The translations under genes and the position numbers were made by a program. A stretch of 64,000 bases of DNA from a virus. Taxonomy: Duplodnaviria > Heunggongvirae > Uroviricota > Caudoviricetes. Below the pieces are notes generated by a model. The model did not search any database, was not told the origin of the DNA, and saw only the letters and a list, made by a program, of their open reading frames with translations. The number at the start of each line of letters is the position of its first letter. Position 1 is the stretch's first letter. Where the stretch lies: positions 1 to 64,000 of the IMG/VR virus record IMGVR_UViG_3300001598_000045, one strand, 5' to 3'. Of the stretch, positions 1-64,000 are shown one piece after another.

Positions 1-85
1 TAGTTGATTTATTAGATTATTTTGTTATTACTAAGGCGAAGAGTGAATATGAATGGTTTTATAGAATAGTTAATAGAAAGATATT

Positions 86-577
86 ATGATAGTAAAATTA
101 GAGCCAAATTTAGAGCAGATTGAAAAAGGTTGGAAAACTAAGAAAGATAGGAAAGTTGTATTAGATCATGTACATGGAATTAAGTTAACTGAGGATTTTA
201 ATCATGCATATCTTCAGAATACTAATATATATGTAGCTCTTGGAATATTTAAAGGTTATGAAGATATTAGAGTTCAGCCAAAGTTAGAAGATTATGGATA
301 TGCACTAACTGGAGAAGCAATTAAGAAATATGTCTTATCTAATTTTGGTGATTCAGATCCAACAGAATATATGTTAGAAATTTCAGTTATGCCTTTTGAT
401 TATGAGAAATATTATAAAAATGGCTCATATATAGACTTAGATGGAAATGATACTGGTAATGATTTCTTTGATCAGCCAGATTATAAAGAATTAGAGAAAA
501 AAGCTGAATTACCCGGCTATTGGATCTCATTTACTGTTTTAAAACTTAGACCAGATAATAAAGAAGAAGAAAAATGA
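86..577 (+). CDS. hypothetical protein
   Basis: 163-aa ORF, first of a plus-strand run; no recognisable motif. Confidence 0.5.
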   Translation: MIVKLEPNLEQIEKGWKTKKDRKVVLDHVHGIKLTEDFNHAYLQNTNIYVALGIFKGYEDIRVQPKLEDYGYALTGEAIKKYVLSNFGDSDPTEYMLEISVMPFDYEKYYKNGSYIDLDGNDTGNDFFDQPDYKELEKKAELPGYWISFTVLKLRPDNKEEEK

Positions 578-783
578 CATACGAAGAATTTAAGAAGATT
601 CAATGTGGTGATAGAATAAAAAATATTGCTACAGGAGAGATTGGTGAAGTTAAGGTAGCATCGAGAGGAGAATATTATGTAGAGTATCCTTCTCATCCAG
701 GTCAATTAATTATGTATGATGAATCTGAGTATTATAGTGAAGATGGTAATATTTGGGATTTTATAGAATTAGTAAAAGGATGA
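574..783 (+). CDS. hypothetical small protein
   Basis: 69-aa ORF; ATGA start/stop overlap with flanking genes. Confidence 0.4.
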   Translation: MTYEEFKKIQCGDRIKNIATGEIGEVKVASRGEYYVEYPSHPGQLIMYDESEYYSEDGNIWDFIELVKG

Positions 784-1319
784 ATTATACAGAAGAAGAA
801 TTAGTATCAAGAGGAAAGGAATTATCTTGGTTACTTAGACATGATAAGAACTATAAATTTGATCCTCATGGTTGGCGTAGCGTTAAAGATATCGTTGAGA
901 ATCATGGTTTTACTTCTGAGCTAATAGCGGAAATTGTAAAAACCAATAATAAACAACGATATGAATACAACGCTACTGGAGATATGATACGAGCTAGACA
1001 AGGGCATAGTGTAAATGTTGATGTAGAGCTTAAAGAAATAACTCCACCTGATGTACTCTATCATGGAACATCGAAGGTAAATCTAGAAAATATTAAGAAA
1101 AAAGGATTATTAAAAATGAATCGCTTGCATGTTCACTTATCTGATACAAAAGAAACTGCTGAGAATGTAGGATTAAGGCATGCAAAATCTAGAGTATTTT
1201 TATTAATCCTTGAAGTTGATTGTAAAAAAATGATAAAAGATGGATTTAAATTTTATCAATCAGAGAATGGAGTATATCTTGTTGATAATGTACCCTGGAA
1301 ATATTTAAAAATAATTTAA
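780..1319 (+). CDS. kptA: RNA 2'-phosphotransferase (Tpt1/KptA family)
   Basis: Protein contains ...RARQGHSVNVDVEL...LYHGTSKVNLENIKKKGLLKMNRLHVHLS, matching the Tpt1/KptA conserved blocks. Start taken at the internal ATG at 780, which overlaps the upstream stop. Confidence 0.85.
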   Translation: MNYTEEELVSRGKELSWLLRHDKNYKFDPHGWRSVKDIVENHGFTSELIAEIVKTNNKQRYEYNATGDMIRARQGHSVNVDVELKEITPPDVLYHGTSKVNLENIKKKGLLKMNRLHVHLSDTKETAENVGLRHAKSRVFLLILEVDCKKMIKDGFKFYQSENGVYLVDNVPWKYLKII

Positions 1320-1320
1320 T

Positions 1321-1348
1321 AGAGAGGAGAATTAATATCTTCTCTATT
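1321..1348 (+). terminator. stem-loop terminator after Tpt1
   Basis: Imperfect inverted repeat agagagga-gaattaata-tcttctct, followed by a T-rich tract. Confidence 0.5.
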
Positions 1349-1385
1349 TCCTTTTTATTCCTTATAATTGAAAATAAGATAAATT

Positions 1386-1889
1386 ATGAAAATTGAAGAG
1401 AAAATTAAAAAAGCAGAGGCAAAATTAGCTGCACTTAAAGCTGAAAAAAAGAAGATAGATGATGAAATTTTAAAATCTACTTCTATAATTGACTCTGAAG
1501 AAGCCCAACAAGAATTTTTAAATTATCTAAATGGTAAAGGTTTATTTAAGAAAAAATATGGATCTAATATATTTTTATTATGTAAGCCTGAAGGTTTTGA
1601 AAAAGTTGATTCAGATATTTCAATTTATGGAAGGTGTATTGAAATTATTGATCAAAGAGATGGTTGGGAAGAGTTAGATACTGATCGTGTTAGTACCAAG
1701 ATAAAAATAGAAGACTTTGATATTCTATTTCAATTACAGGCTAAAGAAATAAAAACAGTAAAAGATATTGTTGATGGGTTTTTATCTTTTTATGAACCAA
1801 CTGAAATAAATAGTTTTTCAGATACAGAAGTTTTAAATAGAATAGAAGATCATTTAAAAAGGTTAGATGGAAATCATGAAAACTTATAA
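1386..1889 (+). CDS. hypothetical protein (coiled-coil N-terminus)
   Basis: 167-aa ORF; K/E-rich N-terminus. Confidence 0.5.
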   Translation: MKIEEKIKKAEAKLAALKAEKKKIDDEILKSTSIIDSEEAQQEFLNYLNGKGLFKKKYGSNIFLLCKPEGFEKVDSDISIYGRCIEIIDQRDGWEELDTDRVSTKIKIEDFDILFQLQAKEIKTVKDIVDGFLSFYEPTEINSFSDTEVLNRIEDHLKRLDGNHENL

Positions 1890-2112
1890 ATGTACTAAGA
1901 AATTATATATACGTGGAGTTATATTTGATAATAATGGTAAAGAATCTGTAAAATATAAAATAGAGATTTTTCGGGGTAGCTTAATTGATATAAATTCGGA
2001 AACATTTTGTATTATATCTGATAATTCTTTATTAAATGGAGTTTATATCGATCCAATTGTACTTAAAGAGCAATTTAAAGAGATTAATAAATGCGACAGT
2101 TTATTCAAATAA
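1867..2112 (+). CDS. hypothetical small protein
   Basis: 81-aa ORF overlapping both neighbours. Confidence 0.35.
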   Translation: MEIMKTYKCTKKLYIRGVIFDNNGKESVKYKIEIFRGSLIDINSETFCIISDNSLLNGVYIDPIVLKEQFKEINKCDSLFK

Positions 2113-2720
2113 CAGCAGGTAGAGGTCCAGTTGAATGTGCATCAGTTGTTACTAGAATTGGGGCTGAAATAATTAAAGCCATACAAGATTTAGGAATAAT
2201 AAATGTAGATATAGTAGATTACGAAGAGCATAATGATTTCTCTAATTTATTTATGTCTATGGTCCTTGGCTTTGAATCTCCAGCCCCAGAAATTATAACA
2301 ACTCTAAGAAATCAATGGGAAGGAACAATTAAGTATATAGCGACTAAGAATACATTACGACCAGGACATAAAAGAAAGAATTGGTTTGTTGGTGTTAATT
2401 TCTTTGAGGAGCTTGATTTTCCAGAAGTATCAGAAAAAGATATTAAATATGAAGCTATTAGAAGTAGTGGAAATGGAGGACAAAATGTAAATAAAGTTTC
2501 TTCAGCAATTAGAGCAACTCATATTCCGACTGGTCTTAGTGTATTGTGCGAGGAGTCTAGAGATCAGCCAAGAAATAAAGAAATTGCAAAAGAGAGATTA
2601 TTAAATAGACTTAGAGAAATTAATTTAAGGAAACAGGATAATCAGAAACAACAAATCTGGAATAATCACAATCTCTTAGAGCGTGGTAATCCAAAGAAAA
2701 CAATTAAAGGGGAAGTTTAA
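2091..2720 (+). CDS. ArfB-like peptidyl-tRNA hydrolase (GGQ domain) with an N-terminal extension
   Basis: The C-terminal half has SSGNGGQNVNKVSSAIRATHIPTGLSV (GGQ motif), then a basic tail RLLNRLREINLRKQ as in ArfB/YaeJ. The true start may be an internal Met. Confidence 0.7.
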   Translation: MRQFIQITAGRGPVECASVVTRIGAEIIKAIQDLGIINVDIVDYEEHNDFSNLFMSMVLGFESPAPEIITTLRNQWEGTIKYIATKNTLRPGHKRKNWFVGVNFFEELDFPEVSEKDIKYEAIRSSGNGGQNVNKVSSAIRATHIPTGLSVLCEESRDQPRNKEIAKERLLNRLREINLRKQDNQKQQIWNNHNLLERGNPKKTIKGEV

Positions 2721-2734
2721 TCCCCTTTATTTTT
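2706..2734 (+). terminator. intrinsic terminator
   Basis: aaagggga-agtttaa-tcccctt followed by tatttttt. Confidence 0.7.
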
Positions 2735-2768
2735 TACCGTTTATAAAAAAGTATTTACCTTATATATG
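2735..2768 (+). promoter_or_regulatory. conserved phage promoter motif (plus-strand copy)
   Basis: TACCGTTTATAAAAAAGTATTTACCTTATATATG matches the ACCGYCT...CCTTATATATG consensus seen upstream of many genes. The ATG of ORF 2792 is 24 nt downstream. Confidence 0.6.
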
Positions 2769-2791
2769 AAAAAAAAATAAAATAAAATATT

Positions 2792-3148
2792 ATGAAGATA
2801 CTTATTGGATTATTAATTATTAGTGTATTTATTATTATTAGACTTTTAATGTCATTATCAGATGATAAATACTATGAATCTATGCTAAAGACGTTTAAAG
2901 TAACTGTTAAGTATAAGGTTCATTATAGTAGTTCAGAGTCAAAAGAGTATACTAAAGAATTTATTGTAAGAAATAAGCAAAAAGAAAATATTAGAGTTGA
3001 GACTAGTGTAAGAGCTAGTAGGGCTAATATTCTCTCTATATACTGGACTTACACTGCTAATGTTCCTCATGAAATTAGAATAGAGGAAACTACCGCACCT
3101 ATTGAAATTATTGAATATAGTGCAGAGGAAGTAGTAGAAGAGGCTTAA
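2792..3148 (+). CDS. hypothetical membrane-anchored protein
   Basis: 118 aa with an N-terminal hydrophobic helix. Confidence 0.5.
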   Translation: MKILIGLLIISVFIIIRLLMSLSDDKYYESMLKTFKVTVKYKVHYSSSESKEYTKEFIVRNKQKENIRVETSVRASRANILSIYWTYTANVPHEIRIEETTAPIEIIEYSAEEVVEEA

Positions 3149-3235
3149 TAGAGATATGGTAGAATTTATAATAATAGAAGTAGTTATTATAGTTTTAGTA
3201 AGCTCTATTATAGGATTAAAAAAATTCAGAAAACA

Positions 3236-3652
3236 ATGAAAATATATATTGCAGGACCATTCTTTAGTGAACAAGAAAGAGTTGATTTAAAAAGGATGAT
3301 TCATTATATTCAACAAACTAATCCTGGAGCTGAACTATTTATACCAATGGAGCATTTTGTTCCTGGTGGTGATGCTAGAGATGAACATGGTGAGTATGTA
3401 ATGAATAATGCTGAATGGGGAAGACGGGTATTTGAATTAGACTTAGAAGGTATGAAGGACTGCAATGAATTATATGTTCTTTATTATGGTCTTTATTCAG
3501 ATACTGGAACTGCATGGGAAGTTGGTTATGCTTATGCTAAGAATATACCTATTACATTATTTGTACCATCAGAAGAAGTTAAATTATCTTCCGTGATGAT
3601 ACATAATTCAGCAAAAGTTGTAATAGCAAATAAAATTTTAGAACAAAAATAA
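3236..3652 (+). CDS. nucleoside 2-deoxyribosyltransferase-like protein
   Basis: KIYIAGPFFSEQERV and DTGTAWEVGYAYA blocks are typical of the NDT family. Confidence 0.65.
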   Translation: MKIYIAGPFFSEQERVDLKRMIHYIQQTNPGAELFIPMEHFVPGGDARDEHGEYVMNNAEWGRRVFELDLEGMKDCNELYVLYYGLYSDTGTAWEVGYAYAKNIPITLFVPSEEVKLSSVMIHNSAKVVIANKILEQK

Positions 3653-3694
3653 AAAGGTAGAGAATTAATCTATCTTTTATTTTCCTTATATTTG

Positions 3695-4252
3695 ATGAGA
3701 GAGTATGACTTATTTAGCTTAAGAGATAAATTAAATAATCTGGATATTAATGTAATAAGAGATACTTGGAGAGATGGTGAATTGTGGGCATCTGGTTTAT
3801 CCGATATTTATAAATTATCAGAAGACGATATAACTGAATATGTAGTTGGTGAAAAAATAAAAATAGATAAAGAAATATTTACAATTATTTCATTATATGA
3901 AAATACTAAATTACCTAAAGTAGTAATGTATGATGAGAATATCTCTAATATTTCTTGGAATAAAGCAATGAAACTATATATACCTGATGATTTTAAATAT
4001 ATACCTAGTATTAATGATTTTTTAGAAATAAAAGATAATTTAAAGAAAGTATTCAGTACTATTCCTGAAATAATTAATGAAAGTAATAAGCAAAATGGTG
4101 TATGGTCAAGATCACTATTTACATCAACTTCAAAAGATGAACGATTTGCATATTATTTTAATGTATATACTCAAGAATCTTATTTAGTATTGAAAGAATT
4201 AGAAAGCCCTGTTATGAATACAGTATTTTTTAAAAAGCTAAGAAATATATGA
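3695..4252 (+). CDS. hypothetical protein
   Basis: ATG at 3695 follows CCTTATATTTG directly, so the mRNA would be leaderless. The ORF track lists a TTG start at 3692. Confidence 0.5.
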   Translation: MREYDLFSLRDKLNNLDINVIRDTWRDGELWASGLSDIYKLSEDDITEYVVGEKIKIDKEIFTIISLYENTKLPKVVMYDENISNISWNKAMKLYIPDDFKYIPSINDFLEIKDNLKKVFSTIPEIINESNKQNGVWSRSLFTSTSKDERFAYYFNVYTQESYLVLKELESPVMNTVFFKKLRNI

Positions 4253-4638
4253 AAATTTTAATTATTATATATTTAGTAATAGCATTTATTTTATCTATAT
4301 TTAAAGAAGATCATATATTTAGTACATTTCTTTGGCCCATTACTACTCTTTTAACTCCCATAAGAGAAATAAGAAAACAAAAGAGAGATAAAAAATTTTA
4401 TTCTATAAAACATAATTGTGGAAAATTTATAATTAGATTTGATGAAAATTATGAATCAAATGATTATAGAATTGATATAGGTTCAGGAGGTGATGGCATA
4501 TACATAATTACAGTATCTCCAGAAATATCAAAAGAAGTCCTAACGGATGCTCTTAATGAGTTTGTATCTAGGCCAATGATAGTAAATAAAGAGCAGTATT
4601 ATAATAGCATAATATTAGTACAAAATTTAATAAAATAA
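4249..4638 (+). CDS. hypothetical protein (N-terminal TM helix)
   Basis: 129-aa ORF overlapping the stop of the upstream gene. Confidence 0.5.
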   Translation: MKILIIIYLVIAFILSIFKEDHIFSTFLWPITTLLTPIREIRKQKRDKKFYSIKHNCGKFIIRFDENYESNDYRIDIGSGGDGIYIITVSPEISKEVLTDALNEFVSRPMIVNKEQYYNSIILVQNLIK

Positions 4639-4642
4639 AAAA

Positions 4643-4684
4643 AAAGAGAAAGGAATTAATCCAATCTCTTTATTTTTTTTAGTA
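4643..4684. terminator. bidirectional stem-loop terminator
   Basis: aagagaaagg-aattaat-ccaatctctt flanked by an A-run and a T-run, between convergent genes. Confidence 0.5.
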
Positions 4685-4924
4685 TTTATTTTTTATATCT
4701 TCTAATTGCTTATTCAATCGCAGATAGTTTTCTACATCTTCAGTTATTGATTGTGCTTCATCATTCGCTTCTACAACAACTGAATTTAATAATCTATCTT
4801 TATCTAATAAAGTAGTATAGTCAATATCAACTATGTGATTCCAATATAACCACTCTAAGATTTCTATGAATGAATGTCTATAAATACCGTGTCTATAGTC
4901 ATTCTTTAGATAAATATAATACAT
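4679..4924 (-). CDS. hypothetical protein
   Basis: 81-aa ORF. Confidence 0.45.
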   Translation of the reverse strand: MYYIYLKNDYRHGIYRHSFIEILEWLYWNHIVDIDYTTLLDKDRLLNSVVVEANDEAQSITEDVENYLRLNKQLEDIKNKY

Positions 4925-4927
4925 AAA

Positions 4928-5242
4928 TTAACATTCTTTTTTATCATCGTATAGAATAGTTATCTCTCTCATTGATCTGTGGGAAATCATATTTGATCCT
5001 GGTCTTTTTGGATCTGGAGAATCGAGGGATGTTATTCTATATATATTAACTTTTACATCATGTATCTCTTTATTTACCATAAAGGAATTTATGATTTCAT
5101 CCTCTTTGTAAAAACTTTCATCAGATATCGTAGTGCGCAAGTTCTCTGACTGTCCTGCTCTTTGTGCATTATTAATATCTGTCCAAGCTTGCTCCTCAGA
5201 TGTTCTGCTATTACCGATAAATCTAAATGTTTTAATTTTCAT
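4928..5242 (-). CDS. hypothetical protein
   Basis: 104-aa ORF; promoter motif about 27 nt upstream. Confidence 0.5.
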   Translation of the reverse strand: MKIKTFRFIGNSRTSEEQAWTDINNAQRAGQSENLRTTISDESFYKEDEIINSFMVNKEIHDVKVNIYRITSLDSPDPKRPGSNMISHRSMREITILYDDKKEC

Positions 5243-5263
5243 TTCATTTTGTTTTTAAATTTT

Positions 5264-5294
5264 CAAATATAAGGCTTTAGTGACTTTAGGAACG
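5264..5294 (-). promoter_or_regulatory. conserved phage promoter motif
   Basis: Minus-sense CCGTTCCTAAAGTCACTAAAGCCTTATATTTG. Confidence 0.55.
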
Positions 5295-5316
5295 GAAAAA
5301 AAATAAGCTAGATATA

Positions 5317-5631
5317 TTAGTTTATACCAAGCTCTTTTTCTATTTTTACTAATATTTCTATTAATTCTATTGATCTCCAATTAAGTTCATTATATTCATA
5401 CTTAATCATTGAAGTATAGTCTCCAAATTCAATATCGTAATTTTCTCTATTCCAGCAACAATAAAGCCAATCATTATCTTTTAGATTTATACTAACTTCT
5501 ATATAATCGCAATCTATAAAAGCTAGAATAGTTTTAGAATTTTTAATAATATCAGTAAAATTTTTTAATTTATCCTTATCATTTCTTATGATGTATTTCC
5601 AAGTATATCTGTTATTATTCCTTAGTAACAT
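5317..5631 (-). CDS. hypothetical protein
   Basis: 104-aa ORF. Confidence 0.5.
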   Translation of the reverse strand: MLLRNNNRYTWKYIIRNDKDKLKNFTDIIKNSKTILAFIDCDYIEVSINLKDNDWLYCCWNRENYDIEFGDYTSMIKYEYNELNWRSIELIEILVKIEKELGIN

Positions 5632-5711
5632 ACTGTAATCTTCGACTAAAAGTATTTTTGTTTTTCCTACTATATTTCTAAATAATTGTTTTATAATATA
5701 GTATTTTTGTA

Positions 5712-5978
5712 TTACTTTCTTTTTGAAGGTAATATTTTTTTTATTTTTAAATTTATTTTTGGTATTTTTACATTAAGTATCATTAATGTAGTAATAACGA
5801 GAGCCAGGAACGTTATTATTAAGAAAACATTCTGTGATATTATAAATATGGTGTTTAATACTTCAGATTCCTTAGTATATTCTGTATTTACAACACCCAG
5901 AAATACCATAAGTAATGTACTACAGATCCATAAACCTGCTAATATTGAAGCAACAATATCTATTATTTTATGTTTCAT
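5712..5978 (-). CDS. hypothetical small membrane protein
   Basis: 88 aa with two hydrophobic helices; tail-to-head with the next gene. Preferred over the overlapping plus ORF 5686-6102. Confidence 0.4.
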   Translation of the reverse strand: MKHKIIDIVASILAGLWICSTLLMVFLGVVNTEYTKESEVLNTIFIISQNVFLIITFLALVITTLMILNVKIPKINLKIKKILPSKRK

Positions 5979-6754
5979 TTATGACGTTTTATTTCTGTAT
6001 ATTGTCTATCAGGCTCACAGCACCTTGAATAAACATGTCCAGGTATTCTGTCTAAATAATCTTCTATTAACATTTCTACTTCAGGATTTTCATATGCATT
6101 AAATATTATAATAGAATCATTAGTTAGTCTTGTAATTAATGTTTGTAATATTTTTTCATCCTCTTCATATTCATGAGATGCATCAAATAAGACAAAATCA
6201 TAATTTGTGACAGAACTGCGTAACATCTTTGCCGCATTACCAAAGTATATATTAATCCCGGTAGTATCCCCTAGAGTTTTTTCTAAAAATGTTGCATAAA
6301 ATAAGTTCTTTTCGTAGCAATCATAAGTTTTTATAGATCCTTTAAATTTATTATAAAAAAATCTTGTAGTTGCTCCGAATTTTGTTCCAATCTCTGCTAC
6401 ATAAGATAGTTTTTTGGGAAATAAATAATCTAAATCAGGGATAGGTTCAACACAATCAAAATGAAGATATACACTATCATAATATATATATTTTCTTGAT
6501 ATATCACAAAAATCTGTAAATTCAAATTTACATGAAGTAGGATTAAATGATTTTACTACATGTGGTTTATTTACAAAAAGGCCAGTTACTCCAGTTTCTT
6601 TATGTATAACTATATTATTTTTAGAAAACATTATATAGTTTTCATTTTTACTAAAATATAATTTATCATAACAACTAGCACTTATATTATTTTTAGAGTT
6701 TATGTTATATATTCCATTACTATCTTTTATTCCAAACTCTTCTAAATTTATCAT
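5975..6754 (-). CDS. putative SAM-dependent methyltransferase (class I, FkbM/O-MTase-like)
   Basis: VAEIGTKFGATT resembles glycine-rich MTase motif I, and YDFVLFDASHEY is an acidic post-I-like block. Weak, motif-only call. Confidence 0.4.
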   Translation of the reverse strand: MINLEEFGIKDSNGIYNINSKNNISASCYDKLYFSKNENYIMFSKNNIVIHKETGVTGLFVNKPHVVKSFNPTSCKFEFTDFCDISRKYIYYDSVYLHFDCVEPIPDLDYLFPKKLSYVAEIGTKFGATTRFFYNKFKGSIKTYDCYEKNLFYATFLEKTLGDTTGINIYFGNAAKMLRSSVTNYDFVLFDASHEYEEDEKILQTLITRLTNDSIIIFNAYENPEVEMLIEDYLDRIPGHVYSRCCEPDRQYTEIKRHK

Positions 6755-7104
6755 AAGAATTTTACTTGTTTTATTTCAATTTCTTTATTTTCTAGCATAC
6801 TGAGAACTTTCATATGTATTATCTCTTTTGCTACTTTTTTATCTGGATTAATTAACCCCCAAGATCGATTATATAAAATTTTTATTAAATTTTTTATGGC
6901 ATCTTCTTTTGTTTTATAGAACATGGTTAGACTTCTAGGATGTCTGTATATTCTATCATTCCACAAAATATAATAGGCAATGCCATTATTATCGGTTTTA
7001 GGCGGTTTACAAAATAAATGTGTTACTAAATAAAATAATTGTTCTGTAAATAATACTTTCACAATTATAAGGAAAATAAAAGGTGGATTAAATTTCCACC
7101 TCAT
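6751..7104 (-). CDS. hypothetical protein
   Basis: 117-aa ORF. Confidence 0.45.
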   Translation of the reverse strand: MRWKFNPPFIFLIIVKVLFTEQLFYLVTHLFCKPPKTDNNGIAYYILWNDRIYRHPRSLTMFYKTKEDAIKNLIKILYNRSWGLINPDKKVAKEIIHMKVLSMLENKEIEIKQVKFL

Positions 7105-7513
7105 TTAATATTTTTATTTGTTCAGATGCATAACTTTCTCCTGTTACATCTATAAAATACCAAGAATCTTTTGGTATAATACATTTATACATTACTAAAT
7201 CATCCCTTTTTATTTTAGGGGATTTCATATTTTCTTCTAAAATCGAAGAAATTGAACAAGTATGTATAGCACCAGATTTAATGTAGAAATGCCCTTTATT
7301 ATCCCCACTATATATTTTTTCAGGAACACAATATTTTTGATGTGGTTTTAATACTGTTCCTTCTTTAAAAATATTATCATTTAATTCAGTTTTTACTCTA
7401 TATTTTCTTGGGAAAGTAAATAAACGTGAATCTTTTGTTTTTATAAAAACTTTATAGCAGTAAATATCACACTTTGCTTTTACTGGCTCTTTTGATGTTG
7501 TTAATAAACTCAT
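7088..7513 (-). CDS. hypothetical protein
   Basis: 141-aa ORF. Confidence 0.45.
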   Translation of the reverse strand: MSLLTTSKEPVKAKCDIYCYKVFIKTKDSRLFTFPRKYRVKTELNDNIFKEGTVLKPHQKYCVPEKIYSGDNKGHFYIKSGAIHTCSISSILEENMKSPKIKRDDLVMYKCIIPKDSWYFIDVTGESYASEQIKILNEVEI

Positions 7514-8040
7514 ACTATTATTGCTTCTTTATCGTTTAATACTATAGAACCATCACAAGTTTGAATAACTAATCTTGTTTCGGGCTCTAATAATTCACTA
7601 TTTATATATTTATCCTGTTTATATATTTTATCTATTTGTTCTTTAGTAAAATTATCCCCAAAATCTTCAATAGGAAAAATTATTCTTTTCGGAATATCAA
7701 TACAATGAGTACGTAGTGGTCCAATACTTATTTCATCTAAATCTCCGTATAGAGTAGATTCTAATACTATATCATCCGGGTTTAATGCTATATATTCATC
7801 TAAAATACTAGGAGTTAGTGATTTTAAAATATTAAATATATTAATTCCAGTCAGTGGTGTACTACTTAATAAACTAGGACCAACTAAATCAAATCCATAA
7901 AAATATTCGAAGCATTCACCACCACCTATAATAACAGGCAATTCCATATACTGTCTTGGAATTTTCGACAATGCTATTAATAAATCATTCCATGTAATTT
8001 TTCGTTTCATACATTTATAAGGATTCCAGAAGTATTTCAT
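7510..8040 (-). CDS. hypothetical protein
   Basis: 176-aa ORF. Confidence 0.45.
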   Translation of the reverse strand: MKYFWNPYKCMKRKITWNDLLIALSKIPRQYMELPVIIGGGECFEYFYGFDLVGPSLLSSTPLTGINIFNILKSLTPSILDEYIALNPDDIVLESTLYGDLDEISIGPLRTHCIDIPKRIIFPIEDFGDNFTKEQIDKIYKQDKYINSELLEPETRLVIQTCDGSIVLNDKEAIIV

Positions 8041-8476
8041 TAAATTCTTCCAAGAAGGGATTCTTACCTATATAATTATATAAATTATCAAGAAACTTTA
8101 TAGGTAATGAATTAATCTTATTAGGATTTAGTGGTATCAATGAATTATTTTTATCACTAAATTTGATTGAGTTTTCAGAATAATCAAGGTTAAATGATAA
8201 ATTATATTTGTAGTAAATTCTTTCTAATCTTCGAATAAAAACTCGATTATAATTTAAACTTTCAACCATTAGAATAGTTATGTCATTAATCTTAATTTTA
8301 TTTAGAAGTATATAATTACTAAGAATATAGTAAAGATTGTTATGATAAAATTCAGGAGCTACATATTTTCCTCCCGGTTTAATTTTATCTAATATTTTTT
8401 TTATTAAACTTAAGTAATCTATTACTTTAAGATCTTTCGTTATTTCTAAAAATAATTTAGGATTTTGAGTATCCAT
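8015..8476 (-). CDS. hypothetical protein
   Basis: 153-aa ORF. Confidence 0.45.
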   Translation of the reverse strand: MDTQNPKLFLEITKDLKVIDYLSLIKKILDKIKPGGKYVAPEFYHNNLYYILSNYILLNKIKINDITILMVESLNYNRVFIRRLERIYYKYNLSFNLDYSENSIKFSDKNNSLIPLNPNKINSLPIKFLDNLYNYIGKNPFLEEFNEILLESL

Positions 8477-8507
8477 ATTAAATTAATTTTATCTCAAAAG
8501 AAAAAGT

Positions 8508-17768: not shown

Positions 17769-18606
17769 ATAAGATGCTTTCCAAAACGCTAAGGTTTTGA
17801 ATTTCTACAAAAGATTTGTTTAACTTTATAACTCCAGGTATTTTCTCCGAAAGTTTATCTTTATCTATTCGTAATGGAGTTTTATTAAACATTCTTAAAA
17901 TATACGTATCTGAATTCGTCCTTACAACAAATCCATCTGCATCATAATAGAAGTAGTCCATATGAACTGGAAAATTTCTATCTAATAGTTTTATTACTCT
18001 ATTATTAAACTCCATAGTTGGAGCATTTTTTAGTGAAGTTCTGAATCCTGTTTGAACTCTCTCTTCATTAAGTATATATTTAATAGTAGTTGTCATAAAC
18101 TCTAGACTACTTTTCCAAGCGGCTTCTTCCGTTCTTTCACCGCCACGGACTCCTATCATCGCATAGGATAAGGGATTAAGTTCCCCTGTTGTATCTGAAA
18201 TGTCTATTGGACGAATCAAGTTTTCATCAATATTTTTCCAACTTTCTTCATCTATTTTAAAAACGTTTCTAAATTCCTTTTTCCCCCATCGCCAAATACG
18301 GCCAATAGAAGATAAAGCTCTACCACTTTCGTGAATATCCCCCTGATGATGATCAAATCTTCCCAGGAAAACATCATAAACAATTGCATTCTCAGGTATC
18401 TTAAAGTTAGGATCCCGAGTTCTAATAACTTTTGTCAAAATACTCTTCTCTTTAAAATAAAGTTGTAGAAGAGCAGTAGTGAGTACATCATCCGCATGAC
18501 ATACTCCATCATGTGTAACCAAAAGAACTTCTTTCTCTTGGTCAAAGTTTTCCAATAAATTTCGCATTGTTTTTAATTTAAATTGTTCCAAAATAAAACC
18601 TGGCAA
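17767..18606 (-). CDS. MYG1/UPF0160-like metal-dependent hydrolase
   Basis: THDGVCHADDV and GRFDHHQGD match the HDGxFHxDE and DHH blocks of the MYG1 family. Confidence 0.55.
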   Translation of the reverse strand: MPGFILEQFKLKTMRNLLENFDQEKEVLLVTHDGVCHADDVLTTALLQLYFKEKSILTKVIRTRDPNFKIPENAIVYDVFLGRFDHHQGDIHESGRALSSIGRIWRWGKKEFRNVFKIDEESWKNIDENLIRPIDISDTTGELNPLSYAMIGVRGGERTEEAAWKSSLEFMTTTIKYILNEERVQTGFRTSLKNAPTMEFNNRVIKLLDRNFPVHMDYFYYDADGFVVRTNSDTYILRMFNKTPLRIDKDKLSEKIPGVIKLNKSFVEIQNLSVLESIL

Positions 18607-18650
18607 GATCTAACTTTACCAGGTTCGTTTATTATTCATATATAAGGCTA

Positions 18651-19121
18651 TTAAGACTTTAGAGGCGTATTAATATTTAGCATATTATTAATACTATTTA
18701 CTTGATTTGTATCAAATATTGTTTTTATAGAATCATTATTATTTAATTTTTCTATCTTTTCCTCTAGTCTATTAATTACTTGCTCTAGATTTTTTATTTT
18801 ATCGTCGAGTTTAGTAATTAATTCTATTCTATCTGTAATTATTTTTTCTAATAATGGTGTAGGATTATCAATTACCTTTTCTAATTCTAATTTTACTAAT
18901 TCATTTATCAGGTCTTTTAGCTCAATATCTGAATTATCTTTTAAGTAATCATTTAAACTACTACATATATTTTCTGCTATATTTACTAGTTTACTTAATC
19001 TTTCATCACCATAAATATAACTAGTTGTTGTACTTACTATGTTATTATTATCAAAGTAATCTTTAATTGTACCATAGCTTGTAGTAACTCCAGTATTATT
19101 TATTATACTATTATTCATTGT
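18651..19121 (-). CDS. hypothetical coiled-coil protein
   Basis: Start placed at the internal Met (MNNSIINN) just downstream of the preceding stop. The ORF-track start at 19241 overlaps the phosphatase gene by 130 nt. Confidence 0.45.
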   Translation of the reverse strand, partial: TMNNSIINNTGVTTSYGTIKDYFDNNNIVSTTTSYIYGDERLSKLVNIAENICSSLNDYLKDNSDIELKDLINELVKLELEKVIDNPTPLLEKIITDRIELITKLDDKIKNLEQVINRLEEKIEKLNNNDSIKTIFDTNQVNSINNMLNINTPLKS

Positions 19122-19851
19122 TATCCTCTCCTTGTACTTTTTTATCAATTTTATCAGGTACTTCAAATAACTCCATAATTCCAAGTCCTCTATATATTGT
19201 TTTATTATAGCTACCGGAATATGAGTTATGATAGTGTCCATATATCCATTTATCTACATTTACATTCTCTAAAACAGAATCTAAATATTTTCTGCTTTCT
19301 ACTATTTTCTCATATTGTTCAACTGGAGTGTCATTTAATCTAGTACACATTGGTTGAAATATTAGTGGTGCTTCGTGAGATACTATAATATCTACGGTTT
19401 TTGGTAATTTTTCTATAGGTACTTTTACAATATCCTCATCTTCCCACCAAACTCTTCTATCTTTCCCTTTTGTTGCTAGTTTTTGATTATATTCTAGCCT
19501 CCAAGAAATATCAGTAGAATTTGCACCCCCAATAGTATAAATATCATAACCACATAGATTATATATTTTATTGTCTTCTAAAAATTTAAGTCTTGGATAA
19601 CTAAATTTATCTAGATCTTTAAAAAATGCTGGATCATCGTGGTTACCTCTTATGGCATGAATTACTATATCTGCTTTTTCTAGTCTATTTTCATATTTTT
19701 TATAGACTTGAGGTAGAGCATTATCAAATCCCATGCCAAAATCTCCAACCACGAGAATATCAGCATTAGTTATTTTGTATCTATTAGTTATTGTCCAAAC
19801 TAATTCAGCAAACTCACCATGAACATCACCACACATTATTAATTTTCTCAT
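19111..19851 (-). CDS. calcineurin-like metallophosphoesterase (PPP-like phosphatase)
   Basis: GDVHGEF, GDFGMG and GNHD metal-binding motifs. Confidence 0.7.
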   Translation of the reverse strand: MRKLIMCGDVHGEFAELVWTITNRYKITNADILVVGDFGMGFDNALPQVYKKYENRLEKADIVIHAIRGNHDDPAFFKDLDKFSYPRLKFLEDNKIYNLCGYDIYTIGGANSTDISWRLEYNQKLATKGKDRRVWWEDEDIVKVPIEKLPKTVDIIVSHEAPLIFQPMCTRLNDTPVEQYEKIVESRKYLDSVLENVNVDKWIYGHYHNSYSGSYNKTIYRGLGIMELFEVPDKIDKKVQGEDNNE

Positions 19852-20381
19852 ATCTGTGTAACATCTAAATAGTCAATATTAAAATTAATTGCAGTATCAT
19901 AGTCAGAAGAAGAGAATGATAGAGGATTAATTACTTTTGGACATGCATCACCTATCATTAACATCTTTGATTTTTCTATATTAGTTAAATTATATTTCTG
20001 TACAAATGACTCTAACATCCCAGTATTTGGTTTTCTCCACTGGTTAGATTTATCATTACTAGGACAAAACATATAATCAACTACTATCTGTTCATTAATA
20101 TATTCAGATAATGCTGCTTTTATATAATCAAATTTAGCAGTCATATATTCTACTTTACTTGCTTTTCCATTCTCTATTCCACCTTGATTAGATACAATAA
20201 AAACATATCCACTATTTTTAGTATCTGCCCATTCTTTTAACTCATTCCAAGTTTTAAAGATAGGCGTACAATCAATAATACATTTAGCGAAAGGACCACC
20301 AGAGAGTGTTTTTATTAATGTACCATCAAGATCTATAAATATAATATCTTTATTTTTTAATTTATCATTCATATTTACCAA
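19848..20381 (-). CDS. HAD-IIIA family phosphatase (PNKP-3'-phosphatase/GmhB-like)
   Basis: Motif I FIDLDGTLIKT; motif II-like VSNQGGI. Confidence 0.65.
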   Translation of the reverse strand: MVNMNDKLKNKDIIFIDLDGTLIKTLSGGPFAKCIIDCTPIFKTWNELKEWADTKNSGYVFIVSNQGGIENGKASKVEYMTAKFDYIKAALSEYINEQIVVDYMFCPSNDKSNQWRKPNTGMLESFVQKYNLTNIEKSKMLMIGDACPKVINPLSFSSSDYDTAINFNIDYLDVTQI

Positions 20382-20875
20382 TTTTTAGGTTTAAATCCGT
20401 GTTCTGTATATTTATTTTTTACAACCTTGATAAGACCTGGATTTATATCATTAAGATCAAATTTGTCTCTAATCTCTTTTATAGAGATTTTTGTAATAGG
20501 TGAGATATTATATGATTCAATATCTTTAATAATAATAAATAGTGTACTGATAATTTCTATATTTTCAATCCACCCATCTTCATCACATTCTATATAATTA
20601 TCAAGATCTATAGACCATACTCTTCCATGAGTATTTTCTGGATAAAAATAATCTTGGCTATAATAATCACCATGTCTTCTAATATTATAAACACGTGATA
20701 AATACTTTTCAACCGCGGTATAATTACCCTGTTCTAATACTTTTCTTAAGATCTGTAATTTTTGTAATCTTAATTCTTCGTTTCCTAATTTAACTTCTGG
20801 AATTTTCGCTTCTTTAATTTCATTTTTTGTAAAACTAAATAACTCTTTTAACTTTTCTAAAAAATTTCGTTTCAT
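20375..20875 (-). CDS. hypothetical protein
   Basis: 166-aa ORF. Confidence 0.45.
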   Translation of the reverse strand: MKRNFLEKLKELFSFTKNEIKEAKIPEVKLGNEELRLQKLQILRKVLEQGNYTAVEKYLSRVYNIRRHGDYYSQDYFYPENTHGRVWSIDLDNYIECDEDGWIENIEIISTLFIIIKDIESYNISPITKISIKEIRDKFDLNDINPGLIKVVKNKYTEHGFKPKNW

Positions 20876-20890
20876 ATTATTTATATTTTA

Positions 20891-21292
20891 TTAAATTTTC
20901 TGTGATAAAAAATGTAATCTAAAACCGGCACTAGTATTTTTCCAACACCAATACCCTTTTATTACTCCATTTGTCATATTATTAACTACATTAAGAAGTT
21001 CACCGCCAGATATTGTAAACCAAGTTAGGCTCTCTTTGAATAGATTATACTCTACATCTAGCTTTTTCCTTAACTCAAGTCCACCACTATAATCATTCCA
21101 AGTATTCCAAAAAGCTTCATATATGTCTTTTAATTGAATAGGGCATAATCTTAATTTTTCATAACCTAAGATAGCCGCTAATTCTAAATAGAATTTGTTT
21201 TCTATTCTTTTATAATTATTTTTTATAACAATTTCATTTTCATAGAATGAGTATGGATACCCAAGCTCATCTATATAAATATATTCATTCAT
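20891..21292 (-). CDS. hypothetical protein
   Basis: 133-aa ORF. Confidence 0.45.
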   Translation of the reverse strand: MNEYIYIDELGYPYSFYENEIVIKNNYKRIENKFYLELAAILGYEKLRLCPIQLKDIYEAFWNTWNDYSGGLELRKKLDVEYNLFKESLTWFTISGGELLNVVNNMTNGVIKGYWCWKNTSAGFRLHFLSQKI

Positions 21293-21324
21293 ATCAATTA
21301 TAAGGATTTTAAGAAAGTATTAGT

Positions 21325-21336
21325 CCCTTATATATG
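21325..21336 (+). promoter_or_regulatory. promoter core element CCCTTATATATG, 2 nt before the ATG
   Basis: Same core as the other copies; near-leaderless arrangement. Confidence 0.5.
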
Positions 21337-21338
21337 TT

Positions 21339-21683
21339 ATGAGAAAAATTTATATAGTAAAAGTAAATAAACCTATATTTTTTCCAGAAACTTTTATTGG
21401 TGGAGCTTTTAGTAAGAAGTTCATAGCTGTACAAAAAAATGAAACTACGATATATTTAATAAATTGTGAAAACTTAGTTAAAATCTCATTATTAAACTTA
21501 TTTAAAAAAGATAATTGGTTAGTAATAGAAGGATCTCCAGAAAAAGTTAATGAGGTTATAAATTATTCATTATTTTCAAAAGAGTTACAGATTTCAGAGA
21601 CTAATTACAATGAGTTATTAGATAGGTGTACTTCAATAGTGAGCAAAAGATTAGAATATTTAAAAGAGGTTATTCGTGATTAA
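21339..21683 (+). CDS. hypothetical protein
   Basis: 114-aa ORF. Confidence 0.5.
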   Translation: MRKIYIVKVNKPIFFPETFIGGAFSKKFIAVQKNETTIYLINCENLVKISLLNLFKKDNWLVIEGSPEKVNEVINYSLFSKELQISETNYNELLDRCTSIVSKRLEYLKEVIRD

Positions 21684-21725
21684 GAAATATTACGTTTAAC
21701 TTCTATTATTTTCCTTATAAATAGA

Positions 21726-22664
21726 ATGATATTAAAAATAGAAATAAATAACTTTAATAGAGAAGAATCAATTATTTTTAATTTTCAAAGAGGAATTAAT
21801 GATCTCGAGTATAGAGAGCGTGATATAGAGGATCTTCTTAGTATCTTAACTATTTTACGAAATCCTACTAATCAATTTTCAGAAAGATTACTAGGAAATC
21901 TTAAAGATGAGATAACTATAGTAACGATAATATTTACTAAAGATGGAAAATCTATTTATGAGTATTCTATATCCTGCTTACCAGAGAAATATTTAATGGA
22001 ATCTTTGATAAAAGATGGCGTCCTAGTTTCATATTGGGATTTTTCGGGGCTTGCTGAATTGAATGGTAATAATATAGAAATATTTGCAAAAGAGATGCCG
22101 ACTATTCCACATATGTTAGTGGGATTACGTGGTTATGATGACCAGCTTAGTGATTTTGGAAAAGCAATATGTGAAGAATTAGTTAATGTATATACTTTAC
22201 CAGATTTTTCCTTATTTATGCTTGAAAACAAACAAATTAATATACAGGATATAGTATATTTTTATAAAAATACTTATCCTAAAATAGAACCATTTAAATA
22301 TTGGAATGATATATTACCAAAACTAGATCTAAATATAAGTGGAATAACTAAACAAGGTGAGATAGTTACTAATGGTAATTTTAACATTAAATTTTCTGAT
22401 ACTGGTTCTGGTGCAATGAGGATGATTTACATAATTCCATTGCTATTTGAGTCTATGAAATCAAATAATGGTATATTTATATATCCAGGTTTTTGTGAAA
22501 ATTTACATATGTTATTGATTAAATTTTTATTAGAAACTTGGTCAAAAATAACAGTAGATAATCCAGAAAAGAATTGTCTCAATCAGTTTATTTCTAAATT
22601 ACCTGCTGAATATGATAAGTATTTTAAACTAAATATATATAGATATAATGATAAGAATAAATGA
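21726..22664 (+). CDS. hypothetical protein
   Basis: 312-aa ORF; CCTTATAAATAGA lies immediately upstream of the ATG. Confidence 0.5.
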   Translation: MILKIEINNFNREESIIFNFQRGINDLEYRERDIEDLLSILTILRNPTNQFSERLLGNLKDEITIVTIIFTKDGKSIYEYSISCLPEKYLMESLIKDGVLVSYWDFSGLAELNGNNIEIFAKEMPTIPHMLVGLRGYDDQLSDFGKAICEELVNVYTLPDFSLFMLENKQINIQDIVYFYKNTYPKIEPFKYWNDILPKLDLNISGITKQGEIVTNGNFNIKFSDTGSGAMRMIYIIPLLFESMKSNNGIFIYPGFCENLHMLLIKFLLETWSKITVDNPEKNCLNQFISKLPAEYDKYFKLNIYRYNDKNK

Positions 22665-23121
22665 GTTGAATCTTAATTATATTGAATCATTTACCCATAT
22701 ACTAGTTGATACTCGTGCCTATAGAATATCTGGTACTACATGGGATAATTCTATTAGTATGGATGAAGTTTTAAATAATGAAACAGTATTAAAACCGAAA
22801 ATAGTATTAGAATCACCAGATAATTATACTAGTTTGCAAGAGTCTATACTAACTGAACAGGAAGTTTTAGATTTTATTAATAATTTATATAATCTAACTA
22901 ATCCTAATCCTATGTTTTATTTCAAACATTCTATTATTGTAAAAAATAATGATATTAATGTAGGATTTTGGCCATTCAAATATTTAAATTTTTGGAGAAA
23001 AGATGAAAATACTTTTACACTTAGAACTTCAGATTTTTTAAATATAGATTGGAAAAGTTGTAATAAAGAAAATTTAGTTTTGAACGAAGTATATGGAGAG
23101 GAAATTAGAAAAAATATTTAG
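22648..23121 (+). CDS. hypothetical protein
   Basis: 157-aa ORF. Confidence 0.45.
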   Translation: MIRINELNLNYIESFTHILVDTRAYRISGTTWDNSISMDEVLNNETVLKPKIVLESPDNYTSLQESILTEQEVLDFINNLYNLTNPNPMFYFKHSIIVKNNDINVGFWPFKYLNFWRKDENTFTLRTSDFLNIDWKSCNKENLVLNEVYGEEIRKNI

Positions 23122-23818
23122 AAAAGATGATAATAAGGTAGTTGAATTTAGAGGACTACCCATTAATGTCCCTATAGATTTAAAAGATACTGTAGGATAT
23201 TGGGTATATGGAAGCTTGAAAATTGTAGATGATTATAATAATAAAATGACCTTTGTAGAAGATAAAAAAATACCAAGAAGAGCATATATAACGTATTATT
23301 ATAATCAAGTGAATAATATGAGTCTTTATACTGAAGTAGAGGTTCATCTAGATTCTATCGGGCAATTAGTATGTAAAGATGTTTTTGAAGGAAGTATCTT
23401 AAGTCATCCAGATTATCCGGAATGTTTATTTGAAATTTCTTGGGATAAATATAATACTAGATGGATTCCTAAATTAATATATGGAACTAATGGTGTAGAT
23501 TATTCACAAAAACAATTACCACTAAAAATACAAGAATATTCTATTAATAGCTTATGGTGTAAAAGCTTACCTTGGTATACAGAAATAATTCCGGCTAATA
23601 AATATTATAATGATAATTATATTTTACTAGAAACTATTAATAATCATGATATTTGGTATAATAGTATTAAAGGTAATAATGGAGATTTTTTAGATATAAC
23701 AACAGAAGATAAAAATACAATAATAATGTCTCCAATAAATAGTTTAGGGGAATTATCCATCATTTATCCAGAATTATTAGATAAATTATTAAAACAAAAA
23801 TTAATAAAATTAATATAA
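23093..23818 (+). CDS. hypothetical protein
   Basis: 241-aa ORF. Confidence 0.5.
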   Translation: MERKLEKIFRKDDNKVVEFRGLPINVPIDLKDTVGYWVYGSLKIVDDYNNKMTFVEDKKIPRRAYITYYYNQVNNMSLYTEVEVHLDSIGQLVCKDVFEGSILSHPDYPECLFEISWDKYNTRWIPKLIYGTNGVDYSQKQLPLKIQEYSINSLWCKSLPWYTEIIPANKYYNDNYILLETINNHDIWYNSIKGNNGDFLDITTEDKNTIIMSPINSLGELSIIYPELLDKLLKQKLIKLI

Positions 23819-23835
23819 AAATAAAGTAACCTTAA

Positions 23836-23916
23836 TTAGGTTACTATTTTTTTTTATAATACAGAATCCAGTTAAAAAATAAAACCGGACTTTAATATCC
23901 GGTTTTAAGTAAGTAA
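23836..23916. terminator. pair of convergent stem-loop terminators
   Basis: gtaacc-ttaatta-ggttac with a T-run serves the plus gene. aaaccgga-ctttaata-tccggttt with a minus-sense T-run serves the minus gene. Confidence 0.6.
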
Positions 23917-23924
23917 CTACTTCA

Positions 23925-24179
23925 TTACTTCTGAGGAGCCTCTGCAGCAGGTGCCTGTTGGGCCTGGCCTTTCTTAGCTGCGCGGCGCTTCTTAATTCCT
24001 CGATAGAGGAAGAATCCACCAACGGCAGCAGCAGTTACGGCGGTACCAATCAGGATGCCATTTTTGTGCTCTGCAAAGAAACTACCCTTGGTAGTTACTA
24101 CATTGTTATTGACTTGTGCAGGTTGAGCTGCACGTTGATTCTGACCATTAAAGGTCTTGTTGTTCATGTTGTTATCCAT
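23925..24179 (-). CDS. small membrane protein (Ala/Gly-rich TM, basic C-terminal tail)
   Basis: ILIGTAVTAAAVGGFFLY; GC-rich due to Ala/Gly/Pro codons. Confidence 0.45.
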   Translation of the reverse strand: MDNNMNNKTFNGQNQRAAQPAQVNNNVVTTKGSFFAEHKNGILIGTAVTAAAVGGFFLYRGIKKRRAAKKGQAQQAPAAEAPQK

Positions 24180-24352
24180 AAACGTACGGTTTTAATTTGT
24201 TAATATTTAAAAATTTCCTCGAATTAAAATGTTAATATATTTCTCATAAACTTTGTCGTAGGGGCAGGGATATATAATAATCCCTTTCCCCTATTGACCT
24301 ATTGTTTATGGAAAACAGTGTTGTTATTTTCACTGTGACGAAAAATAAAATA

Positions 24353-24441
24353 AGTATATAATAGGATTCGAACCTATGACTTCCTTTAATTATATTCTCC
24401 AACTATAATTAATGGTGTTCTACCGACTGAACTATATATTT
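24353..24441 (-). tRNA. tRNA-like gene with atypical anticodon/variable region (possible intron or pseudo-tRNA)
   Basis: Minus-sense sequence has a canonical D-arm (TA-GTTC-AGTCGGTA-GAAC-A) and T-arm (ATAGG-TTCGAAT-CCTAT). The acceptor stem has 5 bp plus 2 terminal mismatches. 38 nt lie between the D and T arms, containing a 9-bp palindrome ttaattata/tataattaa. No standard 7-nt anticodon loop can be drawn. Confidence 0.45.
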
Positions 24442-24452
24442 CTTATTTCTTC

Positions 24453-24495
24453 ATATATAAGGCTTTAGGCCTTTTATAGACGGTAATTCTATTTT
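24453..24495 (-). promoter_or_regulatory. conserved phage promoter motif driving the tRNA-like gene
   Basis: Minus-sense AGAATTACCGTCTATAAAAGGCCTAAAGCCTTATATATG, about 20 nt before the tRNA-like 5' end. Confidence 0.55.
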
Positions 24496-24554
24496 TATTA
24501 AAATTTACCAAAAATAAATACCGGAACCCTTTTTAGAGTTCCGGTTTGGCATTA

Positions 24555-24695
24555 TTAGACAATGGGTCTTTACTTGCTAGCAGGAGTTTGAGTTTCTCCG
24601 TGCCAAACCTCGATGCCGTCTTTTACGGCACCCATCGTCAGCCATGCCCCGATGGCGGCACCTGCCAATGCAAATGTCGTCTTAATGATTTTACC
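24555..24695 (-). CDS. small hydrophobic protein (46 aa; not in ORF track)
   Basis: MKVFGKIIKTTFALAGAAIGAWLTMGAVKDGIEVWHGETQTPASK; promoter motif at 24765-24800. Confidence 0.3.
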
Positions 24696-24847
24696 AAATA
24701 CTTTCATACTTTCCGTATTTTGGTTAATAAATTTCCGCTGGGATTAAAATAAAGTCACTCAATTGACCTATTTCCCATTCAAATATAAGGCTTTTATCCT
24801 TTTTCAGACGGTATTTTTTTTAAATAAAAAAGGGATAAAATCCCTTT

Positions 24848-25669
24848 TTAACGACGTATATTCCACATTGAATTTGCAGAACCATTAAATAATACGTCAA
24901 TATTAGTACCTTGCTTCTCTTCTATAATATTCCAAGCGCGAAGTTCTATATATTGATCTGCAGTTAAACCCATTTCTCTCATATAAGCTTTATCTGCTAC
25001 TGCTCTTTGTTTTTCAGCTGCCTCACGCTTTTTTTCCATTTCACAAAGTCTTTCTTGAGTCTTTGTTTTTTGAATAGCCGCCGCAGTATTATTCATTTCA
25101 TCTAATTGATCCTGATTTGGCCGTGCAGCTCCAGTAGTAACAGATACTATATTAATAGGAAAAGGTTTTTCTAAAGATTTATTTGCTACATATTCTCTCA
25201 TGTCTATTAGTAACATGGAATCTATTACTGATATTACTTCACGATTACTAATAAGATCAAATGGGCTATACATAGATACATATTCTCGAGTTTTATTTCT
25301 ATAAGGAACTTGAATATTATGTACATACCACTGTGCACCATAATTTTGTAATAGTATTGGTGTCTTACCCTGTTCTATCTGTATTGTTATATAAGTATTA
25401 AAATCGAGTGGGGTATTGTCATTTGAGAATATATCATCAAATTTTTCATCATACCTTTGTGGAACAATTTTAAAAGTTACATAATCAGTAGTTGGAGCAC
25501 ACCAAGTCAAACCAGTAGATACTGGCTGAGAATACACACCACCATGGCCAAAGAACCAAGGTTTCATAACCAAAGCTGCTTCTTCATCTGCATTAACTGC
25601 TACTTTAGTACAAGAAGCGCTAATCAATACTACAAATAGTAATGATAAGAACATAAAAATTTTCTTCAT
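24848..25669 (-). CDS. secreted protein or lipoprotein candidate with a C-terminal coiled coil
   Basis: Start placed at the internal MKKIFMFLSLLFVVLISASC (signal peptide, Cys after an ISAS-like box). The ORF-track start at 25729 overlaps the upstream gene. Confidence 0.5.
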   Translation of the reverse strand: MKKIFMFLSLLFVVLISASCTKVAVNADEEAALVMKPWFFGHGGVYSQPVSTGLTWCAPTTDYVTFKIVPQRYDEKFDDIFSNDNTPLDFNTYITIQIEQGKTPILLQNYGAQWYVHNIQVPYRNKTREYVSMYSPFDLISNREVISVIDSMLLIDMREYVANKSLEKPFPINIVSVTTGAARPNQDQLDEMNNTAAAIQKTKTQERLCEMEKKREAAEKQRAVADKAYMREMGLTADQYIELRAWNIIEEKQGTNIDVLFNGSANSMWNIRR

Positions 25670-25688
25670 GTTTTTAATAAATTTTTGA

Positions 25689-26279
25689 TTAATATTTACG
25701 TTTAGTCCAATCATAAAAACTAGGATCAATAAAATCCATTATTTCTTTAGCTTTTACTAATTGAACAATGCAGTCTAGACACATTGTAACTTCAGACTCT
25801 TTACTACCAAAAGTTAACCATTCTTTATGAGTTTCTTCAGGTATTCCAGGAATAGCATCTACTATACTTTTCCATAAGTCTAAATTACAAGTTTGTTTAC
25901 CACATATACAGCAACTACTTTTATTATTTCCTGTTATATTTATTAATAATTCAGGATCACAAAAAGCATGCATAATATGTTTTATAAATCTTCCATATTG
26001 CGTAGTTTGTCCTGCTTCAATCAATAATATAACTTCTCCATCAATAGGTTGTAAAGAACCCGCTTGATTAATACCCATAGAGTTACGATAATTAGAAACT
26101 CTGCTTGGTAATTCATAGTCACCTAGTGGTCGTGGGAAACAATAAGAAATTATTAGATTTTTACTATCTGAAGTTAATCTTTTTTCTGGAGTTAGAAAAT
26201 TAATAGCGGCTTCTTTAGTTAAATGTGCTGCTTTAATTTTTTGTAAATACTCTAATACTAAATTATTGTCTTCCATCAT
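25689..26279 (-). CDS. hypothetical Cys-containing protein
   Basis: 196 aa; CCICGKQTC...C cluster. Confidence 0.45.
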   Translation of the reverse strand: MMEDNNLVLEYLQKIKAAHLTKEAAINFLTPEKRLTSDSKNLIISYCFPRPLGDYELPSRVSNYRNSMGINQAGSLQPIDGEVILLIEAGQTTQYGRFIKHIMHAFCDPELLINITGNNKSSCCICGKQTCNLDLWKSIVDAIPGIPEETHKEWLTFGSKESEVTMCLDCIVQLVKAKEIMDFIDPSFYDWTKRKY

Positions 26280-26378
26280 CCAAAGAAATTATTAAAGGTT
26301 TCTTCTTTAATTCCTGTTTCTACAATTCTTTCAATTTGAATGTTTAAATCTTCTTTAATAAAATTTTCTGTCATTTTG

Positions 26379-26675
26379 TTACATATATAATGTTGAAACA
26401 TTTCCTTCAATTACATTTATTTCTTCTATTCTAAGAAATCCATGTATTGGAGTTGGTAGTCTATTAATTAATTCTTGTAATGTATCAAATTTCCCATATA
26501 AATCTGATATATTCGTTTCTCCAGGTATTATATTATCACCTGTTGGAAAATAACCATTATTATTTTTTAGCTCTATTAATAATGGAGTTAAGGTATCTAA
26601 TATTTCTTTAGATATTTCAGAAATCCAAAAAGACTCTTCACCTTCTCTACTATCAGTTTTAGCTATAAAAATCAT
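26379..26675 (-). CDS. hypothetical protein
   Basis: 98-aa ORF. Confidence 0.4.
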   Translation of the reverse strand: MIFIAKTDSREGEESFWISEISKEILDTLTPLLIELKNNNGYFPTGDNIIPGETNISDLYGKFDTLQELINRLPTPIHGFLRIEEINVIEGNVSTLYM

Positions 26676-27133
26676 AGTTCTATTCCTTTTATTTCTTTAA
26701 TTAATTCTTTTTTATTTAATATTATTCTATCTTCTTTTCGTTTCTGTAAGATAACTCTACAGATTGAATAACATTTATCTAAAGCTCTATCTATCCAATA
26801 ATTAAACTTTTTATCATTTTCAATTTTATCTATTTTTCTTTGTTCTATTAATGCTTTTTCAAAATAGTAACTCAAATGATGTTCTCTTGTTGGTGAGCAT
26901 AAATATTCACTCGCTAATTTAAAAGCTCTATCTCCAGCTGATCTATTTTCTAAATATTCTGGATGTTTTTCTGAATATTCATGGCCTAGTAAAAAAGCTT
27001 GGATAAAAAGTGATCTAGAATTTTCATCTAATTTTTTATGTTTAGCTATAGACTTTAGACTTAATTCTAAAAATAATTCACCTGCAATTCTCTCTAAATT
27101 ATTCTGTCTATCCTCTTTATTTTCCATATTCAT
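26672..27133 (-). CDS. hypothetical protein
   Basis: 153-aa ORF. Confidence 0.45.
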   Translation of the reverse strand: MNMENKEDRQNNLERIAGELFLELSLKSIAKHKKLDENSRSLFIQAFLLGHEYSEKHPEYLENRSAGDRAFKLASEYLCSPTREHHLSYYFEKALIEQRKIDKIENDKKFNYWIDRALDKCYSICRVILQKRKEDRIILNKKELIKEIKGIEL

Positions 27134-27166
27134 TTATAAGGAATTTTGGCAGTTATACCCGTAGTT

Positions 27167-36012: not shown

Positions 36013-37414
36013 ATGGATTCTTTAAGCCAGATGTATTTATATTCTGACCTTGTGCTGCAGCCATATTATTCATCATCTGTTGTGTATTTTGTTTAATCTT
36101 ATCATATTGAACATTAAAAGCATGAATCATATTATCTATTTCTTGCTCTGTATATTCTTTCTCTTCTTGTTCTAGACGAAGCTGATCATATACACCTTTT
36201 GGTATCTCTTTAAATCTACCATTACTTAAACGAATAACATAAGCTTTACTTCCTACTCTACCACGACGGGCTTTAGGAATTTGCATAATATATAAATGAT
36301 TTGGACAGTCAGGATTTACATTAGAGATAGTTAAGATAGCATCTACTACTTGTTGTTTTTTAGAACTTTCTCCTATATCTGCTAATCCAATTAATTTATC
36401 ATAAGCAAATACTTTAGGTTGAGATGCTATAATACATAATTTACCCGACATACTCAGCTTAGTAAATGTATTATAAACTTCTCCAAAGGTGTTATACATA
36501 GAATCTCCTTCCGTAACACCTTTTATAACTCCATCATAGTCTACAAAAACTACAGAATAATTTCCTGCCATAACTTTCTCAACTATATCATCTGCACTAA
36601 CCTGTCCAGCTGCATTGATTGAGACTTCCAAATTATTCCCAACCATCTTTTTTAAATTATCATAAATACCACTAATGTTTTTATAAGCATTAGCAAATGG
36701 AATACCAAATGCAATAGAACCCATACGCACAATAAAGTCTTTCATATTCATATCAGCCAAGGATACATATAATACTTTTTCTCCGTGACTAGCCATCCAA
36801 CATGCTAGATTCATTGCAAATAATGTTTTACCAACACCAGGAGGAGCTGACACTAGGAATAATTGTCCTCGCTCTATCCCATTATGTGGTGCAAAAGCTC
36901 TATTAATTAGATCTACATTAGTTGAAATAGCACCTTTACTTTCATCTGCTATAATAGTATTTATATCTACTCTATCAAATGGTGTTGCAGTAAATATTTC
37001 TATATCTGAACTATGATAATCTACATTTTTAAGATATTTTAGATAATCACTTGGACTTTCTTGATATAAACGGCCTGCTTTTTGTAAAACTGCTGCTGCA
37101 CATATATCACTTAAATATTTTGCTGCAGGTGCTATTTGTTCTTTTGAATATAATTTCCATCTTCTAATATCATCCATTATCTTAGCACTTTCTTCAGGAG
37201 ACTTATTACATCTCATTAAAATAGACTTAAATAATGGAGAACCAATTGCATCTAATTCATATGTTTTAATAGCACTTATCAATTCATTAACAAGTGGATT
37301 AGTCATTGTATTAGGATTGGTTTGATAATAATATTCGATGTTAGATATATTCTGTTTTGCTGTATTAAAAATATACTGATTAAAAAACGAATATAATAAC
37401 TCTAAATTTTCCAT
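36002..37414 (-). CDS. DnaB-family replicative DNA helicase
   Basis: Walker A VSAPPGVGKTLFAMNLA, Walker B VVFVDYDG, IIASQ, and an arginine-finger region ESSKKQQVVDAILTI. Confidence 0.8.
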   Translation of the reverse strand: MENLELLYSFFNQYIFNTAKQNISNIEYYYQTNPNTMTNPLVNELISAIKTYELDAIGSPLFKSILMRCNKSPEESAKIMDDIRRWKLYSKEQIAPAAKYLSDICAAAVLQKAGRLYQESPSDYLKYLKNVDYHSSDIEIFTATPFDRVDINTIIADESKGAISTNVDLINRAFAPHNGIERGQLFLVSAPPGVGKTLFAMNLACWMASHGEKVLYVSLADMNMKDFIVRMGSIAFGIPFANAYKNISGIYDNLKKMVGNNLEVSINAAGQVSADDIVEKVMAGNYSVVFVDYDGVIKGVTEGDSMYNTFGEVYNTFTKLSMSGKLCIIASQPKVFAYDKLIGLADIGESSKKQQVVDAILTISNVNPDCPNHLYIMQIPKARRGRVGSKAYVIRLSNGRFKEIPKGVYDQLRLEQEEKEYTEQEIDNMIHAFNVQYDKIKQNTQQMMNNMAAAQGQNINTSGLKNPFGI

Positions 37415-37426
37415 ATATTAATTTTT

Positions 37427-38926
37427 TTATAATGTATCTTCGTATATAATTGAATCTGTTATATTACAGTATTTATAATAATCATGTATCATTTCATCTC
37501 TTTCACGCTCTCCTCCAGAATATACAGGAATAGTTTTACCTGACATTGGAAGAAAACTAATTATATTCATATGAGCACCTCTAGCAGTTCGCCCAGCACA
37601 TTGAAGAGTTACACCTGCTACTTTACCAGCAACTAAGCATATATTCTCTAATCCAGGTAAATCTAATGCTCTAAATCCAGATGAAGTAGATGGAATAATA
37701 TCAACTTTTTTATCTTTAACATATTCACATGCTTCATTTAGATCTTTTAATTTTGTTTTATTTCCTTGAAGATCATAATATATATAACCTTCAAAACATA
37801 TTAATAAAATTCTGAACTTTCCAATAAAATACTTGTCAATCCATTCATAAATTATATTCGCTAAATTATTAACTGGTATATACATCATTGGAAATTTCTT
37901 TGCTGTTTTAACTAGTGCATTACATACATCAGGGTTTGTCCATATTTTTGTCATAACGTTCATATAGACATTTGTTCCTTCTGCAAAATCTGTCTTATCA
38001 AATTTTATAAAGTCTAAAGATCTAGTTAATACCTTTATACAATCAATATCAAGAGTAAGTGGCATTCTATAAACAAGATTAGGCCCAAAATATTTAACAA
38101 GATCTTTATTTCTCATTACCACTTCAGACAATCCATTTATAAAAGATATACATTCACCACCAGTTTTATCAGCAGTTCCACTAAATCCATAAAATCGTTC
38201 AGCACCTTTAAGATTATCGTATAGCAATTTTCCACCAGGGTTAATTGTATATTCAACCTCATCAACTAAAACGACTTGATAACTAGCCCATTGTTGTTGT
38301 AAAGCTTCAAATAATTTCTGATTCTTAACTTCAGATCTATTCATTAAACCTGCTGTTATAATTGAATTTATTCGAAGATCTTTACTTGGTATATCTAATC
38401 CAAATGCTTTTTTACATCTTTTCGTCAATTCTTCGTTAGGTTTCTTATTCGGAGTAACTAGCAACACACTCTTTCCCATATTATAAAAATAATTTGCTAA
38501 TGTTGCTATAACTTGTGTCTTGCCATACCCTGTGAAGACCCCATATAAACCAACTTTATATTTTAATAAGTGTAATACATCCTCATTTTGATAATCACGT
38601 AACTCAGGAAATGGTATATCCCTATATTCTGTAGCTACGATTGAATTTACTACATTATTAAAATCTTCTTGGCTTATAAAATTTTTGAATATATTAATAA
38701 GATATGCGCCCCATCCAAGCCCAAAAGTAAATGTATATATTCCATTATGAGCTACTATTTTTCGTTCATCATAGATTTTTTCTATAATTTTAACGTCCCC
38801 CATTTTATGTTCCCACGGTTTAAATTGTCGCTCTACTCTTGAACTTTCTAACATATATCTTACACTAGAATCATCTGTTTGTAATTTAATTTTCTTTAAA
38901 TCATTATCTACCCAAATAGTTATCAT
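37427..38926 (-). CDS. superfamily 2 helicase (DEAD/DEAH-like)
   Basis: Motif I GVFTGYGKTQV, motif II LVDEVEY, motif VI LQCAGRTARG. Confidence 0.65.
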   Translation of the reverse strand: MITIWVDNDLKKIKLQTDDSSVRYMLESSRVERQFKPWEHKMGDVKIIEKIYDERKIVAHNGIYTFTFGLGWGAYLINIFKNFISQEDFNNVVNSIVATEYRDIPFPELRDYQNEDVLHLLKYKVGLYGVFTGYGKTQVIATLANYFYNMGKSVLLVTPNKKPNEELTKRCKKAFGLDIPSKDLRINSIITAGLMNRSEVKNQKLFEALQQQWASYQVVLVDEVEYTINPGGKLLYDNLKGAERFYGFSGTADKTGGECISFINGLSEVVMRNKDLVKYFGPNLVYRMPLTLDIDCIKVLTRSLDFIKFDKTDFAEGTNVYMNVMTKIWTNPDVCNALVKTAKKFPMMYIPVNNLANIIYEWIDKYFIGKFRILLICFEGYIYYDLQGNKTKLKDLNEACEYVKDKKVDIIPSTSSGFRALDLPGLENICLVAGKVAGVTLQCAGRTARGAHMNIISFLPMSGKTIPVYSGGERERDEMIHDYYKYCNITDSIIYEDTL

Positions 38927-39927
38927 ATTACAAACTGTTTATATTTAACTTGGACGGGTGATTCTTTCTTCATTGGTTTTATACATTGAAGTTTTTTCCC
39001 TTCCTTTATTAATTCCTTCATTTTTTCTTCAGGATCTTGCCCATCTGATTTTATTATTCGGATAGGACAATAATCTATAACTGACTTAACCTTTGTTGCT
39101 ATTCGCTGAGATATTGCAGTTTCATCCATATATATTGAAATCTCTGTTGGAATATACTCACGAATAAAATTTAATTGATAGTCAGATACACTAGAACCCA
39201 TTAATGCTATTGGTATAAAATCTGGTGCCATAATTAATAAAGCTATAGCATCAAAAATACCTTCACATAATATTATTCTAGGTTTATCTACAGCATGGTC
39301 TATTATATATGGAGGTTTTGCAGATATTGGTGGAAAGAAATAACGAATCTTACTATTTCCACTAAATCTAATTTGATAATATATAACATCCCCATGATAC
39401 TTAAATGGCATCACTATATTACCATCTACAAATTTAAAACCCAAAATTTTATATAAATCTTTCATAAATCCATGTCTGCCTAAAAGATATTTATAACCTT
39501 TTGCATCAAAATCATCGAACTCATAATTAAATTTATCTAAAGTCCATTCATCTGGGTTTTCACTAGATTCAGCTAATTTTACAACATTAAATTCTGGCTG
39601 TCCTAAAAACTTTGAGAAATCTGGTGTTTTAAAAAATACTGAAACTTCATCTGTAACATTTATATAATCACGACCACATACAAAACAGTGACCTACAGTT
39701 AAATCAGTCTTTATATATAATTTATGTTTTGTATGTCCTTCTTTTTTACAAAATGGACAGTGACATATATATTCATCTCCATTTGCAAAAGGCTCTACTT
39801 CTTTTATTGTTTTTACACTAAATGCCTCTTGAAGTAGCTCCTCAAAATTACAAAATACTAGACGTTTTCCACTTTTTGTTTTAACCTCTTTGTAATCCAT
39901 AATTTTATAAATTAAAAGGAATCCCAA
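38923..39927 (-). CDS. DNA primase (zinc-binding domain + Toprim)
   Basis: Zinc ribbon CHCPFCKKEGHTKHKLYIK...CFVCGRDY, then Toprim-like ILCEGIFDAIAL with acidic residues. Confidence 0.7.
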   Translation of the reverse strand: MGFLLIYKIMDYKEVKTKSGKRLVFCNFEELLQEAFSVKTIKEVEPFANGDEYICHCPFCKKEGHTKHKLYIKTDLTVGHCFVCGRDYINVTDEVSVFFKTPDFSKFLGQPEFNVVKLAESSENPDEWTLDKFNYEFDDFDAKGYKYLLGRHGFMKDLYKILGFKFVDGNIVMPFKYHGDVIYYQIRFSGNSKIRYFFPPISAKPPYIIDHAVDKPRIILCEGIFDAIALLIMAPDFIPIALMGSSVSDYQLNFIREYIPTEISIYMDETAISQRIATKVKSVIDYCPIRIIKSDGQDPEEKMKELIKEGKKLQCIKPMKKESPVQVKYKQFVI

Positions 39928-39975
39928 ACATACAGTTTAATTGTACGTAAGAGATTCCTTGATTAATAAAGTAAA

Positions 39976-40542
39976 TTATTTACTTTTCTTTACAAATCTA
40001 GTTACTTTTTGTAACTTTTCTACACTAGGATTGGACTCACAGATACAACATTCATCTTCACAATCACATTCCTCATCAGAAGGAGACATTAAATCTCTTA
40101 ATGAATCTGTTGTATCAACTTTATCATTGACATGTTTGCCTGATATTTTCTGCTCTACATTTTCAACTTGTCTATCACAGCTTTCCATAATTGCACCACA
40201 GCAACAAGCATCATCACATATACCAGCGGATTTTTGACAACAATCCATTGCTGGCATTGATTCAGTAACTTCCTCTACTTTTGGAGAAAATCTTTCAATT
40301 GCTTCTTCCAAAGTTTGAACTACATAATTCGTAACCGTTGGAATAGATGAACATAGATTTAATTCAAAAGGACCTGATACAATAATTGCCATTTCATCAG
40401 TTGAATAAGCACTAACTAATGTTGATAGCATAGATGAATTTGCTCCCAGATCTCCAGAAACTGAGTGAGCACCAATACTAATTCTTTGATTACCTACATA
40501 AGGTAGGTCTACTAAATAATCTGTTCCGTTATAAATTCTCAT
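39976..40542 (-). CDS. hypothetical cysteine-rich acidic protein
   Basis: 188 aa; C-terminal half has CC, CCC, CDC and CCIC clusters among acidic residues; atypically GC-rich for this genome. Confidence 0.4.
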   Translation of the reverse strand: MRIYNGTDYLVDLPYVGNQRISIGAHSVSGDLGANSSMLSTLVSAYSTDEMAIIVSGPFELNLCSSIPTVTNYVVQTLEEAIERFSPKVEEVTESMPAMDCCQKSAGICDDACCCGAIMESCDRQVENVEQKISGKHVNDKVDTTDSLRDLMSPSDEECDCEDECCICESNPSVEKLQKVTRFVKKSK

Positions 40543-40628
40543 AACTTATTAAAATTTTTAATTTTTATTTTTCCTAAGATAATTTTATTTCAAATTACCC
40601 CAGGAATCTCATTACAATATTAAGATTC

Positions 40629-41822
40629 TTAGGGTATAAGACTTGCGTTTTGTAATTTTCGAAATAGAATTTTACCATTATAACAACATAATATATAATG
40701 ATTAGCTTCTTGTACTACTTTATTAGGACCAAAAATCCTCTTATAAACTCTATCTTTAACTGCAGATATTACTAAAATATTATTATCTATTTTTGCTAAT
40801 TTAGTATACCAGCTAAAGTTTGTATGATATTGTATAGATAACATTCCTAGATACTTAAGTTTAATTGATGCTAAAATATCCTCATCTGATTTACTATCCT
40901 TAGGTAATACATAACTAAGTAAAAAACTTTCACTTAAACCTATAATTTCATCTTTATCTTCTTCTTTCATAGGTTCAAATTTTAATTTTTTATTTTCTAA
41001 AGATAAATATAGTTCCTCAGGATTAAATATATCACTTGGTGTATAATAAGGTAATACTATTTTATCTTTTTCTACGACTAATGACATATTAATAACTCTT
41101 TTTAATGGTTTTACTAATTTATCCACTGACTTCCTTAGTTCATATATTTTGTTATCTGTTACTTCTTTCCCAACTAATTGTCCTAAATATACACGATCTT
41201 CATTTGCTCTTATTAAATCGCGGCCAGATAAAAATACTATATCACAATATACTGATGCAAAATTTAATAGATATGGTACAGTAAAACTTTCTATAACTAA
41301 ATTTGAAGATATATTACCACCAAATGAATTAAAACCAAAGATATATACATTATTCTTATTACACCATTGAATAATATCAAAATTAAAATTTAATGGACAT
41401 AAATTTAATGATATACCCGCAAATTCATTCTTAAACATCTTAATAAATTTAGAAATAGTATCAATTTTATCTGGATTGCTTAAACCTACAGACTTTACAA
41501 TACCTTTCTCTATTACTGCCTTAATATTATCTTTATATGTATTTATATCACATTTAGAATCAATTAGCAATATATCAATAGGTTTTCCTCCAATAAAATA
41601 GATATGACTAGCTAAAGTTTCTTCTAGTTTATCAAGAAAATCTATTGTAGTTACTAATTTGGTATCTTTAAAATCATCCATCTCTAATAATTCTCTAAAT
41701 AAGTAATCATTATTGGAAGAAATATTAGTATGAATGTAATTAAATTGTTTTACCATTTCTATATCAGGTTTATAACTATTATTTGTAGTATCTAAACCTA
41801 TATTTTTCATTTTATAAATCAT
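40629..41822 (-). CDS. hypothetical protein
   Basis: 397-aa ORF. Confidence 0.5.
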   Translation of the reverse strand: MIYKMKNIGLDTTNNSYKPDIEMVKQFNYIHTNISSNNDYLFRELLEMDDFKDTKLVTTIDFLDKLEETLASHIYFIGGKPIDILLIDSKCDINTYKDNIKAVIEKGIVKSVGLSNPDKIDTISKFIKMFKNEFAGISLNLCPLNFNFDIIQWCNKNNVYIFGFNSFGGNISSNLVIESFTVPYLLNFASVYCDIVFLSGRDLIRANEDRVYLGQLVGKEVTDNKIYELRKSVDKLVKPLKRVINMSLVVEKDKIVLPYYTPSDIFNPEELYLSLENKKLKFEPMKEEDKDEIIGLSESFLLSYVLPKDSKSDEDILASIKLKYLGMLSIQYHTNFSWYTKLAKIDNNILVISAVKDRVYKRIFGPNKVVQEANHYILCCYNGKILFRKLQNASLIP

Positions 41823-42790
41823 AATATTGAAATATTTATACTATTATCCATTTTATAATCACTTAGAGGAGTCCATATCAAATTCACACTAATATCAGAT
41901 TTTTTTGGATCTAATATTACAGAATTTTTTAGAAAAATAGTATCTCTTAATACACCTATAGATTTTGATAGTTCTTGTACAATATCAAAAATTAATCTTA
42001 AAAAATTCTTATTTCTCATCATAGCTAGTTTTATAATTACAAAGTCTTGGTGAGATAAACTACGAATAGCAATTTCTTCTCCATTTTTTGTAATCTTAAA
42101 AATAGCTTTTACATTATCATCTTCAGTGTTATAAAATCTAATACACTTATCCCCTATTTTCATTCTCTTACTTTTCCTGTCACCATTTTTATTTAGTATA
42201 GAATAACGAGTATGATGTCGAGGATCAAATAAAGTTGGTTCTGGCATGCTAACTTCATAATCACCTACCTTAACCACATCTTTATCTAATTCAATTTGAC
42301 CATACTTATCTGTCAAATTTACTATCTTAATTCCTTGTAAATTATCTAAAGAAATAATTTTAGGATAACCAGGAACCCAATCAAGAAACCAAATATCATT
42401 ACGATTTGGTGGATCTAATGAATTTACAACTTTCTTGAATACTGGATATGTATGTGGAAATGTTGTTCTAAAATATATATCATCAACTATAAATAATTGA
42501 AAATATCTATCACCAAGAATTTTAGAATAAAAATCTCTAATTCCACGTAAAAGTCCTTCAGTTACAAGTTCTCTATCTGATTTTCTTTTATTAGAACAAT
42601 CCCAACAAGGCTGATAATAAAAATCTGGCTCACAATAAGTTAATGGTTCTAATCTTTTCTTACACTTATAACAGAAACTATCATCATCATAGTAAGACAA
42701 TAATTTAGTCTCACAATACTCAGGATAGTTCATAAAGTGATTTTCCTTAATATCTTTTGCTAATACTAAAGAATCTTCTATTAATCTCAT
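41819..42790 (-). CDS. hypothetical protein with Cys4 cluster
   Basis: CYKCKK...CWDCSNK. Confidence 0.5.
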   Translation of the reverse strand: MRLIEDSLVLAKDIKENHFMNYPEYCETKLLSYYDDDSFCYKCKKRLEPLTYCEPDFYYQPCWDCSNKRKSDRELVTEGLLRGIRDFYSKILGDRYFQLFIVDDIYFRTTFPHTYPVFKKVVNSLDPPNRNDIWFLDWVPGYPKIISLDNLQGIKIVNLTDKYGQIELDKDVVKVGDYEVSMPEPTLFDPRHHTRYSILNKNGDRKSKRMKIGDKCIRFYNTEDDNVKAIFKITKNGEEIAIRSLSHQDFVIIKLAMMRNKNFLRLIFDIVQELSKSIGVLRDTIFLKNSVILDPKKSDISVNLIWTPLSDYKMDNSINISIL

Positions 42791-42917
42791 AGTTAATCTA
42801 ATTCTTCTATTGCTAGTTCACCTTCTACTTCTCTAGCACATTTTTCAGCCGATTTTCTAGTTTTATAATCACTAATACATCGACCATCTTTATAAACGTA
42901 ATAATGATATTTCTTCA

Positions 42918-43244
42918 TTATGAAATAGTTAATTGATTTAGAATATCATTCCAAGGAATTTGTTTCCCAGTAAATGGGTCAAAATAGAATAATACTACAC
43001 TACCGTGAGGAAAATAGGTATTTGTTTTCTTATTAGCTATATCTTCTTTTAAATTATCAAATACAGCTTTTTTAAATTTAATATCCTTAAATTCTACAGC
43101 TGATTCATACTCTTCTTCTCCAGGCCATGACCAACGTCCACCTTCTGACATAATTAATAAAAATTCCTTGAGTTTAAAATAATGTGCACCACCATCACCG
43201 CACACACATACAGCATAATCTTTATAATCTTCTAAATTTACCAT
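42918..43244 (-). CDS. hypothetical protein
   Basis: 108-aa ORF. Confidence 0.45.
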   Translation of the reverse strand: MVNLEDYKDYAVCVCGDGGAHYFKLKEFLLIMSEGGRWSWPGEEEYESAVEFKDIKFKKAVFDNLKEDIANKKTNTYFPHGSVVLFYFDPFTGKQIPWNDILNQLTIS

Positions 43245-43255
43245 AACTATTAATT

Positions 43256-44218
43256 TTAAAATAATTTATCATATCCTTTTTCTCTCATCTGACTTTCTAA
43301 TTCTCTCGACAATCTACGTATATCGTGTTGAGCACTATTAGCAGATCTCAAGAAAAAGAATCCAATTTTCTCTGGACTATTTTGAGGTGGAGTTTTAAAC
43401 CAATCCTCTAAATAACCACACATACATAATTCTGTTTTAGTATCATTGCATAAAACACCTCGAGCATCTTCTGGATTTAATTTATTATTCTCTAAATTAA
43501 CCTCAAATAAATACTCATCTTCGCATGCTTTCCAGAAATTATAACGACTCTTAACCAATTTACTCATACCACAAAGTTCATCTATTAACTCATTTTCATC
43601 ATAATTTAATATATAATCTCTAGGCTCAAAAGTAACTGGATCTATAGTTGCTCCATATTGTTTCCGTAAATCATAAATCCATTCAGGTATTATATAAGTA
43701 ATCTCTGAACCAAATTTATCTTTTCCATAATTCACATATCTCTGCGATTCCTGGATATAAGAATAAACTCGATTTCTTACAATTTGATGACTTGTAGTAC
43801 GTGAACAAATCCAATGAGAAGTAACCCGATGATAATGATTTTCACATGAATCAAACCAATATCGTAAGTCTTCTTCTCTATTATTTTCTAAAAGAACACG
43901 ATAATTTGATGTAATATACCAATAATACTTTTTATCTTCTGGATCTTCTGCAATTCTTACTTTACTAAATTCATTCTTACTATAAAAATCATGAACTTCT
44001 GCATCTTCTTCTGGTAATCTTAAATAAACAGTACCAAATTCAAAACAAGCCCAATGCCCACGATCATGTAACATATTTATAAATTTAATATAAGAATCAT
44101 CAGTAATATGATCTTCAGATTTGTATGAAATTCTTGAACATCTCTCTATATGTTTCTTCATTCCTATTATCCCAGGCTCTTGACCTAGGATATCTACACT
44201 TGATCTTAAAAACTTCAT
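43256..44218 (-). CDS. thyX: flavin-dependent thymidylate synthase ThyX-like (variant RNR in place of RHR)
   Basis: HDRGHWACFEFGTVYLRL and VRNRVYSYIQESQRYVNY align to the ThyX blocks HGHxSxxEH and RHRxxSxxQxSxRY. Confidence 0.6.
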   Translation of the reverse strand: MKFLRSSVDILGQEPGIIGMKKHIERCSRISYKSEDHITDDSYIKFINMLHDRGHWACFEFGTVYLRLPEEDAEVHDFYSKNEFSKVRIAEDPEDKKYYWYITSNYRVLLENNREEDLRYWFDSCENHYHRVTSHWICSRTTSHQIVRNRVYSYIQESQRYVNYGKDKFGSEITYIIPEWIYDLRKQYGATIDPVTFEPRDYILNYDENELIDELCGMSKLVKSRYNFWKACEDEYLFEVNLENNKLNPEDARGVLCNDTKTELCMCGYLEDWFKTPPQNSPEKIGFFFLRSANSAQHDIRRLSRELESQMREKGYDKLF

Positions 44219-44306
44219 ATGTTATTTTATTTTGTTACATATATAAAGAGAGTGAGGTTACTAGGGAGAGTTTTATTAATTTGAAGAAAAAATAAAGAGG
44301 AAGATT

Positions 44307-44534
44307 TTACTCTTCCTTATCTCCCTCTTCATCAAAATGGAAGAACTTATGCATTGCTTCCATCTGACCCTTCCTCCATGCATCAAATAATAGATCATGA
44401 AGTTTTCTGTTTTTGTTCAGAAATTCTTTTTCCTCTTGTGTTTGCGGAGGAAATCCGATCTTACAGAATTTAGATCGCTTGTTTTGCAGCTGTTTATACT
44501 CCGATGCTAGAGTTGGATGTCCTAAAATTTCCAT
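44307..44534 (-). CDS. hypothetical small protein
   Basis: 75 aa; promoter motif about 22 nt upstream. Confidence 0.4.
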   Translation of the reverse strand: MEILGHPTLASEYKQLQNKRSKFCKIGFPPQTQEEKEFLNKNRKLHDLLFDAWRKGQMEAMHKFFHFDEEGDKEE

Positions 44535-44552
44535 AATTTTGTTTTTTAAATT

Positions 44553-44615
44553 TCCATATATAAGGCTTTAAAACATTATTAGGCGGTAAAAAATAAAAGG
44601 GTATATTTCAACCCT
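44553..44615 (-). promoter_or_regulatory. terminator hairpin followed by promoter motif (near-identical copy of the element at 33318-33380)
   Basis: Minus-sense AAAGGGTTGAAATATACCCTTTTATTTTTTACCGCCTAATAATGTTTTAAAGCCTTATATATGG. Confidence 0.6.
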
Positions 44616-44954
44616 TTAATTCACTTGGTTAATAGAATTATAAATATCATAGATGTAACTGATAGATATTTTCCCTAAATCTTTATATCTTTCTAGTTTT
44701 TCAGACTCTACCCACAAGTTAAAATCCTGTTTTGTAAATATCTCGGTTCTATTTAGAATATTTAATACCCTTGCTTTTATATGACTAGGTATTTCATTCG
44801 TTTTTGCATAATCTTCAATAAGAACTTTAATACTTTTATTACCATCCAGGATCATCTCTTCATTACTTTCTTGAAGACTGGATAAAATCTCACCAATAGT
44901 TCTATCTTTATCATAGATACTTAATGCTTCTATTAAAAATTCTTTCTTTGTCAT
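44616..44954 (-). CDS. hypothetical protein
   Basis: 112-aa ORF. Confidence 0.45.
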   Translation of the reverse strand: MTKKEFLIEALSIYDKDRTIGEILSSLQESNEEMILDGNKSIKVLIEDYAKTNEIPSHIKARVLNILNRTEIFTKQDFNLWVESEKLERYKDLGKISISYIYDIYNSINQVN

Positions 44955-45040
44955 AACTTTATAATTTTATCATTAAAAATAAAATAATGAATAATTCCTT
45001 CTCTCTTAAGGTAATTATATTCATTACATATATAAGGGTT

Positions 45041-45469
45041 TTAAACATTATTAGACGGTAATTTCTTAAAAGCATGAACTCGTAGGTCAATGTCATGGCC
45101 ATCCTTTCTGTAGTAGTCTAGATTACCATCGCTAGTATTTAAGTACCAAGCAAAATATCCAGAAAACTTAGATGAGCTCCATAAGTAAAAACCAAAAGTA
45201 TCCGTAGAAAAGTTTGAGTCTTCTGAGTTTCTAAGAAAAGCTATATTTTTACCAAACTCTTCAAACTCTTTCTTACTCGGTATCTTCCATCCTTCTGGTA
45301 ATTTTAGATTTATTGCATCATCCCAAGAAATATTTATACCTAGTTCATCTTTTAGCATTACCCATTCAGGTTTTCTGCTTGGATAAACACTAACTATGAA
45401 ACACTCTTTTCCATCCACTACTAATTCTTTCCCTAATTGTTCTCTTATTAATTTCTGTAACTTTTTCAT
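45041..45469 (-). CDS. hypothetical protein
   Basis: 142-aa ORF; promoter motif at 45023-45060. Confidence 0.45.
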   Translation of the reverse strand: MKKLQKLIREQLGKELVVDGKECFIVSVYPSRKPEWVMLKDELGINISWDDAINLKLPEGWKIPSKKEFEEFGKNIAFLRNSEDSNFSTDTFGFYLWSSSKFSGYFAWYLNTSDGNLDYYRKDGHDIDLRVHAFKKLPSNNV

Positions 45470-45599
45470 TTCAATAATAAGGAATATAGGATTAAATATT
45501 AGAAGTAAGTTTTAAGAATTGGATTTTATGTTGAGAAAAAGAAAAATAAAGGGATATAGTCTAAAGTTCTAATTCTCTAGACTACTCCCTTATTATTTT

Positions 45600-46256
45600 T
45601 TAATCTTTCAACATAGATCTTAATTCTTTATCTGACTTCTTTAATTCCTCTATCCTAAAAAATCTATCAATACTCTTAAATGATGTTAGATAGTATTGTT
45701 TTCTATCTTCTACATCATTATCAGTACCATAAGATAATACTAGGTCCTCAAAACTAATATAAGAGTCATTTAAAACTAACTTCAATGTCTCAGAATCTAT
45801 ATACTTTCTAGCTGTTCCTGGTTGTAATTCAGCTAATGTTATATGAGGATTATATTCACTAAAATCTGAAGATACTCCATACTTAATACGCAAACCTTTA
45901 TTTATTATATTTACCATATCAAATATTTCACTATCTTTCTTCAACTTTAATACTATATAATCACTGTCATTCTCAAACATACCAAGATCAAACATAGTAA
46001 ATACACCACACTCATGATCACCTTTACATAAGTTAATAAAATCTTCAAAATCAGAACCTAAGATACTTTTTACATCTCCTAATAATTCTTTTCTTGGTAA
46101 TTCTTTCCCCTGTGCATATAATAAGGTAATGTGTGAATCAAACTCTAAACCAGTATCTTTCAAATCATCATAATCAAATATAGATCCGAAATCAACTGGT
46201 GCATCTAAATTCATTGCCCACATAAGACAACTATTCATTACATCTTTAGTATCCAT
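45600..46256 (-). CDS. 2H phosphoesterase (LigT / 2',3'-cyclic phosphodiesterase family)
   Basis: Two HxT/S tetrapeptides, FDSHITLLYA and YNPHITLAEL, at the spacing typical of the 2H superfamily. Confidence 0.75.
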   Translation of the reverse strand: MDTKDVMNSCLMWAMNLDAPVDFGSIFDYDDLKDTGLEFDSHITLLYAQGKELPRKELLGDVKSILGSDFEDFINLCKGDHECGVFTMFDLGMFENDSDYIVLKLKKDSEIFDMVNIINKGLRIKYGVSSDFSEYNPHITLAELQPGTARKYIDSETLKLVLNDSYISFEDLVLSYGTDNDVEDRKQYYLTSFKSIDRFFRIEELKKSDKELRSMLKD

Positions 46257-46262
46257 ATTTTA

Positions 46263-46943
46263 TTATTTTTGATTCTTAAGTCTAAATTTAGCTTTCATTT
46301 TATTAAGATTAGCTTTTAAATCAGAACCTCCTTGATTAAATCCTTTACTATCAACTACGGTAAGCCCAAGTCCTAGTAAGTTATTTAAGAAAGTTTGGTT
46401 ATCCTCTCTAGCTGAATCTTGTCTGGCAGCGTTAATATATTGTTTCGCATTCCTGCTCAATAAAACGCTCAATTCCATTTCACCGATCTTTTGCCCAGTT
46501 ACACGATATCTACCGCGTCCCAATATTGGCTCATCTCGTTTTGCACTAATATCTCTAGAGTACATTGAGGTAGTTACTTTGTTAGAATATGATGGAATGT
46601 GATATAATTCTTCTAATGTCATATAACCACACTGTAATTCTTTCTCTACAGGTATAAACTTTCCCTGCATATCCTTAACTACTTTCTCATATTCTTCTTC
46701 TGGTAAATTATCCTTCAACTCTTTAAGATCTGTTACTGTAGACTTTGGAACTAGAATTTTATTTTGTGATTTAAGTCCTAGCTCATCCATCATCTTATCT
46801 ACTTTCTCTGGCGTATAGTCTGAAAAACAACCTACATTGAAATAATATACTTCTTCTATAGGTTTTGAATTGTGAAGCTTTATAAATTCTTCTACATCCA
46901 TTTTATCATAACGACCAGGATAGTACTTGTTTATTAAAGGCAT
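46263..46943 (-). CDS. rpoB: RNA polymerase beta subunit, C-terminal coding segment
   Basis: GRGRYRVTGQKIGEMELSVLLSRNAKQYI aligns to the bacterial beta block [22 protein letters not shown]. Confidence 0.8.
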   Translation of the reverse strand: MPLINKYYPGRYDKMDVEEFIKLHNSKPIEEVYYFNVGCFSDYTPEKVDKMMDELGLKSQNKILVPKSTVTDLKELKDNLPEEEYEKVVKDMQGKFIPVEKELQCGYMTLEELYHIPSYSNKVTTSMYSRDISAKRDEPILGRGRYRVTGQKIGEMELSVLLSRNAKQYINAARQDSAREDNQTFLNNLLGLGLTVVDSKGFNQGGSDLKANLNKMKAKFRLKNQK

Positions 46944-47083
46944 TATCTTCTTCTGCCCTGTTTTCGTCGTTTTGTATTCCTCTACTAAATCATATAACTT
47001 GTGACAGATATTTCCTAGTTCTTGTTCAACTAAAACACCTGCGATTTTACGATTACACTTATCTAATATATTTCTATATTAGC

Positions 47084-47171
47084 TAGACTATATTATCTCA
47101 TCTAGAGTTTCGCCTATAGTCTTTGAACTTTTTTTAAGTTGCTGATTTGATTTCTCATCTTTCCAGCATTT
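47084..47171 (-). ncRNA. group I intron catalytic core g (compact, no ORF)
   Basis: Minus-sense P AAATGCTGGAAAG, Q CAAATCAGCAAC, R GTTCAAAGACTATAGG, S GATAATATAGTCTAG. Confidence 0.55.
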
Positions 47172-47347
47172 AGTGAAATTTTATTACTACATATATAAAA
47201 TATAGTACTGTAGGGATTCATTACGACTTCAACACGGCGCTGCTTTCCTGACTCATCTACCATTATAGGCATTTCTTCATCCGGGGTTACAGCAGATATA
47301 ACACCTTTTCCTCCATCAAATTTATATTCTAATTTTGTATTAGAATT

Positions 47348-48381
47348 TAGACTGTATCTTTTTCAAATTGTACACAGTCGTTGAAAATTTTAATTTTTAT
47401 TTATTAATTTATATCCACTATCTTCTTCTGATAGTAATCTTTCTACATAATGTCTAGATCTATGTAATAATTTTGCACAATTAGTAATGCTCCTATATAT
47501 CGTTCCATCAGGGCCTATTATTTTATTTGATACATCAAAATTATCTACTTTATATTTAAATCCTTTTTCTGGATGAAATTTTAGCCAATTATATATAGTA
47601 CCTCTAGATACAGAATTATTTTTAGCACATTCATCCATCGTCCCATACTCTTTTCCATCTGGACCAATAATTTGACGCGCTGTTATTGAATTCGAGCCAG
47701 ATATTTTATCAATTGCCGATTGTTTTATCTTTATATTTTTTCTAGACTCACTTAATTTTTGTTTTTGTTCATCTGAAAATATAATTCCTTTTCTAGAATT
47801 TGACAATTTTTTCCTAGACTCTTCATTTAAAATATGACCTTTTCTTATCTTACTTAATAATTCTTTCGTTTCTTGTGAAGCTTTTTTTCCTTTATGAGAT
47901 TCAGATAATTTCTTTTTTGTCTCATCTGAATGTTTTCGATTAGTATTTAATTTACGTAAATAATCTATACTCTTCTCTCTCAATTCCTCTAATGATTTTA
48001 ATGAAACTCTATAAGGAATTTTATTACCATTTTCATCTAATTTATAGGTATTTTCTTTACGATCACTATGACTTGATTGAATCATTCGTAAATATGCATA
48101 TAACAGTTCATTACTGTCTGGATAAATAAATGTTAATAAATGATGCGCAATTATATGTTCTTTAAAAGTTAATAATACTAAATTATCTTTATTATCATTT
48201 CCACCTAAACATTTAGGAAGTATATGATGTTTATTTAATCCATCCCCTTTTCTCTTTATAACTCCTCTAAATTTACGTGATTCTACTAAATCGTCATATA
48301 CTTTTTTATAATTCATCTTTGCTATAATTAATAAATTTTATAAAATTTTGCTGATTCTATATTAATAGTTCCAGCAATTCT
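47348..48381 (-). mobile_element. group I intron core f carrying the HNH homing endonuclease ORF between the P/Q and R/S elements
   Basis: P/Q AGAATTGCTGGAACTATTAATATAGAATCAGCA at 48349-48381. R/S TTTCAACGACTGTGTA...AAAAGATACAGTCTAAA at 47348-47387, directly after the HNH stop. Confidence 0.6.
47390..48316 (-). CDS. HNH homing endonuclease with NUMOD3 and NUMOD1-like DNA-binding repeats
   Basis: HHILPKCLGGNDNKDNLVLLTFKEHIIAHH (HNH). Repeated KKLSESHKGK/RKKLSNSRKG (NUMOD3-like) and C-terminal GPDGKEYGTMDECAKNNSVSRGTIYNWL x2 (NUMOD1-like). Confidence 0.85.
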   Translation of the reverse strand: MNYKKVYDDLVESRKFRGVIKRKGDGLNKHHILPKCLGGNDNKDNLVLLTFKEHIIAHHLLTFIYPDSNELLYAYLRMIQSSHSDRKENTYKLDENGNKIPYRVSLKSLEELREKSIDYLRKLNTNRKHSDETKKKLSESHKGKKASQETKELLSKIRKGHILNEESRKKLSNSRKGIIFSDEQKQKLSESRKNIKIKQSAIDKISGSNSITARQIIGPDGKEYGTMDECAKNNSVSRGTIYNWLKFHPEKGFKYKVDNFDVSNKIIGPDGTIYRSITNCAKLLHRSRHYVERLLSEEDSGYKLINKN

Positions 48382-49467
48382 TAATCTATATAGACCTGGA
48401 TTATTTGATCTATTCGTAACTTTCGATCCTACCATAAGAGTAGTACGTTTTATCAATCTAACTCGTACGGTATAAACTACCTTATACTCATCTGGATTCA
48501 TAATAATTGGATCTAAAGTATCCGCAGCAATATACTCAGGAAATTTATCGTATATTACTTTTCTATTTTTATTATCATTATACTCTTTAATTACTTTTTC
48601 AGATTGTCTAGCAAAAGTAAAGTCAGGCATCTTTTCAGTTTTAGGTACTTTTGGTTTCTTCATTTCTTGAACCATAATATCAGAAACATAAGCCTCATCT
48701 ATATTGTTCGGTACTTTTAAATAATCCTCAACCGTATATTCTGTTAAATCCTTTCCTTCTTCACCAAATAATCCACCTAATTTTTCATTAAGAGCTCTAT
48801 TTATTTCATCTAATCTTACTGTTTTAAATAAAGTAACTACACTATCACCTGACTTAACTTGTGTGCCAATTGGAGCTAACCATTTTAATGATGCGCTATT
48901 CTTAACATTTATTTTTAAGTCAATAATACTATAGTGAGCCATTCTATTTGCATAAGATTCAGATACGACAAGTGCATCCTCATTTACTAAACCATGATGC
49001 GCTGAGAATAAAACTAACGTATTTAATCCCATCTTATATGTGTCTTTCTCTAAACCAACAGCTCCAGTAATCACATCGCCTTTTTTGACTTTCTGACCTA
49101 CTTTTACTTTTGGCTCAGTATAAACACAAACATCATTCATAGATTGTATTGCACTACGTCTTAATACATCTACCTCTGTCTTATCCGGTAACTCAATAAC
49201 AACTTTATCTTCATCTATTCGCTTTACTTTACCACTCTCATAAGCAAATTTTTCACTAAGAATATTGTTACTAAGCTCTTCATTATTACCAGTATCAACT
49301 AATGGTCTCTGTGCATTAACTAGAGGTATACTTTGTTTAAGCATTCCGGTGCCCATTGAGATTCGCACAGAGTCAGTACTAGAGATAAAAGGTATTCTTC
49401 TAGTTGTTTCAGAAAGACGGTAATCTGGGTGTAAATCAATTAAATCAATTTCTTCTACAGGTACCAT
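48328..49467 (-). CDS. rpoB: RNA polymerase beta subunit, middle coding segment
   Basis: [40 protein letters not shown] aligns to bacterial beta DVHPTHYGR...[36 protein letters not shown] aligns to GDKMAGRHGNKG. The last roughly 20 codons run into intron core f. ATG at 49467; the ORF track lists a TTG at 49479. Confidence 0.8.
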   Translation of the reverse strand: [379 protein letters not shown]

Positions 49468-49720
49468 TTTTCTTTTCAATCTATACTTTACTTCTACCTC
49501 ACCATTCTCATTGGGCTTTAATTTCTTTTCTTTATAATCAACAAACTCTGATGCACAAACTTTTAAATTAAGATAATCTAAATATTGTATTGTTATCTTA
49601 TTAAATTCTTTGTCATATACATCAAATAATATTCCATCATCAGTAATATGTGCCGATACTGTTAATGAGTTTTGAATATTTGTGTTTTGATTGCATTATT
49701 AGATATACTTAAAATATATC

Positions 49721-49837
49721 TTAGGACTATATCACTCTAAAATTATATTAGATTATATACATAGTCTCTGAATATAAAATATTTATTAAAGATATTTATA
49801 CTGCTGATTACTATTAAATTTAGTTTCCAGCATTTTT
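49721..49837 (-). ncRNA. group I intron catalytic core e
   Basis: Minus-sense P AAATGCTGGAAAC, Q TAATCAGCAGTA, R TTCAGAGACTATG, S AGAGTGATATAGTCCTAAG. Confidence 0.55.
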
Positions 49838-49919
49838 ATATAATTTTCCATTTATTTCAATGGCGACCAATTAAAATCGGAGTCATTTATTCAAGATATG
49901 TCAAATCTAAATATCTTGA

Positions 49920-50027
49920 TAGACTGTATCTTTATTATCTTTGCACACAGTCTTTGTATGTAATTATCTATATATTAATTAAAATAATTACACTGCTGAT
50001 TCTATATTAATAGTTCCAGCAATTCTC
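49920..50027 (-). ncRNA. group I intron catalytic core d
   Basis: Minus-sense P GAGAATTGCTGGAAC, Q GAATCAGCAGTG, R ACAAAGACTGTGTG, S AAAGATACAGTCTATC. The P/Q module is nearly identical over 37 nt to those of cores c and f. Confidence 0.55.
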
Positions 50028-50068
50028 AAAGTTCTTAGGAAATTTTAATTTCCTCGGACTACTCTTAT

Positions 50069-51031
50069 TTAATCCGCGAGATCTATAAGATCGCTCAAGC
50101 TTTCATTATATGCAGTTGTCTTTGGAATAGTTACTTTTGCTCCTAAACTTCCAAGGTTCATTGCATTTATTCCGGGTGGTACTTGCACATTAGAATCACC
50201 CGCAGTAGCTTCTTGTGTTCCTTTAAAGAATCTATATGAGAGACGAGTTATTGAAGTTATTTGATCCTGTAACTTACCTTGTTTCATGAAGTAATTTTGT
50301 ATTTGTTTACGAGCTCCATAGTAATTTCTTCTATTATTGCTCTTAAATATAAACTGCATAAAGCCGGTAGGAACAGAGTCAATAGTTTTATCAATAATTA
50401 AATCTCTTAATCTATCATCTCCAAAGGCTAGACATTCCTGAATAAGTTGAGTGGTAATATATTCTGGTTTATAGTCTAGATCTAATTTTATTTGAAACTT
50501 TTTACTTTGTCGTTCTGTAAGTTTCAATAATTCTTTCTTCTCCCCTGTAACAGTATCAATGTCGTCATATTTTATATCTATGGCTCTTTCTGAATATCCT
50601 GTTTCAAAGTTTGTTCTTTTTACTTTAAGAATCTTAGTTTTAATGTCATATCTTCTATCATAGTCAAAGTTAATAATATACTCACCTGAACCTGACATTT
50701 TAATACGACAATCATAATCTGGATTCAATTTATTAGTTGCGATACGATATGCACCCTCTATAATAAAAGCACCATCAATCTCTTTAGGTACTTCAAATTC
50801 AGATTCTAAAATTCCTGGATCATCATTTATAGTATACTCAATTTTAACTTTATGAGATGCAGTTAAACCATTCTCAATAAAATAAGATGCTGGTTTTTCT
50901 GGTTCTTCTACTATATGAAATTTTAGATCTGTTATTTTCTTTTTAGGATTATATTGATCTGCACTATTTAAAAATCTCGATACTAATATTTTAGCTCCAT
51001 GATTCTTAAAATATTCGTTAAAATTACTCAT
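50069..51031 (-). CDS. rpoB: RNA polymerase beta subunit, N-terminal coding segment
   Basis: GAFIIEGAYRIATNKL aligns to the bacterial beta block GTFVINGTERVIVSQL. ITSITRLS aligns to the region before fork loop 2. Confidence 0.8.
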   Translation of the reverse strand: MSNFNEYFKNHGAKILVSRFLNSADQYNPKKKITDLKFHIVEEPEKPASYFIENGLTASHKVKIEYTINDDPGILESEFEVPKEIDGAFIIEGAYRIATNKLNPDYDCRIKMSGSGEYIINFDYDRRYDIKTKILKVKRTNFETGYSERAIDIKYDDIDTVTGEKKELLKLTERQSKKFQIKLDLDYKPEYITTQLIQECLAFGDDRLRDLIIDKTIDSVPTGFMQFIFKSNNRRNYYGARKQIQNYFMKQGKLQDQITSITRLSYRFFKGTQEATAGDSNVQVPPGINAMNLGSLGAKVTIPKTTAYNESLSDLIDLAD

Positions 51032-51381
51032 TACAATAGTGTTTTAATATTTAATTGTTTATACTCACAATCTACCGTGTTAAAAAATTCTTCTATATCT
51101 TTTCTAATACTATCCTTTAAATCTCTAGCTTCTACATATTCACTCATTACCTTTTCACTTCTACATCTAAAAAATGCATCATAAGTAACTAAATAATTAT
51201 ATGTATCTTTTAACTGATATAATACTAACTTAACTGAGAATCTTTCATACTTATCTGGAATATTATCTTTCAAACTAGTATATAAAATATCTCTAGCCTT
51301 TATTACATCTGGATCTTTACTGTCTAATATATTATAGGGAATTTCATATGATAGCGTAATTTTAAAATAATGATCGTTCAT
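51031..51381 (-). CDS. hypothetical protein (possible small polymerase-associated subunit or downstream exon)
   Basis: 116-aa ORF between the beta' and beta genes. Confidence 0.4.
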   Translation of the reverse strand: MNDHYFKITLSYEIPYNILDSKDPDVIKARDILYTSLKDNIPDKYERFSVKLVLYQLKDTYNYLVTYDAFFRCRSEKVMSEYVEARDLKDSIRKDIEEFFNTVDCEYKQLNIKTLL

Positions 51382-51404
51382 ATTTATATCACCTTGTATA
51401 TGTA

Positions 51405-51656
51405 TTAAAAGTCCATATTCATCATGTTACCAGTTATATTTCTTACTGGTCTTGACTCTAACTGAACTTCTTTCTTTTCTGTAATTTCCTCTTTCTTCCT
51501 ATCATCCACAACAGGCATTTCCGGAGTATTTACAGTATTTTCATTTAAACTACCCGAAGACGATGAAGTAGAATAAACTACCTCACCATCTTTACGGATA
51601 ATAATATTGATATTTAATTCTCTCTCAAATCTTGGTAAATCAAATTCAATCTTCAT
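51405..51656 (-). CDS. hypothetical protein; candidate downstream exon following intron core c
   Basis: 83-aa ORF beginning about 75 nt after the S element of core c. Confidence 0.35.
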   Translation of the reverse strand: MKIEFDLPRFERELNINIIIRKDGEVVYSTSSSSGSLNENTVNTPEMPVVDDRKKEEITEKKEVQLESRPVRNITGNMMNMDF

Positions 51657-51739
51657 ATCTATTTTTCATCAAGTTTATCATTCATGAGCAAGCCCAAAAT
51701 TGTTTCCGTCCTTTAAAAAATATACATATCTGTATATTA

Positions 51740-51834
51740 TAGACTATATCTTTAAAATTCATACATAGTCTTTGAAAATAACATATATTTAAAGTTATTC
51801 TGCTGATTCTATATTAAATAGTTCCAGCAATTCC
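51740..51834 (-). ncRNA. group I intron catalytic core c
   Basis: Minus-sense P GGAATTGCTGGAAC, Q GAATCAGCAGAA, R TTCAAAGACTATG, S AAAGATATAGTCTATA. Begins 2 nt after the HNH-2 stop. Confidence 0.55.
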
Positions 51835-51846
51835 TAAAATTCTAAA

Positions 51847-52662
51847 TTAAATAATTTTCTTTCGTTTAGTCTTCTTGTAAAATTTAAAGCCTTTTTCTGG
51901 ATGTTTTTCTATCCAATAGACAATCGTACTATAACTTACTAAATATTTTTTTGCCATTTCTACTACTGAAAGTATTTCATTAGAGGGATCAATAACTAAA
52001 TCCAGATGCTCCCTTCTTTTTATACTTAAGCGTTTCTTTACTTCATCAGTATGATGTTTATTAAAAAATGGATTTGCTTCGCCAGTAAACTTACCTAGCC
52101 TACTTTTTGAAATCTTATCACAATGTTCTTTAGTAAATTTAGGTCTTTTACGATTTTTTAAAGACTTTCGTATTTTTTCTTTATGTTCTTCACTTAAATG
52201 TCCATTATAATTCCAATGTTTTTCTCCTAGCTCACGTTCACTCATTTTCTTTCTTGACTCTTCAGTATGTTTTCTATTATACATCGGATTATTTTCTCCA
52301 GATCTATCGATTTTAGATCTAGAATAAGCTTTTTCTCGTAATGTTGCAATTAGTTTTGAGTTCTTTAATGCAACGAATTTAACATCTTTCCCTCTATTTA
52401 ATGTTTTATCAAATTTTGTCAAAGCAAGAATTGAATATAATAACTTAGAGTTATCTGGGTAAATTTCAGATAATAGTATATGTGCTAAAAGATGTTCTCT
52501 AGCCGTTAATAGTACTTTATTATCAGCTGTATCTGGACCATTTAAACATTTTGGTACAATATGGTGAATTTCATAATACTCTCCTTTTAATTTTGATTTA
52601 TCTAAACCTCTTTTCTTTCTAGAATCCATTAAATCATCATATATTTTTTTATAATTCATTAT
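51847..52662 (-). CDS. HNH-NUMOD homing endonuclease 2 (in frame with the upstream beta' segment)
   Basis: MNYKKIYDDLMDSRKKRG...EIHHIVPKCLNGPDTADNKVLLTAREHLLAH. Its N-terminus is nearly identical to that of HNH-1. NUMOD3-like repeats and a C-terminal NUMOD1-like module. Confidence 0.8.
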   Translation of the reverse strand: MMNYKKIYDDLMDSRKKRGLDKSKLKGEYYEIHHIVPKCLNGPDTADNKVLLTAREHLLAHILLSEIYPDNSKLLYSILALTKFDKTLNRGKDVKFVALKNSKLIATLREKAYSRSKIDRSGENNPMYNRKHTEESRKKMSERELGEKHWNYNGHLSEEHKEKIRKSLKNRKRPKFTKEHCDKISKSRLGKFTGEANPFFNKHHTDEVKKRLSIKRREHLDLVIDPSNEILSVVEMAKKYLVSYSTIVYWIEKHPEKGFKFYKKTKRKKII

Positions 52663-54003
52663 ATAGTAATTTTTAATTTTATTTAATTTAGGACAACATT
52701 TAATTATCACATCACCAGAAAGATCTACATCTCCCTTAAGTGCTTTATCAACAATTTTAGAACTATAACCATAACTCAAAACAGTATAGAATGATTTTTT
52801 ATTTAACACAGATTGACCCGCACCTTGATATTGTATTTCCTCTAATTTATCTTTAGGTCCATAAGTTAATTTAGTTAAACCTACAAACAATAACTCAATA
52901 ATTTCTTCTGGAGTCGAATCTAAAGATGATAAACCAGTCTTCATATATCCATCATCAGTTAAAGTATACATCTGCTTACGGAAAATTAAATATATATCAT
53001 TTAGTCTCTTTGGTCCTAATACACTTGATACAGTTCTCATATTAACTACACCAGAACAAATCTTATCAAACTTATGAACCTGAGCACCATCTGGAAAATA
53101 ATACATACTTCTTGGATTATATTGATATTCTTGATTACCAATAAATACATGAATCTCTCCTTTATTATCTTCTGTATATTTAATTATACCATCATCATAT
53201 GCATAACAATCTGCTACATTAATTGTTTCTTTTTCAAAATATTTAGTTCCATTTCCACCTTTTGCATTCATTAAATTAATTAATGTATTTACTTTTACAA
53301 TAGGTGAACTAGTATTATATGCAACACAAATATTTTCTCCTTTTTCAAATTTTGTTTTTCCTAAAGTTACAAGATTATCTGGACGTGGATATTTTAATTC
53401 AGCGCCTCTAACTTTTAAATATATCCACTTTCCTTCTTCACTAAAAGTACATGGTTTATCTGCTACTAAATAACCAGATTTATCCAAAACTCTTTCATGA
53501 CCACCGTGTTTTAATCCTAATGCAGCTTGTGTAGTACCTTCTGTAAAACTTGTTGCAAAAGATAATCCAATAGCAGCTCCATCAGTAAAATCAGATACAC
53601 CTGGACGATGACCTATTAAATCAGGAGTCACTACATTCAAGTCACCTTTTACTTTTGTAACTATAGAACGAACAGGAACTAAATCATTTTCATCTCCTTT
53701 TGCTATCGGAGTATTAGGATAAACTTTTCCATTTGGTGCAGTTCTTCCTAATGCTTTATAACGAGGAATTAATAAACCTTCATTAGTCTTGTCTTCTCCT
53801 TCATGATAAACGAAATTATTTAATACGAAGGAAATTTGTCTTGTTAAATATCCCGAAGTAGGACATATATAGCCTTTAAAACTATATACGGAATTATAAT
53901 CTCTATAATTCATTAGACTATACCATGAGATAATAAATATATCCCTACAATATTTAGTCGTTGATCTTATTACTACATTACTACTCGGCTTTAATGTCTT
54001 CAT
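52663..54003 (-). CDS. rpoC: RNA polymerase beta' subunit, C-terminal coding segment (trigger-loop region)
   Basis: TSGYLTRQ aligns to bacterial NSGYLTRRL. GAAIGLSFATSFTEGTTQAALGLKHGG aligns to the trigger loop [36 protein letters not shown] aligns to TGLSSLVVLDS. The 5' roughly 40 codons may be intron. Confidence 0.75.
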
Positions 54004-54224
54004 TCTTTATCCCTGCGGCGGAATTCTTAAGCTCCTGATAATGATTTATTTGCTTTAATACTTCGCCGGCTGTAACTAGAATGGTAGTAATAGCCGATAA
54101 AACTTTCAATACATTTCCTAATTTCATAATAAGTTGCTGATTAATTGTTAAAAATTTTATATCTTTTTCACACTATTCCCAGCATTTTTCTGCTTTTTGA
54201 TAGTGATGCTCCAATTCTTCATAT
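54004..54224 (-). mobile_element. intervening sequence with a group I P/Q module and a divergent GC-rich candidate P7
   Basis: P/Q AAATGCTGGGAA...TTAATCAGCAAC at 54133-54187. Candidate P7 strands cagccggcg at 54064-54072 and cgccgcagg at 54013-54021. Confidence 0.4.
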
Positions 54225-55214
54225 TTAAACACCACCTTGCTTAATAGACTGTAATGATCTATTTTCTACACTATGTAATATCATGTCATGTTCTGCATAT
54301 GAACCTAACAATGATCCACGTGTAATAACTGGTTTTTCATCTATACCCGAAACAATCAATTGAGGCATGTTTAAGGCGGATATTGATGAAATTTTAACTC
54401 GTCCAGCTCGATTCAATTCATTCTTTAAATCTTCTGTAAATTTGCCTTCTATTTCTTTCTCGTATTTAGCATATTTATCAGTTAAGATTGCAAGTTTCTG
54501 TTGATCCGTTAATTCCTTCGAGTCAGCTACTTTACAAATTTCTTTATAAAGTTCTGTATTGGTATCTACATATAATGTCTTATAGTCAAATGTTACTACA
54601 CCTGCTAAAGTCACTACACGAAGAGCAAATATTTGTAATTCTCTTCTCTTCTCAACACCATCTTCTTGCCCATTTAAATAAGCTGATAACTTCGCTGCGG
54701 CTTTTGCATCAATTCGTTTAAATGGGTCTGATAAAATATGAAGATCTTCTAAGTCTGCATCCAATATTTTAGAAATTCTTATTCTACCATAACTTGTTGT
54801 TTTACTTTTATAGTTCACATTTCCAATTTTGCCTGTATATGTAATTGGAGTACCTATTTTTATTTTCTTATCAACCTCTACATCTTTTAATAATTGAACA
54901 TAATCTGTATAGAAATGTTTTGGATTCTCTAAGTCATCCTCATTTTCCAATACATATTCTGTTGCCACTGCTAAACCATTAAGAGTTTCATGATTAAATG
55001 GAAATATAGGCTTTCCACTTTTTTTATATACATTTACATAACGAGGCGACATTTTTTTATATGTATCCTCTGCAATTTCTTCTGGAACAAGCTGCAGGGC
55101 TACGGTATCGCCGTCAAAATCGGCATTTAATGGCTCACAAACTGCAATTGGATAGTGAATTGCATAATCGTCAACTAATCTTTGCTTCATACAGAATATT
55201 GAATATTCGTGCAA
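54225..55214 (-). CDS. rpoC: RNA polymerase beta' subunit, middle coding segment (catalytic NADFDGD)
   Basis: AIHYPIAVCEPLNADFDGDTVALQLVP aligns to bacterial [27 protein letters not shown]. Confidence 0.85.
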   Translation of the reverse strand: MHEYSIFCMKQRLVDDYAIHYPIAVCEPLNADFDGDTVALQLVPEEIAEDTYKKMSPRYVNVYKKSGKPIFPFNHETLNGLAVATEYVLENEDDLENPKHFYTDYVQLLKDVEVDKKIKIGTPITYTGKIGNVNYKSKTTSYGRIRISKILDADLEDLHILSDPFKRIDAKAAAKLSAYLNGQEDGVEKRRELQIFALRVVTLAGVVTFDYKTLYVDTNTELYKEICKVADSKELTDQQKLAILTDKYAKYEKEIEGKFTEDLKNELNRAGRVKISSISALNMPQLIVSGIDEKPVITRGSLLGSYAEHDMILHSVENRSLQSIKQGGV

Positions 55215-55990
55215 TGATGGTTGGCGATCAACTCATGTTTTGTCGAATATATTTCAATTCAACCACAGACTATATTTTCTATTACTAGTTTTATCCATAG
55301 TCTTTGAGCTTAAATATAATTTTTAACTTCTAAATTTAAGTTTTTATTTTCTTTTGTTTTTTGTAATAAGAAATTATAAACTTGTCTTTTTTCTTTTTTA
55401 TCCATGAATTCAGTATATCTAGTACCGGATTCATCTAATTGTGTATATTTTTGGAATTTTATAAATGTATCAAATTCTAAATCTGCTAGTTCATATGTAG
55501 GTCCTGAAATAATAAGAAGTACTTTACCACCTAAAATTTGTTTCTGTGTTCGTCTTTCCCAGTCTTTAGAGAAACCTACTTTAATACTAGATGGAAAATC
55601 TAGCATATAAATATAACCATTATCTCCTTGAAATTTATTATGGAGTAAGGTTCTATTAGCTTGTCGTTGATGATACTCTGATCCATATCCGTGAGAAGAT
55701 TTATCTAAAAGATTTCTTTCACGGATACTTTTCATTCTTTCTCTCTTTTCATCAGATACATTCCACAAACCAATCTTAGAGGTACCATTATATCTTCCTT
55801 CTTGATGTAGTTGTTTCATGTGTTCTGATCTATTGAATGTCAGATCAGAGTATGAATTTTGTCGTAATATAATCATATCTGTCTGTTTTTTAATTAATAG
55901 AGATTCCAGTTAAAAATAAATTTAAGCTGCTGATTCCTTAACTTCCACGTTAAAGTTCCAGCAATTCATAAAATTCGAATTGGCATTTTC
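55215..55990 (-). mobile_element. group I intron (core a) carrying the GIY-YIG-like ORF between the P/Q and R/S elements
   Basis: P/Q TGAATTGCTGGAAC...GGAATCAGCAGC at 55927-55968. R/S GCTCAAAGACTATGG...GAAAATATAGTCTGTG at 55264-55309, abutting the ORF stop. Confidence 0.6.
55310..55876 (-). CDS. GIY-YIG superfamily (T5orf172/MUG113-like) endonuclease candidate, intron-encoded
   Basis: C-terminal GYIYMLDFPSSIKVGFSKDWERRTQ resembles the N-terminal domain of ORF 9908-10525. The basic N-terminal region KRERMKSIRERN is NUMOD3-like. Confidence 0.55.
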   Translation of the reverse strand: MIILRQNSYSDLTFNRSEHMKQLHQEGRYNGTSKIGLWNVSDEKRERMKSIRERNLLDKSSHGYGSEYHQRQANRTLLHNKFQGDNGYIYMLDFPSSIKVGFSKDWERRTQKQILGGKVLLIISGPTYELADLEFDTFIKFQKYTQLDESGTRYTEFMDKKEKRQVYNFLLQKTKENKNLNLEVKNYI

Positions 55991-57181
55991 GGGTTTACCA
56001 ATTTGTAGGGAATTTAACCCTAACGTACCAGTATTGAAATATATTAGCACGCATTGTTTTTCAGCATACTCTTGGAACAGTTTTTGAGTTTCTGGGTCAA
56101 GAGCTTCATACTTAGTTGCCTTTTTTGCTTCATCATAAGTAAAGTTCAATTCCTCTTGTAATCTCTTAATAAATCCTTCGCGGCACATTTCATAAGCTAT
56201 ACTACGAGGAACACCTATTTCATCAATTGCAAGGGTAGTAGACGGAACAATTGGACATCTAGCTGAATTTTTAGTGCGGACAGAATAAAGTTCACGAGCT
56301 AAATTATCTTTCGAAGTTTCCAATAATTTAGTTGCTTCTCTTTTACCAGTATTAATTAAAGCACGTAATAATGCAGTATATCGTACTCTCTCTCCTGGTG
56401 TTTTGAACTGTGACATAACTAAGTTGTAATTAAGCGCATTACTCTTTACAGCTTCAGTACAACACAATCTAATTAAGTTACTATACCAAATAGATAGTTT
56501 ATGTGAACCCATTACTTTTTTACCATCTTTATAACCTAATGTAAAAGGTCTCATGATGGAAGGTTGCACAAGATAATATCTATTTATTAGTTTCATATAT
56601 TCTGTCAATCTTTCTGGAAAATGTTTTTTGATAATTGCCATAAGTCCTTCATAAGAACATTTACTTTCATCTGTAATAAACTCAGTAATTTTTAGTTCTT
56701 TTTTAGTAGCATTATATTCAAATTGGCAAGAATCAAATACTTTAATTCCCAACTTCTTTCCTCCACGGGTTGCACTATACCCATTTCGTTTTAAATCATC
56801 TCCTAAGAAATCTAACTTAATCGTACTAGATTCAAAAATATCATCAAATAAGTCTTTAAAGATATCAAATCTAAGATCATTTAGATAATAAAAAGGAAAT
56901 TCAATTCTAGCAAATCTTCTTAAAGCTTCATCTCTAGTAAATACTCTTGCACCACAATTAGGACAAGGTTCTGGAGAGGGTTGTCGAATTTTACCACAAA
57001 TACATCTATCTGCTATAGGCGAACCAAATGCATCTATGTCGTAAACACCTCCTGGAACTGGATGTACTCCGTCAAAGCTTAAATTAAGATCTCGGAAGTC
57101 AAAAAGAATTCTATCAACTCCATCACTTCTTGAATAATCTACAATAGCTTCATCTGTTAATAACTCTAGTGATACTGCCAT
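55922..57181 (-). CDS. rpoC: RNA polymerase beta' subunit, N-terminal coding segment
   Basis: Bacterial-type zinc ribbon CICGKIRQPSPEPCPNCGARVFTRDEALRRFARIEF aligns to CxCGK...CxxCGVEV...RRERMGHIEL. RTKNSARCPIVPSTTLAIDEIGVPRSIA aligns to KRVDFSARSVI...LxIDEVGVP. The last roughly 20 codons overlap the intron P/Q module. Confidence 0.85.
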   Translation of the reverse strand: MAVSLELLTDEAIVDYSRSDGVDRILFDFRDLNLSFDGVHPVPGGVYDIDAFGSPIADRCICGKIRQPSPEPCPNCGARVFTRDEALRRFARIEFPFYYLNDLRFDIFKDLFDDIFESSTIKLDFLGDDLKRNGYSATRGGKKLGIKVFDSCQFEYNATKKELKITEFITDESKCSYEGLMAIIKKHFPERLTEYMKLINRYYLVQPSIMRPFTLGYKDGKKVMGSHKLSIWYSNLIRLCCTEAVKSNALNYNLVMSQFKTPGERVRYTALLRALINTGKREATKLLETSKDNLARELYSVRTKNSARCPIVPSTTLAIDEIGVPRSIAYEMCREGFIKRLQEELNFTYDEAKKATKYEALDPETQKLFQEYAEKQCVLIYFNTGTLGLNSLQIGKPENANSNFMNCWNFNVEVKESAA

Positions 57182-57193
57182 ATTTTTTTAAAA

Positions 57194-58282
57194 TTAATTA
57201 TTGATTTCATTCCAGATAATTTTCTTTGATAAATCGGTATCCATTGCATTATCTGCAGACCATTTCTTATAGACTTCTTTAACATCAGCAATTGCTTCAC
57301 CTCTGGTTTTATCCTTTAGTTTTTCATAAATTCCTGCATCTTCATCTATAACTACTTCAATTAAATCTGAAATAACATCTTGTGTGATTGCTTTAGAAGT
57401 ATTTGTAAACTTACTTCTATACTCACGATAGACAAGAACATCATCATAAGTTAAATCAAGATCTTTGTATTCAGATGAGGTACGAATTTCAGCAGGTTCT
57501 TTAGTAAACCAGGCTAATTGTAATTTTCGTACACGTTCCGCTACTTTATGTCTACCTAATTCATCATATCGTTTAGCAAGATCTTCTACAATATCATACT
57601 TTGACTTTATTATTTTACTTAATGCATTATCAATTTGTTTTGCATATACCCTAGGCATTGTTGGACATTTTAAAATAAGGTCATACATACCTGAAGAGAA
57701 CAAATAAATAATAAGAGCCGGGATATGTCTTTGTTTTCTACGTCTTGAAACGACAGAGTCCCTAGATAAATCTCTACTAGCAAGATAGCCAATAAAGCGA
57801 GCAATATGATCTCTAGCTTCCTGAGCAAACATTTTATTAAAACCGGAGTCATCTTCTAGTACAAAATCTATATCTACATCTTCTCCTGTAAGTGGAGAAT
57901 CTGGGACATAAATAGAGTTAACCATACGAGAGTGACCTTGCTTATGTAACATCTCCTTTACCATATTTCCAGCTGTATAAACTGAAGTATTTTTAGGACA
58001 AGCCAATGCGATAGTAGTAAGTGCATCTTCAATAGCAGTTTCTCTACTATTTTTATTAGCAGCAACAATGTCATCATAAGCAGAGATTAACCAACTTTCA
58101 GTAGATGTAATTCTACCACCTGATTCTTTTTCTACATCAGTTTTCTTTTTTGGTTTCTCTTCCTCTTCTTGCTCAATGGAATCATCATTTTCCTCTTCAT
58201 CTTCGGAATCATCTTCATTACCCTGATAATAACCCTCTTCTTCAAGTTCATCATCATCGCCTAACAAATAATCATCTTCCAT
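57194..58282 (-). CDS. hypothetical protein with highly acidic N-terminus
   Basis: The first roughly 45 residues are D/E-rich (MEDDYLLGDDDELEEEGYY...EEEEKPKKK). Immediately upstream of beta'. Confidence 0.5.
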   Translation of the reverse strand: MEDDYLLGDDDELEEEGYYQGNEDDSEDEEENDDSIEQEEEEKPKKKTDVEKESGGRITSTESWLISAYDDIVAANKNSRETAIEDALTTIALACPKNTSVYTAGNMVKEMLHKQGHSRMVNSIYVPDSPLTGEDVDIDFVLEDDSGFNKMFAQEARDHIARFIGYLASRDLSRDSVVSRRRKQRHIPALIIYLFSSGMYDLILKCPTMPRVYAKQIDNALSKIIKSKYDIVEDLAKRYDELGRHKVAERVRKLQLAWFTKEPAEIRTSSEYKDLDLTYDDVLVYREYRSKFTNTSKAITQDVISDLIEVVIDEDAGIYEKLKDKTRGEAIADVKEVYKKWSADNAMDTDLSKKIIWNEINN

Positions 58283-58438
58283 GTTCTTTGATTCTATTAT
58301 TATTTTCCATTAATTCACGTGACAAAAAAGCCCGAACTTCTTTGTCTTTCACTTATTAGTCTTTGAGGGGATTTGAGAAGAGTTTTGGCTATTTCAAAAA
58401 AAAATAAGAGCAGCTTTTACACTACTCTTATAATTATT

Positions 58439-61066
58439 TTAGCTGAAGATTATATTAACTTTTTCATCAATATAATCTACTTGGATATTCTTTTTACCCT
58501 CTATATCCTGATCCAACATTACTTTACAAATCTCCTGTTCAATATGTTCAACAAGTAAACGTTGTAAAGATCTTGCACCATATTCAGGTTCACACTTAGA
58601 TACTATAAAGTCTTTAAGCGCATCAGTAACAGTTAGAGTATATCCATTATTCTCTAAAAGTCTATCCTGCAATTTCTTAAGCTCAAGATAGAAAATTTTA
58701 CCTAATTCTTCAGTACCCAAACTATTGAATACTACAACTTTAGAAAGTCGATTTAAGAATTCAGGTCTAAATTCCTTCTTAACCTCTTTCATTACAGTCT
58801 CTACGTCAGCCTTTCTTTTATCATCTTTATTTAATTGCTGGAAACCAATACCATTACCTTTTAGGGCTAAAGCTTTAGTTCCTACATTTCCGGTAAAGAT
58901 GATAATTGAATTGCGACAACTAACCTTTTCTCCAGTACTCAAAGTAATCTCACCTTCTTCTAGCATATTAAGCCAGATATTATAAAGATTAGAATTACTC
59001 TTCTCAACCTCATCAATCAGTAATACACTATAAGGTTTTCTTTTAAGTACATATAGACGTGGTTCTGAATCTGAAAATCCAACATAACCAGGTGCAGAGC
59101 CAAGAAGTTTACTCTCAGCCCACTCTTGCATATATTCTGAACAAGCTATTGTAATTAAGCTATCTTCAGAACCCATAAACTCTTTGGCTACTAGTTTTGA
59201 TATTAAACTTTTACCAACACCGGTAGGACCAACTAATAGAAGCGAACATATAGGTTTATTTGGATTTCTAAGACCAAGAATATTACGCTGAAGAGCTAAA
59301 GTTAACTGCTCTACTGCTTCATCTTGACCAATAATTTGATCTTCTAAAGCTTTTTTCATAGACTTTACTTTAGCAACATCAGAACTACGTATTTTATCGA
59401 TAGGTACGTTTGATGTCTTAGATATAACGCTGCAAAGATCATCAATAGTAACTTCAACTAAATTTTTACTATCCATACTATCTAGTTCTTTCTGCTGTTT
59501 ATCTTTCTCCTCACGCAATGAATTAATAGTATCACGTAATTGAGCAGCTTCTTCAAATCTAGACTCATTAATGGCAACTATCTTTTGCTGAACTAAATTA
59601 TTAATCTGATCATCCAACAAATCTATATTAGATGTATCGACTTTTTTACGTAACTTAGCGCAACTAGATGCCATATCTAAAACTGATATAGCTTTGTCTG
59701 GGAAATATCTATCATTAATATACTTTCCAGACCATTCAACACATTTAGTAATTATCTCATCCGTATAAGAAACGTGATGGAATTTACTATATGTTTTTGA
59801 TAATCCTTTTAATATTTCGATTGTTTCTGGGATTGTAGGTTCAGTTACAAATACCGGGCTAAAACGACGCTTTAAAGCACCATCCTTTTCAATAAACTTA
59901 CGATATTCATCTACCGTAGTTGAACCTATACATTGGAATTCTCCACGAGCTAAGTATGGTTTTAATATATTAGCTCCATCACCAGATCCACTTGATGAAC
60001 CATTACCTATTAAGTTATGTATTTCATCAATAAAGATTATCACATCCTTATTTTCAGTGACTTCTTTAATAATATCTTGAAGACGCTGTTCATACTGTCC
60101 ACGATATTGAGTTCCAGAAACAAGAGCATTCAAATCTAAGCTGAAAATTCTCTTATTCTTTAACTCTCTTGGAATATTGCCTTCTACAATACGTTGTGAC
60201 AAAAGCTCGATTACTGCAGTTTTACCACAACCAGGATCTCCTAATAATACTGCATTATTTTTCTTTCTACAGCAAAGGATTTCTACAATTTGATCAATTT
60301 CTTTTGATCTTCCAACTACCGGATCATAAATGCCTTGTTTTGCATTAGCAGTCATTTCAACTGCAAATTGATCCAATGATGGTGTTTTTGAATTAGGATC
60401 TACCTTTTTAGAAGATATTGTTTTTCGTTGACCTGCTCTTTCAAAACGCTCATCCTCATCATCCTTACTCATATTAGGATCTATTCGTGAGCCTTCTGTA
60501 AATAGATTTTTCTCTTTAAAAATAGCACCATTGTCATTTAGGAATTTCTTATCCATGTTATCCATTCTACCCTCAACTAATTTATCAAGGGTAACATTAT
60601 ATCGATCATTCATAAGACCAATGATCTCAATATGACCTTCTGTTAATAACATTGTAAATAAATCTTCCGTATTTATAACAACATCATCCGTTTCATCAAC
60701 AACTTCTCGTAACCTAGCAGCACCTTCAGCTCGTTTAAAAGCAGTTTCAAGTACATCCGATAACAATATATTATCACTGTTATACAAATTAGCTGCTATT
60801 ACGATTGGCTGCTTAGCACGCTCCATTGCTTTATAACAATCTCTTTCTAGTGATATTTTTTCATCGACTCCTAATTCATCAAGAGTTTTAAATAATATAT
60901 CACCGTCTAATTTACTTCCATCACTCGTTGTTGTATATTTTTTAATAGTGAAGTAAATAATAGACTCGACAGAGATATTTAATTGTTTAAACTGTGCAGC
61001 ATATTCAAATGCTTTACTTAAAATTCCATCCAATTCGTCTGTAATCTTAAAATTCAATTTATTCAT
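58439..61066 (-). CDS. Clp/Hsp100 family AAA+ ATPase (ClpA/B/C-like, two nucleotide-binding domains)
   Basis: NBD1 Walker A LLGDPGCGKTAV and Walker B IIFIDEIHNLIG. NBD2 Walker A LLLVGPTGVGKSL and Walker B VLLIDEVEKSN. The promoter core CTTATATATG abuts the ATG. Confidence 0.85.
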   Translation of the reverse strand: MNKLNFKITDELDGILSKAFEYAAQFKQLNISVESIIYFTIKKYTTTSDGSKLDGDILFKTLDELGVDEKISLERDCYKAMERAKQPIVIAANLYNSDNILLSDVLETAFKRAEGAARLREVVDETDDVVINTEDLFTMLLTEGHIEIIGLMNDRYNVTLDKLVEGRMDNMDKKFLNDNGAIFKEKNLFTEGSRIDPNMSKDDEDERFERAGQRKTISSKKVDPNSKTPSLDQFAVEMTANAKQGIYDPVVGRSKEIDQIVEILCCRKKNNAVLLGDPGCGKTAVIELLSQRIVEGNIPRELKNKRIFSLDLNALVSGTQYRGQYEQRLQDIIKEVTENKDVIIFIDEIHNLIGNGSSSGSGDGANILKPYLARGEFQCIGSTTVDEYRKFIEKDGALKRRFSPVFVTEPTIPETIEILKGLSKTYSKFHHVSYTDEIITKCVEWSGKYINDRYFPDKAISVLDMASSCAKLRKKVDTSNIDLLDDQINNLVQQKIVAINESRFEEAAQLRDTINSLREEKDKQQKELDSMDSKNLVEVTIDDLCSVISKTSNVPIDKIRSSDVAKVKSMKKALEDQIIGQDEAVEQLTLALQRNILGLRNPNKPICSLLLVGPTGVGKSLISKLVAKEFMGSEDSLITIACSEYMQEWAESKLLGSAPGYVGFSDSEPRLYVLKRKPYSVLLIDEVEKSNSNLYNIWLNMLEEGEITLSTGEKVSCRNSIIIFTGNVGTKALALKGNGIGFQQLNKDDKRKADVETVMKEVKKEFRPEFLNRLSKVVVFNSLGTEELGKIFYLELKKLQDRLLENNGYTLTVTDALKDFIVSKCEPEYGARSLQRLLVEHIEQEICKVMLDQDIEGKKNIQVDYIDEKVNIIFS

Positions 61067-61101
61067 ACATATATAAGATTTTTACAGTTTTTAAAAAGAT
61101 A

Positions 61102-61794
61102 TTATTTATCTTCCCTTTCAGCCTTCTTTTGTTTATTTCGATCTGACCTATTCTGAATAGCTCGATATAAACTAATTGCCCACTCAGTTAAGTCTTCAGG
61201 CATTACTGGAACTAATGGTCGATGTATCCATTCCTCTTCAGATAAACCGTCAATATTAATAAAATTTGAATGTTCCAAAGATCTTACTACTAATTCGGAA
61301 TGGGTTATTATTAGAACACCATAAATATTCTTTTCGATTTTCTTAAGTAAATCGTTAAGATATAAACAAGTTCCTAAAATAACTTCATTACTCATTCCTA
61401 TTTCTAACTCATCTATTACTAAAAATTTCTTAGTAATTTCTTTTTTATTAGATTCATCATCTTTAAAATTATTCAATAAGCGGGTTAAAGTATAAATAGT
61501 ACTTTGTGATGTGGAATCCTCAGGCATATCATGAGTTATACTACTAAATGCACCCCATTCAGACTTTAACTCAGTACGTAATTGCATTGATATACTAGAA
61601 ACAGACCTTTCTTTTTCATTTAAACCAAGTCTTCTATTTATACTAAAAGGTAATAATTTTCTGATTAATGATTTACCAGATGCATTACTGCCAGTTAATA
61701 TAGTTATTTTTCCAACTTCGATAGAATCAGCTATAGATATTAATTTATCAATATGCTCTTCTAAATGTTCTTCTGTTAAATTTTTGTAATCCAT
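61102..61794 (-). CDS. compact ABC-type ATPase (SMC/RecF-like head, AAA_21-like)
   Basis: Walker A ILTGSNASGKSL, Walker B/D-loop LVIDELEIGMS, H-loop LIITHS. Confidence 0.55.
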   Translation of the reverse strand: MDYKNLTEEHLEEHIDKLISIADSIEVGKITILTGSNASGKSLIRKLLPFSINRRLGLNEKERSVSSISMQLRTELKSEWGAFSSITHDMPEDSTSQSTIYTLTRLLNNFKDDESNKKEITKKFLVIDELEIGMSNEVILGTCLYLNDLLKKIEKNIYGVLIITHSELVVRSLEHSNFINIDGLSEEEWIHRPLVPVMPEDLTEWAISLYRAIQNRSDRNKQKKAEREDK

Positions 61795-61802
61795 ATTTTC
61801 TA

Positions 61803-61845
61803 TTTCTATTTATAAGGATAAAAATGGATTCTAGGCGGTAAAAAA
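61803..61845 (-). promoter_or_regulatory. conserved phage promoter motif
   Basis: Minus-sense TACCGCCTAGAATCCATTTTTATCCTTATAAATAG. Confidence 0.55.
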
Positions 61846-61856
61846 ATACTGAAGAA

Positions 61857-62243
61857 TTAATCCTCAGGATTAATATTTTCATTCCAATGCTCTTGGATCC
61901 ACCTAACTCTAAATTCACCTAAAGTTTCTTCAGATCCATCAGGTTTATAAGTAATTGGTTTATCATCAAATTTACCAAAAATTTCTTCTCGATAAAAAGC
62001 CAGTGATAATTTTTCAAACCTTTCAATCATACCTGATGGTGGATTGTAACATATCCATTTAGCACCTTCAATAAAATCATTCCTTCTACCACTATAATCT
62101 TGATAGACAGGTTCAGTTAATTTTACTGATCCAGTCTTAACGGCTTCTACACTAGCAATATTGAAATCATTTAAATCTAAATAATGATCTTTAAATCTAA
62201 TCTCGGCCTCTTTTTTTGCTAATTCTAAATCTTCTTTTATCAT
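61857..62243 (-). CDS. hypothetical protein
   Basis: 128-aa ORF. Confidence 0.45.
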   Translation of the reverse strand: MIKEDLELAKKEAEIRFKDHYLDLNDFNIASVEAVKTGSVKLTEPVYQDYSGRRNDFIEGAKWICYNPPSGMIERFEKLSLAFYREEIFGKFDDKPITYKPDGSEETLGEFRVRWIQEHWNENINPED

Positions 62244-62851
62244 AATTTATAACACTTATAAGAACAACCTTGACCTTGCATTAAGCTTATGAAATACATA
62301 TTATCAATTTTATAAGCTAACTCTGGGAAATGAGATTGGGATTCCTGAGTCTGTTCACCATACTTTTCTGCATATTTAAATAATAATGCGAATAGTCTTT
62401 CTTCAGGTTCTCTCCCACATTTATATTCCCTTTCTTTATATTCTTTAGATGAATATTTTATAATTACTTTATCTATTATTTTACTACGGTCTTCTATACT
62501 AAGTTTATGAATTCTTTCAATCCATCTAGTATAAAAAGATTCATGAGTAATTTTTTCATACATATTTTTAGCTTCTTCTTCTGACATATTATTAAAAAAA
62601 TTCTCTAGCCTTTCTTTCATACTTTTTTGCTTATTAGAAGAACTTTTATTTAAACTTGCTGCTTTAATCAAAAATTTATTTTTTAAGTCAATATCTAATT
62701 TATGAAGTAGTTCAAATTCTACTTTTTTATTAGACCACTTACTAAAAAATAAATGAAGATATTTTTGAGTCGCTGCAAAATATTTAGTATCATTACAACT
62801 ATCAATAACTTTTCTAACTTTATCGTAATCTAAATAAATATTATTGTTCAT
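62240..62851 (-). CDS. hypothetical protein
   Basis: Start placed at the internal Met (MNNNIYLD) that directly follows CCTTATAAATAT. The ORF-track start at 62878 lies upstream of the promoter core. Confidence 0.45.
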   Translation of the reverse strand: MNNNIYLDYDKVRKVIDSCNDTKYFAATQKYLHLFFSKWSNKKVEFELLHKLDIDLKNKFLIKAASLNKSSSNKQKSMKERLENFFNNMSEEEAKNMYEKITHESFYTRWIERIHKLSIEDRSKIIDKVIIKYSSKEYKEREYKCGREPEERLFALLFKYAEKYGEQTQESQSHFPELAYKIDNMYFISLMQGQGCSYKCYKL

Positions 62852-62899
62852 ATATTTATAAGGAATTGAAGAAAACAAAAACGGAATATTTCATCCGCT

Positions 62900-63088
62900 T
62901 TATATAAAACATATGGCTACTAGTATTATAAAAACCCACCAGAAATTAAGTAAAAAAGACAAAATTCCTAATGCAGCTAAAATACCTAAACCTATTAATG
63001 GTGTGAATATTATAATCCACCATGACCAATCTATCTTACCTGCTATTTTTAGTAAGATAAATAGTAATAAAATAATTAAACAAATCAT
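62900..63088 (-). CDS. small membrane protein
   Basis: 62 aa, two hydrophobic helices. Competes with the overlapping plus ORF 62913-63275. Minus preferred from operon context. Confidence 0.3.
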   Translation of the reverse strand: MICLIILLLFILLKIAGKIDWSWWIIIFTPLIGLGILAALGILSFLLNFWWVFIILVAICFI

Positions 63089-63309
63089 AGTTTATAAATT
63101 ATATCTAAGTTATGATTACCAGATTCTTCAGTTCCATCAAGATTATATTGATGTAAACCGTAATCTTCTATATCTCGCTCTTTTATATATAGAATTGCTT
63201 TATCCATATATTGACTCCAACCTACTAAAACAGCGGGGCGATTATCTAAAGTTTGAAATAATTCTCCAAACTTAGCATCTTTGAAAATATTGCACTGATT
63301 ATCATTCAT
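63085..63309 (-). CDS. hypothetical small protein
   Basis: 74-aa ORF. Confidence 0.4.
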   Translation of the reverse strand: MNDNQCNIFKDAKFGELFQTLDNRPAVLVGWSQYMDKAILYIKERDIEDYGLHQYNLDGTEESGNHNLDIIYKL

Positions 63310-63587
63310 AATTCAATTATTTCTATATGTTTTATAATTTCATTAAATAGTTCTTCTTCACTATTTATACCTTCAAGTTCATTTTGAAGTTCACTATGCC
63401 AAATATTTCTAGCATGCCAAAGTATGTTATCTAATAGTCCTTTCCTTGTTTTAAAAAATACTGGAGTCCCATTTCCTGATCCTTCAAAAAAATCACCATT
63501 AGGATACTTAGCATAATAAAAGTGTTTAGATTTTTCTCTTCTTCGATATTTTACTATATCAGGACTCAATATATCTAATACTGTCAT
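63306..63587 (-). CDS. hypothetical small protein
   Basis: 93-aa ORF. Confidence 0.4.
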   Translation of the reverse strand: MTVLDILSPDIVKYRRREKSKHFYYAKYPNGDFFEGSGNGTPVFFKTRKGLLDNILWHARNIWHSELQNELEGINSEEELFNEIIKHIEIIEL

Positions 63588-63889
63588 GGTATAATAACAT
63601 ATTTAGATGAAACATAAGTAAAGTCAAAAGAATAAGTATCTTCTGAAGTTTTTACCCAAGCATATGTTTTATTCATAGGTAATTTGTCTATTTTTGTTAT
63701 TTTACCAGGAATATAAACAGTTCTTTTAGCTAGGTTACTTAATATCTCTGATTTGATAAAGATTTGATCTTTTGGTTTAAGACTATAAAATTTCTTCCTT
63801 AAAGCTTTATCTCTCTTAACACAATATATAAATAATGATATATATGCGATAATAAAGACGGCAATACAAATTAGATCAAAGTTACTCAT
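63584..63889 (-). CDS. hypothetical membrane-anchored protein
   Basis: 101 aa, N-terminal TM helix. Confidence 0.4.
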   Translation of the reverse strand: MSNFDLICIAVFIIAYISLFIYCVKRDKALRKKFYSLKPKDQIFIKSEILSNLAKRTVYIPGKITKIDKLPMNKTYAWVKTSEDTYSFDFTYVSSKYVIIP

Positions 63890-64000
63890 ATAATTGTTTT
63901 ATTAAATGCCTCTCTAAATTGAGCTTTAGTCATTGTACAAACTCTTATTTCTTTTCTTGGGTGATAATAAGTTGCATAATGCTCAAAGAGTTTCCAAGCT

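Follow-up and report, generated by a model that had tools for sequence, protein, structure and literature searches.

A clade-restricted two-part promoter-like motif abutting start codons in a divergent relative of the Jug phages

Jumbo-phage RNA polymerases use short promoters that abut the start of transcription, such as T-3ATG+1 in phiKZ and AACA-N6-T(A/G)+1 in AR9 (PMC7598289, PMC5312081). The Jug phages, jumbo phages of the gut that were first described only in 2026 (PMC12880540), form a clade with genomes of 360-402 kb, 27-30% G+C, Bacteroides/Phocaeicola hosts, many small group I introns, T4-like marker genes and a single-copy rpoC (PMC12880540). The DNA analysed here, a 64-kb stretch that we refer to as the window, belongs to a divergent relative of these phages. 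It has 28.3% G+C, seven covarying intron hairpins and no Shine-Dalgarno use (such a sequence precedes just four of 104 genes), and its RNA polymerase proteins share ~70% identity with those encoded on IMG/VR contigs of 230-400 kb; near-identical DNA was not found among GenBank phages.

Sequence and distribution of the motif

A signal of ~35 bases ending in CCTTATAWATG precedes ~30 transcription units of the window. It is over-represented, co-oriented and located at gene boundaries, which bears out the original prediction of a promoter-like motif on both strands that also serves a tRNA-like gene. The core CCTTATAWWT[G/A] occurs 22 times in the 64 kb when 1.74 occurrences are expected (the maximum in 100 shuffles was seven), and the two-part form ACCGYYT-N15-CCTTAT seven times when 0.0 are expected. 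The informative unit is CCTTATAWWTG; the 10-mer AAGCCTTATA, tried in its place, is not significant alone (17 versus 10.6 expected, one mismatch allowed). We counted 31 sites in the window. The 18 places originally listed all contain the core, the last of them (62862-62880) with a shift, its core being at 62853-62863, but the list was 13 sites short: it lacked 1360-1370 on the plus strand and, on the minus strand, 7062-7072, 8012-8022, 9504-9514, 9894-9904, 12108-12118, 21295-21305, 27131-27141, 31973-31983, 32707-32717, 44238-44248, 45472-45482 and, weakly, 58350-58360.

When conservation is counted per position over 28 sites, with the terminal G as +1 and in a genome of 28% G+C, bases outside the search seed prove to be conserved as well (C-10 in 27/28, T-16 in 22/28, C-30 in 19/28 and G-29 in 13/28). 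C-9 of the core is found in 26 of the 28 sites, and the core always closes with T-1 and a purine at +1 (28/28 each, the purine being G in 25); T-3 is present in 16/28 and A-2 in 20/28, so that TATG proper is found in only about half of the sites. The upstream box TACCGYCT, which only about half of the motif sites possess, is separated from CCTTAT by a fixed spacer of exactly 15 nt, rather than the 'about 17 nt' first proposed, and ends 11 nt before AAAG.

The exact two-part pattern retrieved 67 stretches from IMG/VR, ~62 of which are on 200-400 kb contigs with an RNA polymerase homologue. In bacterial and archaeal genomes (596 Gb) the same pattern gave only 39 hits: 37 have random-looking surroundings, one belongs to a phage contig of 371 kb that was mis-binned, and Bacteroides and Phocaeicola contributed none. 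A two-part motif that is nearly confined to one clade and essentially absent from bacterial genomes points to a phage-specific signal, almost certainly a promoter that belongs to the clade itself. Even a distant relative (L136, with 34% G+C and a beta subunit that is 65% identical) retains both the polymerase and the motif. Core density is 37.5 per 100 kb here versus 0.5 in unrelated AT-rich viral loci, a negative control made up of unrelated phages returned by a ClpB query. ClpB itself was dropped as a query for orthologous promoter regions, its matches being unrelated phages only.

Placement of the sites

The 27 exact CCTTATWWWT[GA] cores are far from equally frequent in coding regions, a point that had been singled out for checking, since 23 of them lie outside called ORFs in a window that is 11.1% non-coding (binomial P = 1.2e-18). 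All the non-coding cores are oriented towards a downstream gene or RNA, often with a terminator directly before them. Among the four 'coding' ones, 7062 and 8012 are at gene boundaries, 17702 falls within a spurious ORF, which leaves 22210 as the sole truly internal match. Terminator-like sites number 21 versus 4.8 expected and adjoin many motif copies on the upstream side; E. coli-type promoters are not enriched in the window (131 versus 140 expected).

Several sites combine a terminator with a start codon that almost touches the core. The core CCTTATATTTG at 3684..3694 (+) is directly behind a terminator, and the ATG of 3695-4252 is 1 nt beyond its G. At 32707..32717 (-), the core CCTTATATATG directly follows a strong terminator (32730-32749) and the ATG of 32201-32704 is 3 nt beyond the G, as is the ATG (9501) behind the variant core CCTTATACTTG at 9504..9514 (-), again behind a terminator. 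At 7062..7072 (-), also behind a terminator, the terminal G of CCTTATAATTG opens an in-frame GTG in ORF 6751-7104. A terminator (28426-28446) is likewise found before the core CCTTATTATTG at 28397..28407 (-), which serves gene 27167-28381. Divergent genes provide a further arrangement. A gap of 46 bp holds two back-to-back copies, CCTTATAATTG at 21295..21305 (-) and CCTTATATATG at 21326..21336 (+), with the ATGs of 20891-21292 and 21339-21683 each 3 nt beyond the G, and the next in-frame start of the latter 100 codons away. The core CCTTATAATTG at 12158..12168 (+), 1 nt before the ATG of 12169-12525 (next in-frame start +56 codons), has as divergent partner the variant core CTTTATATATG at 12108..12118 (-), which serves 11789-12085.

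Close start codons are also found at 8012..8022 (-), where an in-frame ATG is 2 nt beyond the G of CCTTATAAATG, at 45472..45482 (-), where the ATG of 45041-45469 is 3 nt beyond the G of CCTTATTATTG, and at 61068..61078 (-), where the ATG of the ClpB-like gene 58439-61066 is 2 nt beyond the G of TCTTATATATG. Two more close start codons follow sites that have an upstream box and a core ending in A: TTACGTTT with the core CCTTATAAATA at 21690..21723 (+), 3 nt before the ATG of 21726-22664, and TTCCGTTT with the same core at 62853..62886 (-), 2 nt before that of 62240-62851. The box CTACGGGT with core CCTTATAAATG at 27131..27164 (-) has in-frame ATGs both over the core and 4 nt beyond the G (gene 26672-27133). 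Overall, the distance from motif to ATG ranges from 1 to 90 nt, and it is 16 nt for the core CCTTATAATTG at 1360..1370 (+), which precedes 1386-1889. The other sites before genes comprise full promoters at 2735..2768 (+; TACCGTTT-N15-CCTTATATATG, gene 2792-3148), 24780..24813 (-; TACCGTCT-N15-CCTTATATTTG, preceding the 45-aa ORF 24570-24707), 44555..44588 (-; TACCGCCT-N15-CCTTATATATG, gene 44307-44534) and 61807..61840 (-; TACCGCCT-N15-CCTTATAAATA, gene 61102-61794), cores with a variant upstream box at 5264..5297 (-; TTCCGTTC and CCTTATATTTG, gene 4928-5242) and 9894..9927 (-; ATCCGTGT and CCTTATATATG, gene 9550-9876), the core CCTTATATATG at 31973..31983 (-; gene 31555-31956) and the variant core CTTTATATATG at 44238..44248 (-; ThyX-like gene 43256-44218).

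Promoters with an upstream box often precede non-coding RNAs, or leaders with a hairpin and a U-run. The full promoter TACCGTCT-N15-CCTTATTAATG at 17702..17735 (-) would drive a predicted ORF-free transcript of ~0.8 kb, and it is also present at the orthologous locus of relatives, where both boxes are invariant and the flanks have diverged. A predicted ORF-free hairpin RNA of ~190 nt follows the box ATCCGGAA with core CCTTATTAATG at 32187..32220 (-), and TACCGTCT-N15-CCTTATATATG at 24452..24485 (-) precedes the tRNA-like gene 24356-24439. The tRNA-like RNA has no normal anticodon arm. In Rfam, the ORF-free transcripts have no match except for the tRNA hit. Leaders with a hairpin and U-run follow TACGCCTC with CCTTATATATG at 18637..18670 (-; gene 17767-18567) and, with several hairpins, TTCCTTCC with CCTTATATATG at 33322..33355 (-; gene 32753-33232), and behind TACCGTCT-N15-CCTTATATATG at 45027..45060 (-) the first 44 nt of the RNA would form a hairpin from the G onwards, followed by a U-run. 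Hairpins that begin at the terminal G are found in single cases (45036, 32196 and 17711), with no enrichment relative to neighbouring offsets over 72 sites of the window and its relatives, in sequence that is AT-rich.

The first genes behind the motif are ORFans, ThyX, ClpB, the tRNA-like RNA and non-coding RNAs, with nucleotide metabolism represented, and no structural or lysis families were found among the scanned proteins of the 64-kb window (nearly all ORFs of at least 60 aa). The genes served being non-structural, a 'late' class is unlikely, and the promoters are probably early or middle.

Transcription start and candidate readers

The position of start codons limits where transcription can begin. 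At 11 sites the start codon is 1-4 nt beyond the terminal G. Six of them precede ORFs of 114-312 aa in which no other in-frame start is reached for 29-105 codons (56-105 in the clearest cases), which means that transcription should begin at or just after the G. Judging from this geometry, the start would be at the terminal G or at most 3 nt beyond it. The proposed promoter has three parts. The upstream box, (T)ACCGYCT from -33 to -26, is optional; the middle element is weaker, with the approximate sequence cT.AAAg between about -17 and -11; and the core, C-10 C-9 T T A T A W W T-1 G/A+1, hardly varies. The RNA would begin at the terminal purine, +1, which follows a pyrimidine at -1, or else 1-3 nt further on. 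With such a start, about one third of the messages would be leaderless or have leaders of no more than 3 nt, and about another third would have A-rich leaders of 13-24 nt with no Shine-Dalgarno sequence. This hints at a Bacteroides phage in which leaderless messages are common.

Recognition may well depend on a phage-encoded specificity determinant, the likeliest of which would be the phage's own bacterial-type beta/beta' RNA polymerase together with a putative accessory or specificity subunit. The genes are in an operon at 45600..58282 (-), in which beta' and beta are broken by small group-I-like introns and homing endonucleases, their exons being at 46-57 kb; beta is a single ORF of 1047 aa in L136, and the pieces in the window are exons. 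Bacterial beta is a better match to this polymerase (E = 1e-31) than the AR9 enzyme is (E = 0.016), and no second paralogue was found in the relatives' loci that were compared, which are a small share of their genomes. At the head of the operon is a helical protein of 362 aa (57194-58282) that is restricted to the clade. A profile search of 1.84 billion proteins with it retrieved clade members only, plus one remote match with no sigma domain, and it does not significantly resemble sigma, gp68 or gp226. A sigma identity for this protein was rejected, the sole weak phmmer match (SigI6, E = 0.011) not being reproduced by the family profile. The operon is preceded only by a weak degenerate variant of the motif (..CCTCAAAG ACTAATAAGTG) at 58350..58383 (-), and a relative (L126) has a comparable degenerate copy there. 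Combined with the single-copy rpoC of the Jug phages, this means that the phage enzyme, if it is the sole reader, would have to enter with the virion. The original prediction of a promoter for a phage polymerase stands in so far as the signal is phage-specific and a multisubunit RNA polymerase is encoded, and this enzyme is our candidate reader. By a narrow preference, we favour the joint reading in which the motif is the clade's core promoter, with a start at the terminal purine and a phage-encoded determinant, most likely the phage's own polymerase.

The most serious competitor, possible though not likely in our view, is that a sigma-like factor or 'appropriator' of the phage redirects the host's core RNA polymerase, as in T4 middle, T4 late or the SPO1 cascade. 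A sigma region-4-like or activator protein would then recognise the upstream box, and a region-2-like one the core. Two boxes at a fixed distance, with centres ~26 bp apart as in the host -33/-7 arrangement, would suit such a mechanism, and so would the TATAAAT(A/G)-like strings within the core, the T4-like marker genes of Jug phages (PMC12880540) and the finding that sigma factors and gp33 are typical gene products of T4-like jumbo phages (PMC7824862). Moreover, an operon with only a degenerate motif implies that an enzyme existing before the phage polymerase must read such sites, and absence of the two-part motif from host genomes fits a phage-encoded factor equally well. However, complete beta and beta' are encoded by the phage itself, and the proteins of the 64-kb window yielded no sigma, gp55, gp33 or AsiA/MotA family, the relatives' genomes being ~370 kb. 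In addition, a start 5-7 nt past a -10-like box, as in T4 late and sigma-type promoters, would remove the ATGs that are 1-3 nt past the G. The latter argument also bears on whether these are ordinary strong early promoters for the Bacteroides sigma-A holoenzyme (-33 TTTG / -7 TAnnTTTG), which we hold to be improbable: a host-type start 5-6 nt beyond the G would cut off the start codons of 11 sites, so sigma-A geometry does not fit. The clade's host is of the right kind (Bacteroides/Phocaeicola), the scarcity of Shine-Dalgarno sequences agrees with it and the last 8 nt, TATAWWTG, match five of the six specified positions of TAnnTTTG. The original remark that the motif lacks the -35/-10 spacing of host sigma70 needs rewording in this respect, because the relevant consensus is the -33/-7 of Bacteroidota, whose box distance does match; what differs is the sequence and the start. 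No more than 3/28 sites have TTTG, the equivalent of the near-invariant T-7 is an A in 20/28, CCGYCT rather than TTTG occupies -33, and the best-conserved bases, C-10 and C-9, have no place in the host consensus. Furthermore, TAHHTTTG is not enriched in intergenic DNA and the exact two-part motif is missing from Bacteroides genomes and from bacteria generally.

The original prediction compared the terminal TATG with phiKZ late promoters, correctly so, since these are T(-3)ATG(+1) with the G as start (PMC7598289, PMC5312081). With a multisubunit polymerase encoded by the phage, this could mean a phiKZ-type late promoter for a non-virion polymerase specifically, but the 'late' part of the analogy does not hold and we give this reading little chance. 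Late promoters of phiKZ have no conservation 5' of TATG and are not findable bioinformatically (PMC7598289), whereas ~35 bp are conserved here and the motif is easily found; TATG proper is far from general, the genes served are non-structural, and the polymerase is nearer to bacterial beta than to AR9, is not split into separate subunit genes and belongs to a clade in which rpoC is single-copy (PMC12880540). It is more improbable still that the motif acts in RNA, as an endonuclease processing or translation signal at the 5' ends of cistrons, although a location directly before start codons and before the tRNA-like RNA is what one would expect of such a signal. The motif is located after terminators, its back-to-back copies in the 46-bp divergent gap have no upstream transcript, the upstream box is at a fixed spacing ~20 nt further 5', and the distance to the ATG is variable.

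The preferred reading, a core promoter recognised by a phage-encoded determinant, can be extended to a much wider scheme, which as a whole is rather unlikely to be right. One virion-borne, unsplit bacterial-type beta/beta' polymerase would run most or all of Jug-like transcription, from a three-part promoter of ~35 bp recognised by a non-sigma subunit peculiar to the clade, for which the 362-aa protein at the head of the operon is a possible candidate. Initiation at the TATG purine would give rise to leaderless messages in a host phylum that does without Shine-Dalgarno pairing. The subclass with an upstream box might be coupled to promoter-proximal terminators, providing temporal control by antitermination, and might drive abundant non-coding RNAs, including the conserved ~0.8 kb one and the tRNA-like RNA, the latter possibly a decoy beside an RNA-repair gene set. 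A clade-specific promoter is in any case useful. It provides an immediate means to delimit transcription units, non-coding RNAs included, it predicts 5' ends that can be checked in existing metatranscriptomes, it is a handle to purify its reader and it could serve as an orthogonal expression signal in Bacteroides engineering.

Likeness to known promoter systems

How does this motif relate to promoters that are better understood? With Bacteroidota sigma-A promoters it shares the host phylum, a spacing of ~26 bp between the centres of the boxes and an AT-rich 8-mer whose last two bases are TG. The -7 box TAHHTTTG, in which T-8, T-7, T-6 and G-5 are near-invariant, is unlike the core (TTTG in 3/28), the upstream box is CCGYCT, the start is ~4-6 nt past the box in the host and apparently at the G here, and host genomes do not contain the exact two-part form. 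T4 middle promoters (MotA box at -30 plus a -10) offer a parallel for the two subclasses, one in which a phage box replaces the host -35 and one with a -10 only, and T4 late promoters (TATAAATA, gp55) resemble the TATAAAT(A/G)-like strings, in a clade that has T4-like structural markers. T4, however, uses the host polymerase with a start ~6 nt past the box, and this phage has its own beta/beta'. The single-subunit promoters of T7/SP6 (..CACTATA G+1) are similar in that a contiguous block with TATA before +1 reaches up to a G start, but no gene for a single-subunit polymerase was seen here and the block is longer and part of a two-part signal.

Closer parallels are found among jumbo phages with polymerases of their own. 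Early promoters of virion RNA polymerases in phiKZ-like jumbo phages (such as AR9 AAATATATATTAT-N6-G+1) also have a conserved, over-represented AT-rich block of 10-13 nt and precede operons of small non-structural genes. Their start is 6 nt past the block. In our motif the conserved bases reach as far as the putative start, for which G+3 is the limit, and the upstream box contains G+C. With the late promoters of phiKZ, read by its non-virion polymerase, the motif has in common a block ending in T-A/T-T-G, a putative start at the G, a promoter that abuts this start and a phage with its own beta/beta'. It differs from them by the near-invariant CC at -10/-9 and the upstream box, phiKZ having no conservation 5' of TATG, and by serving genes that are not late. 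The polymerase is also different, being bacterial-like, unsplit apart from introns and single-copy, whereas phiKZ-type phages have two sets of split beta/beta', one virion and one non-virion, and also a gp68-like subunit, a set-up that does not apply here. In AR9, late promoters (AACA at -11 to -8, N6, T-1, A/G+1) are read by the non-virion polymerase with gp226, and this polymerase needs uracil DNA and template-strand reading; a gp226 homologue was not detected in this window. Although the sequence differs and the gap between block and T-1 is 6 nt in AR9 and 5 nt here, the architecture is alike, with a 4-nt block ~10 nt upstream of the start (CCTT at -10 to -7 in our motif) and a pyrimidine/purine pair at -1/+1 that is common to both.

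A clade-specific signal between genes

The motif is a previously undescribed promoter consensus of a clade of phages akin to the Jug phages, which are jumbo gut phages of Bacteroides/Phocaeicola (PMC12880540). Its core unit, CCTTATAWWT(G/A), occurs 22 times in the window against 1.74 expected, and the two-part form with the optional upstream box, ACCGYYT-N15-CCTTAT, seven times where 100 shuffles gave none. The 11% of the window outside ORFs holds 23 of the 27 exact cores (P = 1.2e-18), and three of the other four sit at gene boundaries or inside a spurious ORF. The core is present at all 18 places listed in the original prediction, whose promoter reading is right in kind: the cores are mostly intergenic, aimed at the next gene or RNA and often preceded by terminators. 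An iterated position matrix run over the window gave 30 sites, which became 31 after adding two by inspection (7062 and 9504) and discarding a weak antisense match at 13439. Positions that the search had not fixed are nevertheless conserved (numbering the terminal G of the core as +1), that is, C-10 in 27, T-16 in 22, C-30 in 19 and G-29 in 13 of 28 sites. All sites face the gene or RNA that follows. The window has 21 terminator-like hairpins where 4.8 would be expected, and these often stand immediately upstream, with their T-run abutting the motif; E. coli-type promoters show no enrichment in the window (131 against 140 expected).

Core density is 37.5 per 100 kb in the window and 0.5 per 100 kb in unrelated AT-rich viral loci. 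Among 2.9 million viral contigs, the exact TACCGYCT-N15-CCTTATWWWTG occurs in 67 stretches, about 62 of them on contigs of this phage clade, many of which carry the polymerase. Bacterial and archaeal genomes totalling 596 Gb hold 39 such stretches, none in Bacteroides or Phocaeicola, and 37 are random-looking, mostly in G+C-richer contexts and across all phyla. One of the other two has motif-like surroundings on a Paludibacteraceae MAG contig of 80 kb; the second is on L260 (CASEGV010000001.1, 370,971 bp), which is filed as an 'uncultured Mycoplasmatota' MAG and is probably a mis-binned phage genome, with 26% G+C, the size of a Jug genome, a two-part promoter and a tRNA-like gene. In relatives, the consensus has the same three parts, the upstream box, a middle 'cct(g/c)aaa(g/t)' and then (C/T)CTTATATATG, and it is kept in more distant contigs of other composition, such as L136 (34% G+C, beta subunit 65% identical) as well as some with a G+C content of 40-43%. 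At the locus orthologous to the promoter at 17702-17735, both boxes are invariant in seven sequences while spacer and flanks diverge. The signal thus belongs to a phage clade and to no host regulon. Cores are also dense, and commonly accompanied by the middle element and upstream box, in viral contigs of 14-218 kb and 29-43% G+C that have few or no proteins in common with the window (L156, L198, L230, L128/L181 and L151/L172), so the clade that uses the promoter extends beyond the Jug phages' close relatives.

Predicted start sites and the transcripts served

Start codons lie 1-4 nt past the terminal G in 11 sites, and the next in-frame start can be distant, that is, 56 codons on at site 12159, 105 at 21304, 100 at 21327, 90 at 21714, 60 at 62862 and 29 at 3685 (ORFs of 114-312 aa). 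At site 7062, the terminal G doubles as the first base of an in-frame GTG. Two sites stand back to back, one on each strand, in the 46-bp gap between divergent genes at 21293-21338, each core ending 3 nt before its start codon, so that no upstream promoter can serve them. From this geometry, the RNA is predicted to begin at most 3 nt past the terminal G. The motif ends in an invariant T and then a purine, which is what multisubunit polymerases usually have at -1/+1. Two features predicted from sequence would be notable in this system, namely that the motif runs into the start site and that many messages are leaderless: about a third of the units are expected to give leaderless or nearly leaderless messages, and another third to have leaders of 13-24 nt. 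Relatives repeat the arrangement CCTTATATATG-TT-ATG after a terminator, opening a long ORF, and in the relative L103 a real tRNA cluster starts 6 nt past the terminal G.

Box-less sites are mostly leaderless and placed after terminators, and those with the upstream box tend to precede long leaders or non-coding RNAs. Directly downstream of the full promoter at 17702-17735 is a candidate ORF-free transcript of about 0.8 kb (16877-17700, minus strand), locally G+C-richer and without a match in Rfam, in which 16949-17260 retains 68-70% DNA identity in seven relatives, there also behind the most conserved two-part promoter; this is a candidate long structured non-coding RNA. Behind the promoter at 32187-32220, a second ORF-free transcript of about 190 nt is predicted (31983-32187, minus strand), whose first 58 nt form a long hairpin from the predicted first base (-13.3 kcal/mol, z = -2.2). 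In several upstream-box promoters on the minus strand (sites 18646, 33331 and 45036), the predicted leader folds within its first 45-60 nt into a hairpin with a U-run behind it (18568-18637, 33253-33322 and 44958-45027); these could be short RNAs or attenuators needing antitermination for read-through. A locally G+C-rich 45-aa ORF, hydrophobic and Gly/Ala-rich (24570-24707, minus strand), is flanked by a full promoter on one side and a strong terminator on the other, and may encode a small membrane peptide.

An upstream-box promoter also serves the tRNA-like gene (24356-24439, minus strand), which matches the Rfam tRNA model at 38.7 bits and is uncalled by ARAGORN. Acceptor, D and T arms are normal, and in place of the anticodon arm there is a 29-nt insert that folds into a long AT hairpin. 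Homologues in L260 and a further relative, L108 (the latter likewise uncalled by ARAGORN), also lie behind a full two-part promoter and have a stunted anticodon arm, and the RNA may be a tRNA mimic or decoy. The gene is located in a region rich in RNA-repair genes.

The protein-coding genes served are ORFans, nucleotide-metabolism genes and ClpB, and in L136 also nrdD, which argues against a late class and parts with the likeness to phiKZ late promoters originally proposed.

A phage with an intron-interrupted RNA polymerase operon

The window (28.3% G+C, no near-identical DNA among GenBank phages) encodes replication proteins (primase, DnaB-type helicase, second helicase), nucleotide-metabolism enzymes (ThyX-like, thymidine kinase, deoxyribosyltransferase, NUDIX), an RNA-repair set (Tpt1, PNK phosphatase, 2H/Acb1-like protein), a ClpB-like ATPase and many ORFans; no virion or lysis proteins were found among its proteins. 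An RNA-repair/translation-related cluster comprises an RNA 2'-phosphotransferase, a polynucleotide 3'-phosphatase, a 2H phosphoesterase weakly matching Acb1 (anti-CBASS), an RF-1 domain protein and a YqeY-like protein; 45600-46256 (minus strand) is listed with it, and other genes match Tpt1, PNK3P, RF-1 and YqeY, these four having been scanned as one batch and placed in the window as a whole.

A multisubunit RNA polymerase operon occupies 45.6-58.3 kb (45600-58282, minus strand), beta' (55922-57181 and 54225-55214) preceding beta. From its sequence the enzyme is bacterial-like, the beta piece at 48328-49479 matching bacterial rpoB with E = 1e-31 and the AR9 enzyme with E = 0.016. The beta and beta' pieces are exons: in L136, beta is one uninterrupted 1047-aa ORF (L136:1115-4258) that joins four window pieces (50069-51031, 48328-49479, 47114-47272 and 46263-46943). 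Between the pieces lie homing endonucleases and covarying hairpin elements (GACTAT..ATAGTC becoming GACTGT..ACAGTC), which are small group-I-like introns, sub-threshold with Rfam intron models. Their seven minus-strand copies, cAA(A/C)GACT(A/G)T ... A(T/C)AGTCT(A/G), near 35618, 47091, 47355, 49927, 51747, 53921 and 55273, fall between polymerase exons and within a gene at 35.0-36.0 kb, and some introns hold HNH/NUMOD endonucleases (47390-48316; C-terminal half of 51847-54003). First in the operon comes a 362-aa all-helical protein (57194-58282, minus strand) with homologues in the clade only (1.84 billion representative proteins searched). Neither its sequence nor its fold significantly resembles sigma, gp68 or gp226.

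Homologues with about 70% identity to the polymerase proteins lie on 45 IMG/VR contigs of 230-400 kb, and these contigs match the Jug phages described in 2026. The Jug phages have genomes of 360-402 kb with 27-30% G+C, T4-like markers, many small group I introns, a single-copy rpoC and, by CRISPR spacers, Bacteroides/Phocaeicola hosts (PMC12880540); the words promoter and sigma are absent from that paper. A Shine-Dalgarno-like 4-mer precedes just 4 of 104 called genes and A-rich bases lie ahead of start codons, in line with a Bacteroidota host (compare PMC6847099).

Which enzyme reads the motif

Which polymerase is at work, and when the motif is used, are both inferred here. The most economical reading, which we consider somewhat probable, is that the clade's own polymerase reads the motif with a specificity subunit. 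It is doubtful, if conceivable, that a phage factor directs the host core enzyme instead: a sigma-like factor would fit the distance of 26 bp between the two boxes, but no protein of the window matches the sigma, gp55, gp33, MotA or AsiA families. Two facts weigh against the phage enzyme as the reader: rpoC is present in one copy, and the motif ahead of the polymerase operon is a degenerate copy only. Either the phage enzyme is delivered by the virion or the host core with a phage factor reads these sites first. That the host sigma-A holoenzyme alone suffices is very unlikely. Bacteroidota sigma-A recognises T-12 A-11 H H T-8 T-7 T-6 G-5 and starts 4-5 nt past the box (PMC6847099), whereas TTTG is found in just 3 of 28 sites, the T-7 equivalent is A in 20 of 28, CCGYCT and not TTTG stands at -33, TAHHTTTG is not enriched between genes and a host-type start would remove 11 start codons.

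In known jumbo phages, late promoters are short and abut the start (T-3ATG+1 in phiKZ, AACA-N6-T(A/G)+1 in AR9), and the blocks read by virion polymerases are AT-rich and so strongly conserved that they show up as over-represented sequence (PMC7598289, PMC5312081); the motif described here has features of both, yet matches neither definition.

Follow-up and report, generated by a model that had tools for sequence, protein, structure and literature searches.

A start-codon-abutting motif suggests a clade-specific promoter and leaderless or near-leaderless messages in an uncultured jumbo phage

An 11-nt motif, CCTTATAWWTG, abuts the start codons of 13 genes in 64,000 nucleotides of viral DNA (Caudoviricetes; IMG/VR record IMGVR_UViG_3300001598_000045, positions 1 to 64,000; hereafter the window). 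The explanation that we favor, and consider probable rather than assured, is that the motif is the phage clade's own promoter, likely read by a phage RNA polymerase, that transcription would start between the G at motif position 11 and position 14, and that about a dozen of the early-type genes behind it would be leaderless or nearly so in a probable Bacteroidota host. It is from patterns in the DNA that we infer the transcription start, the polymerase reading the motif, the early timing and the host.

Results

The motif is strongly over-represented in the window: its core, CTTATAWWTG, occurs 22 times, versus 2.85 ± 1.43 times in shuffled sequence (shuffle maximum 6), and 17 of the 22 cores are intergenic, the intergenic share of the window being 12.6%. 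About 30 motif copies lie between genes, aimed at the next gene, a tRNA-like gene or non-coding DNA, and upstream of genes only the sense orientation is found. Many copies sit directly 3' of a terminator hairpin (23 terminator-like hairpins in positions 1–20000 versus 4.4 expected), which is why we read the motif as a promoter core. Two copies placed back to back fill a 46-bp divergent region (cores 21295..21305 on the minus strand and 21326..21336 on the plus strand). Judged by this placement, intergenic, co-oriented with the next gene, behind terminators, in divergent pairs and before a tRNA-like gene, the motif behaves as a promoter core, and many units are compact cassettes of terminator hairpin, T-run, promoter and gene.

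The two C residues are the most informative positions of the motif, W stands at positions 8 and 9 (with 62–86% of copies having A at the latter), and T10 and G/A11, a pyrimidine/purine pair, are the most conserved positions after CCTTAT. Twelve of 30 promoters have a –35-like upstream box, TTACCGYCT, at a constant distance, ~21–24 nt from the TA. The motif is missing from the replication/RNA polymerase gene block (33.4–44.2 and 45.6–61 kb) and is found before small orphan genes.

At 13 junctions the start codon (ATG in 12, GTG in one) lies –3 to +2 nt after the motif, +2 being the commonest spacing. Gaps in the window are 0 (two cases), 1 (three), 2 (six) and 3 (one), and the next starts come only at 12–23 nt. 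An ATG within 0–2 nt that opens a reading frame of at least 60 codons follows 11 of the 34 non-redundant motif copies, against a base rate of ~1% for such an ATG at any position (binomial P ~3e-14). We rejected a chance origin of the motif on its copy number and of its juxtaposition with ATG on this probability, and we also rejected the idea that the ATG belongs to the promoter consensus, given the leadered promoters that have no ATG there.

The sequence-only reading had named five genes in which the promoter core abuts the ATG, and all five junctions are present as it described them. CCTTATATTTG/ATG (motif 3684-3694, ATG 3695, plus strand, gap 0) has a weak hairpin and T-run just upstream, and CCTTATAATTG/ATG (core 12158..12168, ATG 12169, plus strand, gap 0) heads a divergent pair with an 80-bp intergenic region. 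In CCTTATATATGtt/ATG, core CCTTATATATG (21326..21336, plus strand) is followed by tt and ATG 21339 (gap 2), within the 46-bp divergent region. On the minus strand, tCTTATATATGt/ATG joins core variant TCTTATATATG (61068..61078) through a single t to ATG 61066 of a ClpB/ClpC-like ATPase (gap 1), and CCTTATAAATAt/ATG joins core CCTTATAAATA (62853..62863), again through t, to ATG 62851 (gap 1), with a hairpin of –8.7 kcal/mol upstream.

Eight further abutting starts were found. ATG 21726, on the plus strand, follows core CCTTATAAATA (21713..21723) after ga (gap 2), with a hairpin of –15.5 kcal/mol upstream. The other seven are on the minus strand. ATG 21292 follows core CCTTATAATTG (21295..21305), the back-to-back partner of the core at 21326, after at (gap 2), and ATG 45469 follows core variant CCTTATTATTG (45472..45482) after aa (gap 2). 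ATG 32704, of a dual-specificity-phosphatase-like gene, follows core CCTTATATATG (32707..32717) after tt (gap 2), and a terminator hairpin, gaaagGGCttcgGCCctttc, with a T-rich tail (32730..32749, minus strand, –15.7 kcal/mol) stands directly upstream of this promoter. Two more promoters follow a terminator-like hairpin with a T-run just as closely: core CCTTATACTTG (9504..9514), separated from ATG 9501 by aa (gap 2), lies behind AGGTGGGG...CCTCACCT (9523..9545, minus strand), and core CCTTATAATTG (7062..7072), whose last G is the first base of the GTG start at 7062 (the next in-frame ATG being codon 47), lies behind GAGGTGGA...TCCACCTT (7080..7102, minus strand). Core CCTTATAAATG is used twice: at 8012..8022, where it overlaps the stop codon of the upstream gene and is followed by t and ATG 8010 (gap 1), and at 27131..27141, where the core includes an ATG of its own (27133) in the same frame as another at 27127. 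Ten of the 13 abutting promoters either head a divergent pair or come just after a hairpin and T-run, which makes read-through from genes upstream unlikely; no other transcript source is evident for them. The two nucleotides in the gap vary (tt, ga, at, aa, ta, ag), a sign that the junctions are independent.

Two of the abutting starts, those of the Clp and phosphatase-like proteins, are confirmed by comparison with homologues. The N-terminus of Clp aligns from residue 1 with the L081 homologue, and residues L4, C6, S8, F12 and D13 of the phosphatase-like protein, which lie upstream of its only alternative Met, are at least 90% conserved in a 20-sequence alignment. Most of the remaining abutting genes have no further in-frame Met for 37–105 codons, in a genome with frequent stop codons. 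We therefore rejected the possibility that the abutting genes are mis-called reading frames, on the basis of positive codon scores, conserved N-termini and open frames in a stop-rich genome. The suspicion that several starts in the program-made list of open reading frames are shifted was borne out, with mechanical TTG, GTG or ATG starts at 3692, 12166, 62878 and 9543 falling upstream of or inside a promoter or terminator, and the same applies to starts at 9921, 8040, 7104 and 28399.

At the leadered promoters the ATG lies 12–23 nt past the motif, with nearly pure A/T between. On the plus strand, 1360..1370 has a 15-nt A/T leader before ATG 1386 and a terminator just upstream (1323-1345), and 2758..2768, with upstream box TTTTTTACCGTTT, has a 23-nt A/T leader before ATG 2792. 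On the minus strand, 61807..61817 (upstream box TTTTTTACCGCCTA) has a 12-nt leader to ATG 61794, 44555..44565 and 5264..5274, both with an upstream box, have leaders of 20 nt (ATG 44534) and 21 nt (ATG 5242), and 9894..9904 has a 17-nt leader (ATG 9876). The promoter at 24452..24462 (minus strand, with upstream box) precedes a tRNA-like gene at 24356-24439 that was found by Rfam, ARAGORN having found no tRNA. Promoter CCTTATTAATG (17702..17712, minus strand), which has an upstream box, a terminator at 17740-17761 and no open reading frame downstream, is a candidate to drive a non-coding transcript.

The A/T leaders had been described as free of AGGAGG-like elements, and our counts agree, as both k-mer frequencies and anti-SD pairing are at control level. 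GGAG, GAGG and AGGA occur at –18..–4 in 3, 1 and 4 of 97 genes, versus 4/4/4 and 5/2/5 in coding controls, and pairing with the anti-SD tail at ≤ –3.45 kcal/mol is found for 8.2% of genes, the corresponding figures being 9.4% for shuffled upstream regions and 19.6% for coding controls. Shine-Dalgarno pairing is thus at chance level across the window genes, and in the 0–3-nt leaders of the abutting genes it is impossible. Adenine peaks at –14/–13 and –8 to –3, with a frequency of 0.58 at –14, 0.63 at –13 and 0.55–0.59 from –7 to –3; A or G occupies –3 in 78% of genes and T occupies –1 in 67%. The proposal that this arrangement suits a host with low Shine-Dalgarno usage holds up, the upstream adenine pattern matching SD-independent Bacteroidota translation.

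The window contains split RNA polymerase genes, all on the minus strand: a beta-like subunit fragment at 48328..49479 (Pfam RNA_pol_Rpb2_6; PHROG RNAP beta), a beta'-like fragment at 54225..55214 (Pfam RNA_pol_Rpb1_2) and a beta-like fragment at 55922..57181 (weak PHROG match). Genes on 69 IMG/VR contigs, up to 400 kb long, match the last at 61–76% identity. A tblastn search with an RNA polymerase fragment against a collection of 50,697 phage records found only the rpoB-like genes of Staphylococcus jumbo phages, at 24% identity. An exact-sequence look-up of the RNA polymerase protein returned no record. Since megablast of 8 kb against the 50,697 phage records gave no match and the best tblastn identity was 24%, that collection holds no cultured relative with mapped starts. 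We assign the window to an uncultured jumbo phage that encodes a multisubunit RNA polymerase and belongs to a gut/rumen clade. No Sigma70 domain was found in the 40 of about 97 window proteins that were scanned, and a scan with a generic sigma-70 consensus showed no enrichment (124 sites versus 137 expected).

Relatives of the phage derive from rumen and gut samples, and the nearest cellular homologues of its Clp are in Bacteroidales MAGs (39–43% identity). Contig L168 carries a BACON-domain gene, and it has a homologue of the phosphatase-like gene but lacks the promoter motif. The host is probably a member of Bacteroidota. An RF-1-domain protein is encoded in the window, and an IF3 homologue on L168.

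Related phage contigs of 200–400 kb carry the same motif and the same sharp +2 peak. Their non-redundant gaps are 1 (two cases), 2 (ten) and 3 (one), with single cases at 5, 7 and 11 and then 14–46; window and relatives together have gap 2 in 16 cases versus gap 0 or 1 in 7. The distant relative L166 has the order terminator-TTTTTTATTTT-CCTTATAWWTG-NN-ATG at 10604, 12840 and 18224, and further gap-2 promoters at 9512 and 15975. In the relatives' promoters position 14 is a purine in 88%, and position 13 is a pyrimidine in only ~32%. The motif is thus no generic promoter core but a promoter specific to these phages and shared across the clade. A related-loci search returned nothing for the DnaB-like helicase or for the abutting genes 21726-22664 and 3695-4252, which left the orphan genes without orthologues for comparison. 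Synteny around Clp is not kept in the IMG/VR relatives, and the L081 homologue of Clp has a ~20-nt leader; as neither the phosphatase-like nor the Clp orthologues in relatives abut a promoter, the arrangement is not conserved gene by gene.

Discussion

Split multisubunit RNA polymerase genes, as in jumbo phages, make it most likely that CCTTATAWWTG is the clade's own promoter core, most likely read by the phage-encoded multisubunit enzyme. It probably serves early genes, here small, mostly orphan, early-type ones. In 13 of ~30 units transcription would begin between the conserved G at position 11 and position 14, and the messages of the abutting genes would carry at most about 0–3 untranslated nucleotides. 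The likeliest start would be position 14 (CCTTATA-N6-A+1), giving a true 5'-AUG leaderless mRNA, the alternative being the conserved G, giving a 1–3-nt leader. The leaderless messages would be translated by the leaderless route, with no need for an upstream signal, and the remaining genes would have 12–23-nt A/U-rich leaders of Bacteroidota type, with A at –14/–13 and –8 to –3 and no SD pairing. In Caulobacter each extra 5' nucleotide approximately halves leaderless translation (PMC8459731), a cost that would explain the sharp single-spacing peak and the void beyond it. Against a single start stands the range of gaps, –3 to +2: a start fixed at position 14 cannot serve all junctions, so that the polymerase either has some freedom in where it starts or starts at the conserved G.

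A start fixed at that G, as in phiKZ late promoters, would give all abutting genes 1–3-nt leaders; we regard this as unlikely, although it deserves serious weight. The perfect pyrimidine(–1)/purine(+1) pair that T10 and G11 would form, resembling the phiKZ late TATG(+1), favors it over position 14, and one fixed start fits gaps 0, 1 and 2, makes the GTG at 7062 an exact 5'-GUG, and turns the shortest leadered gap (12) into a 13-nt leader with room for the A-rich –14..–11 zone. It leaves unexplained, however, both the preference for gap 2 over gaps 0 or 1 (16 versus 7) and the purine preference at position 14. Messages with leaders of 1–3 nt are, moreover, translated poorly by the leaderless route in the systems tested: additional 5' nucleotides inhibit initiation on leaderless messages in Caulobacter and, reportedly, in E. 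coli (PMC8459731).

The motif could instead be a host-type promoter, recognized by Bacteroidota sigma-A or a phage sigma factor, with TATAWWTG as its –7 box, a start at position 16–17, after the abutting ATGs, and genes expressed by read-through or from other starts and not leaderless. A sigma-dependent reader would fit the resemblance of TATAWWTG to TAnnTTTG and the –35-like TTACCGYCT of many copies. A host-like promoter, TTG-N20-TATATTTG, preceded by CCT or GCT, also stands upstream of Clp homologues in unrelated viral contigs. Where a tRNA lies closest to the motif in a relative, its 5' end falls on motif position 16, compatible with transcription starting at that position; a collection scan that paired the motif with tRNAs to narrow down the start site returned mostly unrelated chance matches. 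Several observations make this reading quite improbable to us. TAnnTTTG is found in only 3 of the 22 cores, the host's nearly invariant T-8 and T-7 being W and A here, and its enrichment in intergenic DNA is slight (20 of 108 copies, in 12.6% of the sequence). The host consensus contains nothing that corresponds to the strongly conserved CCT, the box-to-TA distance of ~21–24 nt compares with ~19 in the host, and none of the 40 window proteins scanned has a sigma domain. A start at position 16–17 would fall 2–5 nt past the A of 13 start codons, promoters right behind terminators would yield untranslatable messages, and there would be no explanation for the 16 independent junctions with gap 2 or for the emptiness of gaps 3–11.

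A bolder extension of the model that we favor, which we hold to be decidedly speculative, is that the clade has a bipartite promoter for its own RNA polymerase that starts exactly on the A of the AUG, so that many early messages would be truly leaderless, and that the two promoter sub-classes represent distinct programs. In that case, promoters with box and leader versus boxless, leaderless ones would mark distinct temporal or translational programs. Phage translation factors (the RF-1-domain protein, and the IF3 on L168, which has no motif) might support these sub-classes, and the host making these leaderless messages would be one in which ribosomes disregard SD sequences and seldom meet leaderless mRNAs.

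Very improbable, finally, is a motif that is not primarily a promoter, its closeness to ATG reflecting shared cassette ancestry of an RNA- or DNA-level element (translation enhancer, processing site or recombination cassette): the genes at 21339 and 32704 do share their first 9 coding nucleotides (ATGAGAAAA) and similar next few codons, two promoters have a downstream stretch, GTAATGAWTATAATTACCT, in common, and the units recall the promoter-stem-loop cassettes that T4-type phages have, but the same core precedes tRNA genes and non-coding regions, its distance to many other starts varies (12–89 nt), it stands upstream of genes in sense orientation only, and the gap dinucleotides differ between junctions.

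Our study offers a promoter model and corrected start codons for an uncultured clade of 200–400-kb phages, in which automatic callers put TTG, GTG or upstream ATG starts inside terminator and promoter. No new principle is involved, since leaderless mRNAs, translation without SD and promoters specific to a phage are all familiar. If confirmed, the model would show a jumbo phage coupling its own transcription machinery to SD-independent translation, and it would supply compact, portable terminator-promoter-ATG expression cassettes for Bacteroidota-type systems.

In each RNA polymerase-encoding jumbo phage examined, early promoters have a highly conserved, AT-rich block peculiar to that phage, and transcription starts 6 nt beyond it (PMC7598289, PMC5312081). 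Such promoters are read by a virion-packaged multisubunit RNA polymerase that needs neither host RNA polymerase nor protein synthesis. Our phage resembles these phages in its split beta/beta' genes and in having one phage-specific, highly conserved AT-rich block of ~10 nt, readily picked out by its over-representation, before small orphan genes, and the A of the preferred start codon lies exactly 6 nt past CCTTATA, the same distance as from block to start in those promoters (PMC5312081, PMC7598289). The sequence itself is unrelated, with two C residues as its most informative positions, and the extra box TTACCGYCT is not described for those promoters in the reviews that we consulted. AR9, the only AR9-like phage with mapped 5' UTRs, has leaders of 26–491 nt, none leaderless (PMC5312081), whereas ~40% of the promoters here leave 0–3 nt, as judged by promoter-ATG spacing. 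The phiKZ late promoter, read by the non-virion RNA polymerase, is T-3 A T G+1 (PMC7598289); most copies of our motif likewise finish with (T/A)ATG, the T before the final G or A being invariant, but a strong CCTTAT block precedes this end, whereas nothing else is conserved upstream in phiKZ.

The Bacteroidota sigma-A promoter consists of –33 TTTG and –7 TAnnTTTG, with the box at –12 to –5 and 4–5 nt to the start (PMC6847099, PMC9723704), T-12, A-11, T-8, T-7, T-6 and G-5 being nearly invariant. The motif shares with it a TA-nn-WWTG string and an upstream element, and the relatives come from Bacteroidales-rich habitats; it differs in that T-8/T-7 are not conserved (3 of 22 match), CCT is present instead, the spacer is longer, and the sigma-A geometry puts the start after the abutting ATGs. 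In translation, the window genes resemble F. johnsoniae, which initiates independently of SD and is enriched for A at –14..–11, –6 and –3 (PMC6847099), in their lack of SD enrichment and A-rich upstream profile; unlike F. johnsoniae, the window is from a phage whose host is deduced, and T at –1 is not among described Bacteroidota features. Abutting promoters and SD-free genes together suit a Bacteroidota-type host. As in the leaderless mRNAs of lambda cI, mycobacteria, Deinococcus, Caulobacter and haloarchaea, the abutting genes have no room for a leader, no SD and a preference for AUG, and their one sharp spacing peak and short-leader void are reminiscent of the Caulobacter excess of 0-nt over 1–10-nt leaders (PMC8459731). 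Leaderless mRNAs make up 5.5% in F. psychrophilum (PMC9723704), leaders of <10 nt 3.7% in B. thetaiotaomicron (PMC7366714) and leaders of ≤10 nt 13% in F. johnsoniae (PMC6847099). Unlike these hosts with few leaderless mRNAs, the phage has 13 of ~30 promoters that abut, by promoter-ATG spacing, and the predicted share of early messages with a 5'-AUG or a 1–3-nt leader, a type of which the AR9 study reported none, would be ~8-fold that of sequenced Bacteroidota hosts.

Results

The word CTTATAWWTG occurs 22 times in the window, against 2.85 ± 1.43 in dinucleotide shuffles (shuffle maximum 6), and 17 of these copies lie in the intergenic DNA that makes up 12.6% of the window; most of the others fall inside over-extended ORF calls. 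With the variants CCTTATT, CTTTATA and TCTTATA there are about 30 intergenic copies, every one oriented to the next gene. The predicted promoter core, CCTTATAWWTG (numbered from its first C to the conserved G at position 11), usually stands directly 3' of a G+C-rich hairpin and T-run. Such terminator-like sites number 23 in the first 20 kb (4.4 ± 2.2 expected), and those at 1323-1345, 2705-2729, 7080-7102, 9523-9545 and 17740-17761 each lie ahead of a motif. An upstream box, TTTTTTACCGYCTA, accompanies 12 of 30 copies at a fixed 18 nt ahead of the core. In related contigs the core reads CCTTATWWATG, usually with CCTTAAAAG ahead and in many cases with a similar upstream box. A generic sigma-70 consensus scan gave no enrichment (124 sites, 137 expected).

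Two back-to-back copies occupy the 46-bp gap between the divergent genes starting at 21292 and 21339. The motif also precedes tRNA clusters of L166, a 350-kb contig that encodes a phosphatase homologue with 52% identity to the window's, and a tRNA-like gene at 24356-24439 (minus strand) lies 12-13 nt downstream of the promoter at 24452-24462. This gene, matched by Rfam at 38.7 bits and missed by ARAGORN, resembles a tRNA that carries additional nucleotides between its anticodon and T arms. Three copies without any downstream ORF (at 17712, 24790 and 32197) belong to full minus-strand promoters with core, upstream box and preceding terminator (17702-17712, 24780-24790, 32187-32197), set within unusually long non-coding gaps (16165-16642, 16943-17766, 24180-24847). 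Rfam at gathering score gave no match there, and the regions are candidate phage non-coding RNAs. Another word, ATATAGTCT (context AAAGATATAGTCTA), is present in five copies where 1.8 are expected, a marginal excess (35612, 47085, 51741 and 55267, minus strand; 45554, plus strand); four copies are intergenic, on the minus strand and ahead of replication and RNA polymerase genes lacking the CCTTATA motif, and the word may mark a second promoter class.

The sequence-only reading held that the promoter core abuts the start codon of several genes. All five of its junctions are in the sequence exactly as it gave them, and the architecture extends to 13. The first base of the start codon lies at position 9 for 27133 (an ATG within the motif itself), at 11 for the GTG at 7062, at 12 for 3695 and 12169, at 13 for 62851, 61066 (the Clp gene) and 8010, and at 14 for 21339, 21726, 32704, 21292, 9501 and 45469. 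Positions 15-22 (gaps 4 to 11) hold no start in the window; genes with leaders come next, at gaps of 12-23 nt, besides a few whose leaders are long. An ATG opening at least 60 codons lies within 0-2 nt of 11 of 34 non-redundant copies, where the base rate is about 1% (P ~3e-14). The relatives' non-redundant promoters have gaps of 1 (two cases), 2 (ten) and 3 nt (one), then one case each at 5, 7 and 11, and then 14-46. L166 has the same cassette, terminator-TTTTTTATTTT-CCTTATAWWTG-NN-ATG, at 10604, 12840 and 18224, and further gap-2 promoters at 9512 and 15975.

Several observations indicate that these start codons are real. The Clp protein and its homologue on the contig L081 (50% identity) align from residue 1 on, and the homologue's ATG is at the aligned position. 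In the phosphatase-like gene 32201-32704, L4, C6, S8, F12 and D13 are at least 90% conserved in an alignment with 19 homologues, and since the sole alternative Met (codons 14/15) is downstream of them, the abutting ATG at 32704 must be the start. Most other abutting genes have no further in-frame Met for 37-105 codons, and open frames of this length are unlikely to be of non-coding origin at 28% G+C, the composition of the window. Ten of the 13 abutting promoters stand directly behind a hairpin with T-run or at the head of a divergent pair, which makes transcription reading through from upstream an unlikely source of the message. Transcription would begin no later than the start codon, at positions 12-14 at the latest.

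We favour position 14, with some flexibility, though not decisively over the conserved G. The start-codon A at position 14 is the mode in the window and its relatives (16 of 23 junctions with gaps of 0-2), and position 14 is a purine in 88% of the relatives' promoters. It lies 6 nt past the CCTTATA block, the same spacing as in the virion RNA polymerase promoters of phiKZ, phiR1-37 and AR9 (PMC5312081, PMC7598289). In Caulobacter, leaderless translation is roughly halved by each extra 5' nucleotide, and leaders of 1-10 nt are depleted relative to those of 0 nt (PMC8459731); a sharp spacing peak followed by a void would follow from a similar penalty. A start at the conserved G, giving leaders of 1-3 nt, is the other candidate and in our view the less likely: T10-G11 is a perfect pyrimidine/purine pair resembling the phiKZ late promoter TATG(+1) (PMC7598289), and a single site would serve all spacings and make the GTG at 7062 an exact 5'-GUG, but the preference for gap 2 is left unexplained. 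We give still less credence to a host-type Bacteroidota sigma-A promoter, whose TAnnTTTG box spans -12 to -5 and is separated from the start by 4-5 nt (PMC6847099, PMC9723704): TATAWWTG does lie within the motif, and the earliest tRNA 5' end in a relative, at position 16, would fit a start there, but this geometry puts the start at position 16-17, past all 13 start codons, TAnnTTTG is present in just 3 of 22 cores (with the nearly invariant T-8 and T-7 lost and CCT conserved instead) and is scarcely enriched in intergenic DNA, the spacer to the upstream box is longer than the host's, and no sigma domain was found among 40 scanned window proteins.

The proposed absence of Shine-Dalgarno (SD) sequences was borne out by both k-mer counts and anti-SD duplex energies. 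Between -18 and -4, GGAG is seen in 3, GAGG in 1 and AGGA in 4 of 97 genes, not above coding controls, and 8.2% of genes reach a duplex of -3.45 kcal/mol with the anti-SD tail, compared with 9.4% for shuffled upstream regions and 19.6% for coding controls. G is at most 0.21 at every upstream position, whereas A peaks at -14 (0.58), at -13 (0.63) and over -7 to -3 (0.55-0.59), and 78% of genes have A or G at -3. This profile agrees with that of F. johnsoniae, in which A is enriched at -14 to -11, -6 and -3 (PMC6847099). Strong SD-like sequences (-8.8 to -12 kcal/mol; AGGAAGGAG, AAGGAG and AGAGGAGG) precede three minus-strand genes, 15197-15538, 28939-29202 and 33757-34182 (sites 15539-15560, 29203-29224 and 34183-34204); three is the number expected from shuffles, yet they are conspicuous in a genome that otherwise lacks SD signals.

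Two of the 13 abutting promoters carry the upstream box, compared with 10 of the remaining 17 (Fisher P = 0.026); in the abutting set a T-rich stretch directly ahead of the core, often the terminator tail itself, tends to take its place, and these may be two promoter classes. Abutment recurs among the relatives on different genes and is not kept gene by gene (the orthologues of the phosphatase-like gene on the contigs L161 and L163, like the L081 homologue of Clp, are preceded by leaders or sit in operons), which fits modular cassettes. Two unrelated abutting genes, at 21339-21356 (plus) and 32687-32704 (minus), have the near-identical beginnings CCTTATATATGTT-ATGAGAAAA-(A)TTATAT, with proteins starting MRKIY and MRKLY; a moving promoter cassette may take the first few codons along. 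The minus-strand promoters at 45010-45037 and 33305-33332 have a common conserved downstream stretch, TATGTAATGAWTATAATTACCT; in each, an ATG at the leaderless position opens a mini-ORF only (20 and 5 codons) ahead of leaders of 72 and 89 nt, and either a leader peptide or an operator is conceivable.

Discussion

About 97 short genes, the majority of them on the minus strand, are encoded in the window, and a search of 50,697 phage records gave no nucleotide match. Its RNA polymerase (RNAP) fragments lie at 48328-49479 (Pfam RNA_pol_Rpb2_6 and a PHROG RNAP beta match), 54225-55214 (beta', RNA_pol_Rpb1_2; minus strand) and 55922-57181 (a weak PHROG RNAP-beta match). Among annotated genes, the closest are the rpoB-like ones of Staphylococcus jumbo phages (24% identity), and genes on 69 IMG/VR contigs (up to 400 kb, 29-39% G+C) share 61-76% identity with the 419-aa RNAP fragment. 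Multisubunit fragments with relatives on such contigs argue that the window is a portion of an uncultured jumbo phage encoding its own RNA polymerase. The RNAP genes in 46944-55309 (minus) are split and interspersed with homing-endonuclease-type ORFs at 51847-54003 (PHROG homing endonuclease and HNH) and 47390-48316 (NUMOD3), both minus, and with non-coding gaps at 46944-47389 (446 nt) and 49480-50068 (589 nt). The very first residue of the beta' ORF aligns to Pfam profile position 109, as one would see with an exon boundary, intein or intron at this point.

Among the other genes, those at 2091-2720 (plus), 753-1319 (plus), 19848-20381 (minus) and 17767-18567 (minus) form an RNA- and translation-related set (an RF-1/GGQ-domain protein, a Tpt1/KptA RNA 2'-phosphotransferase, a polynucleotide kinase 3'-phosphatase and a MYG1-type exonuclease) that suggests tRNA or RNA repair, or ribosome rescue. 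For a gut jumbo phage, a protein with a release-factor domain may bear on stop-codon reassignment. For the gene at 45600-46256 (minus), Pfam gives a weak hit to the anti-CBASS protein Acb1, at 26.2 bits, below the cut-off of 27.

The host of the phage we infer: rumen metagenome scaffolds carry homologues of one window gene, and the nearest cellular homologues of the Clp ATPase are in Bacteroidales MAGs (39-43% identity), its best 'genome' match being a 376-kb contig that is probably a mis-binned relative. The 212-kb ENA contig k141_161767 has a homologue of the phosphatase-like gene; the CCTTATA motif was not found on it. Its genes at 1-1170, 19823-20359 and 20370-20582 include a BACON-domain protein, an IF3 homologue, a sigma-70-type factor and an Hsp70/DnaJ pair, and the BACON domain hints at a Bacteroidota association.

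Overall, what the sequence-only reading observed is confirmed and its interpretation has the support of sequence evidence, from which we infer the exact start site and the polymerase that reads the core. Leaderless phage messages as such are well known. The system would combine a jumbo-phage-specific promoter, leaderless or near-leaderless messages and SD-free translation, each of a known kind; its share of promoter-abutted genes is unusually high. Bacteroidota have few leaderless mRNAs: these make up 5.5% in F. psychrophilum (PMC9723704), 3.7% of leaders are shorter than 10 nt in B. thetaiotaomicron (PMC7366714) and 13% are at most 10 nt in F. johnsoniae (PMC6847099), and the shortest 5' UTR of AR9 is not below 26 nt (PMC5312081), so that 13 of about 30 promoters, a share known here from promoter spacing, is unusual beside both the Bacteroidota and AR9.

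What the first reader, a model, noticed from the sequence alone, without database searches (positions are those of the whole stretch)
24353..24495. tRNA-like gene with canonical D- and T-arms but an aberrant 38-nt anticodon/variable region and a mismatched acceptor end
On the minus strand the D-arm (GTTC-AGTCGGTA-GAAC) and T-arm (ATAGG-TTCGAAT-CCTAT) are textbook. The D-T distance is 15 nt longer than a class I tRNA. That region contains a 9-bp palindrome ttaattata/tataattaa and no clean 7-nt anticodon loop. Acceptor pairs 1-72 and 2-71 are mismatched. It sits under its own copy of the conserved promoter. It could be an intron-containing tRNA, a type II-like tRNA, a decoy or pseudo-tRNA, or an attachment-site remnant.
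Basis: seen in the sequence. Interest (0 to 1): 0.6.

Follow-up and report, generated by a model that had tools for sequence, protein, structure and literature searches.

The report
Phage tRNA look-alike that cannot decode
A large gut-type phage carries a small RNA gene that keeps the core shape of a tRNA, but its anticodon arm is remodelled and its two ends are zipped together, so it most likely acts as a tRNA mimic and not as a working tRNA.

Summary
On the minus strand at 24441..24353 lies a tRNA-like gene that scores 38.7 bits on Rfam tRNA (gathering score 29), although default ARAGORN misses it. The D arm, T arm, 5-nt variable loop and all tertiary-contact bases are canonical. The anticodon arm is a 33-nt hairpin with 11 pairs and a 9-nt loop. 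Pairs 1-72 and 2-71 are mismatched. A full copy of the phage's bipartite promoter sits about 10 nt upstream.

One homologue exists, L200 from an IMG/VR phage contig of 113 kb. It has the same promoter, D arm and T arm. Its anticodon arm is only 13 nt. In both copies the "mismatched acceptor end" is a small bubble that leads into an 8-bp leader-trailer helix, and that helix covaries between them.

So this is not an intron-bearing tRNA, a class II tRNA, an ochre suppressor or an att remnant. It is a conserved, separately transcribed, non-decoding tRNA mimic with closed ends and a freely variable arm. It was probably derived from a phage tRNA. What it binds is unknown, and a decoy or adaptor role is inferred only. 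I rate it a new variant of a known kind, of moderate interest.

The parts
24452..24485 (-). Bipartite phage promoter: TACCGTCT box at 24485..24478 and CCTTATATATG box at 24462..24452. Transcription probably starts at or just after G24452.
   Evidence: The motif is enriched 22 times against 3.5 expected. The bipartite form occurs 5 times against 0 expected. The same promoter precedes the homologue in L200. The start site is inferred, not mapped.
24442..24449 (-). Leader strand GAAAUAAG of the 8-bp basal (leader-trailer) helix.
   Evidence: It pairs with 24354..24347 in the MFE folds. L200 has GUAAUAAA/UUUAUUAC at the same place. All 8 pairs form in both copies, with 2 double changes and 1 single change.
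24353..24441 (-). tRNA-like body, tRNA positions 1-73. It comprises a 2x1 bubble (A1, A2 / A71), a 5-bp all-A/U acceptor stem (24439..24435 with 24360..24356), U8 A9, the D arm, the long arm, the variable loop and the T arm. C24354 (position 72) and U24353 (position 73) also form the inner end of the trailer strand, so this part overlaps the trailer part by two bases.
   Evidence: Rfam RF00005 scores 38.7 bits over 24439..24356. The MFE fold is a cloverleaf. ARAGORN finds it only with -ps.
24417..24432 (-). D arm GUUC-AGUCGGUA-GAAC, with A14, G15, G18, G19 and A21.
   Evidence: It is identical in L200 except for C17 to U.
24383..24415 (-). Expanded 'anticodon' arm of 33 nt: CC-A-UUAAUUAUA / UAUAAUUAA-A-GG (11 pairs plus an A.A mismatch), with the 9-nt loop GUUGGAGAA at 24403..24395.
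   Evidence: Inverted repeat I2. Arm MFE is -5.7 kcal/mol, matched or beaten by 1.6% of shuffles. Only 9 such repeats occur in 64 kb. The corresponding arm in L200 is 13 nt, with only the two outer pairs shared.
24361..24382 (-). Variable loop AAGUC (24382..24378) and T arm AUAGG-UUCGAAU-CCUAU (24377..24361).
   Evidence: L200 has AGGUC and UUCGAGU; everything else is identical.
24347..24354 (-). Trailer strand CUUAUUUU of the basal helix.
24312..24336 (-). Weak terminator-like hairpin ACAGUG-N10-CACUGU followed by UUU.
   Evidence: The terminator scanner did not call it. L200 has a strong 18-bp hairpin plus a U run at the same position.
24240..24314 (-). Very stable long hairpin between the tRNA-like gene and the next ORF. 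Its relation to the tRNA-like gene is unknown.
   Evidence: Fold of 24345..24230 gives z = -5.8, with 0 of 200 shuffles as stable.
23925..24179 (-). 84-aa N/Q-rich membrane-protein ORF. It has no recognisable promoter of its own and may be co-transcribed by read-through. A strong terminator follows at 23907..23880.

Best explanation
This is a phage gene for a small, non-decoding tRNA mimic.

**Shown**
- It is a real tRNA-derived sequence. It has a complete class I tRNA core: U8, A9, D arm, 5-nt variable loop, T arm and all the usual tertiary-contact bases.
- It sits about 10 nt downstream of a full copy of the phage's own bipartite promoter. The preceding operon ends at a strong terminator.
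- A homologue in another phage of the same promoter type (L200) keeps the promoter, the core and a following terminator.
- The anticodon arm is not conserved: 33 nt here and 13 nt in L200. Neither copy has a usable anticodon loop.
- The acceptor stem does not end freely. After a small bubble at 1-2/71-72 it continues into an 8-bp leader-trailer helix, which is kept by compensatory changes.

**Inferred**
- The transcript is roughly 110-145 nt. It starts at the G of TATATG and folds into an L-shaped tRNA body standing on a stacked helix of about 14 layers that hides both ends.
- It cannot reach the decoding centre. As transcribed, it has no free CCA end to be charged.
- It works by presenting a tRNA elbow and an acceptor-T helix to a tRNA-binding protein of the host or the phage. 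Candidates are a processing or modifying enzyme, or a tRNA-directed defence nuclease. In that role it would be a decoy, an adaptor or a stable scaffold.
- It probably arose from a phage tRNA gene. The canonical tRNA with the most similar D and T arms that I found is a tRNA-Asn(GUU).
For: **tRNA identity**
- Rfam tRNA scores 38.7 bits here and 43.1 bits in L200, both above the gathering score of 29.
- The tertiary-contact set is canonical, read directly from the sequence.
- The long-hairpin cloverleaf costs -13.2 kcal/mol against -6.2 for the ARAGORN alternative.

**Expression signals**
- Promoter enrichment and the full bipartite copy.
- An upstream terminator at 24545..24520 isolates the unit.

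**The homologue L200**
- It was retrieved with a pattern that fixed only CTTATATATG plus TAGTTCAG. Yet it also shares the TACCGTCT box, the rest of the D arm, the variable loop, the T arm, a leader-trailer helix and a terminator.
- blastn between the two loci gives E = 3e-8 and 6e-4 for the two halves. The flanking protein genes are not homologous.

**Structure conservation**
- On the structural alignment, 100% of the 57 cells pair.
- 8 pairs change on both sides, 7 of them in the basal/acceptor helix.
- Slid controls pair at only 37-55%.

**Not a decoder**
- Arm lengths are 33 nt and 13 nt, against 17 in a tRNA.
- The standard genetic code fits the window, and TAA is the main stop codon.
Against: - Only two members are known, so the covariation evidence is thin. 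Five of the eight double changes (AUAUA/UAUAU to UAUAU/AUAUA) could be a single register slip in an AU repeat.
- My structural alignment was made by hand.
- The fold of the tRNA-like RNA plus its stem is only marginally better than shuffles: z = -1.9, or -1.3 without the leader.
- The acceptor and basal helices are almost pure A-U and therefore weak.
- Expression, RNA ends and stability are not shown by any data.
- The terminator after the window copy is weak. The RNA might simply be the 5' part of the mRNA for the 84-aa ORF.
- No binding partner is known. The decoy or adaptor role is pure inference.
- No copy was found in the other related loci I fetched.
Confidence: 0.55

Rival explanations
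1. It is a decaying tRNA pseudogene. A phage tRNA gene suffered an indel or palindromic duplication in the anticodon arm and A/T-biased decay of the acceptor stem, and now has no function. The promoter is simply left over.
For: - Default ARAGORN rejects it.
- The acceptor end is mismatched and all A/U. The genome is 28% G+C.
- The fold z-score is weak.
- It is absent from most related loci.
- Aberrant or 'pseudo' tRNAs are reported to be common in huge phages (bioRxiv 10.1101/356790; PMC6784885).
Against: - A second copy in a phage whose neighbouring genes are not homologous keeps the promoter, the terminator and a nearly identical D/V/T core. The stems change in a compensatory way.
- Every tertiary-contact base is intact, although G and C are otherwise rare in this gene.
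- The leader-trailer complementarity is present in both copies with different sequences.
Confidence: 0.15
2. It is a cis-acting processing or stability module. The tRNA-like fold sits at the 5' end of the mRNA for the 84-aa membrane protein. It serves either as an RNase P / RNase Z cleavage handle or as a 5' stabiliser, and is not a free-standing RNA.
For: - The hairpin after the window copy is only a weak terminator.
- The 84-aa ORF has no promoter box of its own. The next strong terminator comes after that ORF.
- The whole 273-nt leader is highly structured, z = -4.4.
- The bubble at 1-2/71-72 lies where RNase P and RNase Z would cut. This last point rests on general knowledge of how those enzymes measure a tRNA.
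Against: - In L200 the tRNA-like gene is followed at once by an 18-bp hairpin plus a U run.
- About 670 nt of non-coding sequence then follow before the next ORF. In L200 it therefore looks like an independent gene.
- A paired leader and trailer normally hinders RNase P.
Confidence: 0.15
3. It is an intron-containing or otherwise processed decoding tRNA. About 16 nt of the arm would be removed to give a working tRNA, for example with anticodon GGA, UAU or UAA.
For: - The inner 7 nt of the loop, UUGGAGA, look like an anticodon loop: U33, GGA, purine 37.
- Deleting 12-16 nt gives default ARAGORN calls.
- 'Enigmatic introns' have been reported in tRNAs of Lak megaphages (PMC6784885).
- Another phage, whose SPFH protein is 74% identical to this one's, has a tRNA-Arg(UCU) split by an insert of about 455 nt that looks like a group I intron.
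Against: - The helix has no bulge-helix-bulge motif and no bulges at all.
- It is far too short for a group I intron.
- The deletion scan gives many mutually exclusive anticodons.
- The acceptor stem has 5 A-U pairs plus two mismatches.
- The homologue has a 13-nt arm, which no splicing could turn into an anticodon arm.
- No splicing endonuclease or RNA ligase was seen among the roughly 40 ORFs I scanned.
Confidence: 0.05
4. It is a class II-like ochre suppressor tRNA with anticodon UUA, as ARAGORN draws it at lowered threshold.
For: ARAGORN -ps reports tRNA-Stop(tta), 91 nt.
Against: - That fold has A33, U37, U.U and U.G pairs in the anticodon stem, and an unstructured 21-nt variable region.
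- It is 7 kcal/mol worse than the long-hairpin fold.
- The canonical 5-nt variable loop AAGUC is used by the Rfam alignment.
- TAA ends 60 of 83 long ORFs, and the standard code gives 86% coding coverage.
- L200 has no such arm.
Confidence: 0.02

Closest known systems
YrlA / bacterial Y RNAs with a tRNA-like domain (Chen et al. 2014, PMC4201824)
   Same: - It is a non-coding RNA whose D-like and T-like arms and tertiary contacts mimic tRNA.
- Its ends are locked in a long helix, and it does not decode.
- It is found in bacteria and in some phages.
- Its tRNA-like part is recognised by tRNA enzymes.
   Different: - YrlA is permuted. [quoted passage not shown] Here the order is the normal tRNA order, and the closing helix extends the acceptor stem.
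- YrlA lies next to a Ro60 (rsr) gene and carries a Ro-binding motif. No Ro60 gene was seen here.
- Rfam gives no Y-RNA hit here.
Aberrant or 'pseudo' tRNAs with enigmatic inserts in huge gut phages (Lak megaphages; Devoto et al. 2019, PMC6784885)
   Same: - The hosts are low-G+C, large phages of Bacteroidota-type bacteria.
- The tRNA-like genes are larger than normal, are missed or called pseudo by standard tools, and have no known function.
   Different: - The Lak inserts are about 80-93 nt, sit at position 37/38 of otherwise normal tRNAs, and contain T-arm-like sequence.
- Here the arm is a plain hairpin, the acceptor end is closed, and the homologue has a shortened arm.
- This window uses the standard genetic code. 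Lak phages use an alternative one.
tmRNA tRNA-like domain
   Same: It has an acceptor-T-arm mimic without an anticodon arm, and some phages encode it.
   Different: - tmRNA has a free, alanine-charged CCA end, a reduced D arm and an mRNA-like part.
- ARAGORN's tmRNA search and Rfam find nothing here.
Phage T4 small stable RNAs RNAC and RNAD
   Same: They are phage-encoded small RNAs of still unknown function (PMC9697503). From memory, they are encoded with the T4 tRNA cluster.
   Different: - There is no sequence relation.
- I did not check how tRNA-like they are.
- They are processed from a tRNA-cluster transcript and do not come from a dedicated promoter. This too is from memory.
mascRNA and plant-virus tRNA-like structures
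   Same: They are tRNA-shaped RNA modules used for processing or for recruiting tRNA enzymes, not for decoding.
   Different: - They belong to eukaryotic systems.
- They have open acceptor ends that are cleaved and CCA-tailed or charged.
- They are unrelated in sequence.

Membership tests
Canonical decoding tRNA (Rfam RF00005) | Cloverleaf core: D arm, T arm (GTTCRANYC), variable loop and conserved tertiary-contact bases; score above the curated threshold. | tested here: met
   38.7 bits against a gathering score of 29. U8, A9, A14, G15, G18, G19, A21, G46, C48, G53, U54, U55, C56, A58 and C61 are all present.
Canonical decoding tRNA (Rfam RF00005) | 5-bp anticodon stem with a 7-nt loop, U33 and purine 37. 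| tested here: not met
   Here the arm has 11 pairs in a 12-position helix plus a 9-nt loop. The L200 homologue has about 3 pairs plus the loop GAAAUAA, without U33.
Canonical decoding tRNA (Rfam RF00005) | 7-bp acceptor stem ending in a free discriminator/CCA end. | tested here: not met
   There are 5 A-U pairs, then A.A and A.C. The strands then continue into an 8-bp leader-trailer helix that is conserved in L200. CCA is not encoded.
Canonical decoding tRNA (Rfam RF00005) | Aminoacylation and use on the ribosome. | not testable with these tools
   Needs charging assays or tRNA sequencing.
tRNA with a protein-spliced (archaeal/eukaryal type) intron | Bulge-helix-bulge motif at the exon-intron junctions; removal restores a canonical anticodon arm. 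| tested here: not met
   The helix is continuous apart from one A.A mismatch. The deletion scan gives many arbitrary anticodons. A true archaeal example recovered by chance (L141) shows the expected bulged helix.
tRNA with a group I intron in the anticodon loop | Intron of roughly 200 nt or more with P1 (U.G at the 5' splice site) and a catalytic core. | tested here: not met
   Only 16 nt are extra. By contrast, L128 carries an insert of about 455 nt with a textbook P1 pairing in a tRNA-Arg(UCU).
Class II tRNA (long variable arm) | Normal anticodon arm plus a stem-loop variable arm. | tested here: not met
   The class II reading needs a poor anticodon stem and an unstructured 21-nt variable region. 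It costs -6.2 against -13.2 kcal/mol.
YrlA / Y RNA tRNA mimic | Permuted order T arm - acceptor-like hairpin - D arm; Ro60-binding helix; location next to rsr. | tested here: not met
   The order is the normal tRNA order and there is no Rfam Y-RNA hit. No Ro60 gene appeared among the scanned ORFs, but I did not scan every ORF. The defining features come from PMC4201824.
tmRNA | tRNA-like domain plus a tag-peptide reading frame and pseudoknots. | tested here: not met
   The ARAGORN tmRNA search found nothing, even at 80% threshold. Rfam found nothing.
Phage attachment site within a tRNA gene | A copy of only the 3' part of a host tRNA, next to an integrase. | tested here: not met
   The full cloverleaf is present with its own promoter. 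No integrase was found among the neighbouring ORFs I scanned. The phage encodes its own multisubunit RNA polymerase, as jumbo phages do.
Proposed new family: closed-end phage tRNA mimic (this window plus L200) | Phage bipartite promoter, 8-bp leader-trailer helix, bubble, 5-bp A/U acceptor, canonical D/V/T core, arm of variable length, terminator. | tested here: met
   Both members show every feature. The family has only two members so far.

The most novel reading that the evidence does not exclude
The window copy and L200 are the first two members of an undescribed class of phage small RNAs. They are tRNA mimics with closed ends, made from a dedicated phage promoter, in which the old anticodon arm has become a freely variable arm. 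They would act as decoys or adaptors for a tRNA-binding factor, for example by blunting a tRNA-directed host defence or by recruiting a tRNA enzyme. They also belong to a wider set of 'promoter - closed stem - terminator' RNA cassettes in these phages. That set includes a different ~170-nt RNA at 17702..17530 and a conserved ~600-nt non-coding RNA.
Probability: 0.2. Interest if true: 0.7.

Novelty: new variant of a known kind. Interest (0 to 1): 0.5.

Why it matters
- **Annotation.** Phage tRNA genes are now seen as weapons against host defences that cut tRNA. A conserved phage RNA that keeps only the tRNA body would widen that picture from spare tRNAs to tRNA mimics. It would also give a concrete example of what some of the many "pseudo" or "undetermined" tRNAs in large phage genomes may be.
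- **Practical warning.** Standard tools either miss this gene (default ARAGORN) or call it a suppressor tRNA (ARAGORN at lowered threshold). That second call could wrongly suggest stop-codon recoding.
- **Promoter.** The shared promoter also defines a transcription signal for a group of uncultured, low-G+C, large phages.

Tried and rejected
**Searches for the element itself**
- An exact or near-exact copy in IMG/VR: none.
- JGI metagenome scan with D arm + long gap + T loop: only an unrelated odd tRNA-like gene, L005/L006.
- GTDB genome scan: only L140, which belongs to that same unrelated family and lies in a Xylanibacter prophage-like region, and an archaeal intron-containing tRNA, L141.
- blastn of the element and of 4 kb around it against GenBank phages: only generic D-arm or T-arm matches.

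**Synteny through neighbouring genes**
- SPFH gene. Homologues are partly bacterial, so this gene is a poor marker. The phage loci had no tRNA-like copy, or (L128-L130) carried a tRNA-Arg with a large intron-like insert. Their other neighbours are not homologous.
- 196-aa gene: no tRNA-like copy in the relatives.
- 241-aa and 84-aa genes: no relatives at all.

**Broad patterns**
- A broad 'long D-T gap' pattern in IMG/VR returned a mixed bag: tRNA-Met false matches, giant-virus tRNA-Tyr genes with short introns, class II-like tRNA-Ile(UAU), and several other odd tRNA-likes. None was a homologue.
- T-arm pattern. It gave ordinary tRNAs and a class I 'tRNA-Ser(GGA)' with the loop A[G/A]GGAGU. 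The shared GGAG with the window's loop is intriguing, but I could not show homology.
- The promoter + D-arm pattern is the one that found L200. The last IMG/VR scan found no third member.

**Readings considered and rejected**
- Alternative genetic code.
- tmRNA.
- YrlA membership.
- Shine-Dalgarno decoy, suggested by GGAG in the loop. This is unlikely to matter, because only 2 of 79 ORFs have an SD-like motif upstream.

**Not attempted.** I did not build a covariance model.

Full report
**1. What is in the sequence**

All features below are read on the minus strand. In order they are:

- a promoter copy;
- GAA;
- leader GAAAUAAG (24449..24442);
- AA;
- AUAUA;
- UA;
- D arm GUUC-AGUCGGUA-GAAC (24432..24417);
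- A26;
- a 33-nt arm (24415..24383);
- variable loop AAGUC;
- T arm AUAGG-UUCGAAU-CCUAU (24377..24361);
- UAUAU;
- A;
- trailer CUUAUUUU (24354..24347).

The tools agree that this is tRNA-like but not a standard tRNA.
- Rfam's tRNA model matches 24439..24356 at 38.7 bits (gathering score 29). It places 29 nt where 13 are expected in the anticodon region. This is the only tRNA hit in the 64-kb window, even at relaxed E-values.
- Default ARAGORN finds nothing.
- At lowered threshold ARAGORN draws a 'tRNA-Stop(tta)' with a 21-nt variable region.
- RNAfold gives a cloverleaf with a long anticodon hairpin.

The arm is an inverted repeat of 12 positions with 11 pairs (one A.A mismatch) and a 9-nt loop, GUUGGAGAA.
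- With tRNA-register constraints, the long-hairpin cloverleaf scores -13.2 kcal/mol. The ARAGORN fold scores -6.2.
- Inverted repeats of this quality occur only 9 times in the window. One lying exactly in register with the anticodon-stem position is therefore not a chance event.

Every base that makes a tertiary contact in a class I tRNA is present: U8, A9, A14, G15-C48, G18, G19, A21, G46, G53-C61, U54, U55, C56 and A58 (read).

**2. Genome context**

The window is 28% G+C and mostly codes on the minus strand.
- It encodes a ClpB-like ATPase, a DnaB-like helicase, Thy1, homing-endonuclease modules, and fragments of the beta and beta' subunits of a multisubunit RNA polymerase. This gene set resembles a jumbo phage.
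- The standard genetic code fits: 86% stop-to-stop coverage, and TAA ends 60 of 83 long ORFs.
- Shine-Dalgarno-like motifs are almost absent upstream of ORFs, 2 of 79. The SPFH lipoprotein gene next door has close homologues in Bacteroidales-type bacterial contigs. Both points suggest a Bacteroidota host, but this is an inference.
- The same DNA appears in an independent Logan assembly of one run, SRR1221442.

**3. Expression signals**

- The 11-mer CCTTATATATG (at most 1 mismatch) occurs 22 times against 3.5 expected. Most copies lie just upstream of ORFs on the coding strand.
- The two-box form TACCGYCT-N12-20-YCTTATA occurs 5 times against 0 expected. One full copy is at 24485..24452.
- A strong terminator at 24545..24520 ends the preceding 45-aa gene. 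The tRNA-like gene therefore has its own start signal.
- Downstream there is only a weak hairpin plus UUU (24336..24312), then a very stable long hairpin (24314..24240, z = -5.8).
- The 84-aa ORF follows, and then a strong terminator at 23907..23880.

**4. The homologue**

Most searches failed (see 'tried and rejected'). One pattern fixed only the promoter core and the first 8 nt of the D arm, and it found L200 on a 113-kb IMG/VR contig with 26% G+C.

L200 reads: TACCGTCTGAAAAACCTTAATAACCTTATATAT-GTAATAAA-A-TATAT-TA-GTTC-AGTTGGTA-GAAC-A-CTTGAAATAAGAG-AGGTC-ATAGG-TTCGAGT-CCTAT-ATATA-G-TTTATTAC. An 18-bp hairpin and a U run follow.

- Rfam scores it 43.1 bits as tRNA, with only 9 nt where 13 are expected.
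- blastn between L200 and the window aligns only the promoters, the two halves of the tRNA-like gene and a separate non-coding region.
- The flanking protein genes are not homologous.

**5. What the comparison shows**

I made a register-correct alignment by padding L200 with N and counted pairs on it.
- All 57 informative cells form standard pairs.
- 8 pairs change on both sides.
- Slid controls pair at 37-55%.

Helix by helix:
- **Leader-trailer helix.** It is 8 bp in both copies: GAAAUAAG/CUUAUUUU here and GUAAUAAA/UUUAUUAC in L200. There are two double changes and one single change.
- **Acceptor stem.** The 5-bp stem is flipped at every pair. This may be a single slip in an AU repeat.
- **Bubble.** Between the two helices lies a small bubble, 2x1 here and 1x1 (A.G) in L200. 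It sits exactly where pairs 1-72 and 2-71 of a tRNA would be.
- **D arm, variable loop and T arm.** These differ at only three bases.
- **Anticodon arm.** It shares only its two outer pairs. It is 33 nt here and 13 nt in L200, against 17 in any tRNA.

A decoding tRNA cannot tolerate either arm length. In L200 the helix begins at the very G of the TATATG box.

**6. Interpretation**

The data support a conserved, separately promoted, non-decoding tRNA mimic. Its ends are closed by a helix, and its former anticodon arm is free to vary. This is firmer than 'pseudogene'. The promoter, the terminator and the core are kept, and the stems are compensated, between phages whose neighbouring genes differ.

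- **Shown:** the sequence anatomy, the motif enrichment, the homology and the pairing pattern.
- **Inferred:** the transcription start, the RNA's size and stability, the L-shape and the function.
- **Most likely mode of action:** the RNA presents a tRNA elbow and acceptor-T helix to a tRNA-binding protein, acting as a decoy, adaptor or stable scaffold. I put about 0.25 on that part. I put about 0.75 on 'maintained non-decoding tRNA-like RNA'.
- **Possible ancestor:** the canonical tRNA with the same D and V/T arms found in similar low-G+C phage contigs is tRNA-Asn(GUU). That search was biased by its own pattern.

**7. Rivals**

- A plain pseudogene (0.15).
- A cis-acting 5' processing or stability module for the 84-aa mRNA (0.15). 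The weak terminator here favours this, and the strong terminator in L200 argues against it.
- A spliced or processed decoding tRNA (0.05).
- A class II ochre suppressor (0.02).
- An att-site remnant is rejected.

**8. Comparison with what is known**

- The closest in concept is YrlA, a bacterial and phage Y RNA with a tRNA-like domain. YrlA is permuted and tied to Ro60 (PMC4201824), and Rfam does not match it here.
- Lak megaphage 'pseudo tRNAs with enigmatic introns' come from a similar biological setting. They differ in anatomy: inserts of 80-93 nt at position 37/38 (PMC6784885).
- tmRNA, the T4 RNAs RNAC and RNAD (function unknown, PMC9697503), mascRNA and viral tRNA-like structures are looser analogues.
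- I found no paper or Rfam family describing a tRNA-order mimic with closed ends and a variable arm. The literature library is incomplete.

**9. Verdict**

This is a real feature. I rate it a new variant of a known kind, with interest about 0.5. The main weakness is that the family has only two members and there are no expression data.

Noticed in passing
window 16900..17530 (-), within the ORF-free stretch 15557..17769; L200:900-1590: A non-coding region of about 600 nt is conserved between the window and L200. Identity is 69-72%, with strongly conserved blocks such as ATACTGAAGGTG..GAGGGA, CAAAAGCATGTA, AAGGATGCA and ATATACAG. In L200 it lies directly downstream of the tRNA-like gene. It has no Rfam match. 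It is a candidate large structured RNA.
   Followed up: partly
window 17530..17713 (-): A second small-RNA cassette. It has a promoter box (17713..17703), a ~170-nt multi-hairpin RNA closed by a leader-trailer stem (z = -3.2), and a terminator hairpin plus U run. It occupies the slot that the tRNA-like gene holds in L200. It is not tRNA-like by Rfam.
   Followed up: partly
window, about 22 sites (e.g. 2758, 9904, 18647, 21326, 24462, 24790, 31983, 32717, 33332, 44565, 45037): A phage-specific bipartite promoter-like motif, TACCGYCT-N~15-CCTTATATATG, lies upstream of many genes. The same motif is found in L128 and L200. The phage encodes its own split multisubunit RNA polymerase.
   Followed up: partly
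L128:4906-5424 (also L129, L130): Another phage, whose SPFH protein is 74% identical to this one's, carries a tRNA-Arg(UCU) just downstream of its SPFH gene. An insert of about 455 nt splits the gene in the anticodon loop. The P1 pairing is textbook group I (CUU|CUAA with UUAG|GAG, and U.G at the splice site). Rfam does not report it as a group I intron at E<1.
   Followed up: partly
L140:5319-5403 (Xylanibacter muris), L005, L006, L042/L074/L114, L015/L028/L110: A separate family of tRNA-like genes in Bacteroidales prophage or phage sequences. They have normal acceptor, D and T arms but an extended 'anticodon' arm. That arm has a 3-4-bp stem, an AAA bulge, a 3-4-bp stem and a variable loop. 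The acceptor and T stems covary. L140 lies next to a Peptidase_S24 repressor-like gene.
   Followed up: partly
L144:7914-7986 and 13 other IMG/VR loci (L146, L147, L150, L156, L165, L168, L169, L172, L173, L176, L177, L181): A conserved class I 'tRNA-Ser(GGA)' with the anticodon loop A[G/A]GGAGU (no U33). It sits between tRNA-Phe and tRNA-Cys in large tRNA arrays of phage contigs of 50-185 kb and about 30% G+C. Normal class II tRNA-Ser genes lie alongside.
   Followed up: partly
L040, L047, L075, L084, L090, L098, L121, L124, L126: Viral contigs carry tRNA-Ile(UAU) genes with a long, stem-loop variable arm, a class II-like architecture. This is unusual for tRNA-Ile.
   Followed up: no
window 24240..24314 (-): An exceptionally stable long imperfect hairpin with a G+C-rich tip lies between the tRNA-like gene and the 84-aa ORF. 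z = -5.8, and no U run follows it.
   Followed up: no
window 17767..20381 (-): A run of genes for a MYG1-family exonuclease-like protein, a calcineurin-like phosphoesterase and a PNK3P-type polynucleotide 3'-phosphatase. They may be nucleic-acid end-healing enzymes. No RNA ligase was seen among the ORFs I scanned.
   Followed up: partly
window 47390..54003 (-): NUMOD3 homing-endonuclease modules lie next to and within the RNA-polymerase subunit genes. One is a 718-aa ORF whose C-terminal part matches homing endonucleases. This suggests intein- or intron-type invasion of the polymerase genes.
   Followed up: no

What the first reader, a model, noticed from the sequence alone, without database searches (positions are those of the whole stretch)
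46263..57181. Bacterial-type multisubunit RNA polymerase whose beta' and beta genes are each broken into three coding segments
Six minus-strand ORFs align, in order, to contiguous parts of bacterial beta' and beta. For beta': N-terminal zinc ribbon and docking region (55922-57181), the NADFDGD catalytic segment (54225-55214), and the SGYLTRQ/trigger-loop segment (52663-54003). For beta: GxFIINGxERV (50069-51031), the IPF..MG..MQRQ block (48328-49467), and the GEME block (46263-46943). The residues are bacterial-like, not eukaryotic Rpb1/Rpb2-like: CxCGK...CxxCG, SGYLTR, NADFDGD..A. The order beta' then beta is the reverse of bacterial rpoBC. The total size, about 930 aa for beta and 1200 aa for beta', is minimal. 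This resembles the split polymerases of phiKZ/AR9-type jumbo phages. Here, though, all segments are contiguous and separated by intron-like sequences (see the group I intron finding).
Basis: partly seen in the sequence, partly recalled or inferred. Interest (0 to 1): 0.8.

Follow-up and report, generated by a model that had tools for sequence, protein, structure and literature searches.

The report
Intron-riddled phage RNA polymerase genes
A gut-type jumbo phage carries genes for the two large subunits of a bacterial-type RNA polymerase; seven self-splicing group I introns interrupt them, so the proteins are whole after splicing, and this is typical of a recently described phage group.

Summary
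The minus strand 57181-46263 encodes a bacterial-type beta' followed by beta. They are not broken into three segments each. Beta' has 4 exons and 3 introns. Beta has 5 exons and 4 introns, including an 8-nt micro-exon.

All seven intervening sequences have a group I core (P/Q/R/S elements), a U before the 5' splice site and a terminal G; six of the seven have a clear P1. Three carry homing-endonuclease ORFs: two HNH+NUMOD3 and one weakly T5orf172-like.

Conceptual splicing gives beta' of 1116 aa and beta of 1053 aa. Both align without gaps at every junction to uninterrupted metagenomic homologues (73-80% identity).

So these are unsplit subunits, unlike the protein-level split polymerases of phiKZ/AR9. 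By sequence they are nearer to cellular bacterial beta/beta' than to AR9 or phiKZ.

The operon orf362-beta'-orf83-orf116-beta recurs on 200-400 kb viral contigs. There the same two genes carry 1 to at least 11 interruptions (median 7). This matches the recently published intron-rich 'Jug' gut jumbo phages.

Verdict: a new member of a known kind, of moderate interest. Side observations are the very compact introns (146-188 nt), some of which appear to lack P8, and the 8-nt micro-exon, which relatives also have.

The parts
51659..57181 (-). beta' (rpoC-like) gene: 4 exons, 3 group I introns, spliced product 1116 aa
   Evidence: The spliced ORF has no internal stop. It aligns without gaps at all three junctions to uninterrupted 1113-1119 aa homologues of 73-74% identity. 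PDB best hits are bacterial beta'.
56046..57181 (-). beta' exon 1 (aa 1-379, phase 2): Zn ribbon CICGK..CPNCG, ends ..EKQCV(L)
55234..56045 (-). intron bp1 (812 nt), group I with P1, P2, P2.1 and P3-P9. P1 is CGUGCU/GGUACG with a U.G pair at the splice site. The intron ends in G. Its ORF sits in the P6 loop.
   Evidence: Core motifs. The junction was fixed using intron-less homologues. On 10 orthologous introns, 82% of cells are paired against 32-46% in slid controls, 26 pairs change on both sides, and 0/500 shuffles reach the observed values.
55310..55876 (-). ORF inside bp1 (188 aa), putative homing endonuclease of uncertain family (GYIYML..IKVGFS, weakly T5orf172/GIY-YIG-like)
   Evidence: Conserved at 62-77% identity inside the intron at the same site in 63 related loci. 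Pfam T5orf172 appears only weakly, in 2 of 11 members, best E=0.036. No PDB sequence hit.
54229..55233 (-). beta' exon 2 (aa 379-714): RQPSLH, NADFDGD catalytic loop
53864..54228 (-). intron bp2 (365 nt), group I. P1 is GUGGUGU/GCAUCAC. It interrupts the bridge helix just before SGYLTR.
   Evidence: An intron at this site (aa 714/715) is present in most related loci.
52706..53863 (-). beta' exon 3 (aa 714-1100): SGYLTRQ, trigger-loop-like TQAALGLKHGGH
51711..52705 (-). intron bp3 (995 nt), group I. The HNH ORF lies upstream of the P3-P9 core. P1 is weak (GUGAU/GUUGU). There is no room for P8.
   Evidence: No intron was detected at this position in the 77 related loci, where matches run to aa 1104-1116.
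51847..52659 (-). HNH + NUMOD3 homing endonuclease ORF of bp3 (about 270 aa). It is in frame with upstream exon 3, which is why the ORF finder fused them.
   Evidence: Pfam NUMOD3 6.8e-17 and weak HNH. PHROG 655 'homing endonuclease' 7.7e-43.
51659..51710 (-). beta' exon 4 (52 nt; (M)TETILGLLMNDKLDEK*)
   Evidence: Matches the conserved C-terminus GDVMTETVLGLL of intron-less homologues.
51405..51656 (-). orf83, a small gene between beta' and beta
   Evidence: Present at the same position in 74 related loci at 39-45% identity. No family hit.
51031..51381 (-). orf116, a highly conserved small gene directly upstream of beta (its stop overlaps the beta start codon)
   Evidence: Found in 76 loci at 50-76% identity. 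No Pfam, PHROG or PDB hit. The single-sequence AF2 model is unusable, pLDDT 50.
46263..51031 (-). beta (rpoB-like) gene: 5 exons, 4 group I introns, spliced product 1053 aa
   Evidence: The spliced ORF has no internal stop. It aligns without gaps at all junctions to uninterrupted 1053 aa homologues of up to 80% identity. PDB best hit is Thermus beta, E=1e-33.
50072..51031 (-). beta exon 1 (aa 1-320), ends ..LIDLAD
49884..50071 (-). intron b1 (188 nt), compact group I. P1 is CGGAU/GUCCG. P10 is ACUC/GAGU, pairing with the micro-exon. There is no room for P8.
   Evidence: An orthologous intron sits at the same site with the same P1 in related loci.
49876..49883 (-). beta exon 2: 8-nt micro-exon ACTCCGAT (codons T321, P322 and the first two bases of I323)
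   Evidence: DTPIN is strictly conserved in intron-less homologues. The same 8-nt exon (ACACCTAT) lies between two intron cores in L038, L060 and L061.
49694..49875 (-). intron b2 (182 nt), compact group I. P1 is CGAU/GUCG, P2 is CCAUU/AAUGG, and a short P8 is present.
48408..49693 (-). beta exon 3 (aa 323-752): RRIPF, MGTGMLKQ, NEDALVVSE
47317..48407 (-). intron b3 (1091 nt), group I. P1 is AUAGAU/GUCUAU. The HNH ORF is in the P6 loop. There is no room for P8. It interrupts NR|YGGKGV.
47390..48316 (-). HNH + NUMOD3 homing endonuclease ORF of b3 (308 aa)
   Evidence: Pfam NUMOD3 1.4e-9. PHROG 655 'homing endonuclease' 1.2e-41.
47202..47316 (-). beta exon 4 (115 nt; (Y)GGKGVISAVTPDEEMPIMVDESGKQRRVEVVMNPYST(I))
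47056..47201 (-). intron b4 (146 nt), very compact group I. P1 is UACUAU/GUAGUA and P8 has 3 bp.
46263..47055 (-). beta exon 5 (aa 790-1053): INRKIAG.., GEMELS
57194..58282 (-). orf362, a conserved gene immediately upstream of beta': acidic N-terminus followed by a helical domain. Possible transcription factor (tentative).

Best explanation
This is the RNA polymerase operon of an uncultivated, AT-rich jumbo phage related to the 'Jug' gut phages. It encodes one full-length bacterial-type beta' (1116 aa) and one full-length beta (1053 aa). Seven mobile group I introns have invaded the two genes, each at a codon inside a highly conserved motif.

The proposed sequence of events is as follows. The genes are transcribed, probably as one operon with orf362, orf83 and orf116. 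Each intron folds into the P1-P9 ribozyme and excises itself in two transesterifications started by guanosine. The ligated mRNA is then translated into intact subunits, which form the catalytic core.

Three introns carry homing-endonuclease genes: two HNH+NUMOD3 of the I-HmuI kind and one weakly T5orf172-like. These endonucleases would cut intron-less alleles in co-infecting relatives and so spread the introns. The four ORF-less introns (146-365 nt) are stripped-down derivatives.

Shown here: the exon-intron structure, the homology of the spliced products, the group I fold (by covariation), and the presence or absence of introns among relatives.

Inferred: that splicing occurs in vivo, that the genes are co-transcribed, that the endonucleases are active, and which proteins make up the enzyme.
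For: (1) All seven intervening sequences contain the ordered group I core elements AAUUGCUGGAA(P)...AAUCAGCA(Q)...CAA(A/C)GACUAU(R)...GAUAUAGUCU(S).

(2) Every 5' splice site follows a U and every intron ends in G. In six introns that U pairs with a G of an internal guide sequence just downstream; in bp3 the P1 pairing is weak. With these rules alone both genes become uninterrupted ORFs.

(3) All seven junctions align without gaps to uninterrupted homologues. These are beta' P0001 and others (1113 aa, 73-74% identity) and beta P0121 (1053 aa, 80% identity). The junction contexts are QCVL|VDRQPSLH, KQGG(V)PTSGYLTR, GDV(M)TETILG, LAD|TP(I)NQN, TNR(Y)GGKGV and PYST(I)NRK.

(4) Covariation on 10 orthologues of intron bp1: 82.1% of cells are paired against 32-46% when partners are slid; 26 pairs change on both sides against 8-11; 0/500 shuffles reach the observed values. 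P6 has 6 of 8 pairs changed on both sides and P3 has 3 of 6. The U.G pair at the splice site is present in 9 of 9 rows.

(5) The long-range P3 pairing is specific to each intron. Across 80 distinct cores, the duplex energy of an intron's own two strands averages -4.19 kcal/mol, against -1.91 for strands from different introns (Mann-Whitney p=2e-21).

(6) The HNH+NUMOD3 ORFs match phage homing-endonuclease families.

(7) Introns come and go at fixed sites in 77 related IMG/VR loci. Of 483 intervening sequences, 361 carry the ordered core. There are 1-11 interruptions per locus, median 7.

(8) The PDB sequence search puts both subunits with bacterial beta/beta'.

(9) Literature. Jug gut jumbo phages (360-402 kb, 27-30% GC) carry about 18.5 group I introns per genome, mean about 206 nt, with many HNH genes. 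Metatranscriptome reads supported splicing for 37 of 76 predicted introns (PMC12880540). An HNH-bearing group I intron in a jumbo-phage RNA polymerase gene has been characterised experimentally in PhiPA3 (PMC11620839).
Against: Rfam 15 reports no group I intron anywhere in the window, either at gathering scores or at E<=10 over the region.

There are no RNA data for this phage, so splicing is inferred.

Three introns (b1, b3, bp3) have only 17-19 nt between the two P7 strands. That leaves no room for the P8 hairpin that, to my knowledge, described group I introns have, so self-splicing without help is not assured for them.

P1 of bp3 is weak: 5 pairs, 4 of them wobble.

No alpha, omega or sigma homologue was identified, so the composition of the enzyme is unknown.
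Confidence: 0.9

Rival explanations
1. Polymerase split at the protein level, as in phiKZ/AR9. Each ORF would be translated on its own and the fragments would assemble into the enzyme.
For: Six sizeable ORFs each cover a contiguous part of beta' or beta. Jumbo-phage polymerases with split subunits are well documented (PMC7598289). The nearest GenBank phage hits for beta exon 3 are AR9-like Staphylococcus jumbo phages at about 25% identity.
Against: Exon ends fall inside conserved motifs and mostly inside codons. Three exons are 8, 52 and 115 nt long with no start codon. The ORF starts at 54003 (ATG), 55214 (TTG) and 49479 (TTG) lie inside an intron (54003) or within an exon, not at exon starts. 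The intervening DNA has group I cores with covariation. Relatives encode the same proteins as single genes.
Confidence: 0.03
2. Decaying or inactive polymerase genes. On this view the insertions are not removed and the genes are pseudogenes.
For: Rfam finds no group I intron. Three introns seem to lack P8. There are no expression data.
Against: All nine exons keep their frame and have no stops. The spliced products are 73-80% identical to intact homologues and retain every catalytic motif. The same interrupted arrangement, including the 8-nt micro-exon, persists in phages whose proteins have diverged to about 70% identity. That pattern implies purifying selection on the spliced product.
Confidence: 0.03
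3. The sequence comes from a cell or an organelle (for example plastid rpoB/rpoC with introns), or from a eukaryotic giant virus, and not from a phage.
For: GC content is about 28%. The subunits are bacterial-type. Group I introns are common in organelles.
Against: The gene order is beta' then beta with two phage-specific small genes between them. The neighbours are phage-like: a ThyX, a DnaB-like helicase, a weak Acb1-like match and a ClpB-like ATPase. All close relatives lie on IMG/VR viral contigs of 200-400 kb. Identity to any cellular beta' is only about 24-26%.
Confidence: 0.01
4. The interruptions are inteins, or are bypassed during translation, and are not RNA introns.
For: The Jug phage paper also reports intein-like insertions in some genes. 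The HNH ORF of bp3 is in frame with exon 3.
Against: Every intervening sequence has stop codons in the exon frame before the next exon. No intein splicing blocks were hit in Pfam. RNA structure covariation is strong.
Confidence: 0.01

Closest known systems
Jug (jumbo gut) phages of Bacteroides/Phocaeicola, and related animal-gut huge phages (Sci Adv 2026, PMC12880540)
   Same: GC is 27-30%, against about 28% here. They encode RpoC. Essential genes are fragmented by many short group I introns (mean about 206 nt), with numerous HNH and other homing endonucleases. Splicing is supported by metatranscriptomes. My related loci include contigs of 355-401 kb carrying the same operon and 7-11 interruptions in rpoC and rpoB.
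   Different: The window phage is at most 75-80% identical in beta' and beta to anything in the protein collection. The Jug groups Alpha, Gamma and Delta share more than 90% genome identity, so this is a distinct relative, not a described Jug genome. The text of the paper that I could read names terL, nrdD and DNA polymerase as interrupted genes, not the polymerase subunit genes. It does not describe micro-exons or introns without P8.
PhiPA3 gp210 intron in the vRNAP gene gp211/209 (Birkholz et al., Science 2024, PMC11620839)
   Same: A group I intron with an I-HmuI-like HNH nicking endonuclease, inserted at a catalytic motif of a jumbo-phage multisubunit RNA polymerase gene. Relatives of the window phage carry an intron at about aa 416, at or just after the NADFDGD motif (aa 415-421). 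PhiPA3's intron borders the equivalent conserved aspartates.
   Different: PhiPA3 has one intron in a polymerase whose subunits are also split at the protein level (Chimalliviridae). Here seven introns sit in two unsplit genes.
phiKZ/AR9 nvRNAP and vRNAP (split beta/beta', no alpha or omega, fifth subunit gp68/gp226)
   Same: A phage-encoded multisubunit RNA polymerase derived from bacterial beta/beta'. No alpha or omega gene is seen next to the catalytic subunit genes. Conserved extra genes lie in the operon.
   Different: Here the subunits are single polypeptides. Sequence similarity is weak: 7s00_C E=2.7e-14 and 7ogp_C E=0.006, against 1e-33 for Thermus beta. Only one polymerase gene set is visible in the window.
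mReC, Caudovirales encoding deep-branching full-length beta and beta' (Weinheimer & Aylward 2020, PMC7481178)
   Same: Tailed phages from metagenomes, some above 200 kb, that encode unsplit beta and beta' recognisable by cellular profiles.
   Different: The paper does not mention introns. Its search required whole subunit genes and would have missed interrupted ones. Whether the present clade belongs to mReC was not tested, because none of their sequences were available to me.
Multi-intron phage genes such as Staphylococcus phage Twort orf142 or nrdE, and the T4 td, nrdB and nrdD introns
   Same: Several self-splicing group I introns, some with endonuclease ORFs, inserted at conserved codons of essential phage genes (my own knowledge; Twort is cited in the reference list seen).
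   Different: Density is higher here: seven introns in 11 kb. The introns are much smaller (146-188 nt). Two of them are separated by only 8 nt.

Membership tests
Bacterial-type RNA polymerase beta' (RpoC) | Double-psi beta-barrel with the NADFDGD Mg2+ loop | tested here: met
   NADFDGD at aa 415. Pfam RNA_pol_Rpb1_2 E=2.5e-6 on exon 2.
Bacterial-type RNA polymerase beta' (RpoC) | N-terminal Zn ribbon, a bridge helix of the SGYLTR type, and a trigger-loop motif | tested here: met
   CICGK at 60 and CPNCG at 73, SGYLTRQ at 717, TQAALGLKHGGH at about 825-836. These are sequence motifs only; no structure was modelled.
Bacterial-type RNA polymerase beta' (RpoC) | Closest solved relatives are bacterial, not archaeal or eukaryotic | tested here: met
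   All 60 listed PDB matches are bacterial, cyanobacterial or chloroplast beta'/gamma chains, best E=1.3e-13.
Bacterial-type RNA polymerase beta (RpoB) | Conserved active-site blocks (the ..NxED.. motif, GxKG lysines, GEME) and best matches to bacterial beta | tested here: met
   NEDALVVSE at 560, NRYGGKGV at 750, GEMELS at 981. Thermus beta E=1e-33 against Pol I RPA135 at 3.7e-4. Pfam RNA_pol_Rpb2_6 E=5.2e-8.
phiKZ/AR9-type split jumbo-phage RNA polymerase | Beta and beta' each made as two or more separate polypeptides from separate genes | tested here: not met
   Exons lack start codons and are joined by group I introns. Homologues are single genes.
phiKZ/AR9-type split jumbo-phage RNA polymerase | Closer in sequence to phiKZ/AR9 subunits than to cellular subunits | tested here: not met
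   7s00_C E=2.7e-14 and 7ogp_C E=0.006, against 1e-33 for bacterial beta. No AR9 or phiKZ beta' chain is among the 60 listed beta' matches.
phiKZ/AR9-type split jumbo-phage RNA polymerase | Two polymerase sets (virion and non-virion) in one genome | not testable with these tools
   Only 64 kb of the genome is available, and it shows one set.
Group I intron | Conserved core P3-P4-P6-P7 with P/Q/R/S elements in order | tested here: met
   Present in all seven. Present in 361 of 483 intervening sequences in relatives.
Group I intron | 5' splice site after a U that pairs with a G in P1, and a terminal guanosine | tested here: met
   U before the splice site and G at the 3' end in 7 of 7. P1 helices of 4-7 bp in 6 of 7, weak in bp3. 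The U.G pair is conserved in 9 of 9 bp1 orthologues.
Group I intron | Base-pair covariation supporting the fold, including the long-range P3 helix | tested here: met
Group I intron | P8 hairpin between P3' and J8/7 | tested here: inconclusive
   Present in bp1, bp2 and b2, and as 3 bp in b4. No room for it (17-19 nt between the P7 strands) in b1, b3 and bp3, nor in 20 of 80 distinct cores of the clade.
Group I intron | Match to the curated Rfam model | tested here: not met
   No Intron_gpI hit at gathering score or at E<=10. The Jug paper detected its introns with other, subtype-specific models.
Group I intron | Guanosine-dependent self-splicing | not testable with these tools
   Needs an in vitro assay or RNA-seq.
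I-HmuI-like HNH homing endonuclease | HNH catalytic motif plus NUMOD3 DNA-binding repeats, encoded inside an intron | tested here: met
   Pfam NUMOD3 6.8e-17 and 1.4e-9, weak HNH. PHROG 655 7.7e-43 and 1.2e-41.
Jug phages (PMC12880540) | Genome of 360-402 kb; more than 90% genome identity within groups Alpha, Gamma and Delta | not testable with these tools
   Only a 64 kb window is available, and the source contig is about 76.5 kb. The best beta'/beta identities of 73-80% argue for a relative, not a member of a described group.
Jug phages (PMC12880540) | Low GC (27-30%) and many group I introns of about 200 nt, with HNH genes, in essential genes | tested here: met
mReC Caudovirales (PMC7481178) | Placement of beta/beta' in the mReC clade of a phylogeny | not tested
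   No mReC sequences were available. The representatives named in the paper come from other metagenomes.

The most novel reading that the evidence does not exclude
The operon may encode a self-contained, minimal bacterial-type transcription machine that has not been characterised biochemically. It would consist of unsplit beta' and beta plus three clade-specific partners: orf362, which shows hints of a sigma4-like or winged-helix domain, orf83 and orf116. These partners would stand in for sigma, alpha and omega.

A second part of this reading concerns the introns. Maturation of the mRNA would depend on unusually small group I ribozymes (146-188 nt). Some of them lack P8, and two are separated by an 8-nt exon. 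If these splice on their own they would be among the smallest natural group I introns, as far as I know, and would show that P8 is dispensable.
Probability: 0.3. Interest if true: 0.6.

Novelty: new member of a known kind. Interest (0 to 1): 0.42.

Why it matters
The finding gives an exact gene model for a polymerase that ORF-based annotation would break into fragments, or mislabel as a 'split' phiKZ-like enzyme.

It shows that in this widespread clade of gut jumbo phages the two catalytic polymerase genes are heavily colonised by introns. There are at least 12 insertion sites in beta' and at least 10 in beta across the clade, and a median of 7 interruptions per phage.

This bears on two open questions. 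The first is the published proposal, which the Sokolova et al. 2020 review (PMC7598289) cites from its reference 18, that the protein-level splits of the phiKZ/AR9 polymerases arose from intron invasion followed by intron loss and rearrangement. The second is whether intron endonucleases act as weapons between co-infecting phages.

The compact introns, some apparently without P8, and the 8-nt micro-exon offer natural test cases for the minimal requirements of group I catalysis.

Tried and rejected
Searches that found nothing useful:
- Megablast of the 11.4 kb region against GenBank phages: no match.
- tblastn of beta' exon 1 against phages: no match.
- Whole spliced beta' against phages: only remote hits, at most 29% identity over at most 39% of the query (Rhizobium RHph phages, Ralstonia RP13 and others).
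- Rfam at gathering score and at E<=10: no intron family, only chance snoRNA-like hits.
- The search for related loci with a single protein: nothing. An alignment was needed.
- Source of the window: orf362 is in the collection at 100% identity (JGI and Logan, contig 76,554 bp), but no contig record or accession could be retrieved.

Corrections to my own model: my first splice-site choices for bp1 and bp3 were each 3 nt off. I corrected them using intron-less homologues and the better P1 pairing.

Function of orf362, orf116 and the bp1 ORF:
- PDB profile searches were empty.
- Foldseek of the orf362 model was empty.
- The single-sequence AF2 model of orf116 was too poor to search with.

Other:
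- The promoter scan was no better than shuffled sequence.
- A literature search for group I introns without P8 returned only unrelated 'p85' papers.
- No supplementary tables of the Jug paper are held.

Readings considered and rejected (see the rival explanations): inteins, pseudogenes, organelle origin and protein-level split subunits.

Full report
OBSERVATION

The region 46263-57181 lies in an AT-rich window (about 28% GC). Pfam and PHROG profiles confirm that they are pieces of RNA polymerase large subunits. RNA_pol_Rpb1_2 hits 55922-57181 and 54225-55214. RNA_pol_Rpb2_6 hits 48328-49479. PHROG 'RNA polymerase beta subunit' families also hit.

The same searches show that other ORFs in the region are homing endonucleases. 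ORF 47390-48316 and the C-terminal 271 aa of ORF 51847-54003 are HNH+NUMOD3 proteins (PHROG 655, E about 1e-42).

GENE MODEL

Reading the minus strand shows a recurring set of sequence elements: AAUUGCUGGAA ... AAUCAGCA ... CAA(A/C)GACUAU ... GAUAUAGUCU. These are the classical P, Q, R and S elements of group I introns. They occur seven times in the region, not four.

I placed each 5' splice site after a U that pairs with a G of a nearby guide sequence. I placed each 3' splice site after a G. With these rules both genes became uninterrupted reading frames. Two junctions (bp1 and bp3) were first placed 3 nt off. I corrected them with intron-less homologues and a better P1 pairing.

Final model for beta':
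- Exons 57181-56046, 55233-54229, 53863-52706 and 51710-51659.
- Introns of 812, 365 and 995 nt.
- Product of 1116 aa.

Final model for beta:
- Exons 51031-50072, 49883-49876, 49693-48408, 47316-47202 and 47055-46263.
- Introns of 188, 182, 1091 and 146 nt.
- Product of 1053 aa.

Six of the seven junctions fall inside a codon. All seven fall inside conserved motifs:
- before RQPSLH;
- in the bridge helix before SGYLTR;
- in the C-terminal GDVMTE;
- twice in DTPIN;
- in NRYGGKGV;
- in NPYSTINR.

INDEPENDENT CONFIRMATION

The 5.8-billion-protein collection holds many uninterrupted homologues. Beta' homologues are 1113-1119 aa at 73-74% identity and 100% coverage. Beta homologues are 1053 aa at up to 80% identity.

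The spliced products align to them without a gap at any of the seven junctions. This includes the three residues TPI that depend on the 8-nt micro-exon ACTCCGAT.

The micro-exon is used in full by its two neighbours. Its first four bases pair with the guide sequence of intron b1 (P10, ACUC/GAGU). Its last four bases form P1 of intron b2 (CGAU/GUCG). The same arrangement, two intron cores around the 8-nt exon ACACCTAT, is present in L038, L060 and L061.

ARE THEY REALLY GROUP I INTRONS?

Rfam finds nothing, so I tested the fold directly.

For intron bp1 I aligned ten orthologues from the same insertion site and projected the P1-P9 structure of the window copy onto the alignment:
- 82.1% of cells are paired, against 32-46% when partners are slid by 1-3 columns.
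- 26 pairs change on both sides, against 8-11 in the slid controls.
- None of 500 shuffles reaches the observed values.
- P6 has 6 of 8 pairs changed on both sides, and P3 has 3 of 6.
- The U.G pair at the splice site is present in 9 of 9 rows.

Across 80 distinct intron cores from the two genes in this clade, the long-range P3 helix is specific to each intron. The duplex energy of an intron's own strands averages -4.19 kcal/mol, against -1.91 for strands from different introns (p=2e-21).

Together with the endonuclease ORFs in peripheral loops, and the presence or absence of introns at fixed sites, this settles the identification. Actual splicing remains inferred. For the related Jug phages, metatranscriptome reads supported splicing of 37 of 76 predicted introns (PMC12880540).

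WHAT KIND OF POLYMERASE

A sequence search of the PDB places both subunits with cellular bacterial enzymes. Beta gives E=1e-33 to Thermus beta. Beta' gives E=1.3e-13, and all 60 listed beta' matches are bacterial, cyanobacterial or chloroplast beta'/gamma chains.

The jumbo-phage enzymes are further away. AR9 nvRNAP beta-C (7s00_C) gives 2.7e-14, phiKZ gp71 (7ogp_C) gives 0.006, and eukaryotic Pol I gives 3.7e-4.

GenBank phages in the August 2025 collection offer only remote relatives. Examples are Rhizobium RHph phages, Ralstonia RP13 and AR9-like Staphylococcus phages, at no more than 29% identity.

The comparison with the split phiKZ/AR9 enzymes is not: here the split is at the RNA level only.

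CONTEXT AND RELATIVES

The same operon is found on a 293.7 kb wolf-gut scaffold. The order there is a 363-aa protein, intact beta', a 73-aa protein, a 116-aa protein, then beta with one intron.

A profile-guided scan of IMG/VR returned 77 loci on contigs of up to about 400 kb. I ran tblastn of the spliced subunits against these loci:
- 483 intervening sequences were found, and 361 carry the ordered group I core.
- Among the 55 loci that cover both genes, the number of detected interruptions ranges from 1 to 11, with a median of 7.
- This method undercounts. It detects only 5 of the window's 7.

The window is thus typical of its clade. Shared insertion sites include beta' aa 380 and 714/715, and beta aa 320-324, about 752 and about 790. 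The intron at beta' aa 1100 (bp3) was not seen in any relative.

The flanking genes are also conserved. orf362 is found in 56 loci, orf83 in 74, orf116 in 76, and the weakly Acb1-like gene downstream of beta in all 78 loci held.

LITERATURE

[quoted passage not shown] They were reported to carry about 18.5 group I introns per genome, mean about 206 nt, together with hundreds of HNH genes. RpoC was used there as a marker gene.

Several of my related loci lie on contigs of 355-401 kb and are probably such phages. The window phage is at most 75-80% identical to anything in the collection, so it is a distinct relative.

An HNH-bearing group I intron in a jumbo-phage polymerase gene has been studied experimentally in PhiPA3.

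Unsplit beta and beta' in tailed phages from metagenomes were described as mReC. I could not test membership of that clade.

A review of jumbo-phage polymerases cites a proposal that their split genes arose through intron mobility followed by intron loss. The intron-saturated genes here are a living example of the first step of that proposal.

SIDE RESULTS

Three of the seven introns (b1, b3, bp3) have only 17-19 nt between the two P7 strands. These nucleotides are fully taken up by J7/3, P3' and J8/7, so there is no room for P8. The same is true of 20 of the 80 distinct cores in the clade. Orthologues at one site differ in whether they have P8.

The ORF-less introns are very small: 146, 182 and 188 nt.

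orf116 and the 188-aa ORF of intron bp1 remain unassigned.

VERDICT

The finding is real and the intron reading is right. The structure is 4+5 exons, not 3+3, and the enzyme is an unsplit bacterial-type polymerase, not a phiKZ/AR9-type split one. It is a new member of a recently described kind of phage: intron-rich gut jumbo phages that carry their own rpoB and rpoC. Interest is moderate. The most novel elements are the apparently P8-less miniature introns, the conserved 8-nt micro-exon, and the uncharacterised composition of the polymerase.

Noticed in passing
window 49884-50071 (b1), 47317-48407 (b3), 51711-52705 (bp3); related loci such as L078, L030, L056, L034 and L023: Compact group I introns with only 15-19 nt between the two P7 strands, which leaves no room for a P8 hairpin. 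This applies to 20 of 80 distinct cores in the clade. Orthologous introns at one insertion site (beta' aa 380) exist both with P8 and without it (L030, L023).
   Followed up: partly
window 49876-49883; L038, L060, L061: An 8-nt micro-exon lies between two complete group I introns. Its first 4 nt pair with the guide sequence of the upstream intron (P10). Its last 4 nt form P1 of the downstream intron. The arrangement is conserved in relatives of about 70% protein identity.
   Followed up: yes
window about 35610-35700, minus strand: Another complete compact group I-like core (AATTGCTGGAAAG..AATCAGCA..CAACGACTATA..GATATAGTCT), also without room for P8. It lies between ORF 35038-35583 and the DnaB-like helicase ORF 36002-37414. 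Partial motifs also occur: P/Q only at 37631 and 16126, and R/S only at 34726, 33019 and 10142.
   Followed up: partly
[not shown]
   Followed up: partly
window 51031-51381 and 51405-51656, minus strand: Two small genes always sit between beta' and beta in this clade. orf116 is as conserved as the catalytic subunits (mean column identity 73%). Neither has any detectable family.
   Followed up: partly
window 55310-55876, minus strand: The 188-aa ORF in the P6 loop of intron bp1 is conserved at 62-77% identity in 63 related loci, always in the intron at beta' aa 380. It matches no curated family above threshold (weak T5orf172 only). It may represent an undescribed homing-endonuclease family.
   Followed up: partly
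window 45600-46256, minus strand: The gene directly downstream of beta has two HxT motifs (seen by eye) and a weak Pfam Acb1 (anti-CBASS) match, E=7e-6. By eye this suggests a 2H-phosphoesterase-like protein. It keeps this position in all 78 related loci.
   Followed up: no
related loci such as L005-L032, L018, L023, L031; beta' aa about 416: Many relatives carry an extra intron at about aa 416, at or just after the NADFDGD motif (aa 415-421). The experimentally studied PhiPA3 intron borders the equivalent conserved aspartates. The window phage has no intron there.
   Followed up: no
window 51847-54003, minus strand: The HNH ORF of intron bp3 is in frame with the upstream exon 3, so ORF finders fuse polymerase and endonuclease into one 718-aa ORF. 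In this intron the ORF lies between P1 and the P3-P9 core. In bp1 and b3 the ORF lies in the P6 loop.
   Followed up: partly
whole window: Rfam 15 detects none of the eight or more group I introns of this window, even at E<=10. Annotation pipelines that rely on Rfam will miss them and report fragmented genes.
   Followed up: yes
window 58404-58431, minus strand: A terminator-like hairpin followed by T8 lies between the ClpB-like gene and orf362. No such site occurs on the minus strand from 58282 to 46263. This is consistent with one transcription unit running from orf362 to beta.
   Followed up: no
window 24356-24439, minus strand: One tRNA gene is called by Rfam (38.7 bits).
   Followed up: no

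Follow-up and report, generated by a model that had tools for sequence, protein, structure and literature searches.

Group I introns accompanied by HNH endonuclease genes are already known en masse from phages. A recent survey of jumbo gut (Jug) phages of Bacteroides/Phocaeicola, which have genomes of 360-402 kb, reports 2513 group I introns averaging ~206 nt and 505 HNH genes, 88 of which are called 'inside other genes', with metatranscriptome reads supporting 37 of 76 introns (Sci Adv 2026, PMC12880540). Compact group I introns are described there as fragmenting essential genes, and HNH as the dominant endonuclease. In phage PhiPA3, gp210 is an HNH nicking endonuclease encoded in a group I intron of the jumbo-phage RNA polymerase beta-subunit gene (Science 2024, PMC11620839), and phages that co-infect a host can compete through such elements. 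I-HmuI and I-BasI, from the DNA polymerase introns of SPO1 and Bastille, and I-TevIII carry HNH at the N-terminus, then NUMOD3 repeats and, at the C-terminus, a tail resembling a helix-turn-helix. These enzymes sit in intron loops other than P2. A model of collaborative homing, or endonuclease-gene invasion, has been put forward to explain how mobile group I introns arose (Zeng, Bonocora and Shub 2009, reviewed in PMC3984707). Mitochondrial group I introns provide examples of intron ORFs fused in frame to the upstream exon.

The locus analysed here lies on the minus strand of a 64,000-nt stretch of viral DNA (IMGVR_UViG_3300001598_000045:1-64000; the window) and is very probably another member of this assemblage: a mobile group I intron (52705-51711) carrying an HNH gene in its P2 loop, which interrupts the RNA polymerase beta' gene 17 codons before the stop codon and whose ORF is probably fused in frame to the upstream exon by accident. 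The accessible text on the Jug phages highlights terL, nrdD and DNA polymerase, whereas the C-terminal rpoC site, the P2-loop position, a terminal micro-exon and the loss of P8 are features of the present locus. As in PhiPA3, an HNH gene occupies a putative group I intron within a conserved region of a multisubunit phage RNA polymerase gene, and the target would be the intron-less allele of a co-infecting relative; however, the PhiPA3 intron interrupts the beta subunit of a Pseudomonas chimallivirus rather than beta', and the activity is experimental there and predicted here.

The window is AT-rich (~26-33% G+C), nearly all of its genes are on the minus strand, and pieces of a multisubunit RNA polymerase are encoded from ~57200 to ~47000. 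An ORF near the beta' segment contains NADFDGD and matches Rpb1_2 (Rpb1 domain 2) in Pfam, and another ORF in this region matches Rpb2 domain 6. Neither megablast of positions 46000-58000 nor tblastn of the beta' part gave a match among annotated phages, suggesting that there is no annotated close relative. Related loci were found in IMG/VR with a homologue alignment (A1) as the query, a single-sequence query having given none. These loci include 360-400 kb gut-phage contigs in the Jug size range. Beta' from the window is only 54-75% identical to them, making the window phage a relative and at most a putative member of that clade. A Logan contig from run SRR1221442 (L076) is 100% identical to window positions 61913-49997; it is the same phage and was therefore not counted as independent evidence.

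The ORF that spans the locus (54003-51847, minus strand) encodes 718 aa, and the description given of it in an earlier note on this DNA, as open from a beta' segment into an HNH-NUMOD module, is borne out by 718 uninterrupted codons and by Foldseek and NUMOD3 matches. By predicted fold and genomic context, residues 1-448 are the C-terminal part of a multisubunit RNA polymerase beta' subunit. An AF2 model of the predicted spliced product, built from 38 homologues (pLDDT 80, pTM 0.83), has 6n62_D, from E. coli beta', as its best Foldseek match (E=2.6e-12, prob 1.00); the top 50 matches are all bacterial RNA polymerase entries (chains D or J), and the matches include beta' chains of E. coli and M. 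tuberculosis. At the sequence level, residues 1-448 gave no match in Pfam or PDB, including a PDB profile search with A1, and a search with the beta' part gave 318 homologues on metagenomic jumbo-phage contigs of up to ~390 kb. The 5' end of the penultimate exon is approximate because another intron precedes it, and this boundary was placed by comparison with homologue P0006, which reads QSIKVSGVPSSGYLTRQ.

All 59 of the intron-less homologues printed end in ...GD(V/I/T)(M/I)T.xxLGLL..(K)LD.., typically as ...LSGDVMTETILGLLLNNKLDEK or a close variant, and the DNA is uninterrupted across the junction site in 74 of the 75 related IMG/VR loci. Exon 1 of the window reads ...LSGDV and then departs from the homologues (IIKCCPK...). 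A 52-nt micro-exon, G ACG GAA ACA AUU UUG GGC UUG CUC AUG AAU GAU AAA CUU GAU GAA AAA UAG, lies 995 nt 3' of the end of exon 1 and is in frame with beta' only once spliced. When GUG AU, the last nucleotide of which is 52706, is joined to G ACG, the first of which is 51710, the codons read V-M-T and the product, ...LSGDVMTETILGLLMNDKLDEK, is in phase, so that spliced beta' ends in ...GDVMTETILGLLMNDKLDEK, as in the intron-less homologues. The predicted exon join is ...GGUGAUGUGAU to GACGGAAACA, and ..GDVMTETILGLLMNDK and DVDLSGDVMTETILGLLMNDK are peptides predicted for the spliced product. Two other junctions were considered: GAUGU|G was rejected, as it gives GDV-TETILG, one residue short of GDV(M/I)TET in the homologues, and a junction after GUGAUA (GDVITET, as in P0002) was disfavoured, as the exon would end in A and not U.

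The earlier note had anticipated that beta' continues downstream, and an exon does exist there, but it is neither ORF 51405-51656 nor ORF 51031-51381, the two candidates named, both of which are separate conserved genes. Position downstream of beta' is what speaks for either of them as an exon; in intron-less relatives, however, the homologues of both are genes in their own right that start with ATG and directly follow the beta' stop, neither ORF matches beta' or omega in Pfam or PHROG (ORF 51405-51656 has no match of any kind in either), and the micro-exon fully accounts for the beta' C-terminus, leaving their use as exons with a negligible probability. Between the TAG of the micro-exon and the start codon of the next gene (ATG at 51656) the distance is 2 nt, and the layout is the same in relatives: a gene starting MGTIKFE(I/L)D.. 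comes right after the beta' stop in intron-less related IMG/VR loci, and the product of ORF 51405-51656 is a homologue of this MGTIKFE/MKIEFD gene. Next in order comes ORF 51031-51381, which has a homologue in locus L202 (MNDNYYKISLSYEIPYNILDS).

To judge by its sequence, the catalytic core is a genuine group I core, as the earlier note had proposed for this segment (its core c), and excision of a 995-nt group I intron would restore a conserved beta'. The classical elements are P = AAUUGCUGGAA, Q = AAUCAGCAG, R = UUCAAAGACUAU and S = AAAGAUAUAGUCU, and they occur together with the conserved pairings P3, P4, P6 and P7 and with A-rich J4/5, J6/7 and J8/7, the last of which is UUAAAGAU. The intron ends in a terminal guanosine (...AAAG|GACGG), with the same G|GAC junction in the related loci L077, L080 and L202, and the 5' splice site has its U in a U.G wobble within P1 (GUGAU/GUUGU). 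P1 is weak, 4 of its 5 bp being G.U, and a search for P10 found none. RF00028 gives two collinear partial matches on the core, at 51832-51764 (P4-P6-R, 13.9 bits) and 51754-51722 (S-P9, 21.1 bits, E=0.0017), and in a sibling intron that has no ORF (50080-49901) the whole model is aligned (28.7 bits, E=1.5e-5). The core scores are far lower than the RF00028 gathering score of 50 bits, which is a sensitivity threshold and not a structural criterion. At the gathering threshold, Rfam gave a tRNA-like match alone and no group I match across the whole window, a search at E<=10 over 12.5 kb gave no group I match, and the RF00028 matches emerge only with a search space of a few hundred bases.

Covariation across the family points in the same direction. 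The P..Q..R..S pattern recovers 253 compact cores, 79 of them unique, from the window and 75 related loci. Real P3 pairs have a mean length of 5.70 bp versus 4.27 bp in re-paired controls (maximum 4.53 in 200 trials), and a variable P7 pair is A-U in 76 and G-C in 3 of the 79 unique cores, with 0 mismatches. A different P3, UUUUA/UAAAG, was rejected, as it would leave J8/7 with 2 nt only, whereas AAUUU(U)A/UGAAUU is in register with AAUUU(U)G/CAAAUU of L077. The resulting anatomy (Table 1) revises boundaries given in the earlier note. The core had been described as starting 2 nt after the HNH stop codon, but the UAA (51849-51847) is itself in the 3' strand of P2, and so the RNA structure overlaps the end of the ORF. 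The feature had also been given edges at 51740 and 52662, the first of which leaves out P9 together with the 3' splice site; the limits of the intron are instead 52705 and the omega-G.

Table 1. Features of the interrupted beta' gene and its predicted intron in the window.
Feature	Position	Strand	Basis
Beta' penultimate exon, bridge-helix SGYLTRQ through ...LSGDV + AU	52706..53865	-	Foldseek to RNAP beta' chains; homologues read ...GDVMTETILG.. over junction
Group I intron, 995 nt, 5' AAUUAAAUGUUGUC... to ...UUUUUAAAG	51711..52705	-	Junction, P/Q/R/S elements, helices, homologous introns at same site
P1: exon GUGAU (52710-52706) / internal guide GUUGU (52697-52693)	52693..52710	-	U.G wobble at splice site
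P2 5' strand CUAAAUUA	52684..52691	-	Pairs with 51849-51842; covaries with L077 and L202
HNH-NUMOD3 homing endonuclease gene, 270 aa + stop, in P2 loop	51847..52659	-	Pfam NUMOD3, PHROG 655, homologues
P2 3' strand UAAUUUAG, includes HNH stop codon	51842..51849	-	Helix check
Catalytic core	51741..51841	-	RF00028 partial matches; family-wide P3 and P7 covariation
P3, AAUUU(U)A / UGAAUU	51841-51835 / 51761-51756	-	
P4-P5	51829-51801	-	
P6	51799-51777	-	
J6/7 + P7	51776-51765 / 51747-51741	-	
P7, AGACUAU / AUAGUCU	51771-51765 / 51747-51741	-	
P9 hairpin (51737-51720) + 3' tail to omega-G 51711	51711..51740	-	
Beta' last exon (micro-exon, 52 nt, 17 codons), (M)TETILGLLMNDKLDEK*	51659..51710	-	Directly after omega-G; homologue C-termini
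Separate downstream gene, 83 aa, MKIEFDLPRF..	51405..51656	-	Homologues directly after beta' stop in 70+ loci

Four independent introns occupy this exact site, in the window, L077, L080 and L202. All the proposed helices pair in all four, with differing sequences (P5 is unassignable in L077), and the guide sequence is invariant. Compensatory changes are present in P2, P3 and P4 (UGCUGG/UCAGCA versus UGCCGG/UCGGCA, the latter in L080), and the sequences of P5, P6 and P9 differ. Helices were checked sequence by sequence in Python and not by pair counts on the MAFFT alignment (A2), because A2 misaligns P2 of L080. The two closest HNH homologues map to the same beta' locus in other phages. In L077-L079, the intron is at the same codon and HNH P0121 (49% identical) is in the same place; P2 of L077 is CUAACCAACA/UGUUGGUUAG, fully compensatory with respect to the window, and exon 2, (M)TNAVLGLLLNNKLDN*, matches the intron-less protein P0007. 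In L080/L081, the intron is 160 nt long and lacks an ORF, the exon variant ACGAU of L080 still pairs with the guide GUUGU, and HNH P0122 (45% identical) is free-standing, starting 5 nt after the beta' stop. L202, a JGI contig, possesses an intron of 166 nt that likewise contains no ORF; its first 21 nt match those of the window intron exactly, and its P2, CUAAUUUGC/GCAGAUUAG, closes a 10-nt loop. This locus was the one useful result of a strict 5'-intron pattern applied to metagenome contigs; a degenerate version of the pattern was too permissive and gave 120+ chance matches on viral contigs (L082-L161 and beyond), all of which were discarded. P2 brackets the HNH ORF in both the window and L077; from the pairing in the same-site introns, the ORF is located in the P2 loop and its stop codon falls within the 3' strand of P2.

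P8 is a helix of textbook group I cores. In the window intron, the P7 strands are separated by 17 nt (J7/3, P3' and 8 nt) and no P8 hairpin is found there, and in the RF00028 alignment of the sibling intron 57 model positions are replaced by 1 nt. Catalytic competence is not guaranteed for a core without P8, and the intron is treated here as a P8-less variant of the group I kind. The missing P8, together with the weak P1 and the sub-threshold RF00028 scores, would also suit a decayed, non-splicing remnant, in which case beta' would be truncated at ~residue 432 or fused to HNH and its last 17 codons would be a relic. Exon 2, however, is intact, in phase and near the family consensus, and it ends exactly at the gene end of relatives, while all the helices of the core, and omega-G too, are preserved and show covariation across the four phages. 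P8-less cores also recur in the vicinity of the gene for the C-terminal part of beta': 11 of the 79 unique cores (69 of 253 copies) have <=18 nt between the P7 strands, too few for a P8 hairpin, which argues that such cores work. Decay is thus considered very improbable, and the intron is more readily understood as one that still splices.

The HNH module begins at M449 of the ORF, which corresponds to the ATG at 52659. It combines an HNH catalytic motif (EIHH..N..H) with a NUMOD DNA-binding module: Pfam NUMOD3 reaches 61.5 bits (cut-off 20.4), with three NUMOD3 repeats, PHROG 655 'homing endonuclease' matches with E=4e-44, and one stretch resembles the DNA-binding region of I-TevI (1i3j, E=5.5e-4). 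Pfam HNH_4 and HNH are below their cut-offs (18.2/22 and 15.8/21.4, respectively). The order of its domains is that of I-HmuI, I-BasI and I-TevIII, from which it differs in the sub-threshold HNH models and in the location of its ORF in P2. The earlier note's observation that the N-terminus nearly duplicates that of HNH-1 (47390-48316) reflects a real match, of 38% identity over 281 aa (E=4e-40) and with a near-identical N-terminus; HNH-1 itself has a weak I-HmuI_NUMOD-like match. An MNYKKIYD.L N-terminus is found in most of the 40 HNH homologues inspected, which explains the likeness and means that it is no sign of a local duplication. The top-listed homologues, the best of 679 matches, are mostly ~200-300 aa, and the endonuclease is most likely translated from its own ATG.

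Sixteen sense codons link exon 1 to this ATG. When the 46-nt leader was shuffled, the frame was open in 14% of cases, and with a one-in-three chance of the correct phase this amounts to 0.14 x 1/3 = 0.05. The fusion is judged most likely fortuitous because of this ~5% chance, because the L077 exon is read in frame 2 but its HNH in frame 1, with the ORF overlapping the exon read-through, because HNH is separate in L080, and because most of the homologues inspected share a Met of their own. Frame continuity with the upstream exon is therefore not conserved among orthologous introns, and the in-frame beta'-HNH fusion is probably a reading-frame accident. It could alternatively be functional: ribosomes reading on from beta' exon 1 would produce HNH, in the manner of the in-frame intron ORFs of mitochondria, and the protein would be either released or used as a beta'-HNH chimera, for which the expected junction peptide is ..GDVIIKCCPK.. 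/ DVIIKCCPKLNK. The frame is indeed open for 718 codons with no stop between exon and ORF, and the exon frame is open well past the splice site in all four same-site introns, but exon and orthologous ORF do not share a frame in L077-L079, HNH in L080 is a gene of its own beyond the beta' stop, and most homologues inspected begin with the same initiator Met. The ATG at 52659 also has no preceding Shine-Dalgarno-like motif, as read-through would allow; such a motif is, however, practically unused in this phage, occurring before 1 of 65 long ORFs of the window, and so its absence is uninformative. An open leader would moreover arise by accident at ~5% in a clade with many intron ORFs (PMC12880540), and a functional fusion is considered improbable. 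Continuity with the upstream exon and a position 5' of the core are shared with the mitochondrial exon-fused ORFs; in contrast to these, the continuity is not conserved (L077), the HNH family has its own conserved initiator Met, and there is no LAGLIDADG maturase-type domain.

The architecture proposed in the earlier note, an exon-fused intron ORF 5' of the core, thus holds as a group I intron with HNH 5' of a P3-P9 core but not as a conserved fusion, and of the alternative it offered, a fortuitous fusion of a free-standing endonuclease, the accidental frame is retained whereas the endonuclease belongs to the P2 loop of the intron. Many phage introns have an early in-frame stop codon, thought to protect folding (PMC3984707). 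The window intron has none, and ribosomes can therefore continue from exon 1 across the entire HNH ORF as far as the UAA in P2, which may give a chimeric protein from unspliced RNA and could disturb the folding of P1 and P2.

In the proposed mechanism, the pre-mRNA would fold into P1-P7 and P9, guanosine would attack after U52706, held by the guide in the U.G wobble, and the omega-G would set the 3' site at which the exons are joined. By analogy with I-HmuI, I-TevIII and PhiPA3 gp210, the HNH enzyme would nick or cut intron-less beta' alleles of co-infecting relatives near GGNGAYGTNATGACNGA, the proposed intron-less target being ...GGTGATGTGATGACGGAAACA..., and repair would then copy the intron into the cut allele. 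The presence/absence polymorphism of the intron and its ORF among relatives is consistent with mobility. The stages of collaborative homing have counterparts at this one site: 74 loci are empty, L202 has just an intron without an ORF, L080/L081 combine such an intron with a homologous free-standing HNH that starts 5 nt after the stop, and in the window and L077 HNH lies in the P2 loop. The sequence of these events and the specificity of cleavage are read here from anatomy only, which sets the locus apart from that model, and the free-standing HNH copy could equally be a secondary excision. It is possible, and is suggested tentatively, that these stages form a complete natural series of mobile-intron genesis at one rpoC site, within a lineage of ultra-compact (~160-185 nt without the ORF), P8-less group I ribozymes that still splice, and that exon 1 read-through is tolerated as the ORF stops in the 3' strand of P2, just before the catalytic core. 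If so, P8-less ultra-compact introns may rank with the smallest group I introns found in nature. Such mini-introns, along with an HNH lineage that has both free-standing and intron-borne copies at one site, are relevant to ribozyme structure and to the origin of mobile introns, and the locus would be a further case of homing endonuclease and intron traffic in essential jumbo-phage RNA polymerase genes.

The locus also bears on gene annotation. Gene callers give a 688-718 aa 'beta'-HNH' chimera (e.g. P0001) that is missing the last 17 beta' codons, whereas the correct gene model would consist of two exons and, within the intron, a gene for the endonuclease. Some of the 'HNH domains inside other genes' reported for related phages are probably products of this artefact too.

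The window carries no fewer than eight cores of group I introns on its minus strand (57200-47000 and 35692-35613), and the RNAP beta'/beta region alone contains seven of them. Their positions are listed below, where P, Q, R and S are the core sequence elements.

Group I intron cores of the window
Core	Position	Strand	Remark
I-A	P/Q 55962-55929, R/S 55303-55268	-	ORF 55876-55310 between P/Q and R/S
I-B	P/Q 54183-54136	-	between ..SIKQGGV and PTSGYLTRQ
I-C		-	beta' intron with the HNH-2 gene
I-D	50020-49922	-	
I-E	49831-49725	-	
I-F	48375-48350 / 47380-47350	-	HNH-1 between the two parts
I-G	47167-47086	-	
I-H	35692-35613	-	inside a gene

The ORF within I-A lies on the minus strand between P6 and P7 and encodes 188 aa; searches of Pfam and PHROG returned no match for it, and its product could be an intron-encoded protein, or an endonuclease, of a kind not yet described. 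In the beta gene, two group I introns, both without an ORF, are arranged in tandem at 50068-49700 (minus strand), and a very short exon must separate them somewhere within about 49884-49850.

The intron carrying HNH-1, another HNH endonuclease gene of the window, also interrupts the beta gene (48413-47316, minus strand). Its P1 is AUAGAU/GUCUAU, and the ORF is held in the loop of P6, the stem of which is AAAAUUUU/AAAAUUUU. Related introns therefore house the two homologous HNH genes, which are 38% identical, in separate loops: P6 for HNH-1 and P2 for HNH-2. When the splice sites are placed after AAUAGAU and after ..AAAUUUG, the beta sequence ..KVTNRYGGKGVISAV is restored, which resembles the E. 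coli beta motif RHGNKGVIS.

The related phage loci L080 (3789-4801) and L081 possess a 160-nt intron without an ORF at the same beta' codon as in the window. In both, a free-standing HNH gene (P0122; 45% identical) begins with a GTG start 5 nt past the beta' stop, an arrangement that looks like the 'collaborative homing' stage preceding invasion of the intron by the endonuclease. In all four introns at the beta' site (window 52705-52660 and its equivalents in L077, L080 and L202), the reading frame of exon 1 continues uninterrupted far past the 5' splice site. None of the four possesses an early in-frame stop, in contrast to what has been described for many group I introns of phages.

Cores lacking P8 are found in the window at 51771-51741, 49953-49922, 47380-47350 and 35642-35613, as well as in L080 (3789-3943) and L202. 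The gap between the two P7 strands of these cores is only 15-18 nt, and among the compact cores identified by the P..Q..R..S pattern in the window and 75 related loci, it is too short for a P8 hairpin in 11 of the 79 unique cores of this clade, which make up 69 of the 253 copies. P8-less introns without an ORF are just 160-185 nt long.

Elsewhere in the window, an Rfam tRNA match at 24356-24439 (minus strand) scores 38.7 bits, above the gathering threshold, and has 29 nt in place of 13 in the Rfam model; ARAGORN made zero tRNA calls across the whole window. Only one of the 65 window ORFs of at least 120 aa is preceded within 20 nt by a GGAG, GAGG or AGGA motif, and the A+T content of ORF leaders is 83%. 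Together, the near-absence of the motif and the A+T-rich leaders fit a host without Shine-Dalgarno initiation, for instance a member of the Bacteroidota. The related Jug phages, gut jumbo phages of Bacteroides/Phocaeicola, have predicted Bacteroidota hosts (PMC12880540).
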